Positions 1-64,000 of a stretch of 64,000 nucleotides of DNA are shown here, one piece after another. The DNA comes from Candidatus Nomurabacteria bacterium. GTDB lineage: Bacteria > Patescibacteriota > Minisyncoccia > Phycocordibacterales > CALRBL01. A program made the position numbers and the translations under genes. The notes beneath the pieces are model-generated. The model saw nothing but the letters and a program-made list of their open reading frames with translations, had not been told where the DNA came from and searched no databases. Positions within the stretch are counted from its first letter, which is position 1; every line of letters starts with the position of its first letter. The stretch spans positions 1,338 through 65,337 of the forward strand of contig CAWIDS010000001.1 in assembly GCA_963834935.1 (NCBI GenBank). Direction: 5' to 3'.

Positions 1-482
1 GCATTGTTCTTGCAGCTCTTAACACTGCTCGACTAAAGGCTCGCGATGCTCGAAGAATTTCTGATATACATCAAATAGCGACTGCCATTAAACTTTATGA
101 AAATGATAACAATGGTCAATGTCCATCGACAGTAGACATAAATAATAATTCTGGTGATTTTATAGATAGCAGCCAGACAGATTTGTGGAGCCAGCTTAGT
201 ACAATCTTAGCCCCTTACATTCAACTTCCGAGTGATCCAACCAATAACGGTAGACTCACAGATAATGCTGGGAATTATTCATACGGTTTTTTTTGTGATC
301 CCACTGATGGAACAAATGATTACGATCTTTTTGCCAAACTTGAGGACCAAAACAGCCCTTATATTTCACAAATAAAGCATTGGGTAATTCATTCAAGCTT
401 TTATGGTTCATATGGGGCGTACCACTGGGGTTGTCCCGATCTTTGTTTTAATGGACTTCAGTACGTATATGCTGATCACTAA
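1..482 (+). CDS. Type IV pilin, C-terminal part; 5' end truncated by the window edge. Nucleotide-identical copy of 1617..2098.
   Basis: The translation is identical to residues 27-186 of the pilin at 1538..2098. The in-frame ORF runs from the window edge to the stop at 480-482. Confidence 0.7.
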   Translation, partial: IVLAALNTARLKARDARRISDIHQIATAIKLYENDNNGQCPSTVDINNNSGDFIDSSQTDLWSQLSTILAPYIQLPSDPTNNGRLTDNAGNYSYGFFCDPTDGTNDYDLFAKLEDQNSPYISQIKHWVIHSSFYGSYGAYHWGCPDLCFNGLQYVYADH

Positions 483-640
483 AATTTCTATTAAGTAATG
501 CTTATATAGAGGCATATAAATCATAACAATGGAAGGTACCCTAATCATCGAACACTCATTCTAAATTAATAGTTAATGATTTAACCCCTCTCTTCACCTC
601 TATCCCAACATCCTCCCACGTTCGGAGCATTGTAGACATT
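1..640. repeat. Copy A of a ~640-bp perfect direct repeat: pilin C-terminal coding sequence plus ~160 bp of 3' flank.
   Basis: Bases 1-640 match 1617-2256 exactly. The two copies diverge after 'ggagcattgtaga' at ~640 and ~2256. Confidence 0.8.
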
Positions 641-709
641 TCATAAAATAAATTGTAGTGTTCCGTCAGAATCTTCTTCGGCCAGTAACCGTGGAAGACC
701 CTCTTCAGA

Positions 710-1108
710 ATGGAGTATCCTATGCCAGTGATCAAAGTCTGGTGCCTTCCGAAATCAAGCGAACGCAAGCTCAACCAGGTCTTCGAGAGCATCATCAATG
801 CCGTTGAGGGCGTCCCTGAGCTTGACCTCAAAGGCAAGCACTCGATGACAGTCCTCTTTCCGCCAGACATGATGAAGTTCGGTCTGGGTACCGAGATTAT
901 CATTGAGGTAACGGGCCTGTTTGAAAAGCCAGAACGAACTCTCGAAGTTCGTAACCGTCTGGCTGAACGTCTCGGAAAAACACTCAAGGAACATTTTCCC
1001 CAAGCAATGGTCGAATGTTTCGTGCATCCGTTCAATCCGGAGCAGGGTTTCTGGACAAATCCTCGGATGGGTCGGCGGCATAAGCCGACCCTCGAGGAAC
1101 TTAAGTAG
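710..1108 (+). CDS. Small GC-rich protein, possibly tautomerase-superfamily-like. The real start may be M5 (MPVIKVW...) at 722.
   Basis: ORF of 132 aa. A Pro follows the Met in 'MPVIKV'. The fold-like pattern is EVTGLFEKPERTLEVRNRLAERL. GC about 52% against AT-rich flanks. A terminator follows. Confidence 0.35.
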   Translation: MEYPMPVIKVWCLPKSSERKLNQVFESIINAVEGVPELDLKGKHSMTVLFPPDMMKFGLGTEIIIEVTGLFEKPERTLEVRNRLAERLGKTLKEHFPQAMVECFVHPFNPEQGFWTNPRMGRRHKPTLEELK

Positions 1109-1129
1109 CCTTCACAGAGTTCACCAATT

Positions 1130-1160
1130 GCCCCATCGCGAGATGAGGGCTTTTTTATTT
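1130..1160 (+). terminator. Rho-independent terminator.
   Basis: Hairpin GCCCcatcgcgagatgaGGGC followed by TTTTTTATTT. Confidence 0.7.
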
Positions 1161-1265
1161 ACCCAAAACTTTCCGAATATTCTTCCAAGTGTGGAGCTTT
1201 TTCACTCTATTTATTAAATTTCATATCAAAGATGCATAGATATAAAATTATGATATAATTAATGT

Positions 1266-1541
1266 ATGTCAATAGTAGAGTTTGAAGAGGAAAAAATAAA
1301 TAATCGTTTCCAGCTACAAGTTAGAAAAAAATCAAAACTAACAAGCTTTTTAATAGATAAAGGAGTGGTGAAGGATGAAACTATGGCACAAAATGTTCTA
1401 ATTGGCTTTACCTTATTAATTCTTTTCTTTTCCGGATATTTATATTATATTTATGTCGTTGGTTTACCGCATAGACCCACAGCGCAAGAAAAAATAGACG
1501 AGCAAGCATATTTCAATAAGTATGAAAAAGGAAAGAAATGA
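1266..1541 (+). CDS. Small membrane protein with one TM helix, hypothetical.
   Basis: ORF of 91 aa. Hydrophobic segment LIGFTLLILFFSGYLYYIYVV. Immediately precedes and overlaps the pilin start. A TATAAT-like box lies upstream. Confidence 0.45.
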   Translation: MSIVEFEEEKINNRFQLQVRKKSKLTSFLIDKGVVKDETMAQNVLIGFTLLILFFSGYLYYIYVVGLPHRPTAQEKIDEQAYFNKYEKGKK

Positions 1542-2098
1542 AATTTTTTAGTAAAAAAAAAGGGTTCACATTGATTGAGCTTTTAGTCGTAATTGCCATA
1601 ATCGCTTTATTGTCGAGCATTGTTCTTGCAGCTCTTAACACTGCTCGACTAAAGGCTCGCGATGCTCGAAGAATTTCTGATATACATCAAATAGCGACTG
1701 CCATTAAACTTTATGAAAATGATAACAATGGTCAATGTCCATCGACAGTAGACATAAATAATAATTCTGGTGATTTTATAGATAGCAGCCAGACAGATTT
1801 GTGGAGCCAGCTTAGTACAATCTTAGCCCCTTACATTCAACTTCCGAGTGATCCAACCAATAACGGTAGACTCACAGATAATGCTGGGAATTATTCATAC
1901 GGTTTTTTTTGTGATCCCACTGATGGAACAAATGATTACGATCTTTTTGCCAAACTTGAGGACCAAAACAGCCCTTATATTTCACAAATAAAGCATTGGG
2001 TAATTCATTCAAGCTTTTATGGTTCATATGGGGCGTACCACTGGGGTTGTCCCGATCTTTGTTTTAATGGACTTCAGTACGTATATGCTGATCACTAA
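1538..2098 (+). CDS. Type IV pilin / pseudopilin (prepilin).
   Basis: Class III signal peptide MKFFSKKKG|FTLIELLVVIAIIALLS, with Gly at -1 and Glu at +5. Length 186 aa. Confidence 0.85.
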   Translation: MKFFSKKKGFTLIELLVVIAIIALLSSIVLAALNTARLKARDARRISDIHQIATAIKLYENDNNGQCPSTVDINNNSGDFIDSSQTDLWSQLSTILAPYIQLPSDPTNNGRLTDNAGNYSYGFFCDPTDGTNDYDLFAKLEDQNSPYISQIKHWVIHSSFYGSYGAYHWGCPDLCFNGLQYVYADH

Positions 2099-2256
2099 AA
2101 TTTCTATTAAGTAATGCTTATATAGAGGCATATAAATCATAACAATGGAAGGTACCCTAATCATCGAACACTCATTCTAAATTAATAGTTAATGATTTAA
2201 CCCCTCTCTTCACCTCTATCCCAACATCCTCCCACGTTCGGAGCATTGTAGAAAAA
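1617..2256. repeat. Copy B of the ~640-bp perfect direct repeat.
   Basis: Identical to 1-640 by direct comparison. Confidence 0.8.
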
Positions 2257-2377
2257 ACATAATTTATGTAATATTTTATTTTTGTAGCAAAAATTGCAGC
2301 TCTCAACAACCAACACCAGGAGAAAACTGTCTGATGTGAGCGAACCTCAAGTATGATCAAGTTTGGATTCAGCAACT

Positions 2378-2407
2378 GCCCCGTCATTATGATGGGCTTT
2401 TTTTATT
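2378..2407 (+). terminator. Rho-independent terminator.
   Basis: Hairpin CCCGTCATtATGATGGG followed by CTTTTTTTATT. Similar in sequence to the terminator at 1130. Confidence 0.65.
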
Positions 2408-2473
2408 ACTTCTATCGAATATGTCTTGTATTTTAATTTTTTTTATTTATCATGACAAAAAGAAAGGAGTTCT

Positions 2474-3313
2474 ATGAACAAGAATCGTATCGGAATGTGT
2501 CAATGGTTTCATTTCAAGGAGTATGAGAGAGCACAACGTGCCGTATCTCACCTCGAAGATCTCGGGGTCAAGCATCTTCGGATGGATGTTTCGTGGGCCG
2601 ATTATTTTCGCTCCGATGGCCCAGAGTGGTACAACTGGCTTTTCAAAATGCTCGGCACGAAATTCAAACTTTTGGTATGTCTGTGGCACACACCCCCATC
2701 TATTTCAAGGAACGGCAAACCGAACGGTCCGCCATTTCCCTCCAAACTCGCTTACTTCCAGGATCTTGTCCGACAAGTCATTGAGCAGTACGGAGAATAT
2801 ATCGAAGCAGTTGAGCTTTGGAACGAGCCCAACAACCGCTTAAAATGGGACTTCAGTACATTTGACCCGCATTGGAGCTGGTTGGATGAAATGATTCTAA
2901 GAGGTGCCAAGCAGGCAAAAACGATGGGAATGACCACTGTCTTTGGGGGGATCAGTCCTATTAACGGCGGATTTCTGAGACAATTTCAAAAGTCATTGTC
3001 GTTTATCGATATAATTGGCATTCATGCTTTTCCCGGCCAATGGAATGAAGCTTCGGGATGGCAAGGATGGACAGGTGTCGAAAGGCATATCCTTCAAGCA
3101 GCTGGCGGACGGCGCGTATGGGTAACGGAGTCAGGTCTAGCGGCGAAACCGGACAAAAGCGATGAGCTTAAACTTCAGCGAAAACAATTTGAGGAGACGA
3201 TTGATACAGCCTATCTCTTGGCGCATCCTCTTCAGTCGAAATTTCAAATGGTGGTGACATTGGTAATCCTCAACGCTTTAACTATCATTCTTTTGTCTTT
3301 CGCATTCAAATAG
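2474..3313 (+). CDS. Glycoside hydrolase, clan GH-A (TIM barrel) type.
   Basis: The RBS AAAGGAG sits 7 nt upstream. Motifs ELWNEPN (acid/base Glu) and VWVTESG (nucleophile Glu). Unusual hydrophobic C-terminal tail. Confidence 0.6.
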   Translation: MNKNRIGMCQWFHFKEYERAQRAVSHLEDLGVKHLRMDVSWADYFRSDGPEWYNWLFKMLGTKFKLLVCLWHTPPSISRNGKPNGPPFPSKLAYFQDLVRQVIEQYGEYIEAVELWNEPNNRLKWDFSTFDPHWSWLDEMILRGAKQAKTMGMTTVFGGISPINGGFLRQFQKSLSFIDIIGIHAFPGQWNEASGWQGWTGVERHILQAAGGRRVWVTESGLAAKPDKSDELKLQRKQFEETIDTAYLLAHPLQSKFQMVVTLVILNALTIILLSFAFK

Positions 3314-3401
3314 ACATTTACTTAAATAAATTGTAGTGTATGTTCACTCTGACATTCCGTCAGAGTGTATTAACAACAAAACACCAGACCTTTAATCAAC
3401 A

Positions 3402-3839
3402 ATGAGTTATTCTTTATTTCCTGTCAGCGAACCTGACACCTACCCGATCTTCTCCGAGCAAAAGCCGTCAGACATGTTCGCCGAAATCATTTGTAACGGC
3501 GGTACTCCGGTGAGCGACTGCGAGCTCTGTGGCAGAACGCACTTCAATGAAACCGGCGAGTACATGGACAAAGGAGAACTTGAAAAACTCCTCGAAAGAC
3601 AACAGGCCGAGCCGGATAAATATGTTGCCCATGATAATCAGGTCTATCATGGCGACTTTGACAGCAAGCGGGTCGTCTGGGATTGCCCTTGTAACGGCCT
3701 GCGTCTTTACGAGGAGATGTTGTGGGGCGAACGACATATGATCTCCCAGTACATCTGTGCCAGAGCCGAAGCGAACTTGGATGTTGCCCAACACGATGCC
3801 GAAGCAGCGACGGCGACCAAGGAAGCCTTGGAATCCTAA
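3402..3839 (+). CDS. Cys-rich hypothetical protein, possibly a Zn-ribbon protein.
   Basis: ORF of 145 aa with CELCGRTH and DCPCNG motifs. GC-rich. Confidence 0.5.
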   Translation: MSYSLFPVSEPDTYPIFSEQKPSDMFAEIICNGGTPVSDCELCGRTHFNETGEYMDKGELEKLLERQQAEPDKYVAHDNQVYHGDFDSKRVVWDCPCNGLRLYEEMLWGERHMISQYICARAEANLDVAQHDAEAATATKEALES

Positions 3840-3867
3840 CGACTCTCAATTCTTGACCTGATACCAG

Positions 3868-3897
3868 CTCTACACAGTGTGTGGGGCTTTTTTATTC
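3868..3897 (+). terminator. Probable terminator with an imperfect hairpin.
   Basis: CACAGTGTG palindrome and GGGG, then CTTTTTTATT. The tail matches the conserved terminator tail used elsewhere in the window. Confidence 0.4.
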
Positions 3898-3948
3898 ACT
3901 GCTTATGAGCAAAGTCACGGGGCTACCAGACTCTGATATAATAAGAAT

Positions 3949-4599
3949 ATGAGCAATGAATTGCCGGAAAAGGCCATTGAAGCTGAAAAAGAAGCTACTT
4001 TGGAATTATTCAGCTTGAACGAAGAACAATCGGCTGAATTAAAAAAGCGGATCGAGAAATTCCACGGGCTTGTCCGAATCTTCATACATCCTGATACTAT
4101 TTCTCCGGATGAATATTCAAAGCAATTTCTGGGATTTGTCATGACAATCTCATCTGAAAATTCACCTCCGATTATTTTCTTGGAAGACCACAATCATGTA
4201 GAAGGTTTCAAGGAAGACTTTGAACTGATGAGGGATAAATTACCTAATCCGATTTATTTCGCTGAAACGTTACCACGATTTCCCTACCCGATCTTCCCCG
4301 GTGATACGGTTCCAAATGAAATAGTAGAATTCAGGGAAATGCCTCTTGAACAGCAAAAAAACGCAGTTAAGGGCATGAGAACGCTTGCGATCATCCTCAG
4401 AAATTTGGGTGTCAAAAAAGTCTTAGTCGGCGGAGCAAACCTTGAAATCGACGATTCCGATAGACTTCAGGAGTGCGTAGGAAATTTCGTTGAATCATTC
4501 AATATGTGCGGGGAATCCGATTTTGATATAAAAGTTTCGAACTTGACCATACCTAAAAACAGAAACGATTTAAGAGGTGTAAGGGATAAATTTTTGTAA
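3949..4599 (+). CDS. Hypothetical protein.
   Basis: ORF of 216 aa with no recognised motif. Starts after the terminator of the previous gene. Confidence 0.5.
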   Translation: MSNELPEKAIEAEKEATLELFSLNEEQSAELKKRIEKFHGLVRIFIHPDTISPDEYSKQFLGFVMTISSENSPPIIFLEDHNHVEGFKEDFELMRDKLPNPIYFAETLPRFPYPIFPGDTVPNEIVEFREMPLEQQKNAVKGMRTLAIILRNLGVKKVLVGGANLEIDDSDRLQECVGNFVESFNMCGESDFDIKVSNLTIPKNRNDLRGVRDKFL

Positions 4600-4680
4600 A
4601 ACATATGATTTCATATTTCGCTTATGGCCCAAACCAAGATGAGGCTCAAATGAGACCCGAGGCTTTACTTTTAATCCTTC

Positions 4681-5040
4681 TTGCCATATTATGCAAATCG
4701 CTTGCATAATATGAGAACCAACGTATACAAAGGACAGATACTGAAGCTGCTTAAGAAAAAGCATCTTTTGACTATCGCGGAAATTCACAAAGCTGTTCCG
4801 AATGCCGACTATTCCACGGTCTTCCGCAATGTCGAGCAGCTTCTCAAAGGCAAGCAGATCAAGAAAATCATGGTCGACAACCGGTCTATCGCGTACGAGT
4901 TTTCAAAAGACAGTCATGATCATTTTATCTGCAACGATTGCGGAAAGGTCGAATCGATTCACCTGCCCCGCAATTCAATCAAAGACCGCAAGATTGACGA
5001 TATTACCATAAGAGGCAGTTGCGGTAACTGCACAAATTAA
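4681..5040 (+). CDS. Fur-family metalloregulator (Fur/Zur/PerR-like).
   Basis: The ORF track starts at TTG 4681; the ATG at 4711 is the likely start. Winged-helix N-terminal domain, then HDHFICNDCGKV and a C-terminal CGNC. The next gene begins 1 nt after the stop. Confidence 0.8.
   Translation: MPYYANRLHNMRTNVYKGQILKLLKKKHLLTIAEIHKAVPNADYSTVFRNVEQLLKGKQIKKIMVDNRSIAYEFSKDSHDHFICNDCGKVESIHLPRNSIKDRKIDDITIRGSCGNCTN
4685..4713. promoter_or_regulatory. Perfect 12-5-12 palindrome (candidate operator) whose last triplet is the ATG of the Fur-family gene.
   Basis: CATATTATGCAA-atcgc-TTGCATAATATG. The two arms are exact reverse complements. Confidence 0.6.
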
Positions 5041-5041
5041 T

Positions 5042-5995
5042 ATGAGAATAGCTTTCGTAGGAAAAGGCGGATCAGGCAAAAGCACCCTCTCGGCGTCGTT
5101 CGCTTCATATCTCTCAAAACATACCGGCAAGCCGGTGACCGTCTTTGATGCGGACATTAATATCCACGTGCCAGAGCTTCTCGGCTTCGGTGTCATACCT
5201 TTTGAAAAGCACCTCTCGAATCCGAAGGTGTCGAAAGTGATCAAGAAGTGGCTGCTCGGCAGCAACGATATGAGCGACTCCGGCGCATTTCGCAAGTCTA
5301 CGCCACCGACACGCAAATCGAACATCATTAAGATAGAATCAATCGGAAAAACACCTGTCGGAACATTTGGGTCACATGATGGAAATCTTTCGATCTTCGC
5401 CGTTGGGACATATCAGGATGAAGACATCGGGGCAAGCTGTTATCACAATAATCTCGCTATACTTGAAAACATCTTAAGCCATACGGACGACAAGAATGGT
5501 TATGTGGTAGCTGACATGGTCGCGGGAGTAGACTCATTCGCTGGGACTCTCCATGCGCAGTTTGATCTTACCTGCCTGATAGTAGAACCGACGGTGCGAA
5601 GCATTGAGGTCTATGCCAAATACATGGAGCTTGCGAGGGAGGCTGGCGTCGCTGACAGTCTTCGCGTCATCGGGAACAAGATAAGAAGCGAGAAAGACAA
5701 AGACTTCATTCGTGCCCATATTCCACCGGAAGAAATCATCGGATACTTCACTGATGATGATCATATCCGAGATATTGATCAGGACGGTAGAGCGCTTTCA
5801 ATATCAAAGCTTAATCAAAGCAATCAGGAACTATTGAAACAGGTTCTAGAAGCCGCAGACTCTTTGCCTGATAATCGTGACACGAGGCTCAAGAAAATCT
5901 GGGACTTGCATAAGAAATATGTGGCGCAGGCCTTTGTAAAAGACAAATTTGGAGACCTGACAGATCAAATAGATTATGACTTCACATTCCGATAA
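5042..5995 (+). CDS. CooC-family (MinD/ParA-class) P-loop ATPase, metallochaperone-like.
   Basis: Deviant Walker A GKGGSGKST and a DADINIH segment. CooC-like blocks FAVGTYQDEDIGASCYHNNLAILENIL, LTCLIVEPT and VIGNKIR. The usual C-x-C position reads C-Y-H. Confidence 0.8.
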   Translation: MRIAFVGKGGSGKSTLSASFASYLSKHTGKPVTVFDADINIHVPELLGFGVIPFEKHLSNPKVSKVIKKWLLGSNDMSDSGAFRKSTPPTRKSNIIKIESIGKTPVGTFGSHDGNLSIFAVGTYQDEDIGASCYHNNLAILENILSHTDDKNGYVVADMVAGVDSFAGTLHAQFDLTCLIVEPTVRSIEVYAKYMELAREAGVADSLRVIGNKIRSEKDKDFIRAHIPPEEIIGYFTDDDHIRDIDQDGRALSISKLNQSNQELLKQVLEAADSLPDNRDTRLKKIWDLHKKYVAQAFVKDKFGDLTDQIDYDFTFR

Positions 5996-7484
5996 CAATA
6001 TTAAAAACCTCCCCGATGACGGCAAGCCGTCTTTGCTTGAGACGGAAAAAAGCAAACTGGTATACGCCGGCCCGGCTTCGATTTTGGATTATCTCAATCC
6101 CGACAATACTCCCTACACGCCGCTAATAGAAATTCCAGATCATCTTAATCCGTATCTCAAAAGCGGGGTGAGGATCTTTGCGAAGCTCATGAATGCGCTG
6201 CCTCTCGCAAACGTGAAGTCGCTTCCGGCGTACAACATGCTTCTCGATAGGAAGGAAAAAGGACCGCTGCCGGACACCATCATCGAGAACTCATCAGGTA
6301 ACACGGCATTTTCTCTTGCGGTCATTGCCCGGCTTATGGGCATACCACATACAAAAGCTGTCGTCTCTCACGAGGTAAGCCGCGGCAAACTCAACATACT
6401 GCGTCTTCTCGGTACCGAAATAATCGTCAATGACGAGCCCATTTGTCCTGATCCAAGCGATCCAACGAGCGGAATCTACAAAGCAAAGGAATGGTCAAAA
6501 GAGAACGGCTGGTTCAACCCCGGACAATACGACAACGAAGCTAATCCTGCCGCTCACTACAAATGGACAGGTCCGCAGATATGGGACCAGACAAAAAGTA
6601 AAATTTCCCTGCTCTCCACCGGTCTTGGAACTACGGGCTCAGCCGTGGGAATCGGTACATTCCTCAAGGAGAAAAATAAAGACATTAAAATTCTTGGCGT
6701 AACGCGCATCGTTAATAATCAAATACCCGGTGTTAGAACTGCCAGCCTTCTCAAAGAGGTCGCTTTTGATTGGCGATCGGTGATCGATTTTCAAGAAGAA
6801 GTCGGCACAACTGAATCGTTCAAGATGTCCATGGAGCTATGCCGGTCCGGATTATTCGTCGGACCAAGCTCAGGCTTTGCCTTGGTAGGACTTTTGAATC
6901 ATATCGCAAAGCAAAAGCTCTCCGGTGAAGAAAAAATAGCCGTCTTCATCTGTCCCGACAGTCCGTTTCCCTATATCGACGAGTATTTTCAATATCTTGA
7001 TCCCGCAGTTTTCCCAGAAATCCAGAATGAGCGACTGCTTAAGGAAAAGATTCAGATCAGCCCGTCGCAAAGTGCCGCCATCAAAGAGCTTGGCCCGCTG
7101 GAAGTGTTTGACCTTATTTTTACCGGCACACCCGATAAAGTCTGGGAAAAAATAGGAAACAAGCAAGAAGCAGATATCAAAAAAGGATTCGCTGTGATTG
7201 ATGTCCGTAACGAAGGAGAGTATGAAGACCACCACATCCCGGAATCGATCCATGTTCCCTTTCATGAACTTGATGAATTCCTCAAGAAAAACAAGACGAG
7301 CCTCGCCAGAAATGAAGCGGTCATTTTCGTCTGCAAACATGGCAATGCAAGCCGGCTCGCTGCTTACAAAGCGGAGGAACTTGGTCTCAAACCGATCAGC
7401 CTCAAAGGCGGCGATGCCGAATGGAGCAGGCTTGATCTGCCAAGAATCCGTGCTGAGAAATGCATCATCAAATTCGATTTATGA
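5976..7484 (+). CDS. Cysteine-synthase-family PLP enzyme (fold type II) fused to a C-terminal rhodanese domain.
   Basis: PLP-lysine region ANVKSLPAYNM. Glycine loop TGLGTTGSAVGIG. C-terminal rhodanese with active-site loop CKHGNAS. Overlaps the previous gene by 20 nt. Confidence 0.8.
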   Translation: MTSHSDNNIKNLPDDGKPSLLETEKSKLVYAGPASILDYLNPDNTPYTPLIEIPDHLNPYLKSGVRIFAKLMNALPLANVKSLPAYNMLLDRKEKGPLPDTIIENSSGNTAFSLAVIARLMGIPHTKAVVSHEVSRGKLNILRLLGTEIIVNDEPICPDPSDPTSGIYKAKEWSKENGWFNPGQYDNEANPAAHYKWTGPQIWDQTKSKISLLSTGLGTTGSAVGIGTFLKEKNKDIKILGVTRIVNNQIPGVRTASLLKEVAFDWRSVIDFQEEVGTTESFKMSMELCRSGLFVGPSSGFALVGLLNHIAKQKLSGEEKIAVFICPDSPFPYIDEYFQYLDPAVFPEIQNERLLKEKIQISPSQSAAIKELGPLEVFDLIFTGTPDKVWEKIGNKQEADIKKGFAVIDVRNEGEYEDHHIPESIHVPFHELDEFLKKNKTSLARNEAVIFVCKHGNASRLAAYKAEELGLKPISLKGGDAEWSRLDLPRIRAEKCIIKFDL

Positions 7485-7505
7485 TATTGAATTTTTACGT
7501 TTTCA

Positions 7506-7760
7506 TTGGACGGAATCTATGAAAGCATGACACCCGAAGAAGCCCATGCGCACTTCGTAAAGATGGGAATGTTTGGCGCAAACGGGCCGTGGGCTCCACG
7601 CGAGCCTGTCGAGCCCGAAGGCTTGAATGGACTCATCGGCAAAGACAAGGTCTTCAAAGCCTTCCTGCTCGACAAAGGTCTGCCAGGAAATATGGTCGAC
7701 CTCGTCCTTAGTGGGAACGCCCTCCGATTCCTGAAGCGTGCACTTCGCTTAACCTACTAG
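7506..7760 (+). CDS. Small GC-rich ORF; possibly a remnant of an amidohydrolase C-terminus.
   Basis: Weak resemblance of DLVLSGNALRFL to amidohydrolase C-termini. No SD. A terminator follows. Confidence 0.3.
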   Translation: MDGIYESMTPEEAHAHFVKMGMFGANGPWAPREPVEPEGLNGLIGKDKVFKAFLLDKGLPGNMVDLVLSGNALRFLKRALRLTY

Positions 7761-7779
7761 TCTCTCGGGGCTGACATCC

Positions 7780-7823
7780 GCAAGTAATTGATTACCCGGT
7801 CAATTGCTTGCAGTTTTTTTATT
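7780..7823. terminator. Bidirectional rho-independent terminator between convergent genes.
   Basis: Hairpin GCAAGTAATTG...CAATTGCTTGC followed by TTTTTTTATT. Confidence 0.6.
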
Positions 7824-8184
7824 GCTTCTCCTGACTCTCAAGCTTTGCTGCTGCTTCAGGGGTGGATACTGTTTTTCCCATTAAAAATAAATTGATTATT
7901 CCTACAGCAATAATCCAGTAGACAATCATTGCAAGAAGGGTGGTCCATTCAAATATGCTTCCGGTAACTATTCGTGTGTTCTGAAACACACTAAGGAATG
8001 GATTGGCAAAGATATATGTCACCTTATAAATGAAGCTGGTGAATCCCGCTGCAGGATTAGCACCCAAGAGCTTCAAGATAAAACGAAATGCCAACAAGAC
8101 TTCAATGATGCCGAGAATATACCAGACCACTTGAATTCCGCGATAAAGAGGTTTGGTGCTTGAAGAGGTATATGATGAATCCAT
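7819..8184 (-). CDS. YggT/Ycf19-like small membrane protein.
   Basis: ORF of 121 aa with two TM segments. The QVVWYILGIIEVLLAFRFILKLLGANP pattern is typical of YggT. Confidence 0.5.
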   Translation of the reverse strand: MDSSYTSSSTKPLYRGIQVVWYILGIIEVLLAFRFILKLLGANPAAGFTSFIYKVTYIFANPFLSVFQNTRIVTGSIFEWTTLLAMIVYWIIAVGIINLFLMGKTVSTPEAAAKLESQEKQ

Positions 8185-8399
8185 AAAGATAATTTGATTA
8201 GGCTATTAAATGAAATAGACTGACAGACTAATTATACACTTTAATTTTATCTTCGTTTGCTCCTTACGTACGGTACTATATCATTTTTTCCGAACACCTT
8301 TAAGTTATCCACAATTCTTCATTTTTCATGTTTGATTATTCAAAAGAGAAATTTTAAAATCATAAACGGACCCTGTACCCGTGAAAAAAGAACACGACA

Positions 8400-8651
8400 A
8401 TGGAATACTTCGACTCTAAATTATATGATCTGCCCCTTGATACGCCTATCGGAGCAATCATACGGACAGGACGCTATTGCTACTTGAAGGAAACCACCTT
8501 GGGCCAACTCATTAAGGTAGCCCCTATCGTCCTGTCTTCACGCTTCTCCATGAGAGATGCATGCCTCGCCGTCGGCCAAAATGAAGGACACTCATCACTT
8601 CTCGAAGCCGCACTCATCCAACAACACAACAAAGAAATTGCACTCAAATAA
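8400..8651 (+). CDS. Hypothetical small protein.
   Basis: ORF of 83 aa followed by its own terminator. Confidence 0.4.
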   Translation: MEYFDSKLYDLPLDTPIGAIIRTGRYCYLKETTLGQLIKVAPIVLSSRFSMRDACLAVGQNEGHSSLLEAALIQQHNKEIALK

Positions 8652-8675
8652 AAGACTCGCGGCAAGAGCGCTCAG

Positions 8676-8707
8676 AGACGTCATACGTATGTGGACGTCT
8701 TTTTTAC
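8676..8707 (+). terminator. Rho-independent terminator.
   Basis: Hairpin AGACGTC...GACGTCT followed by TTTTTTAC. Confidence 0.65.
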
Positions 8708-8823
8708 TTATTTTATTTTGCAGACACGGGAGCAAGTTGACATTTTTTCAATAAATTGTAGTCTCTTTCTAGATATTCCCCTCACGTGTGTGCTGGTGGA
8801 ATTCTTCTATAGAAAGGAGAAAG

Positions 8824-9078
8824 ATGCCAGGACCATATTTTCCAAATCAAGAAGCTTTAGAATGCGGGTGCTACTATCCGGATGTAACCCGCATTGAAGA
8901 TAATCCCGACAAAGGCGTTCGAATTCTTTACTGCATTACGCACGGCCGGGTCGAGATGAAAGTGGATCCGCGCTGCCTGACTGCGCCAGCTCGTCCGATC
9001 CCTGACGACCACTGGCGCATACGTGAACGCGCCCGGCTTCTCAATTCTGATGAGCTTCATCAGAATGCAGCTTCCTAG
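8824..9078 (+). CDS. Small Cys-rich hypothetical protein.
   Basis: RBS AAAGGAG then ATG at 8824. The ORF track started earlier, at 8788. Motifs ECGCYYP, CITHGR and a further C. GC-rich. Confidence 0.45.
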   Translation: MPGPYFPNQEALECGCYYPDVTRIEDNPDKGVRILYCITHGRVEMKVDPRCLTAPARPIPDDHWRIRERARLLNSDELHQNAAS

Positions 9079-9114
9079 AGTGATGAGCACTCCTCGACAA
9101 CTCAAGTGCACCGC

Positions 9115-9143
9115 CCCTGTCGCTAGACAGGGGTTTTTTATTT
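9115..9143 (+). terminator. Rho-independent terminator.
   Basis: Hairpin CCCCTGTCgctaGACAGGGG followed by TTTTTTATTT. Confidence 0.75.
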
Positions 9144-9163
9144 ATGCTATAATTTCAACCAAT

Positions 9164-9622
9164 ATGATGACAATCATTTTACTTGGGATATTAGGCGTAG
9201 TCATAAGCATTTTGGTAGGAATATGCTGGTACTCGACAAAAACGCCGATGGGCAAGCTTCATCTGGAATCGCTCGGCTTTTCGAATGTTTCAAAGGAAGA
9301 GCAAGAAAAGAAGATGCGTGAGATAAAACCGAAATTATGGAAATACTATGTCGGTCAGATTATCCTTTCTTTCCTGACTTCCACTTTCATCGCCTACATC
9401 ATGCTTGAACAAAGAATGTTCGGCATCGGCTCTGCTGCTATTTATGTGGAAGTAGGCGCGATCTGGCTTTGCTTTAACGTACCAATAGTCGGACAAACTC
9501 TATTATGGGGCAATTGCGATTTGAAATTACGTTGGAAAAAATTCTTCTCTGACATATTTGCTAACCTTGTAACCTACATGCTGATCATCTTCATATTCAG
9601 CTTGATATATGCCGCCCTATGA
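9164..9622 (+). CDS. Integral membrane protein, hypothetical.
   Basis: In-frame ATG after a TATAAT box at ~9146. About four TM helices. The ORF track started at 9023, inside the terminator. Confidence 0.5.
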   Translation: MMTIILLGILGVVISILVGICWYSTKTPMGKLHLESLGFSNVSKEEQEKKMREIKPKLWKYYVGQIILSFLTSTFIAYIMLEQRMFGIGSAAIYVEVGAIWLCFNVPIVGQTLLWGNCDLKLRWKKFFSDIFANLVTYMLIIFIFSLIYAAL

Positions 9623-9652
9623 GATAAGGTTCCATTTGAAAGGAGTTCATGT

Positions 9653-10351
9653 TTGAAAAATCTAAAAGAGATAAACGCGCAGCTTCAGGATGCTGACCCC
9701 CGTGAGATAGTCACATGGGCTCATGAGACCTTCGGAAATAGCCTGGCCATGACTTCGGGTTTCGGGGCCGAATCGGCCCTGACAATCAATCTAGTTACGC
9801 TTCGTGTCCCGGAGATTCCTGTGATCGTCATTGATACCGGATACCTCTTTCCAGAGACGCACGCCTTTATGGAGAAGCTCAGGAAGAGGTTCAGCCTCAA
9901 CCTGAAGACCTACTTCCCTTTGCTTAGTCCGTTCGCCATGGAAAACCAATATGGCAAACTATGGAAGCAAGGCAAGCGAGGTCTGGAATGCTACAACCGG
10001 ATGAGAAAAGTGGAGCCAATGGAACGGGCACTCCGCGAACTCGGTGTCAAAGCCTGGATTTCAGGATTAAGGGCAGACCAGACAGCGCTACGTTCCAAAT
10101 TGAAGATAGTCGAAAGAAGATCTGATGGAATATACAAGATCCATCCCATCATCAAATGGACGGCGGAGGAAATCCGCCAATACTTCTTCCTTTACGACCT
10201 GCCCTATCATCCTTTAGTTGAAAAAGGCTATTCGTCTATCGGCGATTGGCATTCGACGCTTCCCTCAAAAGACCGTTCCGGACGTTTCAACGGGATCAAG
10301 GAAGAATGTGGGCTGCACGAAGAATTATGCGGAGATAACAGCGAGGTATAA
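9653..10351 (+). CDS. cysH: Phosphoadenosine-phosphosulfate / adenylylsulfate reductase (thioredoxin-dependent), CysH.
   Basis: TTG start with AGGAG 7 nt upstream. PAPS-reductase fold. C-terminal catalytic ECGLH motif. Confidence 0.85.
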   Translation: MKNLKEINAQLQDADPREIVTWAHETFGNSLAMTSGFGAESALTINLVTLRVPEIPVIVIDTGYLFPETHAFMEKLRKRFSLNLKTYFPLLSPFAMENQYGKLWKQGKRGLECYNRMRKVEPMERALRELGVKAWISGLRADQTALRSKLKIVERRSDGIYKIHPIIKWTAEEIRQYFFLYDLPYHPLVEKGYSSIGDWHSTLPSKDRSGRFNGIKEECGLHEELCGDNSEV

Positions 10352-10360
10352 ATGCGCACG

Positions 10361-10389
10361 GCCGAACGGAAGTTCGGCTTTTTTTATTT
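10361..10389. terminator. Bidirectional terminator shared by cysH and pgsA.
   Basis: Hairpin GCCGAACggaaGTTCGGC followed by TTTTTTTATTT. Confidence 0.75.
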
Positions 10390-10415
10390 CCCGAAGCGCC
10401 ACCAGTCATGATTAT

Positions 10416-11054
10416 TCATATCGAATTATAAGAGAAGATGCTTGCCAAAGCGAAGGCAACGGCTACCCAGAGGATGATTTCTGCGAGCAAAAGGAGGAGG
10501 CCGATTTTGAAAAGGATAAAAAAAAGAAGCAGGATAACTCCGACGCATTGAAGGACCATTTTGATCTTACCGGGAAGCTTGGCTTGAATGTTAGCCTTCG
10601 GATGCGTGATCTTCTTGTATATCGCTGCTGTGATGATGATCACCTCAAGGAATATGATGACAAGCGCAAGCCAGATGTTGACACAGCGAGTGAGAAGGAT
10701 GACCGCCGCCGATCCGATGAGAAGCTTGTCTGCTAACGGATCGTAAAATTTCCCGACAGTAGTGATCTGATGACGGATGCGAGCCATGGCGCCATCGAGA
10801 GCATCGGAAAGGGCTGCTGCGATGAATATGATAGATCCCCAAAAATAATCATAGGTGAGGAAAAAATAGATGACGAAAGGAATGCAACAAAGCCGGAAAA
10901 AAGTGACGGTATTAGGCCGGATTTTGCGCGGAATGGCATTAAGTATACTTCTTCCTATGACCTTGTCGGTAAACGTAAGCTTGGATTTGCCGATGCGGTT
11001 CTTTAATTCATCTTTTGGTTCCTCCAGCTTCATTGCATGAATTATACCTATCAT
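10416..11054 (-). CDS. pgsA: CDP-alcohol phosphatidyltransferase (phosphatidylglycerophosphate synthase-like).
   Basis: Motif DALDGAMAR...G...DPLADK. Multi-TM protein. Confidence 0.8.
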   Translation of the reverse strand: MIGIIHAMKLEEPKDELKNRIGKSKLTFTDKVIGRSILNAIPRKIRPNTVTFFRLCCIPFVIYFFLTYDYFWGSIIFIAAALSDALDGAMARIRHQITTVGKFYDPLADKLLIGSAAVILLTRCVNIWLALVIIFLEVIIITAAIYKKITHPKANIQAKLPGKIKMVLQCVGVILLLFFILFKIGLLLLLAEIILWVAVAFALASIFSYNSI

Positions 11055-11089
11055 AAATCAAGTTCTCAATCATATAGACATTCATCTAC

Positions 11090-11725
11090 ATGCTGATATG
11101 GTATATCATACACACTATGGACGGAAACACTGAAAGCAAAATAAATCCCATCATCCGATCCCTGATTTTTTCGGATTTTCTCGTCTTATCCGCATTTTCG
11201 ATCTATGGGCCGATATTCGCCATCTTCATTCTTAAGCAAATCAACGGCGGAACAGCCGGAACAGTAGGGGTCGCAACCGCGTCATACTGGATAGTGAGGT
11301 CAATACTGCAATTGCCGATCTCTAAAGCTCTCGACAAGCAAGACGATAAACGCCTCAATTTCAGAGCGCTGATAATAGGATCATTCCTTTTCAGTATCGT
11401 GCCATTCCTTTTCATATTCGCTACCGAGCCATGGCATGTCTATGTTCTCCAAGCTATTTATGGCATCGGTGATTCCCTCGCTGCTTCCACTTATCTGTCA
11501 GTCTTCTCAAATCATCTCGACAAGAAGAAAGAGAACCTCGAATGGGGAACGCGCTCCGTCATGGTCGGTATAGGCACATCCATTGCTGCAGTCGGAGGCG
11601 GTTTCCTCGCTGACCGCTACGGTTTCCATATGATATTCATCATCACCGGGATACTGGCTCTTTTCGGCTCATCGCTTCTCATCTATTCTCGCTATAAGGA
11701 TTCAGAATTAGGAATGCATAATTGA
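11090..11725 (+). CDS. MFS-like 6-TM membrane protein (half-size transporter unit).
   Basis: Six hydrophobic helices. GIGDSLAASTY and GGGFLADRYG loops resemble MFS motifs. At 211 aa it is about half a canonical MFS transporter. Confidence 0.45.
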   Translation: MLIWYIIHTMDGNTESKINPIIRSLIFSDFLVLSAFSIYGPIFAIFILKQINGGTAGTVGVATASYWIVRSILQLPISKALDKQDDKRLNFRALIIGSFLFSIVPFLFIFATEPWHVYVLQAIYGIGDSLAASTYLSVFSNHLDKKKENLEWGTRSVMVGIGTSIAAVGGGFLADRYGFHMIFIITGILALFGSSLLIYSRYKDSELGMHN

Positions 11726-11900
11726 CTTTATAGTTAAGTATGATATAATTATATAAAATAGAACTTTGTAATTGGTGGGATATTTGATTGCAGCCACTTC
11801 TTCGCGATTGAAGCGAATAGTTTTGACGCGAAAAGCTGAATGCAATCAAGTACTCCAAGACGGAAGAACGATGCAGAAACCAACCAACATATAGATAGTC

Positions 11901-12686
11901 ATGAAAAAAAATATCCTGTTCGTCTTTGCAATCGTCCTCTCCGCGAGCGCCGCCTTCGGCGCTTCCCTGCGCGATACTGTCATCAACAAGATCCTAAGCA
12001 TCCAAGTCCAGAAGTTTCTCACGCCGGAGTTCATCTCCAGCGTGATCAGCACTCGGACTCCCGACTTCGACGAAGCCGAGTGCTCGTTTGCGGACAGTTA
12101 CTACGTGTGCCGCGACCGCACCTACGAGAGTCTCTTCGGCGGCTGGGAAGGCCTTGAGGACGCAAAAAACAATGATTCGGACAACGATGATCTCTACTAC
12201 CAATTGAGAACCGTGGCCGTTGCCAAGCTGAAGGCTGAACTCCACCAAGGAGACACCTTGATGGAGGTCTATCAGAACTGCCGCCCGGCGTTCGTCAAGA
12301 CGATTGCCCGGCAGTCTCCGGCATTCCGCCAGCACCTTCAGGCTTTCATCGAGGAAGCGATCGAGTCATTCACTTCGGTGAAAGACAAAGATTACCGATC
12401 GAAGTTCAGCTACTACCTTGAGGTGCAGAACGTGCGTCTCTATGGCGTCAGCAACAGCATCATCGAAAACATGCTGGCTTCGAATCGGCCTGCCGAAGAG
12501 ATTGCCAAGCAAGTCCTGAACTCTCCGGTCGCTGCCGAGGACAAGAGCTTCCAAGCTCCGCCCGATGTTGACCTGAGCAAGTTCGCTCTTCGGCGCTGGA
12601 ACGAGGGAGGAACAACACTGGTCGGTAAGTATCTCGCGGTCCTTCAACTCATGCAAAAGGATCTCGCGACGCCGGCATTCCACTGA
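11901..12686 (+). CDS. Secreted hypothetical protein.
   Basis: Signal peptide MKKNILFVFAIVLSASAAFGAS. GC-rich (about 57%). Confidence 0.55.
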   Translation: MKKNILFVFAIVLSASAAFGASLRDTVINKILSIQVQKFLTPEFISSVISTRTPDFDEAECSFADSYYVCRDRTYESLFGGWEGLEDAKNNDSDNDDLYYQLRTVAVAKLKAELHQGDTLMEVYQNCRPAFVKTIARQSPAFRQHLQAFIEEAIESFTSVKDKDYRSKFSYYLEVQNVRLYGVSNSIIENMLASNRPAEEIAKQVLNSPVAAEDKSFQAPPDVDLSKFALRRWNEGGTTLVGKYLAVLQLMQKDLATPAFH

Positions 12687-12712
12687 CGCAGAAGAGGCTT
12701 GACCTTCACCCA

Positions 12713-12754
12713 AGCTGCCGTTTTCCTTTCGGAAAATGGCAGCTTTTTTATTTT
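12713..12754 (+). terminator. Rho-independent terminator.
   Basis: Hairpin AGCTGCCG...CGGAAAATGGCAGCT followed by TTTTTTATTTTT. Confidence 0.75.
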
Positions 12755-13072
12755 TCACAAACAAAAACACCCCTAAGCGGAGCGTCTTTGGAAGCTGCTA
12801 ATGCCTTAAGCCCGGCAAATACATGGTGGGTACTCAATGAATAGCCGTCAGAATGCTCGGAAGCGCTCATCGGGCTATGCTAATATGATGTTCCCTGTTC
12901 GTATTGGTACTCGGTTTAAGCCGTTAACCTCTTGCCTCTTAATACAACCCTATTACGGAAAAATTTCACATCAAAAGAAGTATCCGTGTTATACATAAAG
13001 CTTAGCAAGCGGCTGGTCCCTAGAAAGGACCTGCCGCTTCTCTGTTTATCTTTCAATTGATATAATCACATC

Positions 13073-13564
13073 ATGCAAAATCTCCCTGAAAATAAAGTAA
13101 TGGCAAGCAGGATATTCGATGCACCGGTCGAGCAAGTCTGGGAAGCTTGGGCCAAGCCTGGACTGGTGATGAAATGGTGGGCTCCTGACAATTTCACTTC
13201 GCCGAGCGCGAAGATAGACTTCCGCGTCGGGGGAACTTCACTTGTCTCCATGCTCGCCCCGGAAGAGCTCGGCGGTCAGCACACATACAGCATATGGAAA
13301 TACGAGAAAATAATTCCTTACCAGCGGATCGAATTCATTCACAGCCTTTCCGACGAGAATGGGAACAAAATTAGTCCGAGCACCCTCGGCATGCCGGAAG
13401 ATTTTCCAGAAGACATGCCCATGGAAGTCATATTCAGGGACCTTGGCAAAAACAAGACGGAAATGACAGTTGTCCAGCACGGCTGGAATCAGGGGAAAAT
13501 GCGCGAAATGGCAGAAGCCGGCTTAAACCAATCGCTCGACAAGATGGTGCTGCTTTTTCAATAA
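13073..13564 (+). CDS. SRPBCC-superfamily protein (AHSA1 / activator of Hsp90 ATPase-like).
   Basis: VEQVWEAWAKPGLVMKWWAP signature. A TATAAT box sits about 15 nt upstream. Confidence 0.7.
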   Translation: MQNLPENKVMASRIFDAPVEQVWEAWAKPGLVMKWWAPDNFTSPSAKIDFRVGGTSLVSMLAPEELGGQHTYSIWKYEKIIPYQRIEFIHSLSDENGNKISPSTLGMPEDFPEDMPMEVIFRDLGKNKTEMTVVQHGWNQGKMREMAEAGLNQSLDKMVLLFQ

Positions 13565-13573
13565 AAAAGCCGC

Positions 13574-14149
13574 TCATGCAAGCGGCGTCTCTCCTTTCGT
13601 ATTGATGTATTCGACTGCCCTCGCTAGGCTGCATCTATCATCAGGATCTTCCTCATGAAAATACAATACCTGAGCGATCCTCGTCGCCCTATTCCAGACT
13701 TCGTCAGTCCGCGCCCAACCCGTATCACCCTGCCCAAGCGGCAAATAAAGCTGCTTCGGCAGAATATCGCAAAATTGGCCGAACGGCGGAAAAAGCAATG
13801 GCGAGAAAGCGAATACACCTGGAGGAAAAGGGTCGACCGATGCTCCATCTGGCAGCATAAGCCAGGAGTGCCTAATACTCTCATGAGGAACAAGCGTCGC
13901 CTGACCTTCCTTTTTGAGGACATAACTTCGATAACCCATCATCAGTCCATCTGCGACCTCTACGTCGTCTCCCAGATGAATTTTCAATCCCCTGCAGATC
14001 GAATGGCAGTTAGGCCAGAATAGCTTCCTTCTTTGCTTGTCTGCCTCGTCATGCACTTTTGAGAAGAATCTCGTTAGGCGTGTAATTTGGCTGTAAATCA
14101 TCTTGTCGGATCGGGATATTCTCCCGACTGATTCTTGTGCAGTAAACAT
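13574..14149 (-). CDS. Hypothetical protein.
   Basis: ORF of 191 aa, GC-rich, no recognised motif. An overlapping + frame ORF (13655..14023) is also unrecognised. Confidence 0.35.
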   Translation of the reverse strand: MFTAQESVGRISRSDKMIYSQITRLTRFFSKVHDEADKQRRKLFWPNCHSICRGLKIHLGDDVEVADGLMMGYRSYVLKKEGQATLVPHESIRHSWLMLPDGASVDPFPPGVFAFSPLLFPPFGQFCDILPKQLYLPLGQGDTGWARTDEVWNRATRIAQVLYFHEEDPDDRCSLARAVEYINTKGETPLA

Positions 14150-14181
14150 TCTTAATGGACACTATCATGTTTCATTCCTAG

Positions 14182-14892
14182 CTACCAGCCGCTCCGATGC
14201 GTCTTCCTATTCTTCCTTTGCATCACATGCACGGCAAATTCGCTGAACCGCGACGGCAGAAAGTAGATAATCGGCACTATTATGAAAAGGCCTATGGAAA
14301 GGAGCGGATCCCAGAAAGCGGCTGGGATCGAAAGAAAATACAACAGGAGCGCAGGAGTATTCCTCAGCACACGTTTCTTGCTGTATTCGCCTTGCAGATG
14401 AGGTTTGTAGAGCTTAGCCTTGTCAGCATAATGGGTAAGAAGCCAAAAAGCGACCGACACCAGAAAAAGATTCAATCCATAAAGAGCGACTGGTACTGGA
14501 TCAAGGGCATGCAAAGCGATGAAAGAGGTAGGAAACGGGATAAGGCAGATCCAGAAAAGCAAGTGGTTGTTCAGCCAGAGGAAATGATCGTCGGTATTCT
14601 CGAGCGTCGAGAAGAAATTATGATGATTGATGAGGAAAATTGCCACTACCATGAAACTCAAAGCGAAGCCGACGAAATTGTAGAGGACTGGAAACAGAGC
14701 GACAAGGAAATCATGGTAAGAAGCGCCAGCCTGAACTGCAGGAGCATGAAGGTCGAGAACAAGCAGCGTGAGGACGATAGCAAAAATGGAATCGCTATAT
14801 GCTTCTATCCTGCTTGTTGGTTTGAGATTGGACGACACGCATGATTGTACCAGACTCATGTATAATATAGCAATGGAATCGATCCCTCTCAT
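14182..14892 (-). CDS. DUF1211 domain membrane protein (TMEM175-like K+ channel family).
   Basis: RIEAYSDSIFAIVLTLLVLDL matches the DUF1211 signature. About six TM helices. The true start may be an internal Met. Confidence 0.7.
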   Translation of the reverse strand: MRGIDSIAILYMSLVQSCVSSNLKPTSRIEAYSDSIFAIVLTLLVLDLHAPAVQAGASYHDFLVALFPVLYNFVGFALSFMVVAIFLINHHNFFSTLENTDDHFLWLNNHLLFWICLIPFPTSFIALHALDPVPVALYGLNLFLVSVAFWLLTHYADKAKLYKPHLQGEYSKKRVLRNTPALLLYFLSIPAAFWDPLLSIGLFIIVPIIYFLPSRFSEFAVHVMQRKNRKTHRSGW

Positions 14893-15223
14893 CCCAAAGA
14901 ACGGACTGGAAGAACTGCAATCTTACATAAACCTTTCCGAGACGGCTATTCAGACAGAGTTCGAGACATCAACTAATGCCTGGGCTGATTGCTTCGGAAG
15001 CATGGTGGATGTCATAAGCATGTACCTGCATCTTCACAAAGTAAGCAAAAACCTGTCGCCAGAGATGCTAGAAATGGCAATACAAAGGACAGAGGAATTG
15101 AAAGACGAATTTTATCGGCTCAAGAGTGAGTACCCGAAAAGAGAAAATATCCCTTCAGAGGAAATAAGGCAGAGGCTTGTAAAAAGACTTGACGTCTTCG
15201 CTAGCGACTGGGGAAATATCTGA
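14858..15223 (+). CDS. Hypothetical protein, divergent from the DUF1211 gene.
   Basis: Internal Met of ORF 14768..15223. The longer ORF would overlap the minus-strand gene by 125 nt. Confidence 0.35.
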   Translation: MYNIAMESIPLIPKNGLEELQSYINLSETAIQTEFETSTNAWADCFGSMVDVISMYLHLHKVSKNLSPEMLEMAIQRTEELKDEFYRLKSEYPKRENIPSEEIRQRLVKRLDVFASDWGNI

Positions 15224-15248
15224 AAATAATGATAGGCATAATATGGCA

Positions 15249-15271
15249 TAAAAAAACCCGCTTAAAGCGGG
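15249..15271 (-). terminator. Rho-independent terminator, minus strand.
   Basis: AAAAAAA then CCCGCTTAAAGCGGG on the plus strand, which gives a hairpin plus U-tract on the minus strand. Confidence 0.6.
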
Positions 15272-15732
15272 AGGCATTGAATGCTGACGATTTCAAACAC
15301 GAGCTTACTCTCGCCAGAGACCCTGATCAAGGTTGCATTCTTATCCAGAAGGCCCATGAGATCTCTCCTTTCCAAAGCATTGCTGATTCCCGGTTTTTTG
15401 CAGTCAATGGGTAGGCAGCCGACCTGATATTGAGTGCCGTCTTCCATACTGACCCACAATGTCTGCTTGCCAGAGATCTTCACCTCCTTGTCATCAGCGG
15501 TACGATCCCTCCAAAAAAGCGCCACGATTCGGTCAGGCAGGATCACATTGGCGCAGTGGGGGCAATATCCCATGGCTTCCGTATTAGGATTCTGAATGAC
15601 CTCAAGCGACGTTCTGATGCCTATAGGGCCGAACCGGGCCCGGGTTCGCCTAACCCACTCCCATGAGCTGTAATTATAGAGGAACCTGAGACCGTCGATC
15701 CTCTTAGCCAAAGAACGAAAGAACTTTTCCAT
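15262..15732 (-). CDS. Hypothetical protein with CPHC and C..C motifs.
   Basis: ORF of 156 aa. Confidence 0.45.
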   Translation of the reverse strand: MEKFFRSLAKRIDGLRFLYNYSSWEWVRRTRARFGPIGIRTSLEVIQNPNTEAMGYCPHCANVILPDRIVALFWRDRTADDKEVKISGKQTLWVSMEDGTQYQVGCLPIDCKKPGISNALERRDLMGLLDKNATLIRVSGESKLVFEIVSIQCLPL

Positions 15733-15789
15733 ACATTGACAACATTAAACAAAATGACAGTTCTGTCAATGGTGTGATATCATTAGCGC

Positions 15790-16800
15790 ATGAAATTCAT
15801 TTTTATCGCAATGGTCGCTTTCTTGTTCTTATCCCCTCCTTTAATCGCTTCCGCGCATGAGGTATATGTGCTCCCTCCAGCTGAAATCCAGGCCGCACTG
15901 CATAGCCCGACAGTCTCCCCTTTGACGGTGATAAAGGACAACCTCGTCCAATTCACCTTCTGGGCCTTCATCGTCGCCTTGAGCATATTCTGCGTCTTCT
16001 TCATCTCTATCACCCGCAAATTCGAGAAATATCTCGCGCCTTTTTTCGCCAGAACCAAGCACTGGGCGCCGCTCATAGGCAGAGTGACAGTCGGGATCAG
16101 CTTTCTCGCCGCAGCTTTTTACCAAGCAAGCTATGGTCCTGAACTGCCGCTTGCTGCGACTTATGGATCCTATACTCCAATTGTAACCGCTGGACTCATT
16201 GCAATCGGAATGATGATTATCTTCGGAATCGGCGCGCGCATCGCCGCTTTCATCGCCCTTATCATGTATGGCGTCGCGGTCAATAACCACGGCTGGTACA
16301 TGCTTACTTACTCCAACTATCTTGGAGAAATACTCCTTTTGCTCCTCGTTGGCACCAGCAACAAGTCCCCATGGGCAAAAAAAATCGAACCCTACGGCTT
16401 CCTCATACTTCGCGTGCTTTTCGGCTGCGCCCTCATCTACACTTCAGTCTATGCCAAGCTCTGGTTCTCGAATCTCGCTTTGGATACGGTCACTTACACC
16501 AGAGGAGGTACTCTTCTTCCGCTGACTCACTACCTCCATTTCGAGCCGCACTTCCTCGTCCTCGGCGCCGCATGCATCGAGATCCTTATCGGCCTCTTCT
16601 TTATCCTCGGCATCGAAATCCGCTTCACCGCCTTATTCTTGAATTTCTGGCTGACGCTTTCGCTCATACATTTTGGAGAAATCGTCTGGCCACATATTAT
16701 ACTCATAGGCATCCCTATCGCATTCTTCTTCTACGGTTACGACAAATTCTCCCTTGAAGGCTATTTCTTCAAGAAAAAAGGACTTGAACCCGTTCTTTAG
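15790..16800 (+). CDS. Polytopic membrane protein, DoxX-like (tandem).
   Basis: Signal-like N-terminus. Two repeated units (RVTVGISFLAAAFY... and LRVLFGCALIYTSVYAKLW...) resembling DoxX-family repeats. Confidence 0.45.
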   Translation: MKFIFIAMVAFLFLSPPLIASAHEVYVLPPAEIQAALHSPTVSPLTVIKDNLVQFTFWAFIVALSIFCVFFISITRKFEKYLAPFFARTKHWAPLIGRVTVGISFLAAAFYQASYGPELPLAATYGSYTPIVTAGLIAIGMMIIFGIGARIAAFIALIMYGVAVNNHGWYMLTYSNYLGEILLLLLVGTSNKSPWAKKIEPYGFLILRVLFGCALIYTSVYAKLWFSNLALDTVTYTRGGTLLPLTHYLHFEPHFLVLGAACIEILIGLFFILGIEIRFTALFLNFWLTLSLIHFGEIVWPHIILIGIPIAFFFYGYDKFSLEGYFFKKKGLEPVL

Positions 16801-16835
16801 TTTCTCTTTGAGACAATTTGCTATATAATCTAAAA

Positions 16836-18461
16836 ATGTTTGAAACATTAAAGCCCTCCTTCAAGGGTGACATTGATAGCTTGGAAAAGACACTCGACTT
16901 TTATTCGCATGATGCCAGCCTTTTCGAAATAAAGCCTCAAGTAGTGCTTTACCCGAAGGATTCAGAAGACATCAAGACCATCGTCAAATGGGTCAACGAC
17001 AACCGTGCCGCTCATCCCGAACTTTCCATCACTGCCCGCTCTGCCGGCACCGACATGTCAGGAGGGGCCATCGGCAGCTCGATTATCCTCGACTTCACCC
17101 GCTACATGAACAAAATAATCGAAGTCACGCCTGACCACGCAATTGTCATGCCCGGCTGCTACTATCGTGACTTCGATGTGGAGACCCAAAAGATACAGCG
17201 TTTCATGCCTGCCTATACCGCTTCCCGCGAGATAAATGCCGTCGGCGGAATGATAGGAAACAATAGTGGCGGAGAAAAAGCCATCAAGTATGGAAAGACT
17301 GAGCAATATATCAATTCGCTCAAAGTAGTCTTTTCAGACGGCAATGAATACGAAGTGAGACCGATGACAAAGCAGGAAATCGAGCAAAAAGGCGCAGACA
17401 GCTTCTACAAGAAGATTTTCAATCTCATAAACGATAATTACGATCAGATCATGGCTGCCAAGCCGGCTGTCTCAAAGAATTCTGCGGGATATTACCTCTG
17501 GAATGTTTATGACAGGCAGACGGGTATTTTTGACCTCTGTCGACTCATTGTCGGATCACAAGGGACGCTCGGTATCGTCACTGAAATAAATTTCAAGCTT
17601 GTTCCTACACAGCCATGCTCGAATATCCTCGTGGTATTCCTGCCTTCACTCGATGATGTCAGCAAGCTTGTGACTGAAATCCTACCTTTCAAGCCCGACA
17701 GCCTCGAAACCTACGACGACAAGAGCATGATATTAGCAGTCAGGTTCTTCTTTGATTTCTTCAAACAGCTCGGCTTCTGGGGTGCAATCAAGCTCGGCTT
17801 CCAATTCGTGCCGGAAAGCCTGATGATCATCGCCGGCGGCGTGCCAAAACTCATCCTGATGATCGAATTCACCGGACAGAACGAGGAAGAAGTGAAGAAA
17901 AAACTTGTCGAAGTCAGCGAACATATCGCCCATTTCAAATTCCATATGCATATCGCCCATTCAAGCGCGGAAGCCGATAAATACTGGAGGATACGCCACG
18001 AGAGTTTCAATCTTCTGCGCAAGCACGTCAAGAACAAGCGTACTGCGCCTTTCATCGACGACATCATTGTCAAACCGGAATTTCTTCCCGAATTCTTGCC
18101 GAAGATAAAGGTATTGCTCGACCAATACAAGCTCGACTACACCGTCCAAGGCCATCTCGGCAACGGCAATTTCCACATCATTCCTTTGATGGATCTCAAC
18201 TCGCCTTTTTCCGCAGACATCATCCTGGAACTATCCGCGAAAGTATACACGCTCGTGAACGAATATCATGGCTCGATCACCGCAGAACACAATGACGGAA
18301 TCATCCGCACCCCTTACCTCGAACAGCAATATGGAAAATCGATAGTCGCGCTTTTCCAAAAAACGAAGGACATCTTCGACCCGGATAATATCTTTAATCC
18401 CGGGAAGAAAGTCGGAGGAACGTTCGAAGACATTAAAAGAGCAATTAAAAAGAAAAATTAA
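16836..18461 (+). CDS. FAD-binding oxidase (GlcD / D-lactate dehydrogenase family).
   Basis: FAD-binding PCMH motif ARSAGTDMSGGA. C-terminal GSITAEHNDGIIRTPYL. TATAAT lies 7 nt upstream of the ATG. The ORF track used TTG at 16818. Confidence 0.8.
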   Translation: MFETLKPSFKGDIDSLEKTLDFYSHDASLFEIKPQVVLYPKDSEDIKTIVKWVNDNRAAHPELSITARSAGTDMSGGAIGSSIILDFTRYMNKIIEVTPDHAIVMPGCYYRDFDVETQKIQRFMPAYTASREINAVGGMIGNNSGGEKAIKYGKTEQYINSLKVVFSDGNEYEVRPMTKQEIEQKGADSFYKKIFNLINDNYDQIMAAKPAVSKNSAGYYLWNVYDRQTGIFDLCRLIVGSQGTLGIVTEINFKLVPTQPCSNILVVFLPSLDDVSKLVTEILPFKPDSLETYDDKSMILAVRFFFDFFKQLGFWGAIKLGFQFVPESLMIIAGGVPKLILMIEFTGQNEEEVKKKLVEVSEHIAHFKFHMHIAHSSAEADKYWRIRHESFNLLRKHVKNKRTAPFIDDIIVKPEFLPEFLPKIKVLLDQYKLDYTVQGHLGNGNFHIIPLMDLNSPFSADIILELSAKVYTLVNEYHGSITAEHNDGIIRTPYLEQQYGKSIVALFQKTKDIFDPDNIFNPGKKVGGTFEDIKRAIKKKN

Positions 18462-18463
18462 AA

Positions 18464-18697
18464 ATGAATAAGACCATGAAAAATAAAATACTTGTAATTG
18501 GATCGGTTATACTGGGCATATTGTTTTTAGCACTCTCTTTCGTCTATTTTACCACTCCAGCCGGGTCCCTTCCTTCATTCATACCAGGTTTTGAGCCGGG
18601 CATTGTCAGCACTCATGTAAAGCACAGCGTTGCCTGTTTCATACTGTCACTCGCACTGTTCATCTTCGCCTGGTTTAAAAGCGCAAAAAAAGCGTAA
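18464..18697 (+). CDS. Small 2-TM membrane protein.
   Basis: ORF of 77 aa with two hydrophobic helices. Confidence 0.45.
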   Translation: MNKTMKNKILVIGSVILGILFLALSFVYFTTPAGSLPSFIPGFEPGIVSTHVKHSVACFILSLALFIFAWFKSAKKA

Positions 18698-19517
18698 GCG
18701 CTCCCACGATTACACAATAGGCCGCAAAAGGAAAAAGGGTCTTCTTCTCGAAATACTTCGTCAGGAATTTTACGGAAAAATATGCGCCGAGAGCGGAAGC
18801 AACCGAACCGGCAACTATGGGTGTAATCGCGTAACTCTGGTTTCCAATGAGTTCTGGCAGTTTCAAGACCGCGGCAGCAAAGATGATTGGCGTGGCAAGG
18901 AGGAACGAGAAATGAGCGGCATCTTCATGATTGAGGCCTATAAGTAGTCCACCACTGAGTGCCGCTCCTGTCCTTGAAAAGCCCGGAATGAGTGCCAGAG
19001 CCTGCGCAAAGCCTATCTTCACGCTCTGACCCCACGAGAGGTTCCGAGTATTAACAGTGGCTGCTTCCCTTTTTTTGCTTCTGCTTATGAGTTTTTCTGC
19101 CCCATAAAGCATGAGGCCGTTAAGAATGAGAAAGAAAGAAGCAGAACGCGGTGAAGCAAAAAGGATCTTGAATTTCTCTTCAAACAGCAAGCCGAGGATT
19201 CCCGCCGGGATGGTAGCGACCACCAGAAGCCAGCCAATCCTCTCGTATTTGTCTGCGGGGTCAATCAGCCGATTTTTCAGTGATCTAAAAATACCTTTTA
19301 TGATTAGCGCCCACTCCTTGAAGAAAAAAATAAACAACACGAAGGAGGTAGCTAGGTGTGTGGCTACGATAAAGATGAGGAAAAGATTTGAATTCTGGTC
19401 GATAGTCCATCCCAAAAGTGAAGGAATGATAACAGTGTGACCAAGACTGGAAACCGGAAAGAGTTCGGTGATTCCCTGGAAAAGGCCCAGGATTGTTGCC
19501 TGAAAAAGCGAGAACAT
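18675..19517 (-). CDS. uppP: Undecaprenyl-diphosphatase UppP (BacA).
   Basis: Motifs ITELFPVSSLGH and PGFSRTGAA. Eight TM helices. Confidence 0.9.
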   Translation of the reverse strand: MFSLFQATILGLFQGITELFPVSSLGHTVIIPSLLGWTIDQNSNLFLIFIVATHLATSFVLFIFFFKEWALIIKGIFRSLKNRLIDPADKYERIGWLLVVATIPAGILGLLFEEKFKILFASPRSASFFLILNGLMLYGAEKLISRSKKREAATVNTRNLSWGQSVKIGFAQALALIPGFSRTGAALSGGLLIGLNHEDAAHFSFLLATPIIFAAAVLKLPELIGNQSYAITPIVAGSVASALGAYFSVKFLTKYFEKKTLFPFAAYCVIVGALTLFLRF

Positions 19518-19520
19518 ATA

Positions 19521-19559
19521 GCCATTCTAACACAAATGTACTTTTTGTGTTAGAATGGC
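19521..19559. promoter_or_regulatory. Perfect 16-bp inverted repeat. Each arm carries an extended -10 (TGTGTTAGAAT), one facing tRNA-Glu and one facing uppP.
   Basis: GCCATTCTAACACAAA-tgtactt-TTTGTGTTAGAATGGC. On the + strand TAGAAT ends about 11 nt before the tRNA. On the - strand TAGAAT ends 6 nt before the uppP ATG. Confidence 0.55.
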
Positions 19560-19567
19560 GAACTAAC

Positions 19568-19639
19568 GGCCCTATCGTCTATCGGTTAGGACGAAGCCTT
19601 CTCAAGGCTTAAAGCCGGGTTCGATTCCCGGTAGGGTCA
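19568..19639 (+). tRNA. tRNA-Glu (anticodon CUC).
   Basis: Manual cloverleaf: acceptor GGCCCTA/TAGGGTC, D-stem GTCT/GGAC, anticodon stem AAGCC/GGCTT with loop TTCTCAA, T-arm CCGGG-TTCGATT-CCCGG, discriminator A. 72 nt; CC is encoded after it. Confidence 0.85.
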
Positions 19640-19696
19640 CCTTCAACAGCTATCTGGTTACTACAAGCACGAAGCAATGATTCAGGTGCCCCCGCG

Positions 19697-19729
19697 AGAC
19701 CCAAGTGAAAGCTCGGGTCTTTTTTTATT
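19697..19729 (+). terminator. Terminator after the tRNA.
   Basis: Hairpin AGACCCaagtgaaagctcGGGTCT followed by TTTTTTTATT. Confidence 0.75.
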
Positions 19730-19732
19730 AAA

Positions 19733-19763
19733 ATAAAAAAGGCGTCAACTACGAAGCGACGCC
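19733..19763 (-). terminator. Terminator for the minus-strand gene 19749..20072.
   Basis: AAAAAAA then GGCGTCaactacgaagcGACGCC on the plus strand. The hairpin overlaps the stop codon. Confidence 0.6.
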
Positions 19764-20072
19764 TGCCTCCTGCACTGGCCGGAGGAATTTCAAATGAGAG
19801 ATGCGCTCTTCTCTCGATTTCTTCCTTCGCTGAAGCTCGCTGCCGAAAACCGATTTAAATTCACCGAATCTGATGGTGATCGGTCTATTATTGGCAAAAT
19901 AATATTCCCGGCAGATGTCCGAAAGAAGCTGCTTCTCCTCTGTAGAGGTAAGCGCCCTGGCTTTCTTGGCTATCAAGCGCTCCCTTTTTTTATGAAATTC
20001 GTCGGCCATCATGCCGACATATCCGTCCAATTTCTGTTGTCGAGTCTTCATCCGAACATCTTTATACCACAA
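19749..20072 (-). CDS. Hypothetical basic protein.
   Basis: ORF of 107 aa. Probably starts at an internal Met (MKTRQQ...). Confidence 0.35.
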   Translation of the reverse strand: MWYKDVRMKTRQQKLDGYVGMMADEFHKKRERLIAKKARALTSTEEKQLLSDICREYYFANNRPITIRFGEFKSVFGSELQRRKKSREERISHLKFLRPVQEAGVAS

Positions 20073-20134
20073 AATATGAAAATTGACATCCTTTGATTTA
20101 ACTGTAAGGTTATGTCAGGACTGCACAAAACTCT

Positions 20135-20236
20135 ATGGCAAAACAGAAGCATGACTCGAAAGTCAAAAAGAGGATGAAAAACCTTGAAGCGAAAAGACGC
20201 AAAAAGGAACTGAAAAGTCTTCGCCGCTACTATTAA
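20135..20236 (+). CDS. 33-aa highly basic peptide (MAKQKHDSKVKKRMKNLEAKRRKKELKSLRRYY).
   Basis: Not in the >=60-aa ORF track. Carries its own strong terminator. The C-terminus is reminiscent of ribosomal protein bS21 tails, but that identity is unproven. Confidence 0.35.
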   Translation: MAKQKHDSKVKKRMKNLEAKRRKKELKSLRRYY

Positions 20237-20263
20237 GATGAGCTTCGAGAGCTCTCCAACTCG

Positions 20264-20286
20264 CCACCTTCCGGTGGTTTTTTATA
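20264..20286 (+). terminator. Rho-independent terminator.
   Basis: Hairpin CCACCttccGGTGG followed by TTTTTTAT. Confidence 0.7.
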
Positions 20287-20299
20287 TGCCAGCAAAATG

Positions 20300-22012
20300 C
20301 TACCTGTCTGGTGGAATCCCGTAATAGGTGATAAGGAAATTGGTAAGATCAACGAATGTGGGACCGAGAGATTGCGACGAATATGGCACTCCTTGCGGAT
20401 TGACTGCATACATGAATATCAGGAATTGAGGATTGTAAGCGGGGAGATAACCGAAGAAGGAATGGAGATTGTGGCTATCATCGTAATATCCTCCACCAGG
20501 CGCCGGAATCTGAGCCGTACCGGTCTTCTCTGCGATGCTATAATGAGGATTCTTTGCCGCACCATTCTGGAAATACTGGTCGAAGTCATCGACGAGCATG
20601 TCAGTGACCGCTTTGGACGTGGAAGGCTTGATGACCTGTGGTCCGGTCGGATAGGTAATATCCTTGAAAGTGCCTATGGTGTAATTTATCCTTTTCACTA
20701 TATGCGGAGTGATGAGCGTTCCGCCATTCGCTATTGCCGAAAGGGCGCGCACCACTTCAAGCGGAGTGACGGCGATGCCCTGTCCGAATGAAGCAGTAGC
20801 GTATTCCAAGTCGCGCGGGCTGTTGAGGTTCGATATGAGCCCTGTCGCTTCGTTCGGAAGGTCGACGCCCGTCTTCTGCCCCAGCCCGAATGCAGTAAAA
20901 TATTTCCTGAAATTATCATGGCCAATTTTTTGCGACAAGAAGACGAATCCGGTATTAAGCGAGTAGCCCATCGCTTCCTGCATCGGAATCACCCCTCTTC
21001 CCGCCTTATCGAAATTATAGATCGTGCTGCCATTCAAAGTGACCGATCCTGTATCATCATACGTGGTGCTTGCGTTGGCGATGCCGAGATCGATGGCAGT
21101 GGCCATCGTCAAAGGCTTGACGATGGAACCCATCTCATGGACATTCTCCACCACATCATTCGAAAATACCGCGGAGCTTTTTTGAACCCTGAAATTATTC
21201 GGATCGAAGGTAGGATTCAAGGCCATTGCATATATCTCGCCGGTCTTCGGGTTGATGATAAGGCCACCGATGCTTTCAGGGTTGTATTCATCCTTCACTT
21301 TCTGCAGAGCTTTCTCAAGCGTATCCTGCACAGTCGGATCGATAGTGGTAACAAGATCGCCTTCGAGCGGCTTGTCCTGCACGACAGTCTTATTAACGTC
21401 AGCGAATATCTCAGCAAAGAAATTCACATAGACGTCGTTGGCATTCCTTGCGAGCACATCGTCATAATAGCTTTCGAGGCCGTATCTTCCGGCAAGCACG
21501 TCGCCCTTATAGCCTACGAAACCGAGGACATGCGCAGCAAGCGAGCCGGCCGGATAGTCGCGCCAGCTGTCTTGATAGATGGAAATGCCTGGCAAGCCGA
21601 GAGATTCGACAGTCTTAGCTTTGTCGTCATCAACCTGTTTTTCGACTTCGACATAGCTTTCAGTCTTGTCTGCAGCTCGCTCGTCAAAATTAACACAATC
21701 AATGTCGCTGATGATGGCCTGTATCTTCTCGCAAGTTGAGGTGGCATCTTTGACTTTCTGAGGATCCAGTGCGATGAGGTAGCCAGACTTCAAGGTCGCC
21801 GCAGAAACTTCATTGCCGTCCTTATCGGTAAAAAAGATAGAGCCGCGATCGAAGACATATTGCGCTGGACGCACGTACTGGCGGTCAGCGCGGTCTGTCA
21901 GTTCCTTGCCGTGCACGATCTGCAGCAAGTAAAGCCGGCTTATGAGCACCAAGGCGAAAGCGACTATCAGGAATGAGAAAAGGCGTATGCGGAATTGGAA
22001 AGAAGATTTCAT
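20300..22012 (-). CDS. ftsI: Peptidoglycan D,D-transpeptidase FtsI (class B PBP).
   Basis: N-terminal TM anchor and PBP dimerisation domain. Motifs SIVKP (SxxK), SLN (SxN) and KTGTA. Sits in the dcw context after ftsL. Confidence 0.9.
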   Translation of the reverse strand: MKSSFQFRIRLFSFLIVAFALVLISRLYLLQIVHGKELTDRADRQYVRPAQYVFDRGSIFFTDKDGNEVSAATLKSGYLIALDPQKVKDATSTCEKIQAIISDIDCVNFDERAADKTESYVEVEKQVDDDKAKTVESLGLPGISIYQDSWRDYPAGSLAAHVLGFVGYKGDVLAGRYGLESYYDDVLARNANDVYVNFFAEIFADVNKTVVQDKPLEGDLVTTIDPTVQDTLEKALQKVKDEYNPESIGGLIINPKTGEIYAMALNPTFDPNNFRVQKSSAVFSNDVVENVHEMGSIVKPLTMATAIDLGIANASTTYDDTGSVTLNGSTIYNFDKAGRGVIPMQEAMGYSLNTGFVFLSQKIGHDNFRKYFTAFGLGQKTGVDLPNEATGLISNLNSPRDLEYATASFGQGIAVTPLEVVRALSAIANGGTLITPHIVKRINYTIGTFKDITYPTGPQVIKPSTSKAVTDMLVDDFDQYFQNGAAKNPHYSIAEKTGTAQIPAPGGGYYDDSHNLHSFFGYLPAYNPQFLIFMYAVNPQGVPYSSQSLGPTFVDLTNFLITYYGIPPDR

Positions 22013-22028
22013 CCGTCAGCTTATTTTA

Positions 22029-22361
22029 CTACTCAACCTTGTTAATTGAAAGCGCCTTGCCGAAGGTAGGTCTCGAGACATAGGTAGTATCCTTGTCATT
22101 TGCATCCTTAAAGCCGAGTGCGTAGGCATTATTGATGCTGACTGCGTTCTTGAGGGTGATATAGCTATATTCGAGCTGCGAGACCTGGTTGGTAACCGCA
22201 CTAATCTTAGCTGTGGTATTCTTTCGCGTGACGACGTTCCAAACTGTCTTATTCACCATATAGGCATACGAAAAGCAGAGCATGACAATGATCGCCAGAA
22301 GTACAAGCATGATCTTCTTCTCCTGGCTGTATTCATGTATCGTTTGTTCTATTTTTTTCAT
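22029..22361 (-). CDS. FtsL-like cell division protein.
   Basis: 110 aa with a single TM segment. Positioned between rsmH and ftsI. Confidence 0.55.
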   Translation of the reverse strand: MKKIEQTIHEYSQEKKIMLVLLAIIVMLCFSYAYMVNKTVWNVVTRKNTTAKISAVTNQVSQLEYSYITLKNAVSINNAYALGFKDANDKDTTYVSRPTFGKALSINKVE

Positions 22362-22372
22362 ATATGGTGCTG

Positions 22373-23278
22373 TTATTTTTTGCTTATAATCCTTAACTTC
22401 GCGCTTCGCGACCTCGGGTTATCCCTTATCTCGCTTTCAGCCGGCACGATCGCTTTCTTGGTGATGATCGTTCCGAAACCTTCCTTTTCCTTATCCTTAT
22501 AAAAATGCTTTACGATCCGATCTTCCAGGCTGTGAAAGGAGATGACTGCCATCCTGCCGCCTGGAGAAAGGAGCTCAAATCCTTTCTGCAAGCCTTCCTT
22601 GAGCGCCCCGAGCTCGTCGTTGACCGTGATCCGAAGCGCTTGGAAGGTCTTGGTAGCAGGATGCGGCCTTTTCTTCAGCGAGAATTTGCGGGTGATCGGC
22701 GGCATCGCTTCCTCGATGATCTTGGCAAGCTCTGCGGCGGTCTTTATGCGGTGATTCGCCCGCTTCTCGACAATCGCCCTTGCGATCCTCCTCGCATATC
22801 TTTCTTCGCCGTATCCGTAGATGACATCCGCTATAGATGATTCTTCCCATTCATTGACGATGTCGTCTGCATTAAAAAGCTGCGAATGGGGATCTTTTGA
22901 GAAAGTCATATGGAGCGGCTCTTCATTCTTGAAGGAGAATCCCCTGCCAGACTCTTCTAGCTGAAAGGAGCTTAATCCAAGATCCAAAAGTATTCGGTCT
23001 GCATGATTTAAATCGTGGGCCGATAATACTTTGTCGATATTGCGATAATCTTCCTTAGCCAGATACAGTCGGGAGGAGAATGGATCGAGGCGCGCTCTGC
23101 TTCGTTCCAAGGCATCAGCATCGCGATCTATTCCAACAATGCTTACCTTGTCGCCCCATTCCTTTGCCACTTCTTCGCTATGGCCTCCCCCGCCGAGAGT
23201 ACCATCGACAAAGACGTCTCCTTCGTGAATATCCAATCCGTCTATCGATTCGTGTAAAAGAACTGTCTCGTGAGTCAT
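22373..23278 (-). CDS. rsmH: 16S rRNA (cytosine1402-N4)-methyltransferase RsmH (MraW).
   Basis: Start MTHETVLLHESIDGL lies immediately after the mraZ stop. SAM-binding motif DGTLGGGGHS. The ORF track over-extended the 5' end to 23401. Confidence 0.9.
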   Translation of the reverse strand: MTHETVLLHESIDGLDIHEGDVFVDGTLGGGGHSEEVAKEWGDKVSIVGIDRDADALERSRARLDPFSSRLYLAKEDYRNIDKVLSAHDLNHADRILLDLGLSSFQLEESGRGFSFKNEEPLHMTFSKDPHSQLFNADDIVNEWEESSIADVIYGYGEERYARRIARAIVEKRANHRIKTAAELAKIIEEAMPPITRKFSLKKRPHPATKTFQALRITVNDELGALKEGLQKGFELLSPGGRMAVISFHSLEDRIVKHFYKDKEKEGFGTIITKKAIVPAESEIRDNPRSRSAKLRIISKK

Positions 23279-23279
23279 G

Positions 23280-23714
23280 TCAGATGGCGCCGATCTCTCC
23301 AAGTTTCTGCGCGAGCCTGTCAGCCTCCGCCCGCACTTTCTTCTTGTAGCTGATCCATGCCGTCTCATCCCATACCTCGACTCGGTTGTGAACTCCTGCA
23401 AAAACCACCTTTCCCGTCAGCTTGGCGAAATCCCGGAGATACTCCGGAATCAAGATCCTTCCGATGGCATCCACATCGACTTCGACGGCGCCTGAAAGGA
23501 AGAAGCGATTGAATCCTCGCGAATCTGACTGGCCGAATGAGAGATTTCCCAGCTTGTCAGAAATCTTTTCCCATTCCTTTACCCCGTACACGAACAAACA
23601 ATTGTCGAGACCATGCGTCACCACAATTTTCTTTCCCATTTCCTTGCGAAATTTCATCGGCAAGGAAATCCTTTTTTTATCATCTTGCGTGTGCGTATAT
23701 TCTCCGATTAACAT
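23280..23714 (-). CDS. mraZ: Transcriptional regulator MraZ.
   Basis: Two SpoVT/AbrB-like halves. First gene of a dcw-type cluster. Confidence 0.9.
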   Translation of the reverse strand: MLIGEYTHTQDDKKRISLPMKFRKEMGKKIVVTHGLDNCLFVYGVKEWEKISDKLGNLSFGQSDSRGFNRFFLSGAVEVDVDAIGRILIPEYLRDFAKLTGKVVFAGVHNRVEVWDETAWISYKKKVRAEADRLAQKLGEIGAI

Positions 23715-23726
23715 ATATTTTTATAT

Positions 23727-23763
23727 TCCCACTTCTTCCCACTTATCTACTATCATATCCCAC
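23727..23763 (-). promoter_or_regulatory. Three direct GTGGGA repeats (MraZ-box-like) upstream of mraZ.
   Basis: TCCCAC on the plus strand at about 23727, 23737 and 23758. The spacing is 10 and 21 bp, as for known MraZ operators. Confidence 0.5.
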
Positions 23764-23799
23764 CTCTCAGACTGGGGTCAAATTACTTATCCACACGAT

Positions 23800-23836
23800 A
23801 AAGGCCTCTGTTTCCAGAGGCCTTTAGTCTTTTTAT
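23800..23836. terminator. Hairpin terminator between the grpB 3' end and the mraZ promoter.
   Basis: AAAGGCCTCTgtttccAGAGGCCTTT, then AGTCTTTTTA. Confidence 0.5.
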
Positions 23837-23849
23837 ATGAGGCAAAAAA

Positions 23850-24371
23850 TCAGATTTCGGAGAGCGCTTCCCTTTCCGCCAAAGCGACGATCTTGGAAAC
23901 GAATTCATCCTTATTCGTCGTATAAGCCTGGTCGATAGTCGGATCCTTTTTAAGGATATTAAGCTTGAATTGCTCGTATTCCTTGGCGGATTGCGGGTGC
24001 TTGATGAGATAATCACGGAAAAGTATCTGTCTCTTCCAGAACGTGGTCCGGTCGGCATACGCAAGCGAGAGGTGGAATTCGGTCGGATTACCTTTCCTGA
24101 AAAAATGCCGCTCTGACGACGAATTCTCCTGGACATAGCTGTAGCCGATCGCTTCCAGAGGCTTGATGAATTGTTCCGCATCCTTGTACGAGCCTATGAG
24201 CACGCCAATGTCGATGATGGGCTTTGAAAGCATTCCGGGAATCGCGGTGCTTCCGATATGCTGGACATCGAGAAGCAAGTCCCCGAAAACTATTTTAACC
24301 TTTTCCGCTTCGCCTTTGTATTTTTCTTCCCACTCCGGCGAATAAGGCATGAGCACTTGGTTTTGATTCAT
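23850..24371 (-). CDS. grpB: GrpB-family protein (UPF0157, nucleotidyltransferase-like).
   Basis: DVQHIGSTAIPGMLSKPIIDI signature. Confidence 0.75.
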   Translation of the reverse strand: MNQNQVLMPYSPEWEEKYKGEAEKVKIVFGDLLLDVQHIGSTAIPGMLSKPIIDIGVLIGSYKDAEQFIKPLEAIGYSYVQENSSSERHFFRKGNPTEFHLSLAYADRTTFWKRQILFRDYLIKHPQSAKEYEQFKLNILKKDPTIDQAYTTNKDEFVSKIVALAEREALSEI

Positions 24372-24389
24372 GGGTTTATTATATCACTT

Positions 24390-25853
24390 TTATTCCTTTG
24401 GTTTCAAAAGCGGAAAGATCTGCGTCTCACGGACAGACTTGTCAGAGAGGAAAGCGAATACCCTTTCGCTGAAGCCGAAGCCGCAGCTGGGAGGCATGCC
24501 GTATTCAAGCGCTTCGACGAATTCCCTGTCGAACATCTGAGCTTCTTCATCGCCGGCCTCGCGAAGCCGCGACTGGCTCTCGAACCTCTCCGCCTGATCT
24601 ATCGGATCATTAAGCTCGCTATAGCCGTTTCCGAGCTCGCTACCGGCAATGATCGGCTGAAAACGCTCAGTTATACCCTTCCTCTCTGAAGATTCCTTTG
24701 CGAGAGGAGAGATTTCTTTCGGAGCGCCTACCAAGAATCCGGGGCCTCCGATCTTCCTCCGGCAATATTTCCAAAGGCTGTCTATCGCCCTTACTTTGCC
24801 CCAGCCTTTCGTATCATATCTAACGGCAAGTTCCGTAAGCTTTTTCTCTATTTCACTCAAGCTCGCGACACTGATATCAATGCCTGTCATTTCTTTTATC
24901 GTTTCAGTATAATCATAAAGTTCCCATTTCTTTCCTAGATCGACATTAAAATCTCCTATCTTGAATTGAAGCGTTCCGAAGGTTTCTTGAGCCAGGTATT
25001 TATACATCTTCTCAACAAGCTCCATTCCTTTCTTGTAATCTGCATATGCCCAATAGAATTCCATCTGGGTGTAATCCTGAAGATGCTCAGCCGACATTCC
25101 TTCATTCCTGAATATCCTGCCTATTTCGAAAATCTTGGGAAAGCCTGCTACAATGAGCTTCTTCTGCCACAATTCTCCTGCAGAGATTCTCAGATAGACA
25201 TCAGTACCAAGCGCATGATGATGAGTCTCGAACGGACGTGCATCAGCACCCCCTGTTGTATTTTCCAAGACAGGAGTCTCTACTTCCAAAAATCCTTCGT
25301 TCATCAGGAATGTCCTGATCGACTGCCAGAACTTTGCTTTTCTTATTATCATTCCGCGTACATCGTCATTAAAAAGGATATCGAGATAGCGTTTGCGCAA
25401 TCGCTCTTCCACATCCTGCAATCCGCTCCATTTTTCGGGAAGATTGCGGAGACTCTTGGAAAGCATATTCCAGGAAACAACCTCAATGGTCTGCTGGCCT
25501 CGCTTGGTGACAAAGACAGTTCCCGATACTTCGACGAAGTCACCGATGTCGACCGCCTGGTCAAAAAGAGAGAATATCTCTTCGGTCTTTTCATCTTTCT
25601 TGAGAAAAGCCTGGAATTTTCCGGTGCCGTCAAAGAGATCGAAGAAAATGAGCCCTCCTTGAGAACGGAAAGACATGACGCGGCCGCCGATTGTCACTTG
25701 CTCCTTTTGCGATTCGAGATCAGAAAATTTCTCGATGACTTCGCTGATAGTATGCGTAATATGAGATTCTGTCGGATAAGGATCTATTCCCTTTCCTTTG
25801 AGAATTGCCAATTTGGCAAGCCTCGCTTGCTGAATTTCTTCGATTGATGCCAT
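24390..25853 (-). CDS. lysS: Lysyl-tRNA synthetase, class II.
   Basis: N-terminal OB-fold region. Motif 2 IFRNEGMSAEH. C-terminal GFGFSER. Confidence 0.85.
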   Translation of the reverse strand: MASIEEIQQARLAKLAILKGKGIDPYPTESHITHTISEVIEKFSDLESQKEQVTIGGRVMSFRSQGGLIFFDLFDGTGKFQAFLKKDEKTEEIFSLFDQAVDIGDFVEVSGTVFVTKRGQQTIEVVSWNMLSKSLRNLPEKWSGLQDVEERLRKRYLDILFNDDVRGMIIRKAKFWQSIRTFLMNEGFLEVETPVLENTTGGADARPFETHHHALGTDVYLRISAGELWQKKLIVAGFPKIFEIGRIFRNEGMSAEHLQDYTQMEFYWAYADYKKGMELVEKMYKYLAQETFGTLQFKIGDFNVDLGKKWELYDYTETIKEMTGIDISVASLSEIEKKLTELAVRYDTKGWGKVRAIDSLWKYCRRKIGGPGFLVGAPKEISPLAKESSERKGITERFQPIIAGSELGNGYSELNDPIDQAERFESQSRLREAGDEEAQMFDREFVEALEYGMPPSCGFGFSERVFAFLSDKSVRETQIFPLLKPKE

Positions 25854-25871
25854 TGAACTATTATAAGATAT

Positions 25872-26339
25872 TTAAGCGATATCCACTACTTTGTATTTGA
25901 AGCTTCCCTTAGGTGCGTTGAAAGTGAAACTGTCGCCTTTCTTCTTTCCGAGCATCGATTCTCCGAGCGGAGAACGAAAAGATATTTTACCTTCAGCCAT
26001 GTTGGCTTCTTCCGATCCGACAATCTTGTAAACGATATTCTCCTTTGCGCCTTCTTTCTGAATAGTGACTGTGGAGCCGATATCGGCCGTGCTGCTATGA
26101 TGAAGAGAAACGATCTCTGCATTCTTGAGGATAGACTCGATCTTGCTGATGCGGTCTTCGATCATCGCCTGCTCCTCGCGAGCTTCGTGATATTCGGCAT
26201 TCTCGGAAAGGTCGCCTAGAGCCTTGGCGAATTCGAGATTTTCTGCCACTTCCTTCCTTTTAACCTTTTTCAAGTGGTCGAGCTCATCCTGCAATTCCTT
26301 GTACTTTTCCTTGGTCAAATATTCCTTTTCTGCGTTCAT
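25872..26339 (-). CDS. greA: Transcription elongation factor GreA.
   Basis: N-terminal coiled coil and C-terminal FKBP-like domain. 155 aa. Confidence 0.9.
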   Translation of the reverse strand: MNAEKEYLTKEKYKELQDELDHLKKVKRKEVAENLEFAKALGDLSENAEYHEAREEQAMIEDRISKIESILKNAEIVSLHHSSTADIGSTVTIQKEGAKENIVYKIVGSEEANMAEGKISFRSPLGESMLGKKKGDSFTFNAPKGSFKYKVVDIA

Positions 26340-26396
26340 GCTTTTGTGTTATTGATTAAACGTTGTGGGGGTATTTTACAGGAAATGGAGTGATAG

Positions 26397-28115
26397 TCAA
26401 ATTGAGGGCTGTGTCACGTACTCCGGAGTGTCGCTTGCCATTTCGTTGAAAATTCTTTTCATTACCGCTTGGGCACCTTCGGTATAGATCGACGGGCCTT
26501 TCTCAAGAATGAGGGCAAAAGCGTAGCGGGGCTTTTCATACGGGAAGAAGCCGACAACAAGCGAATTCACGTACTGCTTCTGCGAGCCGAGCTCGGCGGT
26601 TCCTGATTTGGCGGCGATATGGATCGTGGGGAAATTAAGCTGACCCAGCGTACCGTCCGTGACTGCGAGCCGCATGCCTGCCTTTGAAATATTGAAATCA
26701 TCATCTGAAATTCCTTGGAGCTTGGTAACAGGGGTGGAGACATACCCTTCCTCGCCTTGTTTTATGATCGACGGCTGGACCATCGTGCCATTGTTCGCGA
26801 GCGTGGCTACAGCCCTCACTGCCTGCAAAGGTGTGATCTGGAAGCCGAATTGGCCGATAGAGGTGTGATAAGTGTCTCCAAGCCTCCAGATATCGCCGTT
26901 GAAGACCTCTTTCTTCCAATCCGGCGTCGGGATGACTCCGTTATTCTTGATGCTGAAGAACGAATTCTGAAAAGGCGCTGCAAAGCCGAACATTGAGATA
27001 TATTTATCGATAAGGTCGATGCCGAGGCCTTTCTGATCCTGATATCCTCCACCGATTTCGTAAAAGAAGACGTCGGACGAGACAGCGATAGCCTGCTCTA
27101 TATTGGTCCAGCCGTTCGCTTTCCAGTCCTTGAAGACGGTAGCCTCGCCTGGGTGGTAAGGATTAGGTATGGAAATCTGTCCGGTGCTTAGAAGCTGCTT
27201 GGTCGAATCGATTATGCCCTCATTCAAAGCGCCGACAGCAAGGAAAGGCTTTACGATCGAGCCGGGAGTATAAAGGCCGGAGACTGCGCGGTCAAGCAGC
27301 GGGTTGCGAGAATCATTAAAATATCCCGTGATGACAGGGGTGTTCGTTCCATCAGTGAGGATCTGGGAATCATATTCGGGATAAGTAGTGAGAGCGATCA
27401 CTTCTCCGGTATTGACATCCATCATCACACCTGCGCCTGCTATGAAGCCTGCGCTGTCGACAGTCTGCTTTATATTCCTGAACATGATGTCCTGAACCTT
27501 GGCGTCGATTGAAAGAACTACTTTTGATCCCTCCTGCGGCGGCTGGATGGTCGATGAGCTCTGCGGCTTGCCGCTGGCATCAGTCTCGACGATATTGACG
27601 CCGTTCTGGCCCGCAAGAAGATCATTAAAATATTCCTCGATCCCGTCCTGGCCAGTAATATCGTATTTGTAGTAGATTCCCTTGTTATCCTTCGCCGGAT
27701 ACTTCACGTAGCCGAGAAGATTGTTGAATCCTTCGAGCGTAGTATATGCCCTCCTTGAAAAATCATTAGGGTCTGCAGCTGGCGTATTCCAAGCGAGAAC
27801 CGTGCCATATCTATCAGTGATCAGGCCGCGGTCGGCGAATATCGGAGAATTGTTCAAGTGATTGCTTTCGCTTCGCTTGGCATACGTCGATCCCTCGACA
27901 ATCTGGAGGTAGAATATCCTGCCGAAGAAGAAAACGGCTACCGCAAGAAAAAAGATGCCCAGATAGAGGATATTCCTTGCGGATATGGCCTTCTCGATCC
28001 TCCCTTCGAACTGATGCGTATTGAATTCGGGAAGATTGCTTGAATCAAGGAATATCTCTTCGGGGGCTATCTCATGGTTGTATTTTTTCTTTTTCTTAAA
28101 GGGGAATTTCAACAT
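26397..28115 (-). CDS. mrdA: Peptidoglycan D,D-transpeptidase MrdA (PBP2).
   Basis: Motifs SIVKP, SSD and KSGTAE. Lies downstream of mreB-mreC. Confidence 0.85.
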   Translation of the reverse strand: MLKFPFKKKKKYNHEIAPEEIFLDSSNLPEFNTHQFEGRIEKAISARNILYLGIFFLAVAVFFFGRIFYLQIVEGSTYAKRSESNHLNNSPIFADRGLITDRYGTVLAWNTPAADPNDFSRRAYTTLEGFNNLLGYVKYPAKDNKGIYYKYDITGQDGIEEYFNDLLAGQNGVNIVETDASGKPQSSSTIQPPQEGSKVVLSIDAKVQDIMFRNIKQTVDSAGFIAGAGVMMDVNTGEVIALTTYPEYDSQILTDGTNTPVITGYFNDSRNPLLDRAVSGLYTPGSIVKPFLAVGALNEGIIDSTKQLLSTGQISIPNPYHPGEATVFKDWKANGWTNIEQAIAVSSDVFFYEIGGGYQDQKGLGIDLIDKYISMFGFAAPFQNSFFSIKNNGVIPTPDWKKEVFNGDIWRLGDTYHTSIGQFGFQITPLQAVRAVATLANNGTMVQPSIIKQGEEGYVSTPVTKLQGISDDDFNISKAGMRLAVTDGTLGQLNFPTIHIAAKSGTAELGSQKQYVNSLVVGFFPYEKPRYAFALILEKGPSIYTEGAQAVMKRIFNEMASDTPEYVTQPSI

Positions 28116-28866
28116 AAGTGATTTCGTAAAGGTTTATGGGGAGATTGAAAAGTATAGTGACAAGCGTGCTCTGCGGTTGCGAGATGACTGCTCCTACCCG
28201 GCCGATGGGTACGATCGATGAATTAAGATTGACGAATACTTGGTCTGCCTTATTGATCGAGACGCCTTGAGGAAGAGTGACTATGAAATTTCCTCCTCCC
28301 GTACCCGAGGCGACGGCCGGTATCTTCTTGTCTCCGATAAAGACATTCACTTTGTTCGAAGGCGACGAAAGAAGCTGTATTTCAGAAGTGTCGCTCGAGA
28401 CGCTGGTGACATTTCCTATATAGAAAGTGCCGATCATTACGGGAGCGCCAGCCTTGACCCCTTGATCGCTTCCGGCGCCAATGAACAATATGTCGAATGG
28501 AGCAAAAGGAGGCTTCGAAAGGACAGCTGCTTGTATGCGCTTCTGGTCTTGTTTCATCTGAAGAGCGCTCTTGAGATTCATATTTTCTCGCAGGATCGCA
28601 TCCATGTCCGCCAAGCGGATATCATCATCTTCAAGTTTCTTGTTCAAGTCATCATTATCCTTTTGCAAGGCGGCTTTCGAGCTGAAGAGGGCGAAAAAGG
28701 AAGATGAGACGCTTGCCGTATCTTCCTTAGACGATGTCAGAGCGATCATGCTATCGGCGAATGTTCGCGAAAAGAATCCGCTGAGCAAAGCAACAAGAAC
28801 AAGGGCTCCCAAGCCAGCGCTCCACCACAGCCTCTTCTTTTTCTTATCTCTTAAGCGGTAATTCAT
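28096..28866 (-). CDS. mreC: Rod shape-determining protein MreC.
   Basis: N-terminal TM and coiled coil, then a beta-rich domain. Lies between mreB and mrdA. Confidence 0.85.
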   Translation of the reverse strand: MNYRLRDKKKKRLWWSAGLGALVLVALLSGFFSRTFADSMIALTSSKEDTASVSSSFFALFSSKAALQKDNDDLNKKLEDDDIRLADMDAILRENMNLKSALQMKQDQKRIQAAVLSKPPFAPFDILFIGAGSDQGVKAGAPVMIGTFYIGNVTSVSSDTSEIQLLSSPSNKVNVFIGDKKIPAVASGTGGGNFIVTLPQGVSINKADQVFVNLNSSIVPIGRVGAVISQPQSTLVTILFNLPINLYEITYVEIPL

Positions 28867-29884
28867 CTTCGTTATCTATGAGTACGGTTTTGAATGCTTC
28901 CATGTTCTCAAGGATGATTCCAGTGCCGCGTACCACTGCTTCCATCGGATTCTCGCCTATGAATACCGGAATGCCGAGATATTCATGAAGGACATCGCGG
29001 AATCCCTTGATTAAAGCGCCTCCGCCGATAAGATAAATCCCTTTGTTCATGATGTCGGCGAGGACTTCGGGCGGCGTAGTTTCCAAGACTTCCTTGACGC
29101 CTTCGATCAGGCCGTCAAGAGACAAAGAAAGCGCAGCCCTGATGTCTTCGTCAGAAATGACCACTTCACGCGGAAGGCCGGTGACCAGGTCGCGACCACG
29201 GATAGGCATATGAATTGGATCGCTTTCGCCGATGGCGCTGCCGATGGTCATCTTGATGTATTCAGCAGTCTTCTCGCCGATGAGAACCTGGAATTCGCTA
29301 CGCAGGTAGGTGATGATGTCGCCGTTGAGCTTGTCTCCGGCAATCTTGACGTTCTTCGACTTAACGATGCCTCCAAGCGAGATAACTGCGATGTCGCTGG
29401 TTCCGCCTCCGATATCGATGACCATGCTACCGATCGGTTCCATGATGGGTAGATTGATGCCGATAGCACCGGCCATTGGCTCTTCGACAATGAAGACTTC
29501 GCGCGCTCCAGCGCTTTTCGAAGCGTCACGGACAGCCCGCCGCTCGACATTGGTAGTCCCTGAAGGCACGCCGACAACCACCCGCGGACCGAACATCTTT
29601 TTCGCTCCTTCTTCAGCTTTCTTGATGAGATAGGAAAGCATTTCCTCGGTCACTTCGAAGTCTGAGATCACGCCATCGACGAGAGGACGTATGGCCTGGA
29701 TATGAGCAGGCGTTCGGCCGAGCATTTCCTTGGCATCCTTGCCTACCGCCACCACTTGGCCAGTCTTCTGGTTGATAGCCACTACCGACGGCTCATTAAT
29801 GACAATCCCTTTTCCACGCACATACACCAGAGTATTGGCTGTACCTAAATCAATTCCTATGTCGTTCGAGAAAAATGTGGACAT
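28844..29884 (-). CDS. mreB: Rod shape-determining protein MreB (actin homologue).
   Basis: IGIDLGTANTLVYV and other actin-fold motifs. Confidence 0.95.
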   Translation of the reverse strand: MSTFFSNDIGIDLGTANTLVYVRGKGIVINEPSVVAINQKTGQVVAVGKDAKEMLGRTPAHIQAIRPLVDGVISDFEVTEEMLSYLIKKAEEGAKKMFGPRVVVGVPSGTTNVERRAVRDASKSAGAREVFIVEEPMAGAIGINLPIMEPIGSMVIDIGGGTSDIAVISLGGIVKSKNVKIAGDKLNGDIITYLRSEFQVLIGEKTAEYIKMTIGSAIGESDPIHMPIRGRDLVTGLPREVVISDEDIRAALSLSLDGLIEGVKEVLETTPPEVLADIMNKGIYLIGGGALIKGFRDVLHEYLGIPVFIGENPMEAVVRGTGIILENMEAFKTVLIDNEDELPLKR

Positions 29885-29901
29885 TTGTAGAGTATAGAGG
29901 A

Positions 29902-31143
29902 TTAAATGATTTCATCAAACTTGACGATAACTGAGTTCCCTGTTTTTCTTTCCGAAACTTCAGCAGAACCTACTTTGATAGTACGAGGGCTGACGACAAT
30001 CCTCTTCGGAATGCCAATGAGGTCGGCATCGGCAAATTTTGCTCCTACGCCGGCTTCCCGATCGTCGTAAAGGACTTCTTTGTTTCTGGATAGTTTTTCG
30101 TAAAGGCCATCGGCGATCTTCTTCGTCTCGCCTGTCTTGTCCTCGAGGGCAATGAGATGAACGTCGAACGGCGCCACACTCTCAGGCCAGACGATACCTT
30201 TTTCATCAGAAAGCGTTTCGACTATGGTTCCCATGAGCCGCGGCACTCCGATGCCGTATGATCCCATAATGACGTCGACAAGCTCGTCCTTCTCATTCTT
30301 ATACGCAAGCTCAAGCGGCTTGGAGAAACGCGTGCCCAGGCTGAAGATGTTTCCGACTTCGACTGATTTTTCTTCCACAAGCTCTTCGCGCTTCAAGCCG
30401 AGCTCCGCAAGCACCTCGTCACTGAGCACTTCCTTGTTCACTGCTATGTTCTTTTCCTTGCTTATGTAAATGATATCTTCTCCAGAAGGGGTGATTGTCT
30501 GGAATTCATGCGAATATTTCGAAAACACCCCACCGGAAGCGAACGTCACTAATGTCCTGTCTCCCAAGCCGGCTTTGCTGAAGATGTTCATGTAAGCTTG
30601 TTTGGCTTTCTCATAGAAAGTATCATGTTCTTCCTGGTTACGCGAGAAAGAATACAAGTCTTTCATCACAAATTCCCTGCCGCGCATGATTCCACTCTTA
30701 GCCCGCGTCTCGTTGCGGAACTTCGTCTGGAATTGGTAGGCGGAAAAAGGCAGGTCACGAAAAGAGCGGATATGATCCTTGAGCAGATTGGTCAGCGGCT
30801 CTTCGTGGGTGAAGGCCAAGCCGAGCTCAGTGTCGTTCTTGAGCTTAGTCTTGAACCAATTGTCGACTACAGCGTCATCAAAACGGCCTGTCTTTTCCCA
30901 GACTGACTTGTCTTGGAGCGATGCAAGGTGAAGCTCTTGGGCGCCGAGTGCATTCATCTCATCGCGGATGATCTGCTCTATCTTATTCAGCACCCGGAGG
31001 CCAAGCGGCAAAAAAGAATATACCCCAGCCATATCCTTGTGGATAAAGCCTGCGCGGATGAGTAGCTTAGCATTAAGAGAAACCTCGTCTTTTGGGGCAT
31101 CTTTACGCGTCTTGAATACCAGTTTTGATTGAAGCATGTCCAA
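29902..31143 (-). CDS. proS: Prolyl-tRNA synthetase, compact class II form.
   Basis: Motif 2 FRNETRAKSGIMRGREFVMKDLYSF. C-terminal anticodon-binding domain. Only 413 aa. Confidence 0.85.
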   Translation of the reverse strand: MDMLQSKLVFKTRKDAPKDEVSLNAKLLIRAGFIHKDMAGVYSFLPLGLRVLNKIEQIIRDEMNALGAQELHLASLQDKSVWEKTGRFDDAVVDNWFKTKLKNDTELGLAFTHEEPLTNLLKDHIRSFRDLPFSAYQFQTKFRNETRAKSGIMRGREFVMKDLYSFSRNQEEHDTFYEKAKQAYMNIFSKAGLGDRTLVTFASGGVFSKYSHEFQTITPSGEDIIYISKEKNIAVNKEVLSDEVLAELGLKREELVEEKSVEVGNIFSLGTRFSKPLELAYKNEKDELVDVIMGSYGIGVPRLMGTIVETLSDEKGIVWPESVAPFDVHLIALEDKTGETKKIADGLYEKLSRNKEVLYDDREAGVGAKFADADLIGIPKRIVVSPRTIKVGSAEVSERKTGNSVIVKFDEII

Positions 31144-31541
31144 TAACTATATCAGACTTGGCTTTTTTCCTTATTATTGACTTTATTGAATTTAATGTTA
31201 AAGCTTTAAGAGAGTTGGGCCGTGGAATATCCCCTACCCGCCTACAGCCATAATGGCTGGCATCATACTCAACATTAGGCAGAGCAAGATTTGCGGCCAA
31301 GCGAGGGAGATCGCAAAAACGCAATTAGTGGCGAAGGATAATACCATCGGATCGGTCTACATCTACATCTGCAAGGGCAAGATCCTGCAGCTCGACGGCA
31401 AACCCTATCAACCGTAGCAGAATGCTACGGTCATCACAACAACCACACATCATTGAATATTCAGGAAGGGCTACTTCCTCAAACAAAATAGTAGCGACAC
31501 AAGCAGAAATGCTTTTTTTTATTGAAAATTTTTGTGCAGGA

Positions 31542-32648
31542 TTACTTCACGAACAACTTGAATATATCGTGGTAGGTCACCACGAGCATAAGGAGGATGA
31601 GCAAAGCGAAGCCGGTAGCATTCAAGGCATTTGCCACGCGCGGCGGGATTGATTTTCGGGTGATCGATTCGATAATAACGAAAAGCAGGCGGCCGCCGTC
31701 TAGTGCGGGAAACGGCATGAGATTGATAACGGCGAGGTTGATCGAAATAAGTGCAGTAAAGAAAAGAAGATAGGAGAAGCCTGATTTGGAGGCACTTCCC
31801 ACCATGCCGACGATTCCTACTGGGCCGGAGACCTGATCGAAATGGGCGGTGCCGTGAAATATGGTTCCGAGAAAACTAAATAACCCCTGCTCTGTGAGGA
31901 CAGTCGCCTCATAAGCCACTTTTAATCCTTCATACGGCGCAAGATAAAAAGGAACCTGAATAATTCCAGCAGACTCCATGGCGATTCCAACTGCGGCCTT
32001 TCCGTTAACTATACCCATGACCGGAAGCATATTTATCGCGATTGCCGTGCCCCCCCTGTCTATGTCAAAGACTATCTGCTGGCCTTTGTCCGATGAGATC
32101 AGATTCTGAATTGAAGATACCTGAAGGGCATTCCCGGAAAGAGTCGTATTTCCTTCCTTAACAGAAATGATGGCATCTCCCGCCTTCAATCCGCTCTTGT
32201 CGGCTGGAGAAAGCGGAACGACTTCTGAAATGATGACCTTCGAGTCTTTTACATATGTTGAATTGGTGTCGAAAGACACTGACGGAGAGATGCCGATGGC
32301 GAGGGCAATACTTATCAATATCCAGGCGAAAAGGACATTGAAAATCACGCCTGCTACGAGCACCGCCGCTTGAATAGGTCGCGGCTTGTTCGCAATGCTT
32401 CGCGGAGAATCTACTCCAACCATCGACTCCTCATCAGGATTCTCGCCGAAGATGCTGACATATCCGCCGAACGGAATAAGGTTCAGCTTGTAAGTAGTTT
32501 CGCCGATTGTTTTCTTATACAAAGTAGGCGGAAAGCCGAGAGCGAATTCGTCGACTCGGATGCCTGAAATTTTGGCAACAAGAAAATGCCCGAGCTCATG
32601 AACGAAGATAAGGACTGCAAGGATGACGAGGAAGATGATGAATGACAT
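31542..32648 (-). CDS. rseP: RIP zinc metalloprotease RseP (M50 family) with a PDZ domain.
   Basis: HELGH zinc motif in TM1. A PDZ domain follows. LDGG motif. Confidence 0.9.
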   Translation of the reverse strand: MSFIIFLVILAVLIFVHELGHFLVAKISGIRVDEFALGFPPTLYKKTIGETTYKLNLIPFGGYVSIFGENPDEESMVGVDSPRSIANKPRPIQAAVLVAGVIFNVLFAWILISIALAIGISPSVSFDTNSTYVKDSKVIISEVVPLSPADKSGLKAGDAIISVKEGNTTLSGNALQVSSIQNLISSDKGQQIVFDIDRGGTAIAINMLPVMGIVNGKAAVGIAMESAGIIQVPFYLAPYEGLKVAYEATVLTEQGLFSFLGTIFHGTAHFDQVSGPVGIVGMVGSASKSGFSYLLFFTALISINLAVINLMPFPALDGGRLLFVIIESITRKSIPPRVANALNATGFALLILLMLVVTYHDIFKLFVK

Positions 32649-32663
32649 TTTATGATTTTTTAT

Positions 32664-33215
32664 TTATGATTGGATTTCCTTTTCCTTCTTGACTAGATGC
32701 TCGTCGAGCTTTGCGTTGGCTTCCTTGATCAGCTTATCGACTTCGTTCCAGTAGCGGAGTGCCTCATCCTTTCCGAAACCGCCGTCCTTCTCAAGAGAAT
32801 TGATATCCTTTATCACCTTTTCACGCTCCTGGCGTCCGCGAACTTTCGCGTCTTCAAGGCGCTCCTTTGCAGCCTTGATAAGCATCGTGCGCCTTTCCGC
32901 CGAGAGTTCGGGAAAGATGACCCGCAAACCTTTCTCATCGACGACTGGCGAGAAGCCGAGGTTGGCAAGTATTATAGCTTTCTCAATAGCTTGCACTTGC
33001 GACATATCCCATGGGGTGACACGAATAGTTCGCGCGTCTTCCACCGAAAGCGAAGCAATGGAGGAAATCGGCATCCGGGCGCTGTAAGAATCCACTGAAA
33101 CGCCGTCAAGAAGTGCTGGTGTCGCCCTGCCCGTACGAAGCGCCCCGTATTCTTTGACCAACCAGTCCTCAGCTTCCTTTAACTTCTGCTTGAAATCCGA
33201 AAAATTATACGCCAT
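32664..33215 (-). CDS. frr: Ribosome recycling factor.
   Basis: Full-length RRF similarity. 183 aa. Confidence 0.9.
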   Translation of the reverse strand: MAYNFSDFKQKLKEAEDWLVKEYGALRTGRATPALLDGVSVDSYSARMPISSIASLSVEDARTIRVTPWDMSQVQAIEKAIILANLGFSPVVDEKGLRVIFPELSAERRTMLIKAAKERLEDAKVRGRQEREKVIKDINSLEKDGGFGKDEALRYWNEVDKLIKEANAKLDEHLVKKEKEIQS

Positions 33216-33222
33216 GCACGTA

Positions 33223-34773
33223 TTATACTATCCTTTCCGCTTTTTTAATAATCAGGTTCGCCTTGTCGATCTTTTCCCTGCTTTGCTCTTCTTCTATTTG
33301 AATTTCGGCAAAAACGCGTTCCAGTTCCTCTACATCGCGTGCCATTCCTTCCACTTTCGATTCAAGGTCCCATTGGTTCTTCTCGACATCGCGAAGAGAC
33401 TTTTCAAGCTGCCATCGCTGCTCCTCAAATGAATGCCTATCCTTCTCATTGGAAGCAGATTTTTCCAAAAGCTCCGTTTCCTCGATTTTTTTCTTCATCG
33501 ATGCGACGTCACTCTGCAGATTTTCTATTTGCTCGCGGATATGAGACATGTCTGATTTCGATTTTATCCAGTCTAACTCGTATTTCCTCTTCTTCTCGCG
33601 GGTCGAAGCTTGAATCTTCTCCTCGAGCACCTTGTCGATGCGAGCCTGTTCCGCTTCCTTCTTCAAAGTGATCACCTCAAGGTCTCTTTTGAATTTTTCC
33701 TGCTCGGCTTCGATCTTTCCTTTCTGCCTGTTCCTTTCCGAAAGCTGTTTCTCGATATCATCTATCTTCTGATGAATGTCCCACCGTTCCTTCTCATATG
33801 TCTGCCTCTGATCCTCGAGTGACCATCTTTTTTCCTCGATCGCCTTGTGAGATGAGATCGTTCCCGACTCCTTTTCCTTCATATTGATCGCCGCTTCCTG
33901 ATCCTCCACTGATTTTTCATGCAGGCGAAGCAGCTCCAAATCGCGAAGGTAGCTGTTCCTTGTCAAAGTAAGGGCTTGTATCTCCTTTGTAATTGCCGCT
34001 TTCTTCTCTTCAAGCGAGGCATCCTTGTCATAGAGCTCGGATTCATCTGTAGCGGTTTTAGGTGCCAGCTTCTCGGGAAAGATTATGGTCGAAGAAGGAG
34101 TTGGAGGAACTACAACTGAAGCAGGCTTCGGTTCAGGAGGCTTAGGTGCCGGTGCAGAAGCCGGCTTCCATGCCGATACCGGTTCCTTTTGAGGCGCGAG
34201 TTTCGCTGCTGCTACTGGCTCTGCTTTTTTCTCCTGCTTGATTTCCTGCTTGATCTCCGGCTTGATTTCCTGCTTTACCACCTCTTTCACTGGCTCAGAA
34301 ATGATTTCATTCTCTTGTTCCTTCGAAATGCGCTGTATCGCTTCTTTGACGACATTCACCACTACATTTACCGATTCAGGCTGTACTACTCCGCCTCCAA
34401 ATCTACTATAGGGGTTTTGCGCGCCGACAAAAGAGATGGAACTTGGCTCTGGCATCTTGGCGGCTGGCGGTTTGTAGGCACGAGCGAGCTCATCGGCAGA
34501 AAGGATAGGCTCAGCAGGCTGAGCATCCGTTCTCGGACGAGGCGGCCTAAGGTTGCTCGAGACAGGCTTCGGAGCAGAAGGCTTGTTACTTTTCAAAGTG
34601 AGGGTCATTTTCGAAAGATCTTCGTCCTTGGGAAGACTACTCACGCATGCAAGAACTTGCTGCTGGAAATCCCTGTCGAATTTAGAGAATTCCTCTTTGC
34701 TTATCTTGTTATTTTTCAAGAGACGCGCCGTATCGAGAACGATCGTCCTTGGTTGCTGTGGGTTCATATTCAT
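33223..34773 (-). CDS. Large coiled-coil protein with a Pro/Lys-rich N-terminal region and repeated E-x-x-R-W-x-L-E heptad-like motifs.
   Basis: 516 aa. Low-complexity PKPxxP segment. C-terminal 300 aa are charged coiled coil with repeats EEKRWSLEDQR, EKERWDIHQK and EEQRWQLEKS. Confidence 0.6.
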   Translation of the reverse strand: MNMNPQQPRTIVLDTARLLKNNKISKEEFSKFDRDFQQQVLACVSSLPKDEDLSKMTLTLKSNKPSAPKPVSSNLRPPRPRTDAQPAEPILSADELARAYKPPAAKMPEPSSISFVGAQNPYSRFGGGVVQPESVNVVVNVVKEAIQRISKEQENEIISEPVKEVVKQEIKPEIKQEIKQEKKAEPVAAAKLAPQKEPVSAWKPASAPAPKPPEPKPASVVVPPTPSSTIIFPEKLAPKTATDESELYDKDASLEEKKAAITKEIQALTLTRNSYLRDLELLRLHEKSVEDQEAAINMKEKESGTISSHKAIEEKRWSLEDQRQTYEKERWDIHQKIDDIEKQLSERNRQKGKIEAEQEKFKRDLEVITLKKEAEQARIDKVLEEKIQASTREKKRKYELDWIKSKSDMSHIREQIENLQSDVASMKKKIEETELLEKSASNEKDRHSFEEQRWQLEKSLRDVEKNQWDLESKVEGMARDVEELERVFAEIQIEEEQSREKIDKANLIIKKAERIV

Positions 34774-34889
34774 CTATTATCTTTCATATCGCTTCTTTTA
34801 TCAATAGCCATGGCGCATAAAGTGGATAAATAAAATAAAAAAGCGCCCCGTGAAGGGCGCACAAGGGGAACAAGATCAGGATCGGAGCG

Positions 34890-35513
34890 TCACGCTACAT
34901 ATAAAAGCGATGGCACCGCAGCAGGAAGCGCGTACATGCTCATCAGCCCCGTGATAAACGGCGTAACCTCGCTGGTACCATCCTTATTGCTCCTCATGAT
35001 AATGCGCTGAGGGCGAGGCTCGATCGACATGTTCATCAGTATGGCAATTGCCGGTTCCGTGAACTGATGATATTCGAGCAGCCGTTGCTCGATACGCGCA
35101 TCATCCGCGCGACCACGTTCCTTAGCGCGACGGACGCATGTCGCATCAGTGGCTTCGACTTCGATTACCACGAATGAATCGATCTTGTTCGCTACGACGA
35201 ACTGTTCGATATGCACCACCTGATCAGGGATGCGAAGAAAGCCGTCGAGACAAATCACGTCATGCTCCATGGCAGCCTGGACAAAGTGCGACTCGACCGC
35301 CGCCATCAAGGCTTCGGTGGGCCAGAGGTCGGTGCCTGTAGCTTCCATGTGAGCCTTCGCGCGCACATAGAGTTCAGATTTAATCTTCTCATGATCACGG
35401 CAGACTTCCCCGCATTCGATGACGAAAACATCCGCCATCCTCTGCACTTCTCTGAGAAATGTTCCTTTGCCTGAATTAGGCTTCCCAATTACTGCGATTA
35501 CTGTTTTTATAAT
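34890..35513 (-). CDS. Adenylate-kinase-like NMP kinase. The P-loop is encoded upstream of the first canonical start, so the true start is non-AUG (ATT/ATA) or the gene is frameshifted.
   Basis: In-frame upstream sequence encodes IAVIGKPNSGKGTF (Walker A). The body carries LDGFLR and RGRADD (NMP-binding and LID motifs). The upstream frame is closed by TAG. GC-rich. Confidence 0.5.
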   Translation of the reverse strand: MIKTVIAVIGKPNSGKGTFLREVQRMADVFVIECGEVCRDHEKIKSELYVRAKAHMEATGTDLWPTEALMAAVESHFVQAAMEHDVICLDGFLRIPDQVVHIEQFVVANKIDSFVVIEVEATDATCVRRAKERGRADDARIEQRLLEYHQFTEPAIAILMNMSIEPRPQRIIMRSNKDGTSEVTPFITGLMSMYALPAAVPSLLYVA

Positions 35514-35698
35514 TAATCCTGTCTAATGTTTGAAACCTTTGTTCATTCTTCGCCTTGAAAAGGAAAAGACCAGATCAGAAAATACCATACTTACATCTTA
35601 AACTCAATAGCATTGCCATCTTATTGTACTTGACAATTTATCTAAAATGATGTTAACCTAGTCGAGGTTTTAAGTTCAACCTCAACCAGAAAGATACC

Positions 35699-35899
35699 AT
35701 GCCAGACACCATCAAGTCGGTTTGCGATGAGTTCAAGAATAAACTCTGTAAGGTTCCAATCCAGGATTTCGGTGCCGCAGCCCTCGTTCGCGAGGTTCAG
35801 CGCACTATCGATCCGAAAGGAACCAAGGAGTTGAGCCCCAACCAGGTCAGGACTACCAAGTCCTTTCTCCGTGTTTTGGTCAAGAAGGCCTATTCCTAA
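35699..35899 (+). CDS. Small hypothetical protein (66 aa).
   Basis: Followed by a strong terminator. Confidence 0.4.
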   Translation: MPDTIKSVCDEFKNKLCKVPIQDFGAAALVREVQRTIDPKGTKELSPNQVRTTKSFLRVLVKKAYS

Positions 35900-35923
35900 A
35901 CCATTCCAGCATCCTGATCCAAG

Positions 35924-35956
35924 TGCCGCTCGCTTCAAACCGAGCGGCATTTTTCC
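35924..35956 (+). terminator. Rho-independent terminator.
   Basis: Hairpin TGCCGCTCG...CGAGCGGCA followed by TTTTTCC. Confidence 0.75.
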
Positions 35957-37030
35957 TTAGATCAAAAATTCAATGACATCGCCGTCTTTGACGACATACT
36001 CCTTTCCTTCAGTGCGAAGCAGGCCTTTTTCGCGAGCAATCGCGAACGAGCCGGCATCAAGAAGGTCTTTCCAGAAGATGATTTCAGCACGGATGAATTT
36101 TTCCTTGAAATCGGTATGGATAGCAGTGCCTGCTTCGGGAGCTGTCCAGCCTTTCTTGATGGTCCACGCGCGCGTCTCCTTTTCGCCGGTAGTAAAATAG
36201 GTGATGAGGCTAAGCATCTCGTAGGCTTTGACGATCAGCTCATTGATACCATCGTCATGTCCGCCGAGCTCCTGGCGGAACATTGCTTTCTCTTCGCCAT
36301 CGAAATCCTTCAGCTCATCTTCGATCTTCGCGTCGATGACGACGTAATAACTCTTCTCATTCTTTATATATTCGACAAGATCAGCAGGAGGCGTGGTGTT
36401 TGATCCATTGAGGCCATAAAGCATCGGCTTCATGGTAAGAAGGTTGAGCTGCCTAATGATCTCTTTCTCGTCATCCGAAAGCTTAGCCTTCCACGCTCGC
36501 TTGCCTTCGGCAAGAATAGCCTCGACTTTCTGCAAAGCCTCGTGCTCGGCGATTATCTTCTTGTCACCTTTCTTGAGATCCCTCGCAAGATTGCCGATGC
36601 GTTTTTCGACAGTTTCCTTGTCTGCAATGACAAGCTCAAGGTTTATGGTCTCGATATCTGCGATCGGATCAACCTTATTGTTCACATGAATGATCGAGCC
36701 GTTCTCGAAAATCCTTACTAAGTGCAAGATCGCGTCAGTCTCGCGGATATTCGAAAGGAATTTATTACCAAGGCCTTCGCCTGTGGATGCGCCTTTTACC
36801 AAGCCGGCAATATCGACGAACTCAATGGCGGCGGGAATGGTCTTCTGCGTCTTGGAAAATTCCGCTAGGTTGTAGAGGCGACTATCAGGAACCGCCACCA
36901 CCCCTACCGAAGGATCGATAGTGGCGAAAGGATAGTTCGCGATAAGCACACCCTTCTTGGTGAGGGCGTTGAAAAGAGTCGATTTGCCGACATTGGGAAG
37001 GCCGACGATGCCTACGGAGAGCTTTGCCAT
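35957..37030 (-). CDS. ychF: Ribosome-binding ATPase YchF (Obg-like ATPase).
   Basis: G1 motif [10 protein letters not shown]-terminal TGS domain. Confidence 0.9.
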
Positions 37031-37039
37031 GGATAATTG

Positions 37040-37639
37040 TTATTTTCCTTTCTTTCCGAGCTGATAAGTCTTCTTCATCCACTTGTCTACTGTTGCAGGC
37101 TTAGCCTTCGCGACCGGGCCGAACTTGGTGACGAGGATCGGAGAGATACCGGCGAAGCCGAGAATCCCTACCTTGAGTATTTTGGATGGATCGCCGAAAA
37201 GAGCCGACACTATAAAAGGCATCGTTCCGGAGGTCTGAATGATGCGCGCTGACTTTCCCCGCAACATCTTCGTCCAGCCGAGCCCTTTCATCATCCCTGT
37301 CTTCCAGAAATAAAAAGCGAAGCCGGGGACCCAGATGCGATCGAAGAGCCCTTTGAATATCGCCGGTAATGAGGCCCACCAGACGGGATGAAGGAGAACG
37401 ATGTGGTCTGCCCATTTCATGTCTTCCTGGACTTGCACGAGGTCCGGCTCGAGAGTCTGGATGACCCGGTATCCTTTATGAAGGACCGGATCGAATTTAA
37501 TGTTTCCAATATGTGTATATCTCACCTCATGACCGGCTTCTTTTGCTCCCTTCATATATTGCTCGGACAATGCGGTACAAAGCGATTTGTTTACGGTGTC
37601 ATTATTAGGATCGCCGACAAGTATGTATATTTTTTTCAT
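37040..37639 (-). CDS. Flavodoxin-like NAD(P)H-dependent oxidoreductase (quinone reductase type).
   Basis: Flavodoxin_2-like fold. Signature MKKIYILVGDPNNDT...HIVLLHPVWW. Confidence 0.7.
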   Translation of the reverse strand: MKKIYILVGDPNNDTVNKSLCTALSEQYMKGAKEAGHEVRYTHIGNIKFDPVLHKGYRVIQTLEPDLVQVQEDMKWADHIVLLHPVWWASLPAIFKGLFDRIWVPGFAFYFWKTGMMKGLGWTKMLRGKSARIIQTSGTMPFIVSALFGDPSKILKVGILGFAGISPILVTKFGPVAKAKPATVDKWMKKTYQLGKKGK

Positions 37640-37645
37640 GGTATT

Positions 37646-37873
37646 CTATGACTGGCTGATTTTCTTCAATTCTTCCTGGTGCCTTTTCATCACTTCCATC
37701 GTCGCTTTCATCTGATCCTGGCCGGAATCCATCTTTGATTTTATTTCTTCGGCGATTTTTTGAAAAAATTCCGGATTATCGCTTATCATGCTGATCATCT
37801 TTTCCTGATCTTCCTTGGGTACGCCCTTAAGTTGCCTTTCAAGCATCTTCCTCATCAAAAAATCTTTTATCAT
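37646..37873 (-). CDS. Small hypothetical charged protein (75 aa).
   Basis: Tightly spaced between two genes on the same strand. Confidence 0.4.
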   Translation of the reverse strand: MIKDFLMRKMLERQLKGVPKEDQEKMISMISDNPEFFQKIAEEIKSKMDSGQDQMKATMEVMKRHQEELKKISQS

Positions 37874-37876
37874 CGA

Positions 37877-38947
37877 TTATTTATACCACCCCACCTTGTA
37901 TACAACAAGAGGGGTGTTTTCTTTCACTTTTTCCACTTCTTCGATGAATCTCCATGTACTGAGAACTTCCTTGTCCGACAAGAAGCTTGAGCGCTTGCCC
38001 TGTATGGCATCGGAAAAGACATTCTCATATGCCTCAGTGCCCGACGCCAAGATGATTTCCTTTTCTTCGCCCGAAAGCATGGAATACGAAATGCTCGCCT
38101 TGGTTTCAGCAAGCGCCTTGCCTCCTTGTAGAATGATTTCGATGTGAGAAGTTTCCGGCTTGTCGAGCTTTGCAGGGACAGAAAAGAATGTCTCGGTCTT
38201 GGAATCTTTCCTTACACCTTCGACATCCTTGAATCCTTCATACTGCCCGAAAAAGTATTTCTTCATGTCATCGCCCTTAGTCAAATGATCATAGACCTCA
38301 TCGCGCGCGCCCAAGCCTTTGAAGAAAGAAGAGAGCATGAAAAGGATATGATTCTGGCCAACATCGCGAAGCGCGCCCGTCTCGTCATAAAATCCTCCCC
38401 TGCCATCGACAGTGGCTTTCTCGAAAATATTGAATGATATTTTTGATATGAGGCTGAAATCGATATCTTCCATCTGCCTCAATTCTTTTTTTCCGGCGTA
38501 ATGATCTATCTTGAGGCACTGATCTTCCCTGAAAAAATCACAGCAAAGCCTAGTGAGCGATTCGGCATCGGAAAAACCCAGGCCGAATGGCTTCTCAATA
38601 AGGATGAGTGAGTGTCCTGCAGGATCGTCGCTACCTATGAGTTCAGCTCCGTGAATGGAGACAAGCACGGTGCCCATTACCGATGCCGGCAAAGCAAGAT
38701 AGAACAGATGCTTCTTATCTTTCCTCAGAGAATCCTTGAGCTTCAGAAAATCTCCAGGATTATCATACTGTCCTGAAATCGCGACATACGGAAAAGGAAC
38801 ACCGTCGATCCGTTCCGGAGCCTTGCGTGAGAAGCCGATGATCCGTGTATCATCGGGTAATCCTTTTTTTTGCTTGAGGGAAGTGAGCGCTGGAATAAGC
38901 TTCTTGTGGGCAAGGTCTCCCGATATTCCGAAAATCACTATATCCAT
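37877..38947 (-). CDS. zwf: Glucose-6-phosphate 1-dehydrogenase, short form.
   Basis: Motifs IFGISGDLAHKKLIPAL, KIDHYAGKKEL and RDVGQNHILFML. 356 aa. Confidence 0.85.
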   Translation of the reverse strand: MDIVIFGISGDLAHKKLIPALTSLKQKKGLPDDTRIIGFSRKAPERIDGVPFPYVAISGQYDNPGDFLKLKDSLRKDKKHLFYLALPASVMGTVLVSIHGAELIGSDDPAGHSLILIEKPFGLGFSDAESLTRLCCDFFREDQCLKIDHYAGKKELRQMEDIDFSLISKISFNIFEKATVDGRGGFYDETGALRDVGQNHILFMLSSFFKGLGARDEVYDHLTKGDDMKKYFFGQYEGFKDVEGVRKDSKTETFFSVPAKLDKPETSHIEIILQGGKALAETKASISYSMLSGEEKEIILASGTEAYENVFSDAIQGKRSSFLSDKEVLSTWRFIEEVEKVKENTPLVVYKVGWYK

Positions 38948-38948
38948 A

Positions 38949-39752
38949 TTATGGAATGAGCTCTATATTTATTAAAGGTATGGTTGATGAAGAAGTCGAG
39001 CTTGCATCAAGTACATCGGCAGTAGTGCTGGCATTGGAAGCAGGAGTAGAAGACGCCGTTGTAGCAGGAGTGGTGGTAGCGGCCGCCGTGACAGATGCAG
39101 TTGAAGAAGCGTTGCCTGAATCTATCGTTGATATTTCATTCTTGACCTGATTGACCTGCGTAGCAAGAGCATCGCTCGAAGAAGCAGTCGCAAGGACAGC
39201 TGCATTCGCCGTCAATGAATTAGTGAGGTCAGAAAGCGCGTCTTTTACGGTATCAGTAGCATCTTCGGAAGCAAGTACTGAGACATTTGCCTTAATGGTA
39301 TCGGCATGCTTCTGAAGATTAGTCTCGATGATGCTTTGATTCTGGGCGTTGAGCTGGCCTTTCTTCGAAAGAGTTTCCGCTTCCTGAAGACGCGTCTTCG
39401 CGTGATTTACTTCCACTTTGACTTTTGCGTCGGGGGTAATTGCGACAAAGCTGTCAAAGCCTTCGTTCACGTTAAGCTTTATGGGATAAAGCGGCTCTCC
39501 CGGCAATGCGCTTTCCGCGGCGTATGAGGTTCCGGCACAGGTCATGATGAGCAGCGCGATCGCCGCGAAAGCAATGGCTCTCTTCCGATGAGCGTAAGTA
39601 AAGAATGAAAAGACGGAGTATGGCGACACCAAGGAATATTTGCTTGGAGACAGCGAAGATCCGAGTATGGAAAAAATCATAGCTCTCTTTTCAGAAGCGG
39701 TCATAGCGACCTTCTTAGTCCTGATTATGAAATTGTGGAGTGATTTACTCAT
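38949..39752 (-). CDS. Putative anti-sigma factor-like membrane protein with a Ser/Thr/Ala-rich tail.
   Basis: Overlaps the ECF sigma gene end by 8 nt. One TM helix. Long low-complexity A/S/T C-terminus. Confidence 0.5.
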   Translation of the reverse strand: MSKSLHNFIIRTKKVAMTASEKRAMIFSILGSSLSPSKYSLVSPYSVFSFFTYAHRKRAIAFAAIALLIMTCAGTSYAAESALPGEPLYPIKLNVNEGFDSFVAITPDAKVKVEVNHAKTRLQEAETLSKKGQLNAQNQSIIETNLQKHADTIKANVSVLASEDATDTVKDALSDLTNSLTANAAVLATASSSDALATQVNQVKNEISTIDSGNASSTASVTAAATTTPATTASSTPASNASTTADVLDASSTSSSTIPLINIELIP

Positions 39753-40254
39753 GTGGGTATAATTTCTTCAGCTTATCTAGTGCTCTATGGATGCGCACAG
39801 ATATGTTATTTTCCTTCTCGCCAAGCAGTTCGGCAATCTCGGCAACCGATAAGTCATTGACGAAACGGAGAATTATCACTTCCCTATACATCTCCTCAAG
39901 CTCGTCGGCTTTCTTGATTACCCTGCTTGCTTCCATCTTGTCCATATCGACGGAAGAATAATCAGACGAAGGAACCTCAAAGCCTACTTCATCAAGTGCA
40001 TCAAGGGAAACGGGCTTTTTCTTCCTATACCAGTCGATGACCGAATTGCGGGCTGAAGTATAAAGAAATGCCTTGGGATTATCCAGAATATTGCCTTTTT
40101 GGATGGTTTGCCATAATCGGGCAAACACATCCTGGATAATCTCCAGAGAATGCTCCCTGTCCCCGATCTTGAAAAAACAGTATCTGAAAAGGCCATCGGA
40201 ATATTCCTCATACCATTTGAGGAACAACCTTGTATTTTCTTTGTCTTTTGACAT
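39745..40254 (-). CDS. ECF-type RNA polymerase sigma factor (sigma-70 regions 2 and 4).
   Basis: Region 2 motif DVFARLWQ. Region 4 helix-turn-helix SVAEIAELLG. Confidence 0.85.
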   Translation of the reverse strand: MSKDKENTRLFLKWYEEYSDGLFRYCFFKIGDREHSLEIIQDVFARLWQTIQKGNILDNPKAFLYTSARNSVIDWYRKKKPVSLDALDEVGFEVPSSDYSSVDMDKMEASRVIKKADELEEMYREVIILRFVNDLSVAEIAELLGEKENNISVRIHRALDKLKKLYPHE

Positions 40255-40314
40255 ATATGATGACGATACAGCGCGGCGTTTATTACAGGATTTCCTATGA
40301 TATACTGAAAACGC

Positions 40315-41190
40315 ATGCGTACCAACAGGATAATTATAGCACTATCATCCGCTATAGGCATTTCTATAGTGGTTTTATTCACTTTTTTCGGAAACTGGAC
40401 CGGCAATATCCTCAGGGTTGCCAATCAGAATCTCAACATTTTCGACCTCTACCAGAACGTCGCTAATCCCTACATCCGTTTTGTGAGCATTCCTGAAGGG
40501 CTCAGGAAAGAAGAAGTGGCCGATATCTACAGCAAAGTGCTTGCCTGGAATGACCAGGATGTCCAGGAATTCCTCCAGGACGGAGATGCCGTCAACTTGG
40601 AAGGAAGATATTATCCTTCGACCTACATCCTTCCGGTGGATGCGAGCGGAAACGAGGTAAAAGAAGTGATGCTTGATAAATTCGACCAGAAAGTGGTGGA
40701 TGGCTTGAAGGGCCAGAAGACCGTGCTTGACAAGAATAAGATAAACATAGAGACAGCCTTGAAGATCGCCTCTCTTATCCAGCGCGAAGCCGGCGGAAAA
40801 AGCGACATGAACCTCATTTCCGGCATAATCTGGAATCGGATCTGGAACGGAATGAGCCTCGACATCGATGCCACTCTCCAGTACGCCAAAGGTAACGATC
40901 AGAATGGCTGGTGGCCTCAAGTGAAATCACAGGATAAGAATATCGATTCTCCTTACAACACTTACAAGAACAAAGGCTTGCCTCCTACTCCAATTGCCAA
41001 TCCCGGACTTGCTGCCATTGAAGCAGCTTACAATCCTGCCGTCACTGATTGCCTCTTCTATTTCCATGACAACAACCACAAGATACATTGCTCAAAGACC
41101 TACGCGGGGCAAGTAAGCGGCGTACAGCAATACCTGATAGATCCTCAGAGCCAAGCCGCAATGGCCACGGGAAGCGCTTCGACAAACTAG
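40315..41190 (+). CDS. mltG: Endolytic murein transglycosylase MltG (YceG-like).
   Basis: N-terminal TM segment. YceG-domain motifs EGRYYPSTY, ASLIQREAG and SPYNTYKNKGLPPTPI. Confidence 0.85.
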   Translation: MRTNRIIIALSSAIGISIVVLFTFFGNWTGNILRVANQNLNIFDLYQNVANPYIRFVSIPEGLRKEEVADIYSKVLAWNDQDVQEFLQDGDAVNLEGRYYPSTYILPVDASGNEVKEVMLDKFDQKVVDGLKGQKTVLDKNKINIETALKIASLIQREAGGKSDMNLISGIIWNRIWNGMSLDIDATLQYAKGNDQNGWWPQVKSQDKNIDSPYNTYKNKGLPPTPIANPGLAAIEAAYNPAVTDCLFYFHDNNHKIHCSKTYAGQVSGVQQYLIDPQSQAAMATGSASTN

Positions 41191-42155
41191 GCTTTGCGAA
41201 GCAGTTTCAGCAGATTATCCTTCAGTTCCGAGACAGATTGATCGTCGAACACCGAGACAGTGAAATAATCTTTCTTCAGACCTGAATCCTTGATCTTCTG
41301 TTCCATTATTTCCTTTGAAACAGCGTCTTTTTTCGTAAAGATCACATATTCCGGCTTTCGCGCAACTTCAGGGTCGAAGGCTTCGAGCTCGGCGCGAATG
41401 GCATTGTAAGTTCCGAGCATGTCTTCATTCTCCAAAGACAGGCAATGGAAAAGTATCTTGGTCCTTCGTATGTGCCTTAAAAATTTATGTCCTAACCCTT
41501 TGCCGCTTGATGCGCCGCTGATGAGTCCGGGGATATCCGCAAGGATGAATTCGAAAAGCGCTCCGAGATTCGGCTCAAGGGTGGTGAATTGGTAATCGCC
41601 CACTTTCACATCAGCATTAGTGAGAGCATTAAGTAGGCTCGATTTACCAGCATTCGGAAGCCCTATGAATCCAGCTGATGCCGATATCATGAGCTCGATC
41701 AGGAAATCACCTTCTTCGCCAGGCTTGCCGGGAGTCGACTCCATCGGCCTGACATTAGTGGATGCTTTGAAGTGCTCGTTACCGAGCCCTCCGCGTCCTC
41801 CTTTAAGAATCAGCACTTTCTCGCCTACTGTCGAGATATCGTATCTCTTTTCAGTCTCAAGATCAGTGATTACCGTGCCGACGGGAACTTCAATGATCAG
41901 GTCTTCTCCATTTTTCCCGTGCATGCTATGCGATTCTCCGCTGCCTCCGCGTTCCGCCTCGAATTCCTTCTTATGCCTATAGCGGGCGAGGATTGAGAGG
42001 TCGCTCACGCCGACAGCATAGACATCGCCTCCTTTGCCGCCATTTCCGCCTGCCGGACCCATGAATTCCTTTCCTTTCTCATGCAGCCAGCGCACGACTC
42101 CGTCGCCTCCCGCTCCAGCTTTTATATTCACTTTCAGTTCGTCGATGAATGCCAT
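41187..42155 (-). CDS. obg: GTPase Obg (CgtA).
   Basis: Glycine-rich Obg fold (GGDGG) at the N-terminus. G domain motifs GLPNAGKSS and DIPG. Confidence 0.9.
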   Translation of the reverse strand: MAFIDELKVNIKAGAGGDGVVRWLHEKGKEFMGPAGGNGGKGGDVYAVGVSDLSILARYRHKKEFEAERGGSGESHSMHGKNGEDLIIEVPVGTVITDLETEKRYDISTVGEKVLILKGGRGGLGNEHFKASTNVRPMESTPGKPGEEGDFLIELMISASAGFIGLPNAGKSSLLNALTNADVKVGDYQFTTLEPNLGALFEFILADIPGLISGASSGKGLGHKFLRHIRRTKILFHCLSLENEDMLGTYNAIRAELEAFDPEVARKPEYVIFTKKDAVSKEIMEQKIKDSGLKKDYFTVSVFDDQSVSELKDNLLKLLRKA

Positions 42156-42167
42156 ATGTTTTTAAAA

Positions 42168-43055
42168 TTATGATTCGACTGCTATCTGAGCGAGCTTCAG
42201 AGCTCCTTCTTTCGAATTAGCGATGGTGATGAAACGGCCATTATGGCAGAAGTTTGCGTCTGGCACTCCGGTTATGGCCGCAAGCTCGCTTCCTTTCTTG
42301 CCTGCCCAGCTTTGAGGGAACAGCTTCCTGCTCTGGAAAGTCACGCCGTCTTTTCCAATGGCCGAGACGGCCCATGTAGTCTGTACTCCGTCGTTCATTA
42401 TCACAAAAAGCGGTTCGGAGTGCTTGGTAATCACATCCCTCCATGAATAACTATTATCCAATATGATTATCCTTTTATCTTCCGCCTGTTGATATGCCTG
42501 CTCTACCCTGCTTTCGCCATCAATGAATGAATTTGCTTTCACAATCTCCCTTTTCAATACAATCTGCGCGAAGGCTACTGCATCAGAAAATGCCTTATCG
42601 GTTGAAACCTTTTCCTTTTCCTGCCACGTAGGAAGAAAAGCGATTATTGCGGCGATGAAAAGATATGGCTTGAAATTCTTATTCGCTTTCTGATAAGTGT
42701 CTATTCCATTATCTTCGGCATCGATAGACCAGACCAGCTTCTCTTCGATACTTGCCGCAGCACGTGCGCTTCCGCTGGCTCTTTCGCCGAAGTGTTTCCA
42801 AATGAGGCCGAACGATGCGTAAGGAACGCCATTCTCGCGCTGCCCAGCACCGCCTTCCTGATGATGATCGAAGAAATTTGCCTCTGAATCATATTTCAAT
42901 CCCACATCCAAGACGATATCGTCTTTGCTTTTTCCTTCTATTACCTGTATATCTCGGGTGCGCACTATCTCAGCTTCAGGAAAAAGCAGAAGGAGGGTTG
43001 CTACTCCGAGCACTTCATCTGGTTGGAAATTGCCGCTATGGGTGATTATCTTCAT
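42168..43055 (-). CDS. MYG1 / UPF0160 family metal-dependent hydrolase.
   Basis: MKIITHSGNFQPDEVLG...DHHQ signature. Confidence 0.8.
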   Translation of the reverse strand: MKIITHSGNFQPDEVLGVATLLLLFPEAEIVRTRDIQVIEGKSKDDIVLDVGLKYDSEANFFDHHQEGGAGQRENGVPYASFGLIWKHFGERASGSARAAASIEEKLVWSIDAEDNGIDTYQKANKNFKPYLFIAAIIAFLPTWQEKEKVSTDKAFSDAVAFAQIVLKREIVKANSFIDGESRVEQAYQQAEDKRIIILDNSYSWRDVITKHSEPLFVIMNDGVQTTWAVSAIGKDGVTFQSRKLFPQSWAGKKGSELAAITGVPDANFCHNGRFITIANSKEGALKLAQIAVES

Positions 43056-43059
43056 TTAA

Positions 43060-44112
43060 TTATTCTTCCTTCTTGATGACTTCATGATAAAGCTCGACAA
43101 CAGCAAAGAGGAAAGAGAGTGTCAGCGGTCCTATAAGGAAGCCTTCGGGGCCGAAGAAGCTTATACCTCCGATGATCGAAAAAAGGACAAGCAAAGGATG
43201 TATGTTCATTCCCCTGCCAAGGATGCGCGGAACGAGATAGTTGTCGATGAAGGTGAGAGTAAGCGCCCACCAGACAAAGAGGCCTATCGCCTTAAGAGTC
43301 GATCCGGTGACGAAAAGATAGGCTACTGAAGGAATGAGCACGAGCGAAGTACCGAGGCCAGGCACGAGAGACGCAAGGCCGGTCAAGGACGCCCATAAGG
43401 CGGGATTAGGCAAGCCGAAGATGGTATAGCCGATGCCAGCGACGAGGCCTTGAATGATGGTAATGATGATGGTGCCACCGAGGATCGAACGTATTGAGAT
43501 CTGCAACTTGTGGAAAAGGAATTCATTCTGATTGCGCGGCAGCGGGCTGAGGTCATGAAGCGATTCAATGAATACTTTTCCATCTTTGAGGAAATAGAAG
43601 AGCGCGAAAATGCCGAGGAATATCTTGAATGCGATAGCCAGCGTGCTCGAAAAGAAGAATCCGATATTCTGGAAAACCCAACCAGAGGCATTGCTAATGT
43701 AGTCGTTTATATTCACCGAATAGCCCGGAACGATCTTCGCTATTTTCTTGTTTATATTCTGCTGGACAGTATCCAAGAACATGTAGGTGCCATTGCCTTG
43801 GGTAGTCAGGTGCGCATATGCCCCTTTAGCTTCGTTGAAGACATCAAGAGTGATAAAGAAAAGCGGTATGAGAATGACGACTGTCAGAATGAAGATGGAA
43901 ATGAAAGAAGCAACCGCCTTATTCCCCCTGCATACCTTCAGTATCTTCTTATGGAAAGGATAGACTACGACCGCGACAGTCGAAGAAACGATCAACGTGG
44001 TGATAAATGAGAGGAAGACGAAGAAAGTGAGGAATGAAAGGATGATGAGCACGCCGAGGAAAAAATAGAATTCTATCTTGCGTGGATTTTCGTCTTTTCT
44101 CATGCCGACCAT
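43060..44112 (-). CDS. AI-2E family transporter (UPF0118 / PerM).
   Basis: Eight TM helices. Characteristic GLPNPALWA...FIDNYLVPRILG block. Confidence 0.85.
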   Translation of the reverse strand: MVGMRKDENPRKIEFYFFLGVLIILSFLTFFVFLSFITTLIVSSTVAVVVYPFHKKILKVCRGNKAVASFISIFILTVVILIPLFFITLDVFNEAKGAYAHLTTQGNGTYMFLDTVQQNINKKIAKIVPGYSVNINDYISNASGWVFQNIGFFFSSTLAIAFKIFLGIFALFYFLKDGKVFIESLHDLSPLPRNQNEFLFHKLQISIRSILGGTIIITIIQGLVAGIGYTIFGLPNPALWASLTGLASLVPGLGTSLVLIPSVAYLFVTGSTLKAIGLFVWWALTLTFIDNYLVPRILGRGMNIHPLLVLFSIIGGISFFGPEGFLIGPLTLSFLFAVVELYHEVIKKEE

Positions 44113-44124
44113 TGTAGCACGGAG

Positions 44125-46434
44125 CTATTCCAAATGAGAAATAAGCCTTATCACTTCGTCGTCGATAGCTTGCCACATTTCCTTGTAAAGCCTCAGTCCT
44201 TCCCTCTTATATTCGACAAGCGGATCGCGCTGACCGTAAGCGCGTAAGTTGACGCTTTGGCGGGTATAATCCATAAGCTCAAGATGATCTACCCAAAAAA
44301 GATCTATCGCCTGCAGCAGGACAGCTCGGACTATCCTCAGAAAATCAACTTCTGGAAGCTTGCTCTTCTTCTCGTCAATGGCTTTTCTCTCTTCATCCGA
44401 GCGCCTTTCATAAAGCTCATTGAACTGGATACTCACTTCCTGATCGTTTCCGAGAAGTATTTTCTTCCTTTTTTCGTACACCGTCTTTCGCTGAAGAGAG
44501 AGCACATCGTCGTATTCGAGAACATGCTTTCGCGCGTCGAAGTGGAAGCCTTCTATCTTGGTCTGGGCATTCTCAAGGCCGCGAGTGATGAGATAGTTCT
44601 CGATCGGCTGATCTTCAGGAATGCCGAAGCGGCCCATCATGTTCTTGATGGTGTCAGTAGCGAAGACTTTCATCAGGTCGTCCTCAAGCGAGACGAAAAA
44701 TTGCGTTTCACCGGGATCTCCTTGGCGTCCCGAGCGTCCGCGAAGCTGATTATCGATGCGTCGCGCTTCATGGCGTTCCGTGCCGATGACAAAAAGGCCC
44801 CCGACGCCTTTTATTTCTTCATAAAGCTCATTGCTGGCAAGCGGTCCGCCCAGCTTGATATCCACCCCACGTCCGGCCATATTAGTAGCAATGGTCACTC
44901 CGCCTTTCTTTCCCGCTTCAGCCACAATCTCTCCTTCGCGTTCCGCAAACTGTGGCTTTGCATTGAGAATCTCATGCTTCACTCCTTCTTTTTTCAAATA
45001 GGCGGAAAGCAGCTCATTCTTCTCGATAGAAACCGTTCCCACGAGCACCGGCTGGCCTTTGAGATTGAGTTCCTTTATCTTCTTGGCGATCGCCATGAAT
45101 TTTCCTTTCTCAGTCTGGAAGATAAGATCATTGCGGTCGATGCGGGCGATCGGACGATGAGTAGGCACTTCGATCACGTCCAGGCGGTAGACTTTCAGAA
45201 ATTCTTCCTTACTTGTCGAAGCTGTTCCTGTCATTCCTGCAAGCTTCTTGTAGAGGCGGAAATAGTTCTGGAAAGTGATTGATGCCGCCGTGCGCGATTC
45301 TCGCTGAACCTTCACTCCTTCTTTGGCTTCAACTGCCTGATGCAAGCCCTCGGACCAGCGCCTGCCTGCCTGCAAGCGCCCGGTGAATTCATCAACAATG
45401 ATCACTTCGTCTGATCGGACGACATATTCCTTGTCCTTATGGAAAAGAGCCTTCGCCCGGACCGCAGTTTCGAGATGATGAACATATTTTATACCCTTCT
45501 CCGTATATATGTCTCCGACGCCGAGCAATCCCTCAGCTTTAGTAATGCCGGCGTCAGTCAACGAGACCTGCTTAAACTTCCTGTCAACAGTATAGTCTTC
45601 GTCTTCATTCAGCTTTTCAGCGATTTTGGCGAAAGTGGCATAGAGATTCTCCGATTCAGCGGTAGGAATGGAAATGATAAGCGGAGTGCGGGCCTCGTCG
45701 ATAAGGATAGAGTCTATCTCGTCGACGATCGCGTACTGATACTCCTTCTGGCGGACATTGTTCGGATCACGCTCGATATTGTCGCGGAGAAAATCGAAGC
45801 CGAATTCATTGTTGGTTCCGTAAGTGATATCCGCAGAATAGGAATCCTTGCGCGATGACGGCCGAAGGAATTCATGAACAACTTTGAATGATCCCACTTC
45901 GTCGCGCTTTGCATCAAGGTCCGTATGAGCTGGATCATAGAGGTAGGAAGCGTCGGTATTGATGACTCCGACCGATAATCCAAGAAAAGAGAAGATCTGT
46001 CCCATCCACACCGCATCGCGACGGGAAAGATAATCGTTGACCGTCACGATGTGCACGCCCTTTGCAAGGAGCGCATTGAGATATGCCGGCAAAGTGGCGA
46101 CCAGTGTTTTTCCTTCTCCCGTCTTCATCTCGGCGATCGAGCCGTTGTGGAGTGCGATGCCTCCGATAAGCTGGACGTCGAAGTGGCGCTGCTTCAAAGT
46201 GCGGCGGCTTGCCTCTCGAACGACAGCAAAAGCTTCAGGAAGGATGTCTTCCAAAGTCTTACCTTGGGCTAGAAGCTCCTTGAAATAAGGGGTTTTTGCT
46301 TTGAGTTCGGCATCGGAGAGGGCTTCTATTGCCGGTTCGAAGGCGTTTATGGCCGAAACAAGCGGCTCATAACCCTTGATTATCTTTTCGCTCTGGCTCT
46401 TGAAAATCTTGTTTATGAATGACATGGACATCAC
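44125..46434 (-). CDS. secA: Preprotein translocase ATPase SecA, compact form.
   Basis: DEAD-like motor domains and preprotein-binding domain. 769 aa. Confidence 0.95.
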   Translation of the reverse strand: MMSMSFINKIFKSQSEKIIKGYEPLVSAINAFEPAIEALSDAELKAKTPYFKELLAQGKTLEDILPEAFAVVREASRRTLKQRHFDVQLIGGIALHNGSIAEMKTGEGKTLVATLPAYLNALLAKGVHIVTVNDYLSRRDAVWMGQIFSFLGLSVGVINTDASYLYDPAHTDLDAKRDEVGSFKVVHEFLRPSSRKDSYSADITYGTNNEFGFDFLRDNIERDPNNVRQKEYQYAIVDEIDSILIDEARTPLIISIPTAESENLYATFAKIAEKLNEDEDYTVDRKFKQVSLTDAGITKAEGLLGVGDIYTEKGIKYVHHLETAVRAKALFHKDKEYVVRSDEVIIVDEFTGRLQAGRRWSEGLHQAVEAKEGVKVQRESRTAASITFQNYFRLYKKLAGMTGTASTSKEEFLKVYRLDVIEVPTHRPIARIDRNDLIFQTEKGKFMAIAKKIKELNLKGQPVLVGTVSIEKNELLSAYLKKEGVKHEILNAKPQFAEREGEIVAEAGKKGGVTIATNMAGRGVDIKLGGPLASNELYEEIKGVGGLFVIGTERHEARRIDNQLRGRSGRQGDPGETQFFVSLEDDLMKVFATDTIKNMMGRFGIPEDQPIENYLITRGLENAQTKIEGFHFDARKHVLEYDDVLSLQRKTVYEKRKKILLGNDQEVSIQFNELYERRSDEERKAIDEKKSKLPEVDFLRIVRAVLLQAIDLFWVDHLELMDYTRQSVNLRAYGQRDPLVEYKREGLRLYKEMWQAIDDEVIRLISHLE

Positions 46435-46449
46435 TATATCACAAAAGTA

Positions 46450-46488
46450 AAAACCCCTTCATCTTTCGACGAGGGGGTTTTTACTAAG
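46450..46488. terminator. Bidirectional terminator-like hairpin upstream of secA.
   Basis: AAAAACCCCTTC...GAGGGGGTTTTT, flanked by A- and T-tracts. Confidence 0.55.
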
Positions 46489-46499
46489 TGGGAAGAAAA

Positions 46500-46577
46500 T
46501 TATTTCTTTCCTTTCTTCTTTGTAGCTTTCTTCTTCTTTGCTACAACTTTCTTCTTTGCTTTCTTCTTTGCTGGCAT
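46500..46577 (-). CDS. Tiny lysine-rich peptide (MPAKKKAKKKVVAKKKKATKKKGKK, 25 aa). Speculative.
   Basis: ATG to TAA ORF built from an AAG/AAA simple repeat. Followed on the minus strand by the 46450-46488 hairpin. Confidence 0.25.
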   Translation of the reverse strand: MPAKKKAKKKVVAKKKKATKKKGKK

Positions 46578-46707
46578 AGTATTGAAATTACTTATAATAG
46601 GTATTTGCATTAGCGACCTAAATTTCTAATACAAAAACTTAATGTAATTATCTAACAAATAAATTGCTTACACAAACTTTTTTTCGTAAAACTGTGGATA
46701 ACTTTAG

Positions 46708-46788
46708 AAAAATAAAAGTGAAATAAATATTTTTGTTCGAGCGCCGGGACGGCTAAACCACAAAAATATTTATTTCACTTTTATTTTT
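46708..46788. repeat. 28-bp perfect inverted repeat (AT-rich arms) around a 25-nt GC-rich loop. Overlaps the dus stop codon.
   Basis: AAAAATAAAAGTGAAATAAATATTTTTG...CAAAAATATTTATTTCACTTTTATTTTT. The loop contains GCCGggaCGGC. Confidence 0.75.
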
Positions 46789-47764
46789 TTAAGATGGCGG
46801 AGACTTCAGCGAAAGAATTTGTTTCCATTAATTTTATTCGGAGTTCTTTTGCGCCATCAAAACCATTGAGATATGATTTGAAATGTTTTTTCATCAGCGC
46901 GAAATTCTTGATATCACCAAGGAGTTCATCGAAAAGCCTAGTGTGTTCCAAAAGAACCTTGATTTTCTCCTCTTCAGTAGGCTTTTTAGCCTTGCTGAAG
47001 AGCCATGGATTACCAAAAATGGCTCTGCCGAGCATGGCGCCGTCAGCTCCCGACTCTTTTACCCTTTGCTCTGCGTCCGCAAGATCAACGAGGTCGCCGT
47101 TTCCCAGAATAAAGGTCTTCACTTCATCGTCCTTCTGCATCTCATCACGGATCTTTACCACTTCATTAAGATGTTCCCATCGTGCGGGGACTTTCGACAT
47201 CTCTTTCATGGTCCGTGCATGCACAATAAGTGCATCAGGCTTTTCTGCCAGTAATTCTGGAATCCATTTATCAAGCTCGACCTTGTTGTAGCCGACACGA
47301 GTCTTTACCGAAATGCCAATCATGGGTACTCCTTTTTCTTTTGCTTCGTCTTCCGCGCCGTTGCGAAGCGCTTTGATGAGCTCGCGTGCCAGCTTCGGAT
47401 TTTTTATGAGCGATGCTCCCGCTCCTTGCTTCATCACCGCCTTGTCGGGACATCCCATATTTATATCCGCACCATCGAAACCAAGCCGCACCGCCAGTCT
47501 TCCTGCTTCATACATGTATTCAGGCTTCGAACTGAAGAACTGTGCTACGATCGGCCTCTCGCTCTCATTAAAAACAAGATCACGAAGAAGCTTTTCCTTC
47601 CCTTCTGGGTGGGCCAAAGCCAAACCATCCGCCGAGACAAATTCGGTCCACATCACGTCCGGCTTTCCATACTTCGCGATGACGCGCCGAAAAGACGTGT
47701 CTGTGACGTTCGCCATGGGCGCAAGCACCATTATCGGCTTTTTGAGTTTGTTCCAGAATGTCAT
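46781..47764 (-). CDS. dus: tRNA-dihydrouridine synthase.
   Basis: TIM-barrel Dus motifs VLAPMANVTD and MGCP. 327 aa. Confidence 0.9.
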   Translation of the reverse strand: MTFWNKLKKPIMVLAPMANVTDTSFRRVIAKYGKPDVMWTEFVSADGLALAHPEGKEKLLRDLVFNESERPIVAQFFSSKPEYMYEAGRLAVRLGFDGADINMGCPDKAVMKQGAGASLIKNPKLARELIKALRNGAEDEAKEKGVPMIGISVKTRVGYNKVELDKWIPELLAEKPDALIVHARTMKEMSKVPARWEHLNEVVKIRDEMQKDDEVKTFILGNGDLVDLADAEQRVKESGADGAMLGRAIFGNPWLFSKAKKPTEEEKIKVLLEHTRLFDELLGDIKNFALMKKHFKSYLNGFDGAKELRIKLMETNSFAEVSAILKK

Positions 47765-48210
47765 TATAAATTCTTCTCGAGAACCACACTTATTTCCTTT
47801 GCTCCTTTTCTTTTATAGAATTCTATAGCTTTGGTATTGCCTGCAGATGCCACATAACGAATTCTTTGTACTTGCTTATCTCGGCACCATCCTTCAAAAG
47901 ATTCTATTAATTTACCTCCTATTCCATGACCTCGATAAGATTCATTTACGTACATATTTTCTCCCTCGGCTAATTTGGTAACTGTGGTATAGTCTTCTTT
48001 TTCAATCATTCCGCCGGCGATGTAACCCACAATATCGCCTTCATTTTGAATCCTATAAGTAAAATAGTTTCTTCCCGCCTCGGAGAAGGAATATTCCCTA
48101 TTGATCATGGGATCAAATTCATTATTCTCTTTAATACACAGTTCATTATTCAATTTCTGAATTATCTCTAGATCATTGATTGTCGCTTTTCTTACGATTA
48201 TGTTTTCCAT
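47764..48210 (-). CDS. GNAT-family N-acetyltransferase.
   Basis: Acetyl-CoA-binding motif RGHGIGGKLI. Confidence 0.85.
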   Translation of the reverse strand: MENIIVRKATINDLEIIQKLNNELCIKENNEFDPMINREYSFSEAGRNYFTYRIQNEGDIVGYIAGGMIEKEDYTTVTKLAEGENMYVNESYRGHGIGGKLIESFEGWCRDKQVQRIRYVASAGNTKAIEFYKRKGAKEISVVLEKNL

Positions 48211-48223
48211 TTCTGTTTAAATA

Positions 48224-50830
48224 TTACTTTCCTAACACCTTCTTCAGATACTTTCCTGTATAGCTCTTCGGATTGTTGGCAACTTCCTCAGGGGTTCCCT
48301 TTGCGACAATGTTTCCACCAGCATCCCCTCCTTCAGGGCCGATGTCGATAATGAAGTCCGAAGACTTGATGAGGTCGATGTTATGTTCGATGACGATGAC
48401 GGTATTTCCCTTGTCAACCAGCTTCTGGATGATCTCGATGAGTTTCTTCACGTCTTCATAGTGAAGCCCGATGGTCGGCTCGTCCAAAATATATATCGAT
48501 TTTTGGATATGGGGGCGATAGAGCTCCGAAGAGATCTTCACGCGCTGCGCTTCTCCTCCTGAAAGTGTCGTCGCTGATTGCCCGAGCTCAAGATAACCAA
48601 GACCCACTTCATCAAGAGTCTTCAGCCGATCTGAAATGGATGGAATATCTTCGAAGAATTTCAAGGCTTCCTCGACAGTCATGCACAGCACGTCGTAAAT
48701 GCTCTTCTTCTTGTACTTCACTTCAAGCGTCTCCTTCATGAAGCGCTTGCCATTACAGACGTCGCAAGTCACGTAGACGGTCGGTAGGAAATGCATCTCC
48801 ACTTCTATCATACCGTTCCCTTGGCAGGTCTCGCAGCGGCCGCCTTTTACGTTGAATGAGAAGCGATTGGCTTTCCATCCGCGAGCCTTGGCTTCCGAAG
48901 TCTCGGCGAACATGTCGCGAATATGGGTGAAAGCACCGGTGTAGGTGGCTGGATTCGATCGGGGCGTGCGGCCGATCGGCGATTGATCGATGAGTATCGA
49001 GCGTCCGAGATATTCTGTACCGGTGAAGCTTCCGACATTGAAGAGTTTCGCTGTGCGGTAATTCTTCTCGAGGCGTGCCTGCAGATTTTGATGAATGATT
49101 TCGTAAACGAACGATGATTTTCCCGATCCCGAAACTCCGGTCACGCAAATGAAGCGGCTAAGCGGGATATCGACATTCAGATTCTTGATATTAAAAACAT
49201 TTCCTCCGCGAATCGAAAGCATGCCCATTTCCTTCGAACGCCTTTTCTGCGGAATTTCGATAACAGATTCGCCTCGCAGGTAGCTCAAAGTCAGCGAGCC
49301 GGATATGTTCTTCTTGGCGGTCAGAAGCTCGTCGAGATAGCCTGAGACGACGACATTTCCTCCATGCACGCCGGCACCCGGGCCGATATCTATGATGTAA
49401 TCCGACGCATATATGGTGTCTTCGTCGTGTTCCACTACTATTATGGTGTTCCCTGCGTCGCGAAGGCTGAGCAGCGTCTGGATGAGACGGTCATTATCCC
49501 GCTGGTGTAAGCCAATGGTCGGCTCGTCGAGAACATAAAGCGCTCCTACCAATCCAGAGCCGAGTTGCGAAGCCAGGCGGATACGCTGAGCCTCGCCTCC
49601 CGAAAGCGTATTGGCCCGACGCGAAAGCGACAGGTACTCAATGCCGACATCGTTCATGAAATTCAGGCGCGATTGGATTTCCTTTACCACCACTTTCGAA
49701 ATCTCTTTTTCTTTCGGCGATAGCTTCAGGCTTTTGAAGAAATCCGAGGCCCCTTTGATCGATTTGTCTACCAGATTGATGATGTTTATCTTCCCGCCAT
49801 CAACGATCAAGAAAACGTTTAAGGCTTCTTCGCGTAGACGTGCGCCATGGCATTTAGGGCATGGCTCATTGACGAAGAATCCCCGCGTGCCCAAACCATT
49901 GCACTCGGGGCAAGCGCCATACGGCGAGTTGAAAGAGAAAAGGCGCGGCTCGATCTCAGGATATGAGAAGCCATCGAACGGGCACATGAATTTCGAAGAG
50001 ATGAGGTGATCATCAGTCGGAGTGACAATGCGGAGCAATCCTTCGGATTCACCAAGTGCTTTCTCGATAGCCTCATTCAAGCGCTCGTCAAAAGCCTCTT
50101 TCTGCTTCTTGTCCTTGCTCGCGAGCTCAGATACATAAAAAGCATCAACAAGCACGTCGATACTGTGCTTCTTATTCTTCGAAAGAATGATCTGCTCGCG
50201 GAGCTTGTGCTTCACGCCGTCTACGCGCACTTCTTCATATCCTTTACCGAGAAGGTCATAGAGAAGCTGATAGTATTCACCTTTCCTTCCGACAACAAGC
50301 GGAGAGTAGATCGAGAACGTGAGATCGTCATAGGAAACACCCATGACTTCCTTCTTGCTTTTGACGGTATCAATGGTATTGACGGTCTTGATTATGCTCT
50401 CGAGAATCTCTTCCTTTGAGAGCTTCTTGATTTCCCTTCCACAGACGAGGCAATGCGGGCGGCCGATGCGGGCGAAGAGGATGCGGAGATAATCGTAGAT
50501 TTCGGTGATGGTGGCGACAGTGGAGCGAGGATTGTTCGAGCGGGATTTCTGGTCGATAGAGATAGCAGGCGAAAGGCCAGTGATCTCGTCGACATCCGGC
50601 TTCTGCATCTGGCGGAGGAATTGGCGGGCGTATGAGGAAAGCGACTCGACATAACGCCTCTGCCCTTCGGCAAAAATGGTATCGAAAGCAAGCGACGACT
50701 TTCCGGAGCCAGAAAGTCCGGTAATGGCCACCATCTTATTGCGCGGCATTTCCACAGTAATATCCTTCAGATTATGTGTCCGTGCTCCTTTGACAACTAT
50801 CTTTTCCTGGTGTTCTTTAGGTGTTTTCAT
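48224..50830 (-). CDS. uvrA: Excinuclease ABC subunit UvrA.
   Basis: Two ABC ATPase modules (GLSGSGKSS and GVSGSGKSS) plus zinc fingers. Start MKTPKEH. The ORF track over-extended to a GTG at 50869. TATAAT lies about 9 nt upstream of the ATG. Confidence 0.95.
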
Positions 50831-50903
50831 TAACGCGTAATTATATAAGATAAAAAAGTCCCCGTCCACCTTTGCAAGTGGCGAGGACAGAACGCGGATA
50901 CCG

Positions 50904-51110
50904 CTAGTGGGCAGGGCAAGCCGGGTGTAAATTGCGGAGGGAATCCGCTATCCTCTGGGCTACTCCAGCTGGATCGCGGTCAGATTCATCGATAAAACTA
51001 TCGAGGTCTTCTTTCCGTTGTTGCTGCCGTTGGCGCTCAAGGTCATCGGGCAGGCGTTGCTCCTGTTGCTGCGGCACGCAGCGTTGAAATGCATGGGGTT
51101 CGAGTTCCAT
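50904..51110 (-). CDS. Small Gln/acidic-rich hypothetical protein (68 aa).
   Basis: Sits in a GC-rich island. A hairpin plus TTTTTT terminator lies just downstream on the minus strand. The alternative frame ORF 50960..51175 has no terminator or SD logic. Confidence 0.4.
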   Translation of the reverse strand: MELEPHAFQRCVPQQQEQRLPDDLERQRQQQRKEDLDSFIDESDRDPAGVAQRIADSLRNLHPACPAH

Positions 51111-51183
51111 AAATGCTTCTCGTGGGTTGGTTTTGAGATCTGATTTAATAGTACTCCTCCTATTTTATTTTGCAAAACAGTTC

Positions 51184-51651
51184 CTATCTCGTTACGGAGA
51201 TCTGCTTGGTCGGATCCACCTCGCTTTTAGCACTGATGGTAATATGTCCGTTTAGATCCTGGAATATCGAATATGCGGTATCGTAATCAGTAAGCGACTT
51301 AAAATAAGCAGACTGATCCGTCGGATCGAATGGTACTGAAGCAAGATAGGTAGGCACTATGCAGGAAGCGATGTCGCTGCTTGAAGAAACGGAAGAGATG
51401 ATCGTTGTTGTCGCTGGTAGAGCCTTAGTCGAACTGCCGCAGGTGAATACCCCTTTATTCTCGGAAAAATTCTGGCCGATGGCATTCAATATCGCATTGA
51501 CATGGACTGCCCTTTCGGAATCCCTTGCAAGCTTGAATTGTCGGGCCGGGTTTACGGCTACCAGCACTGCAGTCGAAAGAAGAGCTATAAGCCCTATGAC
51601 GACCAGCATTTCCACTAAAGTGAATCCCCCTTCATTTATTTTTTTCTTCAT
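51184..51651 (-). CDS. Type IV pilin.
   Basis: Signal MKKKINEGG|FTLVEMLVVIGLIALLS with Glu at +5. Confidence 0.9.
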   Translation of the reverse strand: MKKKINEGGFTLVEMLVVIGLIALLSTAVLVAVNPARQFKLARDSERAVHVNAILNAIGQNFSENKGVFTCGSSTKALPATTTIISSVSSSSDIASCIVPTYLASVPFDPTDQSAYFKSLTDYDTAYSIFQDLNGHITISAKSEVDPTKQISVTR

Positions 51652-51696
51652 GGATCAATCGTAACCAAAAGAAGTCAAAGGAAGATAAAGGATGTT

Positions 51697-51909
51697 TCAA
51701 CAGCTTATTAAGAAATCCGGGTCGTATGACTTGTACAATGCTGCCCTATTAAGGCAGCTCTGCTTGCGATAATAATCATCAAGGTAAAGCTCGTGCCTGA
51801 GAACGGCATAACGAAGATTGCTGAGTTCTTCGTGTGTCGAATAGGCAATCATAAAAAGAAAAGATGCCAACATCAATATAGGGAGAAGTATGATAAAGCC
51901 CTTATTCAT
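51697..51909 (-). CDS. Small membrane protein (70 aa).
   Basis: One N-terminal TM helix. Its start overlaps the stop of the upstream 51-aa ORF. Confidence 0.45.
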   Translation of the reverse strand: MNKGFIILLPILMLASFLFMIAYSTHEELSNLRYAVLRHELYLDDYYRKQSCLNRAALYKSYDPDFLISC

Positions 51910-52057
51910 TGATATGGCTTAGGAATAATTGGTACTCGGCATTTATCTGTCTTGATAAGGCCCCTTCGGCATTCGTGATCTCAAAAAAAGAAACGAATGC
52001 CGCTGACAGGATAAAAGCTGCAAGAATATGATAGACGATCATTTCGAATAAAGTCAT
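51902..52057 (-). CDS. Small membrane protein (51 aa), translationally coupled.
   Basis: ATGA overlap with the stop of the 432-aa gene. Hydrophobic MTLFEMIVYHILAAFILSAAFVSFF. Below the ORF-track length cut-off. Confidence 0.4.
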   Translation of the reverse strand: MTLFEMIVYHILAAFILSAAFVSFFEITNAEGALSRQINAEYQLFLSHINE

Positions 52058-53352
52058 AGCGATGGTTTGATAACATAAATAAATAAGCCGCTTTCAGTAA
52101 TGATATAGAACGTATCTTGATCACAATCAAAAGCGACAGGTTTTGAGGAAAAGGCAATGGGCAAAGAATTTTGACGTGCAGCAGAAGATGACGCTGTCTG
52201 ATAGATGAGAAAGCCGTCGGCAAGATTCGTATCGGCGACAAAAAGAAGATTTCCATAGGCCAGTATTCCTGCCACGCTCGAACCAAGTGGAAAAGAGAAT
52301 TTTTTCTGAGTAGGAGATGATGTGGCTGTCAAGGCGAATAACTCATCCTTGCCGACCGTCCTGCCTAAAAAGACAGTGTCAAGAAACAATGAAAGGCGTT
52401 TTCCATTTCCTGAGCCTCCAGGAGCATCGAATGACGAATAAGGAGAAATGACCCCTGATGATGAAAGCGAGAATATCTCCAACTCAGAATTATTCGGACT
52501 TGCGACATAAACCTTGTCTTTAAAAGCGAATATGTCATTTACAGCATTTCCTATCTCGTATGACGAAGTCTCCTTCGGCAATAATGGATTGCTTGCATCT
52601 ATGACATGAAGCTCCGCAATCTGGCTTTTCTGCGTTCCTAAGAATATCTTCCCTGCCTTGTAGAAAAGAGCACTACCCACCGTCGTCTCATCATTATATT
52701 TTCCCGGCAGCTTGAAAGAAGATACTATGTAAGGATGGCTTTTATCTGAGATGTCGATAATCTGAAGCTGCGCATTAATGCTGCTGTTTCCGAGATAGGC
52801 ATGATTACCCGCAACCTTTATCGCAAGAGCTCCAGGCCCAGTATCAAGAGAAGAAAGCAAACGAGGGTATGCAGGGTTTGATACGTCGAAGGCAAAGAAG
52901 TCAGGATCAGTAGATGAGGCGGAATTTGCTGACAAGTAAAGTGATGTGCCAACGATATCGATTCCTGTTATGCTTATTCCCGCCCGAATGAAGGACGACA
53001 GATCGAGAACAGAATGGGAAGGGTTCTTCCACTGCGAGACATCTTGGTCCGGCCTGCACGAGCTTTGGCCGAGGCTTTCAGAAGTGTCGACAATATCCTC
53101 GGAAAGAGTGAACGAAGAAATCGTCACCACAGCTTTCTTAGTGAAATTATCAATATCGGTCGTCGATGCGGACGAGATATCAGAACCAAGATATTCATTC
53201 GCCAGATACATCGCCAATTCCCTGGAACTTATCTCAGTTATATCATGCTGATCTTCGAAAAGAATGAGGCAGATCAAGCTGATTGCTGCGACAAAGACCG
53301 CGCTCGCCACGAGCAATTCCAAAATGAGCATCCCGCGGTCCGTATTTTTCAT
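52054..53352 (-). CDS. Large prepilin-like protein: class III signal/pilin N-terminus fused to an LVIVD-repeat beta-propeller. Candidate pilus-tip adhesin.
   Basis: N-terminus RG|MLILELLVASAVF with Glu at +5. Repeats FFAFDVSNPAYP...GNHAYLG, LQIIDISDKSHPY, LHVIDASNPLLP and LEIFSLSSSG fit LVIVD-type repeats. Confidence 0.6.
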   Translation of the reverse strand: MKNTDRGMLILELLVASAVFVAAISLICLILFEDQHDITEISSRELAMYLANEYLGSDISSASTTDIDNFTKKAVVTISSFTLSEDIVDTSESLGQSSCRPDQDVSQWKNPSHSVLDLSSFIRAGISITGIDIVGTSLYLSANSASSTDPDFFAFDVSNPAYPRLLSSLDTGPGALAIKVAGNHAYLGNSSINAQLQIIDISDKSHPYIVSSFKLPGKYNDETTVGSALFYKAGKIFLGTQKSQIAELHVIDASNPLLPKETSSYEIGNAVNDIFAFKDKVYVASPNNSELEIFSLSSSGVISPYSSFDAPGGSGNGKRLSLFLDTVFLGRTVGKDELFALTATSSPTQKKFSFPLGSSVAGILAYGNLLFVADTNLADGFLIYQTASSSAARQNSLPIAFSSKPVAFDCDQDTFYIITESGLFIYVIKPSL

Positions 53353-53353
53353 A

Positions 53354-54382
53354 TTAGTGGGGAATGCTTACGGAAGAAGTGAGCTTGTAGATCGGCCCTA
53401 TCAAGGAAAGCGCTATAAAGCCGATTACCGAACCGAGAAAAACCATCAATGCCGGCTCGATAAGAACAAAAAGGCTTTCTTGCATATCTTTGATATCTTC
53501 TTCGCAAATATGGGCGAAATGAGAAAGAGTCTCGGACAAATTACCTGTCTCCTCACCAAGAATGATGAATTGAACCATCTCATGAGAGAAAAGGGGTGTG
53601 CCAGAAAGAAGCGTCTTAGAAAAGCGCGTGCCTTCCTTCAATAATGAGAGGATTAAAAGATATTCTTTTCTGATAAATGCACTCTTCTCCGTTTCGGATA
53701 TATGCGCCAAGGATTCGACCAAGGTGTAGCCGCTTTTCAGGAATAATGAAAGGCTTGAGGCGAATGAATGAAGTAAAGATAGTTTCGCCCATTTTTTCAG
53801 GAAAGGGATCTTGAAAAGATATTCTTTTTTGAATGAAAGATGAAATGAAGCAATGATGATAATTCCAGAAAATAATGCCGCCTGCCAGTGCATTTCCAAA
53901 AAAGCTGTCGAATGGACAAGTATCCGAGTGGGCAACGGTAAAGAAATGTCGCTTTCGGCAAATAAAGGAAGGATCTTGGGAAATACGAAAAAAATCAGGA
54001 ATGAAATAAGCACTATCGAGAAGCCGACTATGCACATTGGGTACATGAGAAGGGCAAAAAGCTTTCTCTTTCTCGATATCTTTCCTTCGAGGATGCCTGC
54101 AATCGTATGAACTCCCTCTTTTATCTTTCCCGTCAATTCAGAGCTCTCTAAAATGCGGATCATATCCTTTTCGAGAAAGCGGCCTTTAGCGTCGAAAGCC
54201 TTATGGATGCGAGATCCTTCCCTGATGCGCGAAATGACCTCTTCTATCAAGGATTTCATATGCCTTTTTTGCTCTCTTCCGTTGATTATGTGCAAAGCTT
54301 CCGAGAACGGAATACCCGACGAGAGCAAGAAAGAAAGCTTCTTCATGAAAGAAAACTGATCCTTAAGACTTGCGCTCCTCAT
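53354..54382 (-). CDS. pilC: Type IV pilus / T2SS platform protein (GspF family).
   Basis: Two GspF-like domains (FSFMKKLSFLLSSGIPFSEAL and FSHEMVQFIILGEETGNLSETL). Three TM helices. Confidence 0.85.
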   Translation of the reverse strand: MRSASLKDQFSFMKKLSFLLSSGIPFSEALHIINGREQKRHMKSLIEEVISRIREGSRIHKAFDAKGRFLEKDMIRILESSELTGKIKEGVHTIAGILEGKISRKRKLFALLMYPMCIVGFSIVLISFLIFFVFPKILPLFAESDISLPLPTRILVHSTAFLEMHWQAALFSGIIIIASFHLSFKKEYLFKIPFLKKWAKLSLLHSFASSLSLFLKSGYTLVESLAHISETEKSAFIRKEYLLILSLLKEGTRFSKTLLSGTPLFSHEMVQFIILGEETGNLSETLSHFAHICEEDIKDMQESLFVLIEPALMVFLGSVIGFIALSLIGPIYKLTSSVSIPH

Positions 54383-55224
54383 ATCATTTCGGCAAATAAT
54401 TTCCTCCCCTTATCAGGATGCGAGATCAATCTTTGATGAACCTGAAGCTGAAGGACTGATCTCAGAAGGTTTTCATCCACACCGAGATAGATGAACCTCT
54501 CTCGAATGGAGCGAACGGAAGAAGCGTGGATAGTAGAAAGCACGAGATGACCGGTGAGCGCGGCATGCACTGCCATCTCTGCGGTCTCCGAATCGCGGAT
54601 CTCGCCAATCATGATGATATCCGGATCCTGCCTCAGCACTGATCTTAATACTGTCGAGAAACGGAGCAATGTATTCCCGCCCACTTCAATCTGCCTAGCT
54701 CCACGTAGCCGGCATTCGACTGGATCTTCGACGGTTACGATCGAAACTGAATCGTTATTAAGCAAAGACAGGATCGAGTAGAGCGTTGTCGTCTTTCCGG
54801 ATCCGGTTGACCCGCCGATGACGATCAGGCCCTCATTGCTTATCGAATCATCAAGACGCCTTATCTGTTCCTTGTCAAAACCGAGATCCTCTAATTTCGG
54901 AATGCCTTGATTTGAACAGAAAAGCCTCAGGACAGCATTTTCCCCAAAAGAGGTAGGCATTATCGACACCCTTATATCAACTTCAAAGCCGTCTTTTGAT
55001 ACCCAATGGAATTTCCCATCCTTTGGCAACCTCCGGTCATCAAGCGGTAGCCTAGCAGAAACTTTGATCTGGGAAATGATATTCTCAAATACGAGAGAAT
55101 TACCCGCATTTGCGGGATAAAGGATTCCATCGATGCGATAACGCAAATAGGAATATTCCTTAAAAGGATCAAGATGGATATCCGAAGCGTTTTTATTGAG
55201 TGCATCTTCGATAATTTCATCCAT
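54379..55224 (-). CDS. Type IV pilus / T2SS ATPase (GspE/PilB/PilT family), core domain only.
   Basis: Walker A GGSTGSGKTT, Asp box DPVE, Walker B IIMIGEIRD, His box HLVLSTIH. 281 aa, no N-terminal domain. Overlaps the GspF-family gene by 4 nt. Confidence 0.85.
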   Translation of the reverse strand: MDEIIEDALNKNASDIHLDPFKEYSYLRYRIDGILYPANAGNSLVFENIISQIKVSARLPLDDRRLPKDGKFHWVSKDGFEVDIRVSIMPTSFGENAVLRLFCSNQGIPKLEDLGFDKEQIRRLDDSISNEGLIVIGGSTGSGKTTTLYSILSLLNNDSVSIVTVEDPVECRLRGARQIEVGGNTLLRFSTVLRSVLRQDPDIIMIGEIRDSETAEMAVHAALTGHLVLSTIHASSVRSIRERFIYLGVDENLLRSVLQLQVHQRLISHPDKGRKLFAEMI

Positions 55225-55302
55225 TGAGATATCGTAGCTTCATACCCTTAAACCCCGACCTAACTCCATATCAAATAAACCTAAATCCAGTATAATGGCC
55301 GG

Positions 55303-55899
55303 ATGAATTACCTCGATCCGCTTTTCCTAATCAAAACGCTCGGCCTTGTCGGCGTCATCTTCATTATCTTCGCCGAATCGGGCCTATTCTTCGGCTTCTT
55401 CCTGCCCGGTGATTCGTTGCTCTTCACTGCTGGATTGTTCGCTGCAGAGGGTTATATCAGCCTTCCGCTGCTTATGGCGCTCAGTTTCATTGCTGCGGTG
55501 CTCGGCGACAATGCCGGCTATGCCTTCGGAAAGAAAGTCGGCTTGAACCTTTTCAAGAAAGAAGACTCTTTCATCTTCAAGAAAAGATATCTTGAGCTGA
55601 CTAAAGCCTTCTATGAGAAGCATGGCAAGAAAGCGATTGTCCTTGCCCGCTTCACCCCCATTGTCCGAACCTTCACGCCGATCTTCGCGGGCGTCGCAGA
55701 CATGCCCTACCAGCTTTTCTTCGCCTATAATCTCATCGGGGGGTTTCTCTGGACATCGTTGCTCTGCCTTCTCGGCTTCTTCCTTGGCCACACATTCCCT
55801 GCCATCAACCACTACATCACTCCGATCGTTATTGCCATTATCATCGTCTCCCTCATCCCGAGCGTGATCAAGTTGCTGAAGAATCGAAGTAAAAAATAA
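55303..55899 (+). CDS. DedA-family membrane protein.
   Basis: DedA motif GFFLPGDSLLFTAG. Confidence 0.85.
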   Translation: MNYLDPLFLIKTLGLVGVIFIIFAESGLFFGFFLPGDSLLFTAGLFAAEGYISLPLLMALSFIAAVLGDNAGYAFGKKVGLNLFKKEDSFIFKKRYLELTKAFYEKHGKKAIVLARFTPIVRTFTPIFAGVADMPYQLFFAYNLIGGFLWTSLLCLLGFFLGHTFPAINHYITPIVIAIIIVSLIPSVIKLLKNRSKK

Positions 55900-55962
55900 A
55901 ATCTGGCATGGTTTTTTTCAAAGACGTTGCGAGGCTTGACGGAGCGAGCATTATTTTATCTT

Positions 55963-57195
55963 TTACTCGAACCTCAACGCCTCGATCGGGCTTTTCATCG
56001 AGGCTTGGCGCGCTGGATAGATGCCGAAGGTGAGGCCAACTGCCGCCGAGACGCCGATGCCGAGAAGTGCCGCTCCCCATGGAAAGACGAATTGCCAGCC
56101 GAATGGAATGACATGGGCGAGAATGATCGATATCAGATACGAGGCGCCTGTGCCGAGAATCACTCCGACCAGTCCCCCGAGCAAGGTCAGGATGACAGAC
56201 TCAAAGAGGAATTGGATGAGGATATTCTCGGTCGTCGCGCCCACTGCCTTGCGGAGTCCGATCTCGCGCGTACGCTCAGTGACCGACACAAGCATGATAT
56301 TCATGATGCCGATTCCTCCTACCACAAGCGACACGGCAGCCACAGCCGCAAGGAAATAAGTAAGGGCTCCCGTGATGATGCCGAGGCGGTTGGCGAGGTC
56401 GGCCTGATTGACCAGAGTAAAGTCATCCTTGGTTGAGTCGGTGATATTATGCGAGACTTCGAGCGTATTCTGTATGTCTATCATAGTCGAAGTGATGTTC
56501 GATTCATTGTCCACATCGACGACGATGCGGTCGAAATGCTTCGAACCGAAAAGGTAGTTCTCGGCAGTAGTGTAAGGAATGATGACGCCATCATCAAAAT
56601 TGATGACCGATGATGAGCCTTTCGAAGGAAGGACTCCCACAATCTTGAATGTCTTGTCGTGTATCTTGATCCTCTGTCCGAGCGGATCCTGGTCGGGGAA
56701 AAGCTTGTCTTTCACTTTGGAGCCAATGATCACGATGCTTGAATTGGCATTGACATCGTCGCTGGTGAAGAACGCCCCCTCATCCGGTTCAGCATCAAAA
56801 ATCTGGGGAAGGTTTTCCGACGTTCCGTAAATCGAGACTTGGTACGAATTGCTTTCGAACGAAGCGACATCATTGCCAAAAATGAGAGGAATGACCACGT
56901 TGGCATGAGGAACGTTGTATTTTTTCTGCAAGGCGGCTAAGTCAGCTTCCTTGAGCGACTCAAGGCCGACAGTAGTAGGCGGCCCTTGAAGCTGCCTGCC
57001 CGGCACCACAATGATCGATTTCGTGCCCAGGCCCTGCACTTGCGACAGGATGAGCTTCTGAGCTCCCTGTCCGAGCGAAACGATTAGGATGATTGCCGCG
57101 ATACCTATGACGATACCAAGTACAGTAAGTGACGAGCGCACGCGGTTGGTGGTAAGTCCTGTTATCGATGTGTGCAGATATTCGCTGAAGGTCAT
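55963..57195 (-). CDS. ABC transporter permease (MacB/FtsX type).
   Basis: MacB-like periplasmic domain and C-terminal FtsX 4-TM domain. Confidence 0.85.
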   Translation of the reverse strand: MTFSEYLHTSITGLTTNRVRSSLTVLGIVIGIAAIILIVSLGQGAQKLILSQVQGLGTKSIIVVPGRQLQGPPTTVGLESLKEADLAALQKKYNVPHANVVIPLIFGNDVASFESNSYQVSIYGTSENLPQIFDAEPDEGAFFTSDDVNANSSIVIIGSKVKDKLFPDQDPLGQRIKIHDKTFKIVGVLPSKGSSSVINFDDGVIIPYTTAENYLFGSKHFDRIVVDVDNESNITSTMIDIQNTLEVSHNITDSTKDDFTLVNQADLANRLGIITGALTYFLAAVAAVSLVVGGIGIMNIMLVSVTERTREIGLRKAVGATTENILIQFLFESVILTLLGGLVGVILGTGASYLISIILAHVIPFGWQFVFPWGAALLGIGVSAAVGLTFGIYPARQASMKSPIEALRFE

Positions 57196-57199
57196 TTTT

Positions 57200-57919
57200 T
57201 TATTTTATGAATTCATCGGTGCTTCTCCTGCGTTCGAGCACTTTCTCGTCTTTCACTATCTCTCCGTCCTGAATGCGGATAATGCGCTCCGCGTGCTCCG
57301 CAGTGAATGTCTCGTGGGTGATGAGAAGGATCGTGTGCCCCTGCTCTTCGTTGAGCTTCTGGATGATGTCCATCACCGCCTTTCCGGATATGGAATCAAG
57401 GTTTCCGGTCGGTTCGTCGGCAAAAATGACGCGCGGCTGATTGACCAAAGCGCGAGCGATGGCTACACGCTGCTTCTCTCCTCCGGAAAGCTCCGACGGC
57501 TCGTGCTCAAGCCTGTGCGAGAGGCCGACGGACTGGATAGCGTCTTTTGCCCTTTTATCCCATTCATCTTTTGGAACATTCGAGTAAAGAAGAGGCAGCT
57601 TGACGTTCTCAAGCACGCTTGTCTTTGCAAGCAGATTGAACGACTGGAAGATGAAGCCGATGTCGTGATTGCGGAGCTGTGCCACTTCCTTCTCGGTGAA
57701 ATTCGTTACTGATTTTCCGTCGAAGATATAATCGCCGGAAGTGGAATTATCAAGAAGTCCAAGAATATGAAGCAAGGTAGATTTTCCTGATCCTGACGGA
57801 CCCATGATAGCCAGGAATTCGCCTTTCCTCACTTCGAAAGAAATGCCTTTGAGCACGCGAGTGGTAGTCTCCCCTTCCGTATAATTCTTTATAAGGTTTT
57901 TTACTTCAATGATTGCCAT
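57200..57919 (-). CDS. ABC transporter ATP-binding protein (MacB/LolD type).
   Basis: Walker A GPSGSGKST, ABC signature LSGGEKQR, Walker B VIFADEPT. Confidence 0.9.
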   Translation of the reverse strand: MAIIEVKNLIKNYTEGETTTRVLKGISFEVRKGEFLAIMGPSGSGKSTLLHILGLLDNSTSGDYIFDGKSVTNFTEKEVAQLRNHDIGFIFQSFNLLAKTSVLENVKLPLLYSNVPKDEWDKRAKDAIQSVGLSHRLEHEPSELSGGEKQRVAIARALVNQPRVIFADEPTGNLDSISGKAVMDIIQKLNEEQGHTILLITHETFTAEHAERIIRIQDGEIVKDEKVLERRRSTDEFIK

Positions 57920-57931
57920 TATTTATTCTTT

Positions 57932-59494
57932 TTATGTCCGAGGAGGATTAGTGACGATCGTCTCGCCTTCCGAAAGTCCGCTGGTCACTTCGATATTTCC
58001 CGTGGCGTCGATCAGTCCTGTCTGGATGGTGCGAGTCTCTGTCGTATTGTCGCTTTTCATTACCAGGACGGTTTTGGCGCCGTTCTTAGTGATGACCGCG
58101 CTTTGAGGAACGACTATCACGCCAGGCCGCGTCGGGCTGTCGATATCGATATTGGCGGTCATGCCCGACTTAATGCGGTCATCAGCCGACGTGAACTGAA
58201 GAACTGTCTTGTAAGTGGCAACACCATCTACCTGTGTGCTTCCCTGATCGATGCTCGTGACGACGACGCCGAAATTCACTCCTCCACTGTAGGCGTCAAG
58301 CGTGACATTGCCTTTTTCACCGATTGCTATTTTTGATATATCCGCTTCAGGAATGTAGCTGTCGATCTCGAAATTGTCATTGCTTATCATGGAGATGCCG
58401 GTCGTAGGATCATTGGCATTAACAATCTCACCCTCAGTAAGGTTAGTTTTGGTAATAGTCCCGTCAAACGGCGCGACAATGGTGGTTTTCGCAAGATCGG
58501 CCTCGACTTGAAGCACTCCAGCCTGAGCGCTTTTGACTGCGGCTTCCTGGATAGCGATATCATCCGAGGTAGAACCGGCATTCTTGAGATTCAACTCGGC
58601 CTGCGCGCTCGTGTATGATTGTTCAGCCGCATTGATCGAGTCGATCGCTGCGTTTATGTTCGATCGGGCTACCGAAACATTATTCTGGAAATTCTGTATG
58701 TCAGCAGAAGACATCTGGCTGTCTGGCTGGAAGAGCGCAACAGCAGTCGCAACGTCATTGAGAAAGTCGCGCACCTGATCGAGGTTGGCCTTTGCCTCTG
58801 TGAGATATGAATCATTATATGTTCCATCCTCAAGCGTTGATATGGAAGCAGACCAGCTGGTAAGGGTCTTTTCCAAAGCGCCGCGCTCGGCATTTATCTT
58901 GATTCGGAGGTCGTATGCTGCGCCAGTAGTGTCGCTTGACGGCCCATTGAAAGTAAAGATCTGAGGGGTGGCACTCGTGCTACGGGGATTGACGAAGAAA
59001 GCGTCAGTCTTGTTGTGAATCGCATCGTCTGATTTTACGTAAGCATCAATGATAGAGGATTGAAGCGCGTTCTGAGCCTGGGTGAAAGCTGTTTGCGATA
59101 TGGCGATATCCTCAGGACGGGTGCCATCTTCCGCTTGCTGGAGATTGGCCTGAGCTGATTCGAGAGCGGCCTGCTTGCTGAGCAATGTTGCAGAAAGGTC
59201 ACCGGGGTCGACATAAGCAAGCTCTTGCCCCGCTTTGACCTTATCACCTATATTGACGAGGACCTTATCCACCCTTCCGCCCGTCTCGAAACCGAGCTGA
59301 ACATCATTTGCGGCAGTGACCGTACCTGTTACTGATACCTCTTGATAGAAGTCCTCCTTGGCTACTTTTGCCGTTTGGTAGTTGGAATTGCCTTTATGAG
59401 CCACCGATACCCACGCTGCACCCCCTAATACGAGGATGATAATGGGGATATAAACCTTCTTGAGCTTAAGGATCGAGTATATTTTTTTCATCAT
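57932..59494 (-). CDS. Periplasmic adaptor (HlyD / membrane fusion protein family).
   Basis: N-terminal TM, biotinyl/lipoyl-like hairpin, long coiled coil, beta-barrel. Forms an operon with the ABC ATPase and permease. Confidence 0.8.
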   Translation of the reverse strand: MMKKIYSILKLKKVYIPIIILVLGGAAWVSVAHKGNSNYQTAKVAKEDFYQEVSVTGTVTAANDVQLGFETGGRVDKVLVNIGDKVKAGQELAYVDPGDLSATLLSKQAALESAQANLQQAEDGTRPEDIAISQTAFTQAQNALQSSIIDAYVKSDDAIHNKTDAFFVNPRSTSATPQIFTFNGPSSDTTGAAYDLRIKINAERGALEKTLTSWSASISTLEDGTYNDSYLTEAKANLDQVRDFLNDVATAVALFQPDSQMSSADIQNFQNNVSVARSNINAAIDSINAAEQSYTSAQAELNLKNAGSTSDDIAIQEAAVKSAQAGVLQVEADLAKTTIVAPFDGTITKTNLTEGEIVNANDPTTGISMISNDNFEIDSYIPEADISKIAIGEKGNVTLDAYSGGVNFGVVVTSIDQGSTQVDGVATYKTVLQFTSADDRIKSGMTANIDIDSPTRPGVIVVPQSAVITKNGAKTVLVMKSDNTTETRTIQTGLIDATGNIEVTSGLSEGETIVTNPPRT

Positions 59495-59537
59495 ATTGTT
59501 GTTTATTATACTTTAATATCGGCCAAGTGCACCTTTC

Positions 59538-59879
59538 TTGACAAGAGTAATCCGAAGAGTAAGGTTTGGTCAGATGAAGAAACAAAAGAAAGTCAGCGAC
59601 CGCGATAGCTTGTTGCGCCTCCTGACAAGAAAAATCGAGAAGGAATGGGAGAAAATCGAAAAAGCCTCAAAAAGGGCCACGGGCAAGAAAGCTGCTCCCA
59701 CCTCTCCGTTCCCGATCACCGAAGCATCGTATTTTTCTCAAACAGTCTTCAACCAGATGGTCTCGCGATGGGATATCCGGAGACTAAGAGACATACATAA
59801 AATCCATTTCACGGAAGGAAAGACAGTTGTCAAGGATTTTCTCGACTTTTTCTTCCCTCCGCCCGCCGACTCAACATGA
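59538..59879 (+). CDS. Hypothetical protein.
   Basis: ORF of 113 aa followed by a terminator. Confidence 0.4.
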   Translation: MTRVIRRVRFGQMKKQKKVSDRDSLLRLLTRKIEKEWEKIEKASKRATGKKAAPTSPFPITEASYFSQTVFNQMVSRWDIRRLRDIHKIHFTEGKTVVKDFLDFFFPPPADST

Positions 59880-59893
59880 GCCGGCTTTTTTAT
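59863..59893 (+). terminator. Rho-independent terminator.
   Basis: Hairpin CCGCCGACTCaacatGAGCCGGC followed by TTTTTTATC. Confidence 0.6.
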
Positions 59894-60011
59894 CATAAAA
59901 AACAGACATCCTGGCCTTTATCCTTGCCTCTGAGACTTTCATTTCGGCCTTCTGATCGCCAGTAGCGGTGTTTTTTATGCTTTGATTTTTTTCCAAAGAA
60001 TGAGATAAATA

Positions 60012-60542
60012 GTGCAGAAACTTTCCAATATGAAGCCTCGTTTCACTGAATTCACCCTTTTCGACCACCGCTTGCCGGAAGAGAGACCGACATGCGTCAA
60101 AGCAAGAAGAGATGACTTAATGCATTTGCGATGGACAATCCATTATTTCCTGAGCCGGCGGCTGGTACGGGAATTAGCAGAAGCCCATTCGAGGAAAAAC
60201 CGACTTGAAGGAATAATGCTTCTCAGAGGACACGGTGTAAGGGAATCCGATCATTACCGCTACTGGGACAGCTGGGAACTGAAAAGCTCCCGCCTTGTCC
60301 AGGAATGGATCGACGAGAATGATGGAAGCGCGAACCTTCTCATTATCAGTGCATGCAATCCTGGAAACTATTCCCTCAGTTCAGGAAAATCTATTGTCGT
60401 CCACCCAGACCGGAACATCTCCTATCTGGATCTCCTGAAAAGGGACCGCAACAAATGCATCAGGATCTTCGTTCCCGGAATCGGATATGTCGAGAACAAC
60501 TACCGTCTCTTGAAAAGAACGATTACCTCCCTCTCGGAATAG
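60012..60542 (+). CDS. Hypothetical protein.
   Basis: ORF of 176 aa followed by a strong terminator. Confidence 0.45.
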   Translation: MQKLSNMKPRFTEFTLFDHRLPEERPTCVKARRDDLMHLRWTIHYFLSRRLVRELAEAHSRKNRLEGIMLLRGHGVRESDHYRYWDSWELKSSRLVQEWIDENDGSANLLIISACNPGNYSLSSGKSIVVHPDRNISYLDLLKRDRNKCIRIFVPGIGYVENNYRLLKRTITSLSE

Positions 60543-60551
60543 ATTCGCCCC

Positions 60552-60578
60552 AGAAGCACTTCGTGCTTCTTTTTTTCT
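60552..60578 (+). terminator. Rho-independent terminator.
   Basis: Hairpin AGAAGCACttcGTGCTTCT followed by TTTTTTT. Confidence 0.8.
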
Positions 60579-60615
60579 GGCATAAAATCAGATTATGTGT
60601 TTTAATGGACGGCCT

Positions 60616-62412
60616 ATGGAACAAATCAAAGAACTGCGAAATATCGCCATCATCGCACACGTGGATCACGGAAAAACTACCCTCACTGACGCCCTTATGC
60701 GCCAGACCGGAATGGTAGGCGAAGGAATATCAATGGACTCGAATGCCCTCGAGCAGGAACGTGGCATTACTATTTATGCCAAGAACACTTCTGTCCTCTA
60801 CAAGGGAACGAAGATTAACATCGTGGATACGCCAGGCCATGCCGACTTCGGATCTGAAGTAGAGCGCGTGCTTCGCTCGATCGATTGCGTGCTTTTGGTA
60901 GTGGACGCCCAAGAGGGACCCATGCCTCAGACCCGTTTCGTCCTGAAAAAGTCGCTTGAGCTCGGCATCAAGCCTATCGTGGTCTTGAACAAGATAGACA
61001 AGCCTGCAGCCGACCCTAAACGCGCTGAAGAAGAGATCTTCGAGCTTTTTCTCGACCTCGGAGCTAACGACGAGCAGCTGGACTTCACCACTGTCTATGC
61101 CATCGGACGCCAAGGAATCGCTAAGCGAAAATTAGAAGACGAATCGACCGACCTCACTCCTCTTCTTGACGTTATCCTCGAGAAAGTTCCACCTGCCAAG
61201 AATGATGCAAGCGCTCCCCTCCTTGCCCAGCCTTTCAATCTTGCCTACGACAATTTCCTCGGACGCCTCGGAGTCGCTCGTATCTACAGTGGAACCATCT
61301 CATTCGGCCAGACTATTTTCATAAAAAATCCTACAGGCCATGTGAGAAGCGCAAAGATCACTAAGCTCTATACCTTCGAAGGAGTGACAAAGAAAGAGGT
61401 CCAAAAAGCATACGCAGGCGACATTGTCATCGTTGCCGGAATTCCTGATATCTTCATCGGGGAAACCATTTGCGAAAGCGAATCCCAGGAAGCTCTTCCT
61501 ACAATCAGCATCGACGAACCGACCATCTCCCTCAACTTCATCGTCAACGACTCGCCTTTCGCCGGACGCGAGGGAAAATTTGTTACGGGGCGCCAGATCC
61601 GCGAGCGATTGGAAAAGGAGCTCGAAGTGAACGTCGGACTCAAAGTCGATTTCTCAGAATCGGAAGCCTACAAAGTATACGGCCGAGGCGAGCTTCATAT
61701 CGCCGTCCTGCTCGAAAACATGCGCCGCGAAGGCTATGAGCTTCAGGTCTCGCAGCCGCAGGTAATTATCAAAGAAGAGAACGGAAAGAAAATGGAGCCG
61801 TTTGAAGAAGCAGTCATCGAAGTACCAGAAACTACTTCAGGAATCGTCATTGAGAAAATGGGAAAGCGAAAAGGAATAATGCAGACCATGAAGCAAGATC
61901 GTGGAATCGTCCGGATGACTTTTGAAATCCCTACCCGCGGACTTCTCGGCTACCGAAACGAATTCACTATCGATACCAAAGGTGAAGGAATTCTCTCCAG
62001 CCGTTTCGTCGATTTCAAGCCTTATGCGGGAGTAATTGAAAAACGCGAGGTCGGCTCGATGGTTTCCATGGAAGCAGGAAAAGCTCTTGGCTTCTCGCTT
62101 GGAAACCTCCAGGAACGCGGTCTGCTCTATATCGAGCCGGGACGCGAAGTCTATGTCGGAATGGTCATCGGTAACGTCACCAAAGGAGACGACCTCGACG
62201 TGAATCCTACCAAAGGAAAGCAGCTCACTAACATGCGAGCTTCCGGCTCTGACGATACCATCTATCTCGTTCCTGCCCTCCAAGTGACCATCGAGCGAGG
62301 CCTCGAGCTCATGACCGAAGATGAATATCTTGAAATCACTCCAAAAGATGTCCGCATCCGCAAGAAATACCTCAGCAAGACAGATCGAGCGAAAGCATCC
62401 GCCAAGAAATAA
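60616..62412 (+). CDS. typA: Translational GTPase TypA/BipA.
   Basis: G1 motif [13 protein letters not shown]-like domains. Start [13 protein letters not shown]. The ORF track started 21 nt earlier. Confidence 0.95.
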
Positions 62413-62434
62413 AAAACCGATCGCAGGGGATCGG
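62411..62434 (-). terminator. Terminator for the minus-strand gene 62455..62778.
   Basis: AAAAAA then CCGATCgcagggGATCGG on the plus strand. Confidence 0.55.
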
Positions 62435-62454
62435 AAATGACTGAGGCTGAAGAA

Positions 62455-62778
62455 CTAAAAGTATTCATAGAAATCATCCTGGACCCACTTTGCTGTCTTC
62501 ATAACCGATAACAGCGAGCTAAACCACTGTTTAAGTGAAGCTATGCCCAACCATGAACAGGCAATGGTAAGCATTATGCCATTGACTGGCCCTGATGTCT
62601 CGAACACCTTCTGACACACATAACCCCCCAAGGCGATGAAAAAGAAGGCCTCGGCCGTAGTGTCAGCGAGGATTTGCAATTGTCCATCCAACCTTGCCCA
62701 AAGGCCTGCCAGGACGACTGCCGCATATACAACGAAAGATGTGAACCAGATACTGGATAAGAAGGTACTCATATGCAA
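62455..62778 (-). CDS. Small membrane protein.
   Basis: ORF of 107 aa with three hydrophobic segments. Confidence 0.45.
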   Translation of the reverse strand: MHMSTFLSSIWFTSFVVYAAVVLAGLWARLDGQLQILADTTAEAFFFIALGGYVCQKVFETSGPVNGIMLTIACSWLGIASLKQWFSSLLSVMKTAKWVQDDFYEYF

Positions 62779-62976
62779 AAAGTAATATCACATTCTGCGG
62801 AAATAATCTATCTTTACTTTGCATTTTATTGATTACCTTGATTTACTCTTGAAGGCGGAGATGATCGAATATGAAAAAGATAATCAGTTTTTTAATAAAG
62901 CTTTTGCTTCACGCCGCGCCTGAAAAGCGCTCGCCACGAAGCGCCTTCGTTCCTGAATGGGATTAAAGTCCCTGCA

Positions 62977-63010
62977 AACAAAAACCCCGCACTTGCGTGC
63001 GGGATTTTTG
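62977..63010. terminator. Bidirectional terminator.
   Basis: AAAAA then CCCGCACttgcGTGCGGG then ATTTTTGTTT. Confidence 0.7.
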
Positions 63011-63042
63011 TTTGAGGAATTTTGCTTTCCTCTCCGAAAAGC

Positions 63043-63333
63043 TTAGAAGCTTCGTCGGTTTCCACCCATTTGTCCCTGAGGTCGTTCCTCACGAGGGCGG
63101 GCTTCGTTGACGGTAAGAGTTCGGCCATCCATGTCTTGTCCGTGGAACATGCTAATCGCTTTTTCAGCGTCAGCGTCTTCCATTTCGACAAAACCGAATC
63201 CTCGGCTCTTTCCTGTCATTTTGTCTGTAATGATCGATGTCGAGACGACTGTTCCTGCTTTTGAGAAAGTTTCTTTCAAGCTCTCTGCAGTCGCTGACCA
63301 TGGAAGATTACCAACATATAACTTTTTTGCCAT
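63043..63333 (-). CDS. RRM-domain RNA-binding protein.
   Basis: RNP-2 LYVGNL and RNP-1 RGFGFVEM. Glycine/arginine tail. Start MAKKLYVGNL. The ORF track over-extended the 5' end. Confidence 0.9.
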   Translation of the reverse strand: MAKKLYVGNLPWSATAESLKETFSKAGTVVSTSIITDKMTGKSRGFGFVEMEDADAEKAISMFHGQDMDGRTLTVNEARPREERPQGQMGGNRRSF

Positions 63334-63552
63334 TTGATTGATTTTCTTTTTTACTATTCTGATTGCAATAGACGACCTTCCTCTCACTTGCGCTTTTGGC
63401 TCCGATTGAGAAATACCTACGAATCACATGTACTATACACTATTTAAAAAGAAAAAGCAAGTAGGTGCACAACTGCCCTTTCAAGCCCACTATATGGGGG
63501 TATAATAATGAGGACAGTAAGCATTATCAATATAAGCTAATCTATTATTTTT

Positions 63553-63789
63553 ATGAAAGGATTACACATGGTTACCTTCATTTTACTCGTTATCGGGGGC
63601 CTCAACTGGCTCCTCGTCGGTCTCTTCAGCTGGGATATAGGCTCATTGCTCGGTGGAATGGGTTCGGGAATTTCCCGTACCATCTACGTACTTGTGGGCA
63701 TTTCCGCCATCATCGAGGTCATCATCCACAAGAAAGTATGCAAGATGTGCGAAACAGAAAAGATGAATAGCTCAGCTCCTAAAATGTAA
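63553..63789 (+). CDS. DUF378 family membrane protein.
   Basis: MKGLHMVTFILLVIGGLNWLLVGLF matches the DUF378 N-terminal signature. Confidence 0.8.
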   Translation: MKGLHMVTFILLVIGGLNWLLVGLFSWDIGSLLGGMGSGISRTIYVLVGISAIIEVIIHKKVCKMCETEKMNSSAPKM

Positions 63790-63811
63790 TCTGACGGCAA
63801 TTTGCTTTTGA

Positions 63812-63838
63812 AATCGCGCTTAGGCGCGATTTTTTATT
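63812..63838 (+). terminator. Rho-independent terminator.
   Basis: Hairpin AATCGCGCttagGCGCGATT followed by TTTTTTATT. Confidence 0.8.
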
Positions 63839-64000
63839 CCATTGACAAAACGCTCGCTTGTGGCATTCTTGGCAAAGACATGAACAAAATATGAAATTCC
63901 TTAAATTGACTCGGCCGGTTGAAATTACTGCACCTACCATGTGCTCAAGCACTTTAGGTCACCGCACCGGAACGATAATCCTCACTCCTCCAGACAGCGT

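Follow-up and report, generated by a model that had tools for sequence, protein, structure and literature searches.

At one locus of the 64-kb stretch of DNA analysed here (the window), uppP on the minus strand and a tRNA-Glu gene on the plus strand diverge from a short region that holds a perfect inverted repeat. We asked what this palindrome is, and why the sequence in front of one gene should be repeated, perfectly inverted, in front of the other. The analysis was carried out in silico, the organism being known from an assembly. Judged from the sequence, the palindrome is likely to be a back-to-back pair of extended -10 promoters with identical sequence.

Anatomy of the palindrome and its promoter elements

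A repeat search and direct reading of the sequence placed the two arms at 19521-19536 and 19544-19559, with 16 of 16 positions complementary, on either side of a 7-nt, non-palindromic spacer (TGTACTT, 19537-19543). This showed that the 16-bp perfect inverted repeat described in a first-pass annotation of this DNA is real. On the plus strand the left arm is worded GCCATTCTAACACAAA and the right arm TTTGTGTTAGAATGGC; read on the minus strand, the left arm is TTTGTGTTAGAATGGC as well. The full order on the plus strand is CAT (19515-19517), ATA, GCCATTCTAACACAAA, TGTACTT, TTTGTGTTAGAATGGC, GAACTAAC and the G at 19568 that forms position +1 of the tRNA. Among repeats with a spacer of up to 20 nt, the uppP/tRNA-Glu palindrome is the longest perfect inverted repeat of the 64-kb window, the next three having arms of 12 nt. 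Furthermore, the longest arm in 300 windows simulated with a first-order Markov model measured 9-13 nt and never reached 14 nt. Since it exceeds both the other repeats of the window and the 13-nt maximum of the simulations, the 16-nt palindrome is not a product of chance. The first-pass annotation had also suggested looking through the genome for the same palindrome at other divergent gene pairs; over the 64 kb of the ~433-kb contig that were covered, no second copy of the 16-mer was found at up to three mismatches. Elsewhere in the window, a 12-nt perfect inverted repeat, CATATTATGCAA-ATCGC-TTGCATAATATG, lies at 4685-4713, at the 5' end of the ORF at 4681-5040.

A consensus scan of both strands returned the identical arrangement twice, CTAACA-18-TAGAAT with a TG before the hexamer, which supports in silico the mirrored extended -10 boxes that had been proposed. 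The -10 hexamer of the uppP promoter runs from 19529 to 19524 on the minus strand, with TG at 19532-19531 and, as had correctly been noted, 6 nt (19523-19518) between TAGAAT and the ATG. The hexamer of the tRNA-Glu promoter lies at 19551-19556 on the plus strand, with TG at 19548-19549 and 11 nt to the mature 5' end of the tRNA. On both strands TAGAAT agrees with TATAAT at five of six positions, T1, A2 and T6 (TAnnnT) among them, and in both arms TG occupies -15/-14 and is followed by T and then TAGAAT, as in an extended -10 element. By the promoter scan, the left arm (minus strand) is the complete extended -10 core promoter of uppP, from about -19 to -4, and the right arm (plus strand) is that of tRNA-Glu over the same positions. 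Each arm is laid out as a T-tract at about -19 to -17, TGTG (the TRTG motif), TAGAAT at -12 to -7 and GGC at -6 to -4. The -35-like hexamer CTAACA is weak (4/6, with an 18-bp spacer), and each promoter's CTAACA is the complement of the TGTTAG of its partner.

In a survey of 49 bacteria, transcription start sites were centred 7 bp past the -10 element, and TG and TRTG were enriched at the extended -10 position (PMC12641261). As far as extended -10 promoters of the TGn/TRTGn type (Mitchell et al. 2003) are described in that source, the arms resemble them closely: TGTG-T-TAGAAT fits TRTGnTAnAAT, and the only -35-like hexamer is a weak one. The core motif shows no difference from this class, while the -35-like hexamer is here a by-product of the partner's sequence. 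When the arm was compared with 13 other leaderless promoters of the window, only 5-10 of the 16 positions matched. The non-consensus bases common to both arms are the G at the third hexamer position, the T after TG, and GGC. Because the arms agree at such non-consensus positions too, promoter function alone does not explain the perfect symmetry.

We therefore considered what else the symmetry might mean. As single-stranded DNA, the palindrome folds at -16.6 kcal/mol (z = -8.6) around an AT-rich centre, and a simple search for terminators gave a minus-strand hit there. These properties would suit a nucleic-acid structure: in RNA, a hairpin within a 5' leader or an intrinsic terminator; in DNA, a cruciform driven out by the negative supercoiling that builds up between divergent transcription units. 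However, the palindrome is contained in neither of the two predicted RNAs, and no promoter-like site was found upstream of it on either strand, so that the RNA hairpin role suggested earlier is not supported. Both flanking genes point away from the palindrome, leaving nothing to terminate; with a stem in which 6 of 16 pairs are G-C and a tail, TATATGTT, that makes a poor U-tract, an intrinsic terminator was rejected. A structural role is, on this evidence, highly improbable. We also considered a dif-like dimer-resolution site or an integrase attachment site, and rejected both: arm and spacer lengths differ, there is no sequence likeness, and the region has neither a skew switch nor integrase genes nearby.

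The uppP start codon and leaderless genes

The reading of the left arm as a promoter depends on where uppP begins. The gene (uppP/bacA, undecaprenyl-diphosphate phosphatase, 280 aa; PF02673, E = 1.5e-68) occupies 18675-19517 on the minus strand, with its ATG at 19515-19517. The N-terminus of UppP is common to ~9-10 homologues of 60-66% identity, in which M1, Q6 and A7 are invariant, and position 1 of the Pfam BacA profile falls at residue 7. A start upstream of the ATG is impossible because an in-frame TAG, 12 nt upstream, lies inside the -10 box. No SD-like purine run precedes the gene in GAATGGCTAT, and the SD core is absent from -20 to -5. The in-frame TAG, the homologue N-termini and the BacA profile together leave uppP without an SD and without an alternative start in either direction; a downstream Met preceded by an SD, which had been named as one finding that would overturn the proposed reading, was not borne out. 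With the 7-nt rule (PMC12641261), the predicted +1 falls on the A of the ATG itself (19517), which would make the mRNA leaderless.

The relatives of uppP point the same way. A -10-like box stands 6 nt before the uppP start in four of five distinct relatives, three of these with TG: TATACT+6+GTG in L013, TGaTAAACT+6+ATG in L014, TGgTACTAT+6+ATG in L016 and TGcTAGAAT+6+GTG in L139, the fifth (L137) being ambiguous. Besides the window's own sequence (P0001, 100%), the nearest other UppP is ~67% identical; the names that homologues carry put the organism in Patescibacteria/Paceibacterota. A scan of genome contigs with UppP returned alphaproteobacterial matches only, at 39-45% identity, which were useless for synteny.

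To place uppP among its neighbours, the end position of TAnnnT relative to the start codon was recorded for 68 long non-overlapping ORFs of the window. TAnnnT ended exactly 6 nt before the start in 14 of the 68, uppP included, compared with ~1.5 typically at other spacings, and several of the 14 read TGaTATAAT+6+ATG. Examples of ORF starts with this signature are 1266, 3949, 13073, 15790, 24371, 25853, 29884, 33215, 55224, 55303 and 60595. An SD 4-mer between -20 and -5 was found in only 11 of the 68 ORFs. The 6-nt distance of uppP is thus the modal one, at the positional peak and within the 6-8 nt between Pribnow box and start that GeneMarkS-2 describes for its group C leaderless genes (PMC6028130). 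TA-led bacterial genes are likewise a published leaderless signature (PMC3160421). Like both of these (PMC3160421, PMC6028130), uppP combines a -10 box at 6 nt, no SD, an ATG at the predicted 5' end and a genome-wide peak. The published classes were described mainly for Actinobacteria and Deinococcus-Thermus, whereas the present genome is Patescibacteria/Paceibacterota-like and has a strong TG (extended -10) component.

The anti-SD motif is reportedly missing in about half of Parcubacteria (PMC9297842), and this frequent absence fits a leaderless picture. In the literature searched, we found no description of leaderless mRNA in Patescibacteria/CPR bacteria. Leaderless initiation from TGnTAnnnT promoters appears to be routine in this lineage. 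If so, gene-start calling in candidate-phyla genomes would be affected, and lineage-wide leaderless use from extended -10 promoters, as the more general point, may matter more than the palindrome. For uppP, the absence of a leader and of an SD claimed in the first-pass annotation is supported in silico by the modal 6-nt spacing and by the like arrangement in four of five relatives. A leaderless uppP mRNA, as predicted from these signals, is well supported and would be ordinary for its genome.

All relatives examined, like the window, have a gene that points towards the other end of uppP and encodes a membrane protein of 72-85 aa without a Pfam match. Its coordinates are 18464-18697 (+) in the window, 3838-4068 in L013, 3841-4098 in L014, 3842-4072 in L016, 3847-4074 in L137 and 3795-4013 in L139. 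The gene overlaps the 3' end of uppP in the window (by 23 nt) and in L013, L014, L016 and L137, and is separated from it by a 14-nt gap in L139. The encoded proteins are 47-60% identical and have PAGSLP..PG...H.KH invariant. The true start of the window's copy is likely to be 18476.

The tRNA-Glu unit

The tRNA-Glu gene (anticodon CUC) was located at 19568-19641 on the plus strand by ARAGORN and by Rfam (RF00005, 57.6 bits; Rfam end 19639), and neither search found a further tRNA or Rfam family in the window. The predicted start zone and 5' leader of the pre-tRNA span 19560-19567 (+). By the 7-nt rule the leader would measure ~5 nt. The seventh nucleotide after the hexamer, 19563, is a C, and the nearest purines are A19562 and A19565; these are for that reason the likelier starts, with a leader of ~3-6 nt. 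The exact start within such a leader is uncertain, and the 4-5 nt before the mature 5' end given in the first-pass annotation fall within the predicted range. Downstream, RNA folding predicts an intrinsic terminator at 19696-19727 (+; stem GAGACCC..GGGUCU plus U7), which makes tRNA-Glu a monocistronic unit.

We then compared the position of the tRNA-Glu box with that in relatives. A metagenome scan for the tRNA-Glu(CUC) pattern yielded 120 loci with 112 distinct upstream regions. Of the 46 TGnTAnnnT boxes that these regions contain within 60 nt of the gene, 21 form a cluster at a distance of 8-11 nt from tRNA +1. Typical boxes of relatives read TGTTATAAT or TGTTATATT, followed by 8-10 nt. At 11 nt, the box in the window lies inside this cluster.

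Some further features of the unit and its surroundings were observed. Positions 19640-19642 read CCT; the gene thus encodes the CC but lacks the final A of the 3' CCA, and a CCA-adding enzyme would be needed. A trailer of ~55 nt separates the tRNA from the terminator. Beyond it, two ORFs without Pfam matches overlap on opposite strands, at 19749-20072 (-, TTG start) and 19794-20096 (+, ATG start, with GGAGG 8 nt upstream).

Divergent geometry and the origin of the symmetry

The two promoters are arranged back to back: the genes diverge, and each CTAACA lies inside the TG/-10 region of the partner. The two hexamers have 21 bp between them, and transcription is predicted to start at 19517 and ~19563, a distance of ~46 bp. 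Beck and Warren reportedly classified, in 1988, back-to-back sigma-70 divergent pairs with non-overlapping transcripts. Like such pairs, the locus has two -10 elements on opposite strands, diverging transcripts and overlapping upstream regions, with ~50 bp that are common to, or contested by, the polymerases. Unlike them, both core promoters are here the same 16-bp sequence, perfectly inverted, within the ~46 bp from start to start. The bidirectional promoters of the Warman/Grainger class have overlapping -10 elements and starts 7-25 bp apart, most often 18 (bioRxiv 10.1101/2020.01.31.928960; PMC12825309). The locus resembles this class in that it would be transcribed divergently from a pseudo-symmetrical region in which the -10 symmetry is involved, but its -10 elements are separate rather than overlapping, and with this spacing of hexamers and starts it does not have the defining geometry; assignment to the Warman type was rejected.

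Pairs of comparable layout occur in relatives. In L071, two leaderless genes have hexamers 21 bp apart, the geometry of the window, and in L016 the hexamers of uppP and of an adjacent 172-aa gene are separated by 25 bp; neither pair is palindromic. A leaderless gene stands beside tRNA-Glu in each of L077, L098 and L045, again with no palindromy, and L049 has 12-nt mirrored arms, TAAATTATAACA and TGTTATAATTTA, around a 33-nt spacer. Across 906 kb, mirrored extended -10 boxes numbered 124 back to back versus 96 face to face, a weak enrichment, and strict leaderless pairs were few; because the numbers are too small, we claim no preferred spacing. The first-pass annotation had called a single symmetric element serving two divergent promoters unusual. 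The perfect symmetry is indeed unusual, but the -10 boxes are two separate elements and their arrangement recurs in the lineage. Only the symmetry stands out; in this lineage, neither the lack of a leader on uppP nor the shortness of the tRNA leader is out of the ordinary. The locus combines known kinds, namely extended -10 promoters, leaderless mRNA and back-to-back divergent promoters, of which the palindrome is a new example.

We further asked whether the symmetry is conserved. Neither the palindrome nor a tRNA lies upstream of uppP in the uppP relatives examined, and no palindrome was found upstream of tRNA-Glu in relatives. Searches for uppP in the 120 tRNA-Glu loci and for the arm sequence in the 140 related loci likewise gave no match. 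A 24-nt likeness upstream of tRNA-Glu in L103 (20/24 identical) was set aside as uninformative, since this locus has no left arm and a distant tRNA (61/72 identical).

This pattern bears on whether a dimeric DNA-binding protein might use the palindrome as its operator, alongside or in place of the promoter pair, and so switch uppP and tRNA-Glu together. The two-fold symmetry of 16+16 bp does extend beyond the promoter consensus, as the poor match to other promoters indicates; it is very unlikely to be due to chance, and it covers both -10 elements. Nevertheless, the recurrence to be looked for in an operator was not seen, there being no second copy or half-site in the window at up to three mismatches or in the 140 related loci, and no conservation upstream of uppP or of tRNA-Glu in any relative examined. 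In addition, Pfam identified no regulator gene among the neighbours scanned, and half-sites are typically shorter than the 16 bp of these arms. The protein-binding site raised earlier has so far gained no support from these searches, and we regard an operator as unlikely. That the two-fold symmetry is itself under selection, forming a 39-bp minimal switch in which both -10 boxes are occluded at once, by a dimeric regulator bound to its operator or by a cruciform that supercoiling drives, seems to us very unlikely. If true, the supply of tRNA-Glu would be tied to the recycling of the cell-wall lipid carrier by uppP, and this in a genome that has very few regulators.

The surroundings of tRNA-Glu suggest a history instead. 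In many metagenomic relatives (among L017-L136, for example L103, L108, L112, L114, L119 and L135), the gene immediately before tRNA-Glu(CUC) is read in the same direction and ends in ...QEEEW(L/K)...*, which argues that the uppP/tRNA-Glu adjacency of the window is derived and arose by local rearrangement. As both the adjacency and the palindrome are missing in the relatives examined, a recent, lineage-specific origin fits. The perfect symmetry is probably historical rather than a functional requirement. It may have arisen when uppP came to lie beside tRNA-Glu, either by an inverted copy of one promoter or by a template switch that corrected a quasi-palindrome.

Such a history admits the possibility that one arm is a working promoter and the other a passenger copy left by inverted duplication, the second gene being expressed from elsewhere or from another start codon. 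The idiosyncratic bases common to both arms suggest copying, and the adjacency is not ancestral. Yet the distance from each arm to its own gene (6 nt for the ATG, 11 nt for the tRNA) is typical of the lineage, the promoter scan found no other promoter-like site for either gene, and uppP lacks both an alternative start and an SD. A passenger arm is, in our judgement, quite unlikely.

Two working promoters, the reading that we prefer, would operate as follows. From the left arm, RNA polymerase would open the minus-strand TAGAAT and start at A19517, the first base of the uppP AUG, giving an mRNA without 5' UTR or SD for leaderless translation, the route that at least a fifth of the genome's genes would take. 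From the right arm, polymerase would start at ~19562-19565 and produce a pre-tRNA-Glu with a leader of 3-6 nt, which RNase P would remove; this unit would end at the terminator at 19696-19727. Because each CTAACA is the complement of the partner's TGTTAG, the polymerase footprints must overlap, and we infer that the two promoters probably compete rather than fire together. With ~46 bp from start to start, the locus would show, in a clean minimal form, two transcription units packed back to back in an ultra-compact Patescibacteria genome with nothing more than extended -10 promoters and leaderless translation, and the 39-bp cassette is directly testable as a synthetic bidirectional promoter.

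Other closely spaced divergent pairs were noted along the way. The ORFs at 15262-15732 (-) and 15790-16800 (+) diverge from a 57-bp intergenic region that contains a palindrome, TGACAG-TT-CTGTCA (15755-15768), which looks like mirrored -35-like hexamers common to this pair. Only 35 bp (11055-11089) separate the divergent start codons of the ORFs at 10416-11054 (-) and 11090-11725 (+), a gap that places their promoters inside or against the partner gene. Finally, the gene tables of two long contigs, those of P0017 and P0034, show uppP divergent from a SpoU methylase gene, with the called starts 18 bp and 45 bp apart, respectively.

Follow-up and report, generated by a model that had tools for sequence, protein, structure and literature searches.

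A perfect AT-rich inverted repeat at the end of dus as a possible atypical intrinsic terminator in an uncultured bacterium of the Patescibacteria

Introduction

The geometry on which prediction programs rely, which is typical of intrinsic terminators although it does not strictly define them, is a GC-rich stem of ~5–14 bp and a loop of 3–8 nt. Among other hairpins of this general kind, the intergenic RNase III sites of phage T7 and the inverted repeats of plastid 3′-UTRs serve in processing and stability, and RNase III needs roughly two helical turns. Fold-back MITEs situated at gene ends are able to serve as terminators or as sites for RNase III, and what defines their families is a high copy number in each genome. 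Of the recombination sites, attC has the form RYYYAAC...GTTRRRY with extrahelical bases, and dif has 11-bp arms around a spacer of 6–8 bp. A-tract terminators work bidirectionally, and in E. coli the terminating ribosome represses terminators near the stop codon, the efficiency falling from ~90% to <10% at 5 bp (PMC4824070).

Here we describe an inverted repeat at the 3′ end of dus in a 64-kb stretch of DNA (hereafter the window, meaning the whole stretch that was analysed) from an uncultured bacterium. With bidirectional Rho-independent terminators it shares a gene-end hairpin, G–C closure beside a U-rich tract and an A-tract making a longer palindrome on two strands. Compared with such terminators, which have GC-rich stems of ~5–12 bp and loops of 3–8 nt, it has a 19-bp stem of ~16% GC and a structured loop of 23 nt; its stem starts 2 nt past the stop codon, it escapes standard scans and its activity is predicted only. 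Fold-back MITEs (Correia/NEMIS of Neisseria, the pneumococcal RUP and the enterobacterial ERIC) resemble it in their long terminal inverted repeats, gene-end location, length class of ~80–150 bp and possible TA flanks; in contrast to them it is present once in 64 kb, with no transposase nearby and one arm that is apparently native. The T7 RNase III hairpins and plastid 3′-UTR repeats (Plastid-psbA-4) have in common with it a long AU-rich intergenic or 3′ stem, which would stabilise the upstream mRNA, but the present repeat is bacterial (Patescibacteria), reaches no Rfam threshold and gives matches on both strands, which marks them as generic.

The inverted repeat and its genomic context

All local genes lie on the minus strand, in the order uvrA, GNAT, dus, repeat, AT-rich stretch, mini-ORF, terminator and secA. 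The features of the region are:

48224–50869, minus strand: uvrA, first gene of the uvrA–GNAT–dus string
47764–48210, minus strand: GNAT acetyltransferase gene, between uvrA and dus
46781–47764, minus strand: dus, encoding tRNA-dihydrouridine synthase (Pfam Dus, E=1e-53), last gene of the string
46704–46792, no strand assigned: entire inverted repeat, arms of 33 bp with a single mismatch and 29 bp perfect, loop of 23 nt
46760–46792, minus strand: 5′ arm in the dus-sense RNA, an A-tract and then the stem, which starts with GUG (46778–46776)
46737–46759, no strand assigned: loop of 23 nt, TCGAGCGCCGGGACGGCTAAACC, 16/23 G+C (70%)
46718–46778, minus strand: predicted core terminator hairpin, 19-bp stem with a G–C/U–A/G–C clamp at its base
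46708–46717, minus strand: U-tract UUUUAUUUUU, directly 3′ of the core stem and forming the outer part of the 3′ arm
46692–46705, minus strand: conserved AAAGTTATCCACAG motif, first element of the module before secA, abutting the hairpin base
46647–46675, minus strand: promoter-like TTGTGT (46675–46670), 17 nt and GATAAT (46652–46647), conserved in the alignment
46500–46577, minus strand: poly-lysine mini-ORF of 25 aa, MPAKKKAKKKVVAKKKKATKKKGKK, from which relatives differ by in-frame indels
46446–46485, minus strand: canonical GC-stem terminator of the mini-ORF unit, conserved in relatives and followed by secA
44125–46434, minus strand: secA, the gene after the mini-ORF terminator

The arms are perfect over 29 bp (46708–46736, AAAAATAAAAGTGAAATAAATATTTTTGT, and 46760–46788), with 29 Watson–Crick pairs, no G–U pairs and no mismatches, and have ~10% GC; allowing one mismatch, pairing reaches 33 bp (46704–46792). 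A perfect repeat with a GC-rich loop had been reported in the preliminary description, and this held, whereas the sizes given there (28-bp arms and a 25-nt loop of 68% GC) are replaced by those above. The nested GC stem that it placed in the loop was located as a 4-bp mini-hairpin, GCCG (46743–46746) with CGGC (46750–46753), and the dus stop codon (TAA, 46783–46781) does fall within the right-hand arm. As had also been noted, the stem is much longer than those of the other terminators, the repeat being by far the longest inverted repeat of the 64-kb window; the AT-rich stretch of ~130 bp downstream (down to 19% GC within 46571–46746) and the lysine-rich mini-ORF were both found as described.

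A Markov model was used to simulate 40 sequences of 64 kb; their longest perfect arms measured 10–14 bp, compared with the 29 bp observed, and the expected number of repeats with 29-bp arms was <1e-8. The repeat folded with −38 to −42 kcal/mol on either strand (z-scores −7.3 to −9.0), and none of 200 shuffles folded equally well. The inverted repeat is thus confirmed as real and far beyond chance.

Copy number and family searches

Over the window and the collections searched, the repeat was single-copy. Within the source genome the search covered the 64 kb of the window and yielded no second copy, whether up to 3 mismatches were allowed or BLAST was run with words of 7 nt. Searching 185,579 GTDB species-representative genomes with a 22-mer of the arm gave three matches, all of them single arms in unrelated sequence with no partner arm nearby, and the 41 matches of a 20-mer in JGI metagenomes were all lone arms in AT-rich DNA with no hairpin. 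IMG/VR yielded one chance match to an arm and none to the loop, and BLAST searches against PLSDB plasmids and GenBank phages returned low-complexity fragments only (E ~0.3–0.9). The idea of a dispersed REP/MITE-like repeat, raised in the preliminary description, gained no support in the 64 kb or in any of these external collections.

A Pfam scan of 62 ORFs across the window revealed no transposase, integrase or recombinase. The gene content is housekeeping throughout (neighbours are uvrA, GNAT, dus, secA, AI-2E, MYG1 and Obg), and there was no break in composition at the repeat beyond the intergenic AT-rich stretch. Inspection of the sequence for att, attC and dif features showed ends without GTTRRRY and a spacing of 23 nt. 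An attachment-like site for an integrase or recombinase, which had been suggested earlier, gained no support, with no integrase among the 62 ORFs, no island boundary and no core motifs.

The best match in Rfam 15 was Plastid-psbA-4, with 41.8 bits against a gathering threshold of 56.8, and the remaining matches over the repeat were mostly to miRNA-precursor models, on both strands and below threshold. Membership of a curated Rfam family was rejected, since all matches were below the gathering threshold and were generic hairpin matches on both strands. In the Rfam scan of the whole window, a single tRNA alone reached the gathering threshold.

Anatomy of the predicted terminator

The core hairpin had a predicted free energy of −26.4 kcal/mol on the minus strand and −24.4 kcal/mol on the plus strand. 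Its stem has ~16% GC over 19 bp and a GUG/CAC clamp, and the only G–C pairs of the lower stem adjoin a tract with U at 9 of 10 positions. On the dus strand, a 6×6 internal loop lies between the 19-bp stem and the GCCG/CGGC mini-hairpin. The A-tract AAAAAAAUAAAA (46779–46790) takes in the TAA stop codon of dus and the two Lys codons before it, and the core stem begins 2 nt past that stop codon. Read from the other strand, the structure ends in UUUUAUUUUUUU. Other, smaller terminators of this genome, such as those at 62975–63014 and 46446–46485, likewise extend their inverted repeat through A-/T-tracts, and we infer that the 'perfect repeat' of 29–33 bp is a 19-bp stem plus the pairing of its A- and U-tracts.

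On a d'Aubenton-Carafa-type scale, the core hairpin with its U-tract scored +9.8 for the dus strand and +11.5 for the opposite one, compared with −13.5 to +34 for the canonical terminators of the window as delimited by hand. Taken as one hairpin, the whole 33-bp stem scored −62, with no U-tract after it; a stable hairpin followed by a U-tract is therefore present in the core hairpin but not in the full stem. The position is that of an intrinsic terminator, with the dus TAA in the 5′ arm and a separate promoter module next, whereas the 10% GC of the arms and the 23-nt loop depart from typical predictor geometry. A consensus terminator scan of the window did not call the repeat, because its loop is large and structured and its stem AU-rich.

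We consider the repeat to be an atypical predicted intrinsic terminator or insulator, symmetric and potentially bidirectional, with an unusually long AU-rich stem, and give this reading a probability of about 0.55. It is most likely an oddly shaped form of an ordinary signal, not a mobile element or a recombination site. Such a terminator would close the uvrA–GNAT–dus transcript and shield the promoter module that starts at the base of the repeat. As RNA polymerase exits dus, the GC mini-hairpin of the loop would nucleate folding, and the 19-bp AU-rich stem would next zip down to the GUG/CAC clamp; at clamp closure the RNA:DNA hybrid would hold UUUUAUUUUU as the last 9–10 nt, the classical configuration for release. 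Once the RNA is free, the U-tract could pair with the A-tract that also serves as the Lys-Lys-stop codons of dus, giving the perfect stem of 29–33 bp, and the mRNA would be left with a very stable hairpin at its 3′ end. On the opposite strand, the structure ending in UUUUAUUUUUUU would stop antisense transcription into dus. Because the stem starts 2 nt past the stop codon, and in view of the repression seen in E. coli, termination may depend on how closely ribosomes trail the polymerase.

A plus-strand sRNA ending at the hairpin was also considered; its sole candidate promoter, at 46571–46598, was apparently not conserved in the aligned relatives inspected, and this reading was dropped.

The conserved module before secA

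Dus and SecA assign the window to the Patescibacteria (Paceibacteria/Parcubacteria type). Both proteins had 100% identical database counterparts, encoded on one contig of 432,723 bp, and the nearest relatives after these showed 77% (Dus) and 84% (SecA) identity. Four relatives (L056, L057, L058 and L059) and the window, five genomes in all, retain a module before secA that consists of a AAGTTATCCACA motif, ~40 nt, TTGTAT-17-GATAAT (in the window TTGTGT-17-GATAAT), a leader, a Lys-rich ORF, TTCTTCCCACTTAG and a GC-stem terminator, followed by secA. The inverted repeat runs exactly up to the first base of the module. Both the motif, which is invariant ~40 nt upstream of the −10 box of the mini-ORF, and its ~40-nt spacing to the mini-ORF promoter are kept in 5/5 genomes. 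Its positions, and those of the ORF, in the relatives are:

AAGTTATCCACA motif: L056 4720–4730; L057 4682–4692; L058 4689–4699; L059 2387–2397
Poly-lysine ORF: L056 4875–4955; L057 ~4839–4919; L058 ~4846–4908; L059 ~2545–2625

What lies upstream of the module varies: dus in the window, DUF2914 after nrdAB in L056, L057 and L059, and the gene for a 1628-aa protein in L058. We also observed that bacA, the next gene after secA in relatives (L056 7355–8140), is ~25 kb away in the window (18675–19517, minus strand), and that nrdAB–DUF2914 is missing upstream of the module there; in the lineage of the window, rearrangement has thus affected the neighbourhood of secA on either side.

On the other side of the repeat, relatives with 70–77% identity in Dus have dus followed by a non-coding element and dnaX. 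The AT-rich repeat was absent after dus in these genomes, which cannot date it for that reason. The C-terminus of Dus in the window is a few residues shorter than in most relatives, and the stretch of 250–550 nt that follows dus in relatives is not found at the corresponding place in the window.

Within the AAAGTTATCCACAG motif of the window there is a perfect DnaA-box 9-mer, TTATCCACA (46701–46693), 2 nt from the stem base. The window holds four copies of the 9-mer against 0.34 expected, a number reached in 0/100 shuffles:

46692–46705, minus strand: copy beside the repeat
8300–8313, plus strand: second copy
23787–23795, plus strand: third copy
31038–31046, minus strand: fourth copy

The copy at 8300 is in another intergenic promoter-like region, and two copies lie 2–3 nt from a terminator hairpin, the second of these being 23787–23795 (3 nt away). 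The 9-mer may be a candidate site for a transcription factor (DnaA?). No cluster of DnaA boxes was found at the repeat, where one perfect box stands 15–38 kb from the other three, nor was there a turn in cumulative GC skew or a switch in gene orientation; an oriC or DnaA-box cluster was rejected on the basis of the single box and the absence of a skew turn.

Hairpins at the same locus in relatives

The sequence of the repeat was conserved in none of the relatives compared. In L057, where the module follows DUF2914, we found a stem perfect over 21 bp, GCAUAAAAUAAAACGGAUCUU, which encloses a GC mini-hairpin and folds strongly (dG −48, z −10); on the outside it has the tracts of the window repeat, AAAAUAAAA and UUUUAUUUU, and its core stem is unrelated. 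L056 and L059 have at the position of the repeat a weak AT-only palindrome that overlaps the stop codon (dG −9 to −11). In both, a perfect AT-rich repeat of 19–20 bp occurs right after ATCCACAG, with the mini-ORF promoter in its loop of 42–44 nt and a U-run behind:

L056 4732–4813 and L059 2399–2480: promoter-spanning repeat, arms TTTTCTAAAAAAATATTTGT and ACAAATATTTTTTTAGAAAA

The predicted dG of this repeat is −23 to −26, with z −3.8 to −4.9. L056 and L059 have the same arms but diverged loops, an indication that hairpins of this sort are under selection. Both arms would be present only in read-through transcripts from upstream, and the hairpin would for that reason stop read-through while sparing transcripts started at the promoter. 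No promoter-spanning hairpin was found in the window, L057 or L058 (z −0.2 to −1.2).

The hairpins of L056/L059 and L057 share with the window repeat the locus, perfect arms (19–21 bp), tracts of the AAAAUAAAA/UUUUAUUUU type, large loops and U-rich tails; they differ from it in their unrelated core stems, their placement relative to AAGTTATCCACA and the gene upstream. Three of four independent lineages thus have a strong hairpin with an unrelated core before or around the mini-ORF promoter, at one position or the other. This comparison, of only four independent lineages, suggests that a terminating or insulating function is needed here and may be supplied by different hairpins. Of the options listed in the preliminary description, that of an 'atypical terminator' fits the location at the end of uvrA–GNAT–dus and before a conserved promoter, the UUUUAUUUUU tract after the core stem and the hairpins in relatives. 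It had also reasoned that an element both unique and absent from relatives would be 'an unusual terminator only', and in the collections searched the repeat is both.

The hairpin found in L058 at the position of the repeat was dropped as an analogue, as it belongs to a separately conserved RNA-like motif. A conserved hairpin of ~60–85 nt, ATGGCGAGCG-ATTGCACTCACATAGATATTTACTTTGGAGCTCGCACC-CGCTCGCCAT, with a near-invariant loop and compensatory changes in the outer stem, occupies the nrdB–DUF2914 interval of three genomes and, in L058, lies upstream of the mini-ORF module (L056 3538–3621; L057 3359–3418; L059 ~1215–1290; L058 4586–4652). It corresponds to no Rfam family, is absent from the window and is a candidate cis-regulatory RNA.

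Single-copy perfect inverted repeats at stop codons were also observed elsewhere. One, at 4916–4989 of L004, encloses a 26-nt loop between arms of 24 bp and carries the stop codon in its 5′ arm; another, at 7319–7402 of L058, has 19-bp arms and a 46-nt loop and abuts the stop codon. The secA–bacA spacer that contains the latter measures 111 nt, versus 17 nt in L056 and L057. Neither repeat has a clear U-tract, and they lie 11–25 nt before the next gene.

Origin of the repeat

The module-side arm (46708–46736) matched a native T-rich tract before AAAGTTATCCACAG in L059 at 24 of 29 positions with a 2-nt gap when aligned by eye; only 56 of 5000 composition-matched shuffles aligned equally well, and low complexity limits the weight of the match. 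The other arm and the loop had no counterpart in relatives. This suggests that the module-side arm is native and that the other arm and the loop probably arose through local inverted duplication, or template switching, at the time dus came to lie upstream. Local inverted duplication is proposed because of the perfect Watson–Crick pairing, the single copy, the changed upstream gene and the lack of a counterpart of arm and loop, and selection for a terminator may then have kept the duplicated repeat. If it is true that such hairpins arise locally, they would provide a natural example of palindrome birth by template switching.

Four stop-codon hairpins of unrelated sequence were present in ~188 kb of related DNA (in the window, L004, L057 and L058), and a fifth hairpin encloses the promoter in L056/L059. 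A broader and rather unlikely proposal is that Paceibacteria-type genomes repeatedly form single-copy perfect hairpins at stop codons, which are then retained as RNase III sites or insulators. Arms of 19–29 bp and structured loops of 23–46 nt would in that case result from template switches that duplicate nearby T-rich sequence in inverted orientation, and the hairpins would stand between genes with promoters of their own, often placed as for leaderless mRNA.

Alternative explanations

Against termination it may be held that pairing entirely of the Watson–Crick type resembles a recent DNA-level event more than long selection on RNA. Five other explanations were weighed. The likeliest of them, though itself improbable, is a processing or stability hairpin, that is, an RNase III substrate or a block to 3′-exonucleases that separates or stabilises dus mRNA within a read-through transcript. 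The stem of 29–33 bp exceeds what RNase III requires, the best sub-threshold Rfam matches are long-stem hairpins that include the plastid psbA 3′-UTR element, and the long repeats of L004 and L058 described above (4916–4989 and 7319–7402) abut stop codons without a clear U-tract. However, these Rfam matches are generic, on both strands and below threshold, the present repeat has a good U-tract in register with the GC clamp, and a role in processing is compatible with termination. Next in order comes a fold-back MITE-like element of the Correia or RUP type, inserted at a TA at the end of dus and supplying its stop codon, which we also think unlikely. Its size of 81–89 bp and long terminal inverted repeats would fit, the flanks (TA|GAAAAAT...ATTTTTT|TA) are compatible with a TA target duplication, the perfection of the repeat suggests a recent event, Dus ends a few residues before most of its relatives, and a comparable insertion of ~90 nt separates secA and bacA in L058 as opposed to the 17 nt of L056 and L057. 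Yet no second copy was found in the 64 kb, GTDB, JGI, IMG/VR, plasmids or phages, where only single arms turned up, and no transposase was present among the 62 ORFs scanned; TA is self-complementary, which makes its 'duplication' indistinguishable from one more base pair of the stem, and the module-side arm looks native.

Still less probable is a functionless scar, an uneroded inverted duplication formed by template switching at the junction that joined dus to the secA module. The gene order, which is unlike that of all relatives on both sides (dus followed by dnaX; nrdAB–DUF2914 or others before the module), would agree with it, as would perfect arms in single copy without conservation and the match of one arm to native sequence. 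Against a scar stand several features to be expected of a terminator, namely the clamp, the U-tract, the A-tract reused as codons and the nucleating mini-hairpin; moreover, a strong hairpin has been retained at or around the mini-ORF promoter in other lineages, and the arms of L056 and L059 are identical while their loop has diverged. We regard as very improbable a site acting at the DNA level, either a cruciform or a symmetric protein-binding site with its DnaA-box-like motif, that would serve the promoter of the poly-lysine ORF or replication. A perfect TTATCCACA 2 nt from the stem base, invariant in five genomes and over-represented in the window (4 vs 0.34 expected), a second copy 3 nt from another terminator hairpin (23787–23795) and the very AT-rich local region speak for it, but it is the motif and the promoter that are conserved and not the hairpin, there is one box with no cluster, no GC-skew turn and no switch in gene orientation, and 29-bp arms set 23 nt apart are unlike the layout of any operator, dif or parS. 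An assembly artefact would be conceivable in a metagenome-assembled genome of an uncultured organism; its probability is close to negligible, given a small repeat inside a long contig that keeps the frame and stop codon of dus and is in register with the module, and comparable hairpins in independently assembled relatives.

Taken as the terminator or insulator that we favour, the repeat on its own is of little import, being one odd terminator-like hairpin in an uncultured bacterium. Standard predictors, which look for a GC-rich stem and a small loop, would nevertheless miss transcription-unit boundaries of this kind in Patescibacteria. The repeat also marks the upstream edge of a conserved, unannotated module before secA that is more interesting than the hairpin itself.

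Other conserved elements of the region

Five Paceibacteria-type genomes carry a poly-lysine ORF of 20–26 aa (MPAKKKAKKKVVAKKKKATKKKGKK, MAAKKKAKKVAKK and others) directly upstream of secA. It is served by a conserved promoter and a terminator of its own, and all differences in length are in frame. The peptides gave no matches in Pfam or NCBIfam, and the ORF was absent from the relative clade L060/L061. The product may be a putative small nucleic-acid-binding or ribosome-associated peptide. Between the mini-ORF's stop codon and its terminator, TTCTTCCCACTTAG (46486–46499, minus strand) is conserved in 5/5 genomes, and a similar sequence, CTTCCCACTTCTTCCCACTTA, is present in another intergenic region of the window (23725–23750, plus strand).

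Downstream of dus, relatives have a conserved TTGACA-17-TATATT promoter, a stretch of 250–550 nt and then dnaX. The stretch has an A-rich start, a GC-rich body, an aligned stop codon at its end and a strong terminator (L001 4701–5006; L002 4085–4420; L003 2453–2790; L010 6009–6330; L012 6018–6590). It was recognised by neither Rfam nor ARAGORN and is either a novel ncRNA or a small-protein gene.

Boxes resembling −10 elements (TACAAT, GATAAT and TATAAT) were observed 6–7 nt before the ATG of several genes that have no Shine–Dalgarno sequence (window 44113–44130, minus strand; L056 7340–7357; L057 7313–7330; L058 7411–7430), which suggests that leaderless mRNAs are frequent in this clade and that promoters serve genes one by one.

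Follow-up and report, generated by a model that had tools for sequence, protein, structure and literature searches.

Does the compact pilus locus described here carry a beta-propeller into a type IV filament, and could that propeller serve to recognize a partner cell? The original prediction was that a 432-aa protein, encoded between the filament machinery and the major pilin, joins a pilin N-terminus to LVIVD-type repeats and is a candidate tip adhesin of a probably host-attached organism. We examined the gene, its operon, and its homologues, starting from the window, by which we mean the whole 64-kb stretch of DNA that was analyzed.

Results

A compact operon with a minimal assembly ATPase

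The locus contains six ORFs, all on the minus strand (55224..51184), that encode a T2SSE ATPase, a T2SSF platform protein, the 432-aa protein, two small ORFs of 51 and 70 aa, and a 155-aa pilin, in the order and at the coordinates predicted. The predicted translational coupling is likewise present, with ATGA overlaps at the ATPase/platform and 432-aa/51-aa junctions and a ATGAATAA overlap at the 51-aa/70-aa junction, while the platform and 432-aa genes meet at TAAtATG. There is no gene for a retraction ATPase within the operon, and a crude motif search found no prepilin peptidase in the window or in the relatives' loci. The locus, from a Paceibacteria-like member of the CPR/Patescibacteria, is a compact type IV filament operon.

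The assembly ATPase (PilB/GspE/ComGA type, 281 aa; 54379..55224, minus strand) matches Pfam T2SSE at 1.2e-84, with the match spanning positions 13-279 of the 370-position profile. Walker A (GSTGSGKTT), Asp box (VEDPVE), Walker B (DPDIIMIGEIRD), and His box (TGHLVLSTIHA) motifs can all be read from its sequence and, together with the T2SSE domain, mark it as a type IV filament extension ATPase, although its scores fall short of the NCBIfam equivalog cut-offs for GspE (300 bits versus 630) and ComGA (227 versus 300). It does not have the full-length architecture of such enzymes, since the N1 domain, the tetracysteine Zn loop, and the C-terminal helical subdomain are missing. It had been described as a bare core with no N-terminal domain; the core is indeed minimal and N1 is lost, as the alignment extends only over residues 186-450 of the 566 of M. 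xanthus PilB, but the N2 domain is kept beside the RecA-like core. Relatives have the CxxC...CxxC region and the last ~70 residues, both of which are absent here, and the same truncation was found in L009, L005, and L019. The C-terminal truncation and Zn-loop loss are more unusual than the loss of N1. The platform protein (GspF/PilC/ComGB type, 342 aa; 53354..54382, minus strand) matches Pfam T2SSF in two stretches (1.7e-41) as well as TIGR02120 GspF (2e-49) and ComGB (2.4e-41), both under the equivalog cut-offs.

The 432-aa protein is a modular pilin

The 432-aa protein (52054..53352, minus strand) carries the predicted class III pilin N-terminus, MKNTDRG/MLILE (the slash marks the putative cleavage site), with Gly at -1, a hydrophobic residue at +1, and Glu at +5 opening a hydrophobic stretch. 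MKNTDRG (53332..53352, minus strand) is a possible 7-residue leader; the public gene call uses an alternative start, Met8 at 53331 (425 aa), and either start would yield the same mature N-terminus, M-L-I-L-E. In the AlphaFold2 (AF2) models, both full-length and cropped, a helix at 5-57 (53 residues) is followed by strands 61-66, 71-78, and 81-88. This corresponds to the ~50-residue alpha1 helix carrying a beta-sheet head that defines a pilin, with alpha1 encoded at 53182..53331 (from mature residue M1, Glu +5 being residue 12) and the three-stranded sheet of the small head (residues 61-88) at 53089..53172, both on the minus strand.

A check for the N-methylation profile came out against the protein, as neither N_methyl PF07963 nor TIGR02532 matched at E<=1, and its GspI (E=0.23) and ComGE (E=0.089) matches are not significant. 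The top PDB matches of a profile of the N-terminal module are type IV pilins (E 0.003-0.3), and a Foldseek search with the isolated module returned no solved pilin with significant similarity. In homologues, by comparison, the pilin signature is nearly invariant: Gly(-1) is found in 43/44 sequences with a leader and Glu(+5) in 53/54. We therefore class the 432-aa protein as a modular type IV pilin in the sense of Raynaud et al. 2021 (PMC8179133), that is, a pilin module joined to a domain known outside filament biology. The 10 leaderless homologues among the 54 (verified in the DNA sequence of L005, L007, and L010) keep Met +1 and Glu +5, and thus their N-terminus is identical to that of a processed pilin. 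The 432-aa protein was assigned to the GspI/PilV slot by its place in the operon and the size of its module rather than by significant sequence similarity.

A seven-bladed LVIVD beta-propeller follows the pilin module

Residues 112-432 (52057..53019, minus strand) form an acidic (pI 5.05) beta-propeller. The protein matches Pfam LVIVD (PF08309; InterPro entry IPR013211) at E 5.4e-12 with 45.3 bits, well above the gathering cut-off of 20.2, and Beta_propel at 6e-05, so the repeats did not fail the propeller profiles. We identified the domain as an LVIVD propeller by this score together with ~44-residue repeats forming blades. The AF2 model of the protein (pLDDT 94.1, pTM 0.87) runs from the pilin helix through the small sheet into a propeller of 27 strands in 7 blades with pLDDT >90. 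At least four LVIVD repeats had been counted; the repeats are real, but the number was too low, as both the sequence and the model contain seven blades, with C-strands FFAFDVS, LQIIDIS, LHVIDAS, LEIFSLS, LFALTAT, FLIYQTA, and LFIYVIK. Foldseek returned seven-bladed WD40-like propellers (E about 1e-11).

The linker between the modules contains the motif GQSSCRP (53050..53070, minus strand), which is invariant in the close homologue set A2. Its Cys99 is probably disulfide-bonded to Cys410 of the FDCD motif in the last blade; across 54 homologues both cysteines are present in 37, both absent in 14, and discordant in 3.

Among the same 54 aligned homologues, LVIVD matched 52 and N_methyl 8 (P0090, for example, scores 24.2 bits, above the cut-off of 21.2).

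The propeller pilin lies within a conserved but shrinking set of minor pilins

Comparison of pilin loci revealed a conserved order, namely ATPase, platform, (GspH-like pilin), LVIVD pilin, GFTLIE minor pilin, Glu5-less minor pilin, and major pilin, in 16 genome loci that span several CPR classes and in L018 and L019, including MAGs of Paceibacteria, Nomurabacteria, Doudnabacteria, and Taylorbacteria. The exception is found in some Doudnabacteria-type loci, where the LVIVD pilin follows the major pilin instead of lying among the minor pilins. The extra first pilin of distant relatives, absent from the operon in the window, matches GspH/ComGD, and the set therefore fits the four-minor-pilin tip complex of T4aP, T2SS, and Com pili (PMC12153270).

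The two small ORFs had been called membrane ORFs. Their position and coupling are as described, but homologues at the same operon position identify them as truncated minor pilins rather than generic membrane proteins. The 51-aa ORF (51902..52057, minus strand), leaderless and beginning MTLFE with Glu at +5, is homologous to the N-termini of GFTLIE-type minor pilins, which are 50-58 aa long in close relatives and 124-172 aa in distant ones; it is an alpha1-only remnant of the 124-172 aa form. The 70-aa ORF (51697..51909, minus strand; MNKG/FIILLP...) is a minor pilin without Glu5, GspK/PilX/ComGG-like by signature; in 13 homologues (70-146 aa) at the same position Gly(-1) is invariant and Cys52 conserved. 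The 155-aa protein (51184..51651, minus strand; MKKKINEGG/FTLVEMLVVIGL...) is the presumed major pilin, with matches to N_methyl (2.2e-06) and TIGR02532 (5.9e-05) and with 77% identity to the L002 pilin and 40-55% to those of distant relatives.

Across these loci the ATPase shrinks from 558 aa through about 365-410 aa to 281 aa, while the minor pilins shorten from about 150 aa to 51 and 70 aa and leaders are lost. Both the lack of leaders in minor pilins and the extent to which the machine is reduced are side points of some interest.

Discussion

A model for propeller display at the filament tip

We propose, as the best reading and a moderately probable one, that the minor-pilin priming complex of this operon places the LVIVD propeller at the distal tip of the filament as a candidate ligand-binding module. 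The complex would bring together three subunits, namely the propeller pilin, the alpha1-only pilin of 51 aa, and the Glu5-less pilin of 70 aa, and would cap the filament in the manner of GspH-I-J-K, FimU-PilVWX, and ComGD-G elsewhere among type IV filaments. Beneath it, the ATPase and platform would add the major pilin, and with subunits entering underneath, the propeller would reach the distal tip. Modular pilins have been modeled at this location (PMC8179133), and display of the propeller there is probable. The likeliest ligand would be a structure on the surface of a substrate or of a partner or host cell; a role as tip adhesin in host recognition is suggested by the placement of the gene in the operon, by conservation of the pilin signature, and by analogy. 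Counted against the model are the missing N_methyl match of the 432-aa protein, the failure to find a peptidase, the severe truncation of the ATPase, the Doudnabacteria-type gene placement, and the lack of a significant Foldseek match to a pilin.

A further reading, which we regard as rather doubtful, is that the clade has the most reduced filament machine so far noted, that its leaderless pilins skip prepilin peptidase, and that the propeller determines host specificity. That machine comprises the 281-aa ATPase stripped of N1, Zn loop, and C-terminal subdomain, the 51-aa pilin that consists of alpha1 only, and minor pilins that begin at +1 (Met1...Glu5).

Alternatives to a tip adhesin

A Com-like DNA-uptake pilus, with the tip propeller as a DNA receptor supplying a nucleotide-auxotrophic CPR cell, is unlikely. 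The ComG pilus (T4dP) of monoderms resembles this locus in its minimal makeup (an ATPase, a platform, a single major pilin, and minor pilins, the peptidase being encoded elsewhere), and the ATPase and platform cover the whole of the ComGA (2-266 of 267, E=1.5e-67) and ComGB (1-330 of 332, E=2.4e-41) models. The profile of the homologue family also matches solved "YncE family" propellers (E=6e-07), and E. coli YncE binds DNA. In monoderms, Com tip minor pilins bind DNA as well (PMC12153270). However, the order comGA-GB-GC(major)-GD-GE-GF-GG is not that seen here, where the major pilin comes last with three minor pilins; neither the ComGA nor the ComGB (142 versus 240) equivalog cut-off is reached, GspE/PilB scores higher, and we know of no Com minor pilin with a propeller. 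The ComG tip complex contains four minor pilins in contrast to three here (PMC12153270). The charge of the propeller argues against DNA as the ligand, as its acidity holds across the family (median pI 4.69, range 4.05-6.38; median net charge -12), and the TM7x pilus with a propeller pilin reportedly contributed to host binding rather than to competence (PMC12206443).

That the 432-aa protein is instead a surface propeller, anchored in the membrane by a pilin-like helix that stays uncleaved, and serves as a short-range adhesin or machine accessory and not as a filament subunit, is similarly improbable. It would account for the absent N_methyl match, the Met8 start of the public gene call, the leaderless homologues, and the peptidase missing from the motif search of the window. 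A plain anchor, however, would not keep Glu +5 and Gly -1 as these homologues do, the leaderless forms begin exactly as a processed pilin would, and the gene lies among minor pilins beside the ATPase and platform, bar some Doudnabacteria-type loci. Least of all do we expect the operon to be in decay and no longer able to build a filament, a very improbable reading suggested by the pared-down ATPase, the missing GspH-like pilin, and the two shortened minor pilins, because the four catalytic motifs and the translational coupling are intact and the reduced layout persists with intact ORFs in at least five genomes (L002, L005, L009, L019, and the window) at 37-59% protein identity.

Relation to known propeller pilins

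The tip-adhesin reading has precedents, and the novelty implied by the original prediction was overstated. Pilins combining N_methyl and LVIVD were catalogued in 2021: Dataset S1 of Raynaud et al. lists about 30 InterPro proteins with IPR012902 followed by 1-13 IPR013211 units, including an 860-aa Falkowbacteria protein (PMC8179133). That work recorded the architecture only, as a "motif of unknown function," without structure, operon context, or role, and a survey of this type would have missed the 432-aa protein because it fails the N_methyl profile.

A propeller minor pilin that mediates host binding is also already known from Saccharibacteria. PilX2 of Nanosynbacter lyticus TM7x T4P-2 (Grossman et al. 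2025) is, like the 432-aa protein, a CPR minor pilin whose C-terminal part is a seven-bladed propeller; it has a non-canonical signal peptide, has been proposed to be the adhesin of the pilus, and is needed for normal host binding (PMC12206443). The two differ in propeller type, which we compared by description: that of PilX2 is described as RCC1-repeat, whereas the 432-aa protein matched only LVIVD and Beta_propel and no RCC1 Pfam entry at E<=1. TM7x T4P-2 also has pilM/N/O and encodes pilins at a separate locus, whereas here ATPase, platform, and pilins share one operon in a different CPR class. In T4aP, PilY1/PilC with FimU-PilVWX places a seven-bladed propeller at the tip, on the core minor-pilin complex, for priming and adhesion (PMC8179133, PMC12206443). 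PilY1 is a non-pilin that docks noncovalently through a propeller of family IPR008707, while here the propeller is fused to a pilin N-terminus and no PilY1-type Pfam entry matched at E<=1. In the tip-display reading, the LVIVD propeller would be the functional equivalent of the PilY1 propeller and of PilX2, but as a covalent part of a core minor pilin.

What this locus adds is an account of the operon's anatomy, a connection to the four-minor-pilin tip complex, and a reduction series that could reveal the minimal needs of a type IV filament. How CPR/Patescibacteria find and hold their partners is little understood outside Saccharibacteria, and a conserved, confidently modeled propeller on a core minor pilin is a concrete candidate for partner recognition in Paceibacteria-type lineages.

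Organization of the pilus operon

Six densely packed ORFs occupy the minus strand from position 55224 to 51184 of the window, confirming the operon, its gene content and its positions as originally predicted. They encode a 281-aa ATPase (54379-55224, minus strand; Pfam T2SSE, E=1.2e-84), a 342-aa platform protein (53354-54382, minus; T2SSF in two stretches, E=1.7e-41), a 432-aa LVIVD pilin (52054-53352, minus), proteins of 51 aa (51902-52057, minus) and 70 aa (51697-51909, minus), and a 155-aa presumed major pilin (51184-51651, minus; N_methyl, E=2.2e-06). The ATPase and platform genes share an ATGA overlap, and the junction between the platform and 432-aa genes reads TAAtATG. The overlaps claimed further downstream, ATGA between the 432-aa and 51-aa genes and ATGAATAA between the 51-aa and 70-aa genes, were borne out in the sequence. 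Public annotation of the identical sequence, on a 432,723-bp contig, also calls all six ORFs. Promoter and terminator scans of 50800-55500 returned sites no more numerous than in shuffled sequence, so these scans do not define the transcription unit. Upstream of the operon, conserved synteny was observed in the window (55303-59494) and in four loci of relatives (L001, L005, L008, and L019); genes for an HlyD-like adaptor, an ABC ATPase, and a MacB-type permease lie there on the same strand, with a gene of the VTT/DedA family in the opposite orientation.

The nearest NCBIfam models were GspE, PilB, and ComGA for the ATPase and GspF, ComGB, and PilC for the platform protein, all scoring well under the equivalog cut-offs, which points to a generic type IV filament core of no named subtype. 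No retraction ATPase or PilM/N/O was found in the 64-kb window. The prepilin peptidase motif G[GAM]GD[VAIL]K was unmatched in the window and in all loci, a search too crude to establish absence. A second, orphan pilin gene of 186 aa (1538-2098, plus strand; MKFFSKKKG↓FTLIELLVV, the arrow marking the expected cleavage site; N_methyl, E=3.6e-09) lies 49 kb from the operon with no adjoining assembly genes.

The assembly ATPase is reduced at its C terminus

The ATPase aligns to residues 186-450 of the 566 residues of M. xanthus PilB and therefore comprises the N2 domain and the RecA-like core without N1, so that its earlier description as a bare core was right. The Walker A, Asp box, Walker B, and His box motifs are all intact. 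Alignment with relatives revealed two further losses: the CxxC...CxxC zinc loop is missing, and the chain stops right after the GR...AE motif, so that the C-terminal ~70 residues are absent. Equally truncated ATPases are encoded in the related loci L009 (246-1118, 290 aa), L005 (4033-4968, 311 aa), and L019 (8060-8947, 295 aa), while those of more distant relatives span 363-417 aa (longest ORF, counted from its first start codon) and that of the distant metagenomic locus L018 is a 558-aa MshEN+T2SSE protein. As judged from these alignments, the unusual trait is the C-terminal loss, a feature of the clade and not an assembly artefact. The L018 operon is flanked by a response regulator and a PAS histidine kinase (6317-6694 and 13088-15949); these regulators and the MshEN ATPase hint at regulated assembly in the unreduced version of the system.

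The 432-aa protein joins a pilin module to a seven-bladed propeller

The 432-aa protein begins with MKNTDRG↓MLILELLVASAVFV. The class III pilin N terminus predicted for it is upheld by the signature of its family, but not by profiles run on the protein itself, which gave no N_methyl or TIGR02532 match at E<=1. Of 54 full-length homologues (420-590 aa), 44 possess a leader, and 43 of these show Gly(-1); Glu(+5) occurs in 53 of the 54, with Asp in the remaining one. The canonical motif, G↓F(S/T)L(I/V)E, is found in many. N_methyl was passed by eight of the 54 (E<=0.01) and LVIVD by 52. When a profile of the N-terminal module was compared with the PDB, type IV pilins accounted for 8 of the 10 top matches, with E values of only 0.003-0.3, and the cropped module (pLDDT 84), used as a structural query, returned no significant solved pilin. 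The family evidence, as read from the alignment, clearly identifies the protein as a predicted pilin. Its public gene call begins at Met8; since either candidate start would give the identical mature N terminus, Met-Leu-Ile-Leu-Glu, leader cleavage matters little for the product.

The remainder of the protein matches Pfam LVIVD (InterPro IPR013211) with E=5.4e-12 and 45.3 bits, where the cut-off is 20.2, and Beta_propel (E=6e-05). An AlphaFold2 model built with the 54-sequence alignment (pLDDT 94.1, pTM 0.87) starts with a single long helix (residues 5-57), continues with a sheet of three strands (61-88) and a linker, and then, over residues 112-429, has 27 strands forming seven four-stranded blades. 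Seven LVIVD-type C-strands can be read in the sequence (FFAFDVS, LQIIDIS, LHVIDAS, LEIFSLS, LFALTAT, FLIYQTA, and LFIYVIK), where the original prediction had counted at least four repeats; the architecture it proposed, a pilin carrying an LVIVD propeller within a pilus operon, thus holds by profiles, model, and family signature. A Foldseek search of the full model against the PDB retrieved generic WD40-like seven-bladed propellers (E ~1e-11; beta-TrCP, Sec12, and Vgb lyase) and gave no functional lead, and the family profile matched solved "YncE family" propellers (E=6e-07). Cys99 is part of GQSSCRP, an invariant motif in the linker, and Cys410 falls within the last blade, in the motif FDCD. 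The two are co-present in 37 of the 54 homologues, co-absent in 14, and discordant in 3, and a disulfide between them probably ties the linker to the last blade. A PilY1 homologue was ruled out, as the protein has no such domain.

The small ORFs encode minor pilins

We compared 16 genome loci, found in a scan that used the 18 closest sequences and derived from MAGs labeled Paceibacterota, Nomurabacteria, Doudnabacteria, Taylorbacteria, and "Saccharibacteria", together with two metagenomic loci (L018 and L019). Their common plan is ATPase, platform protein, LVIVD pilin, a GFTLIE-type minor pilin, a minor pilin with Gly(-1) and without Glu(+5), and major pilin; in distant relatives only, a ~150-aa GspH/ComGD-like pilin (TIGR01708, E=9e-10, under its cut-off) precedes the LVIVD pilin, and in some Doudnabacteria-type loci the LVIVD pilin is placed after the major pilin. 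The product of the 51-aa ORF can be aligned with the GFTLIE-type pilin over the N-terminal helix of the latter; close relatives have a version of this pilin of 50-58 aa, and distant relatives one of 124-172 aa. For the 70-aa ORF (MNKG↓FIILLP), the counterpart by alignment is the pilin without Glu5 (70-83 aa in close and 115-146 aa in distant relatives); across this group Gly(-1) is invariant and a Cys is conserved. The two genes, originally described as translationally coupled small membrane ORFs, therefore keep their overlaps but are now identified as minor pilins; that they are spurious is ruled out by their conservation and by the public gene calls.

A four-minor-pilin complex caps T4aP, T2SS pseudopili, and Com pili (PMC12153270), and the shared operon plan and the alignments suggest that the minor-pilin set found here corresponds to it. 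On this sequence comparison, one minor pilin of the four appears lost and two cut down in the clade of the window. With Pfam and NCBIfam, the relatives' GFTLIE-type pilin and pilin without Glu5 were not assignable to GspI, GspJ, or GspK, and the 432-aa protein had no significant sequence similarity to GspI or ComGE; by elimination and module size, we infer a GspI/PilV-like position for the propeller pilin.

A 516-aa Pro/Lys-rich coiled-coil protein with no Pfam match is encoded 16 kb from the operon (33223-34773, minus strand). Its homologues in L019 (12372-13658), L004 (8014-9105), and L008 (about 8816-10240) lie directly downstream of the major pilin gene (tblastn 1e-47, 3e-41, and 5e-06), and the protein may be pilus-associated.

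Some minor pilins appear leaderless

Ten of the 54 LVIVD pilins begin with Met at +1 (e.g., MKILEV and MKLVEL) and keep Glu at +5, and the 51-aa pilin likewise starts with Met at +1 (MTLFEM). In L005 (6007), L007 (5797), and L010 (5578 and 6907), an in-frame stop 1-4 codons upstream leaves no room for a leader. In L004, the pilin at 7083 has a stop 11 codons upstream with no start codon between, and that at 5791 is leaderless solely as the first start of its ORF. That this form recurs in two different families of minor pilins suggests that prepilin-peptidase cleavage is not required for some of the minor pilins in the system. PilX1 and PilX2 of the Saccharibacteria TM7x are also without predicted PilD signal peptides (PMC12206443).

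Discussion

Modular pilins of this kind have precedents. Raynaud et al. (2021) listed IPR012902 + IPR013211 architectures of 8, 8, 7, 4, 1, 1, and 1 proteins with one to thirteen repeats, another protein pairing IPR013211 with IPR019198, and an 860-aa Falkowbacteria example, and described the motif as of unknown function (PMC8179133). Working with Saccharibacteria, Grossman et al. (2025) described a minor pilin that has a seven-bladed (RCC1) propeller and mutated it (PMC12206443). The 432-aa protein is thus a well-resolved addition to a known type. An exhaustive profile search gave 71,052 matches, mostly giant multi-propeller LVIVD proteins, and no clean family count; the pilin module was present in 35 of the 150 best cluster representatives (the best 150 of the 71,052 matches), and pilin-fused LVIVD propellers are common. 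These include giant multi-propeller pilins of 791-1998 aa (P0132, P0153, P0170, P0189, P0207, P0215, P0222, P0226, and P0248), which combine a pilin-type N terminus (e.g., MNGNKG↓FLLVELLVAMG) with two or more LVIVD propellers. Our literature search found no mention of LVIVD together with Patescibacteria, and its sole match for "LVIVD" and "pilin" was a study of the candidate order Tenderiales whose title and abstract appear unrelated. The most original by-products of the analysis are the reduction series and the leaderless pilins.

With respect to function, Com-like DNA uptake is possible for the pilus as a whole. That the propeller itself is a DNA receptor is argued against by its acidity across the family (median pI 4.69, net charge -12). 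In the mechanism with the best support, the three minor pilins would prime assembly and cap the filament, and such capping would place the propeller at the distal tip as a putative binding module. This mechanism is supported by the conserved pilin signature, by the fixed position among the minor pilins, by published models of modular pilins at the pilus tip (PMC8179133), and by the host-binding defect of a TM7x mutant without the propeller pilin PilX2 (PMC12206443). A role of the LVIVD propeller as a candidate adhesin is plausible.
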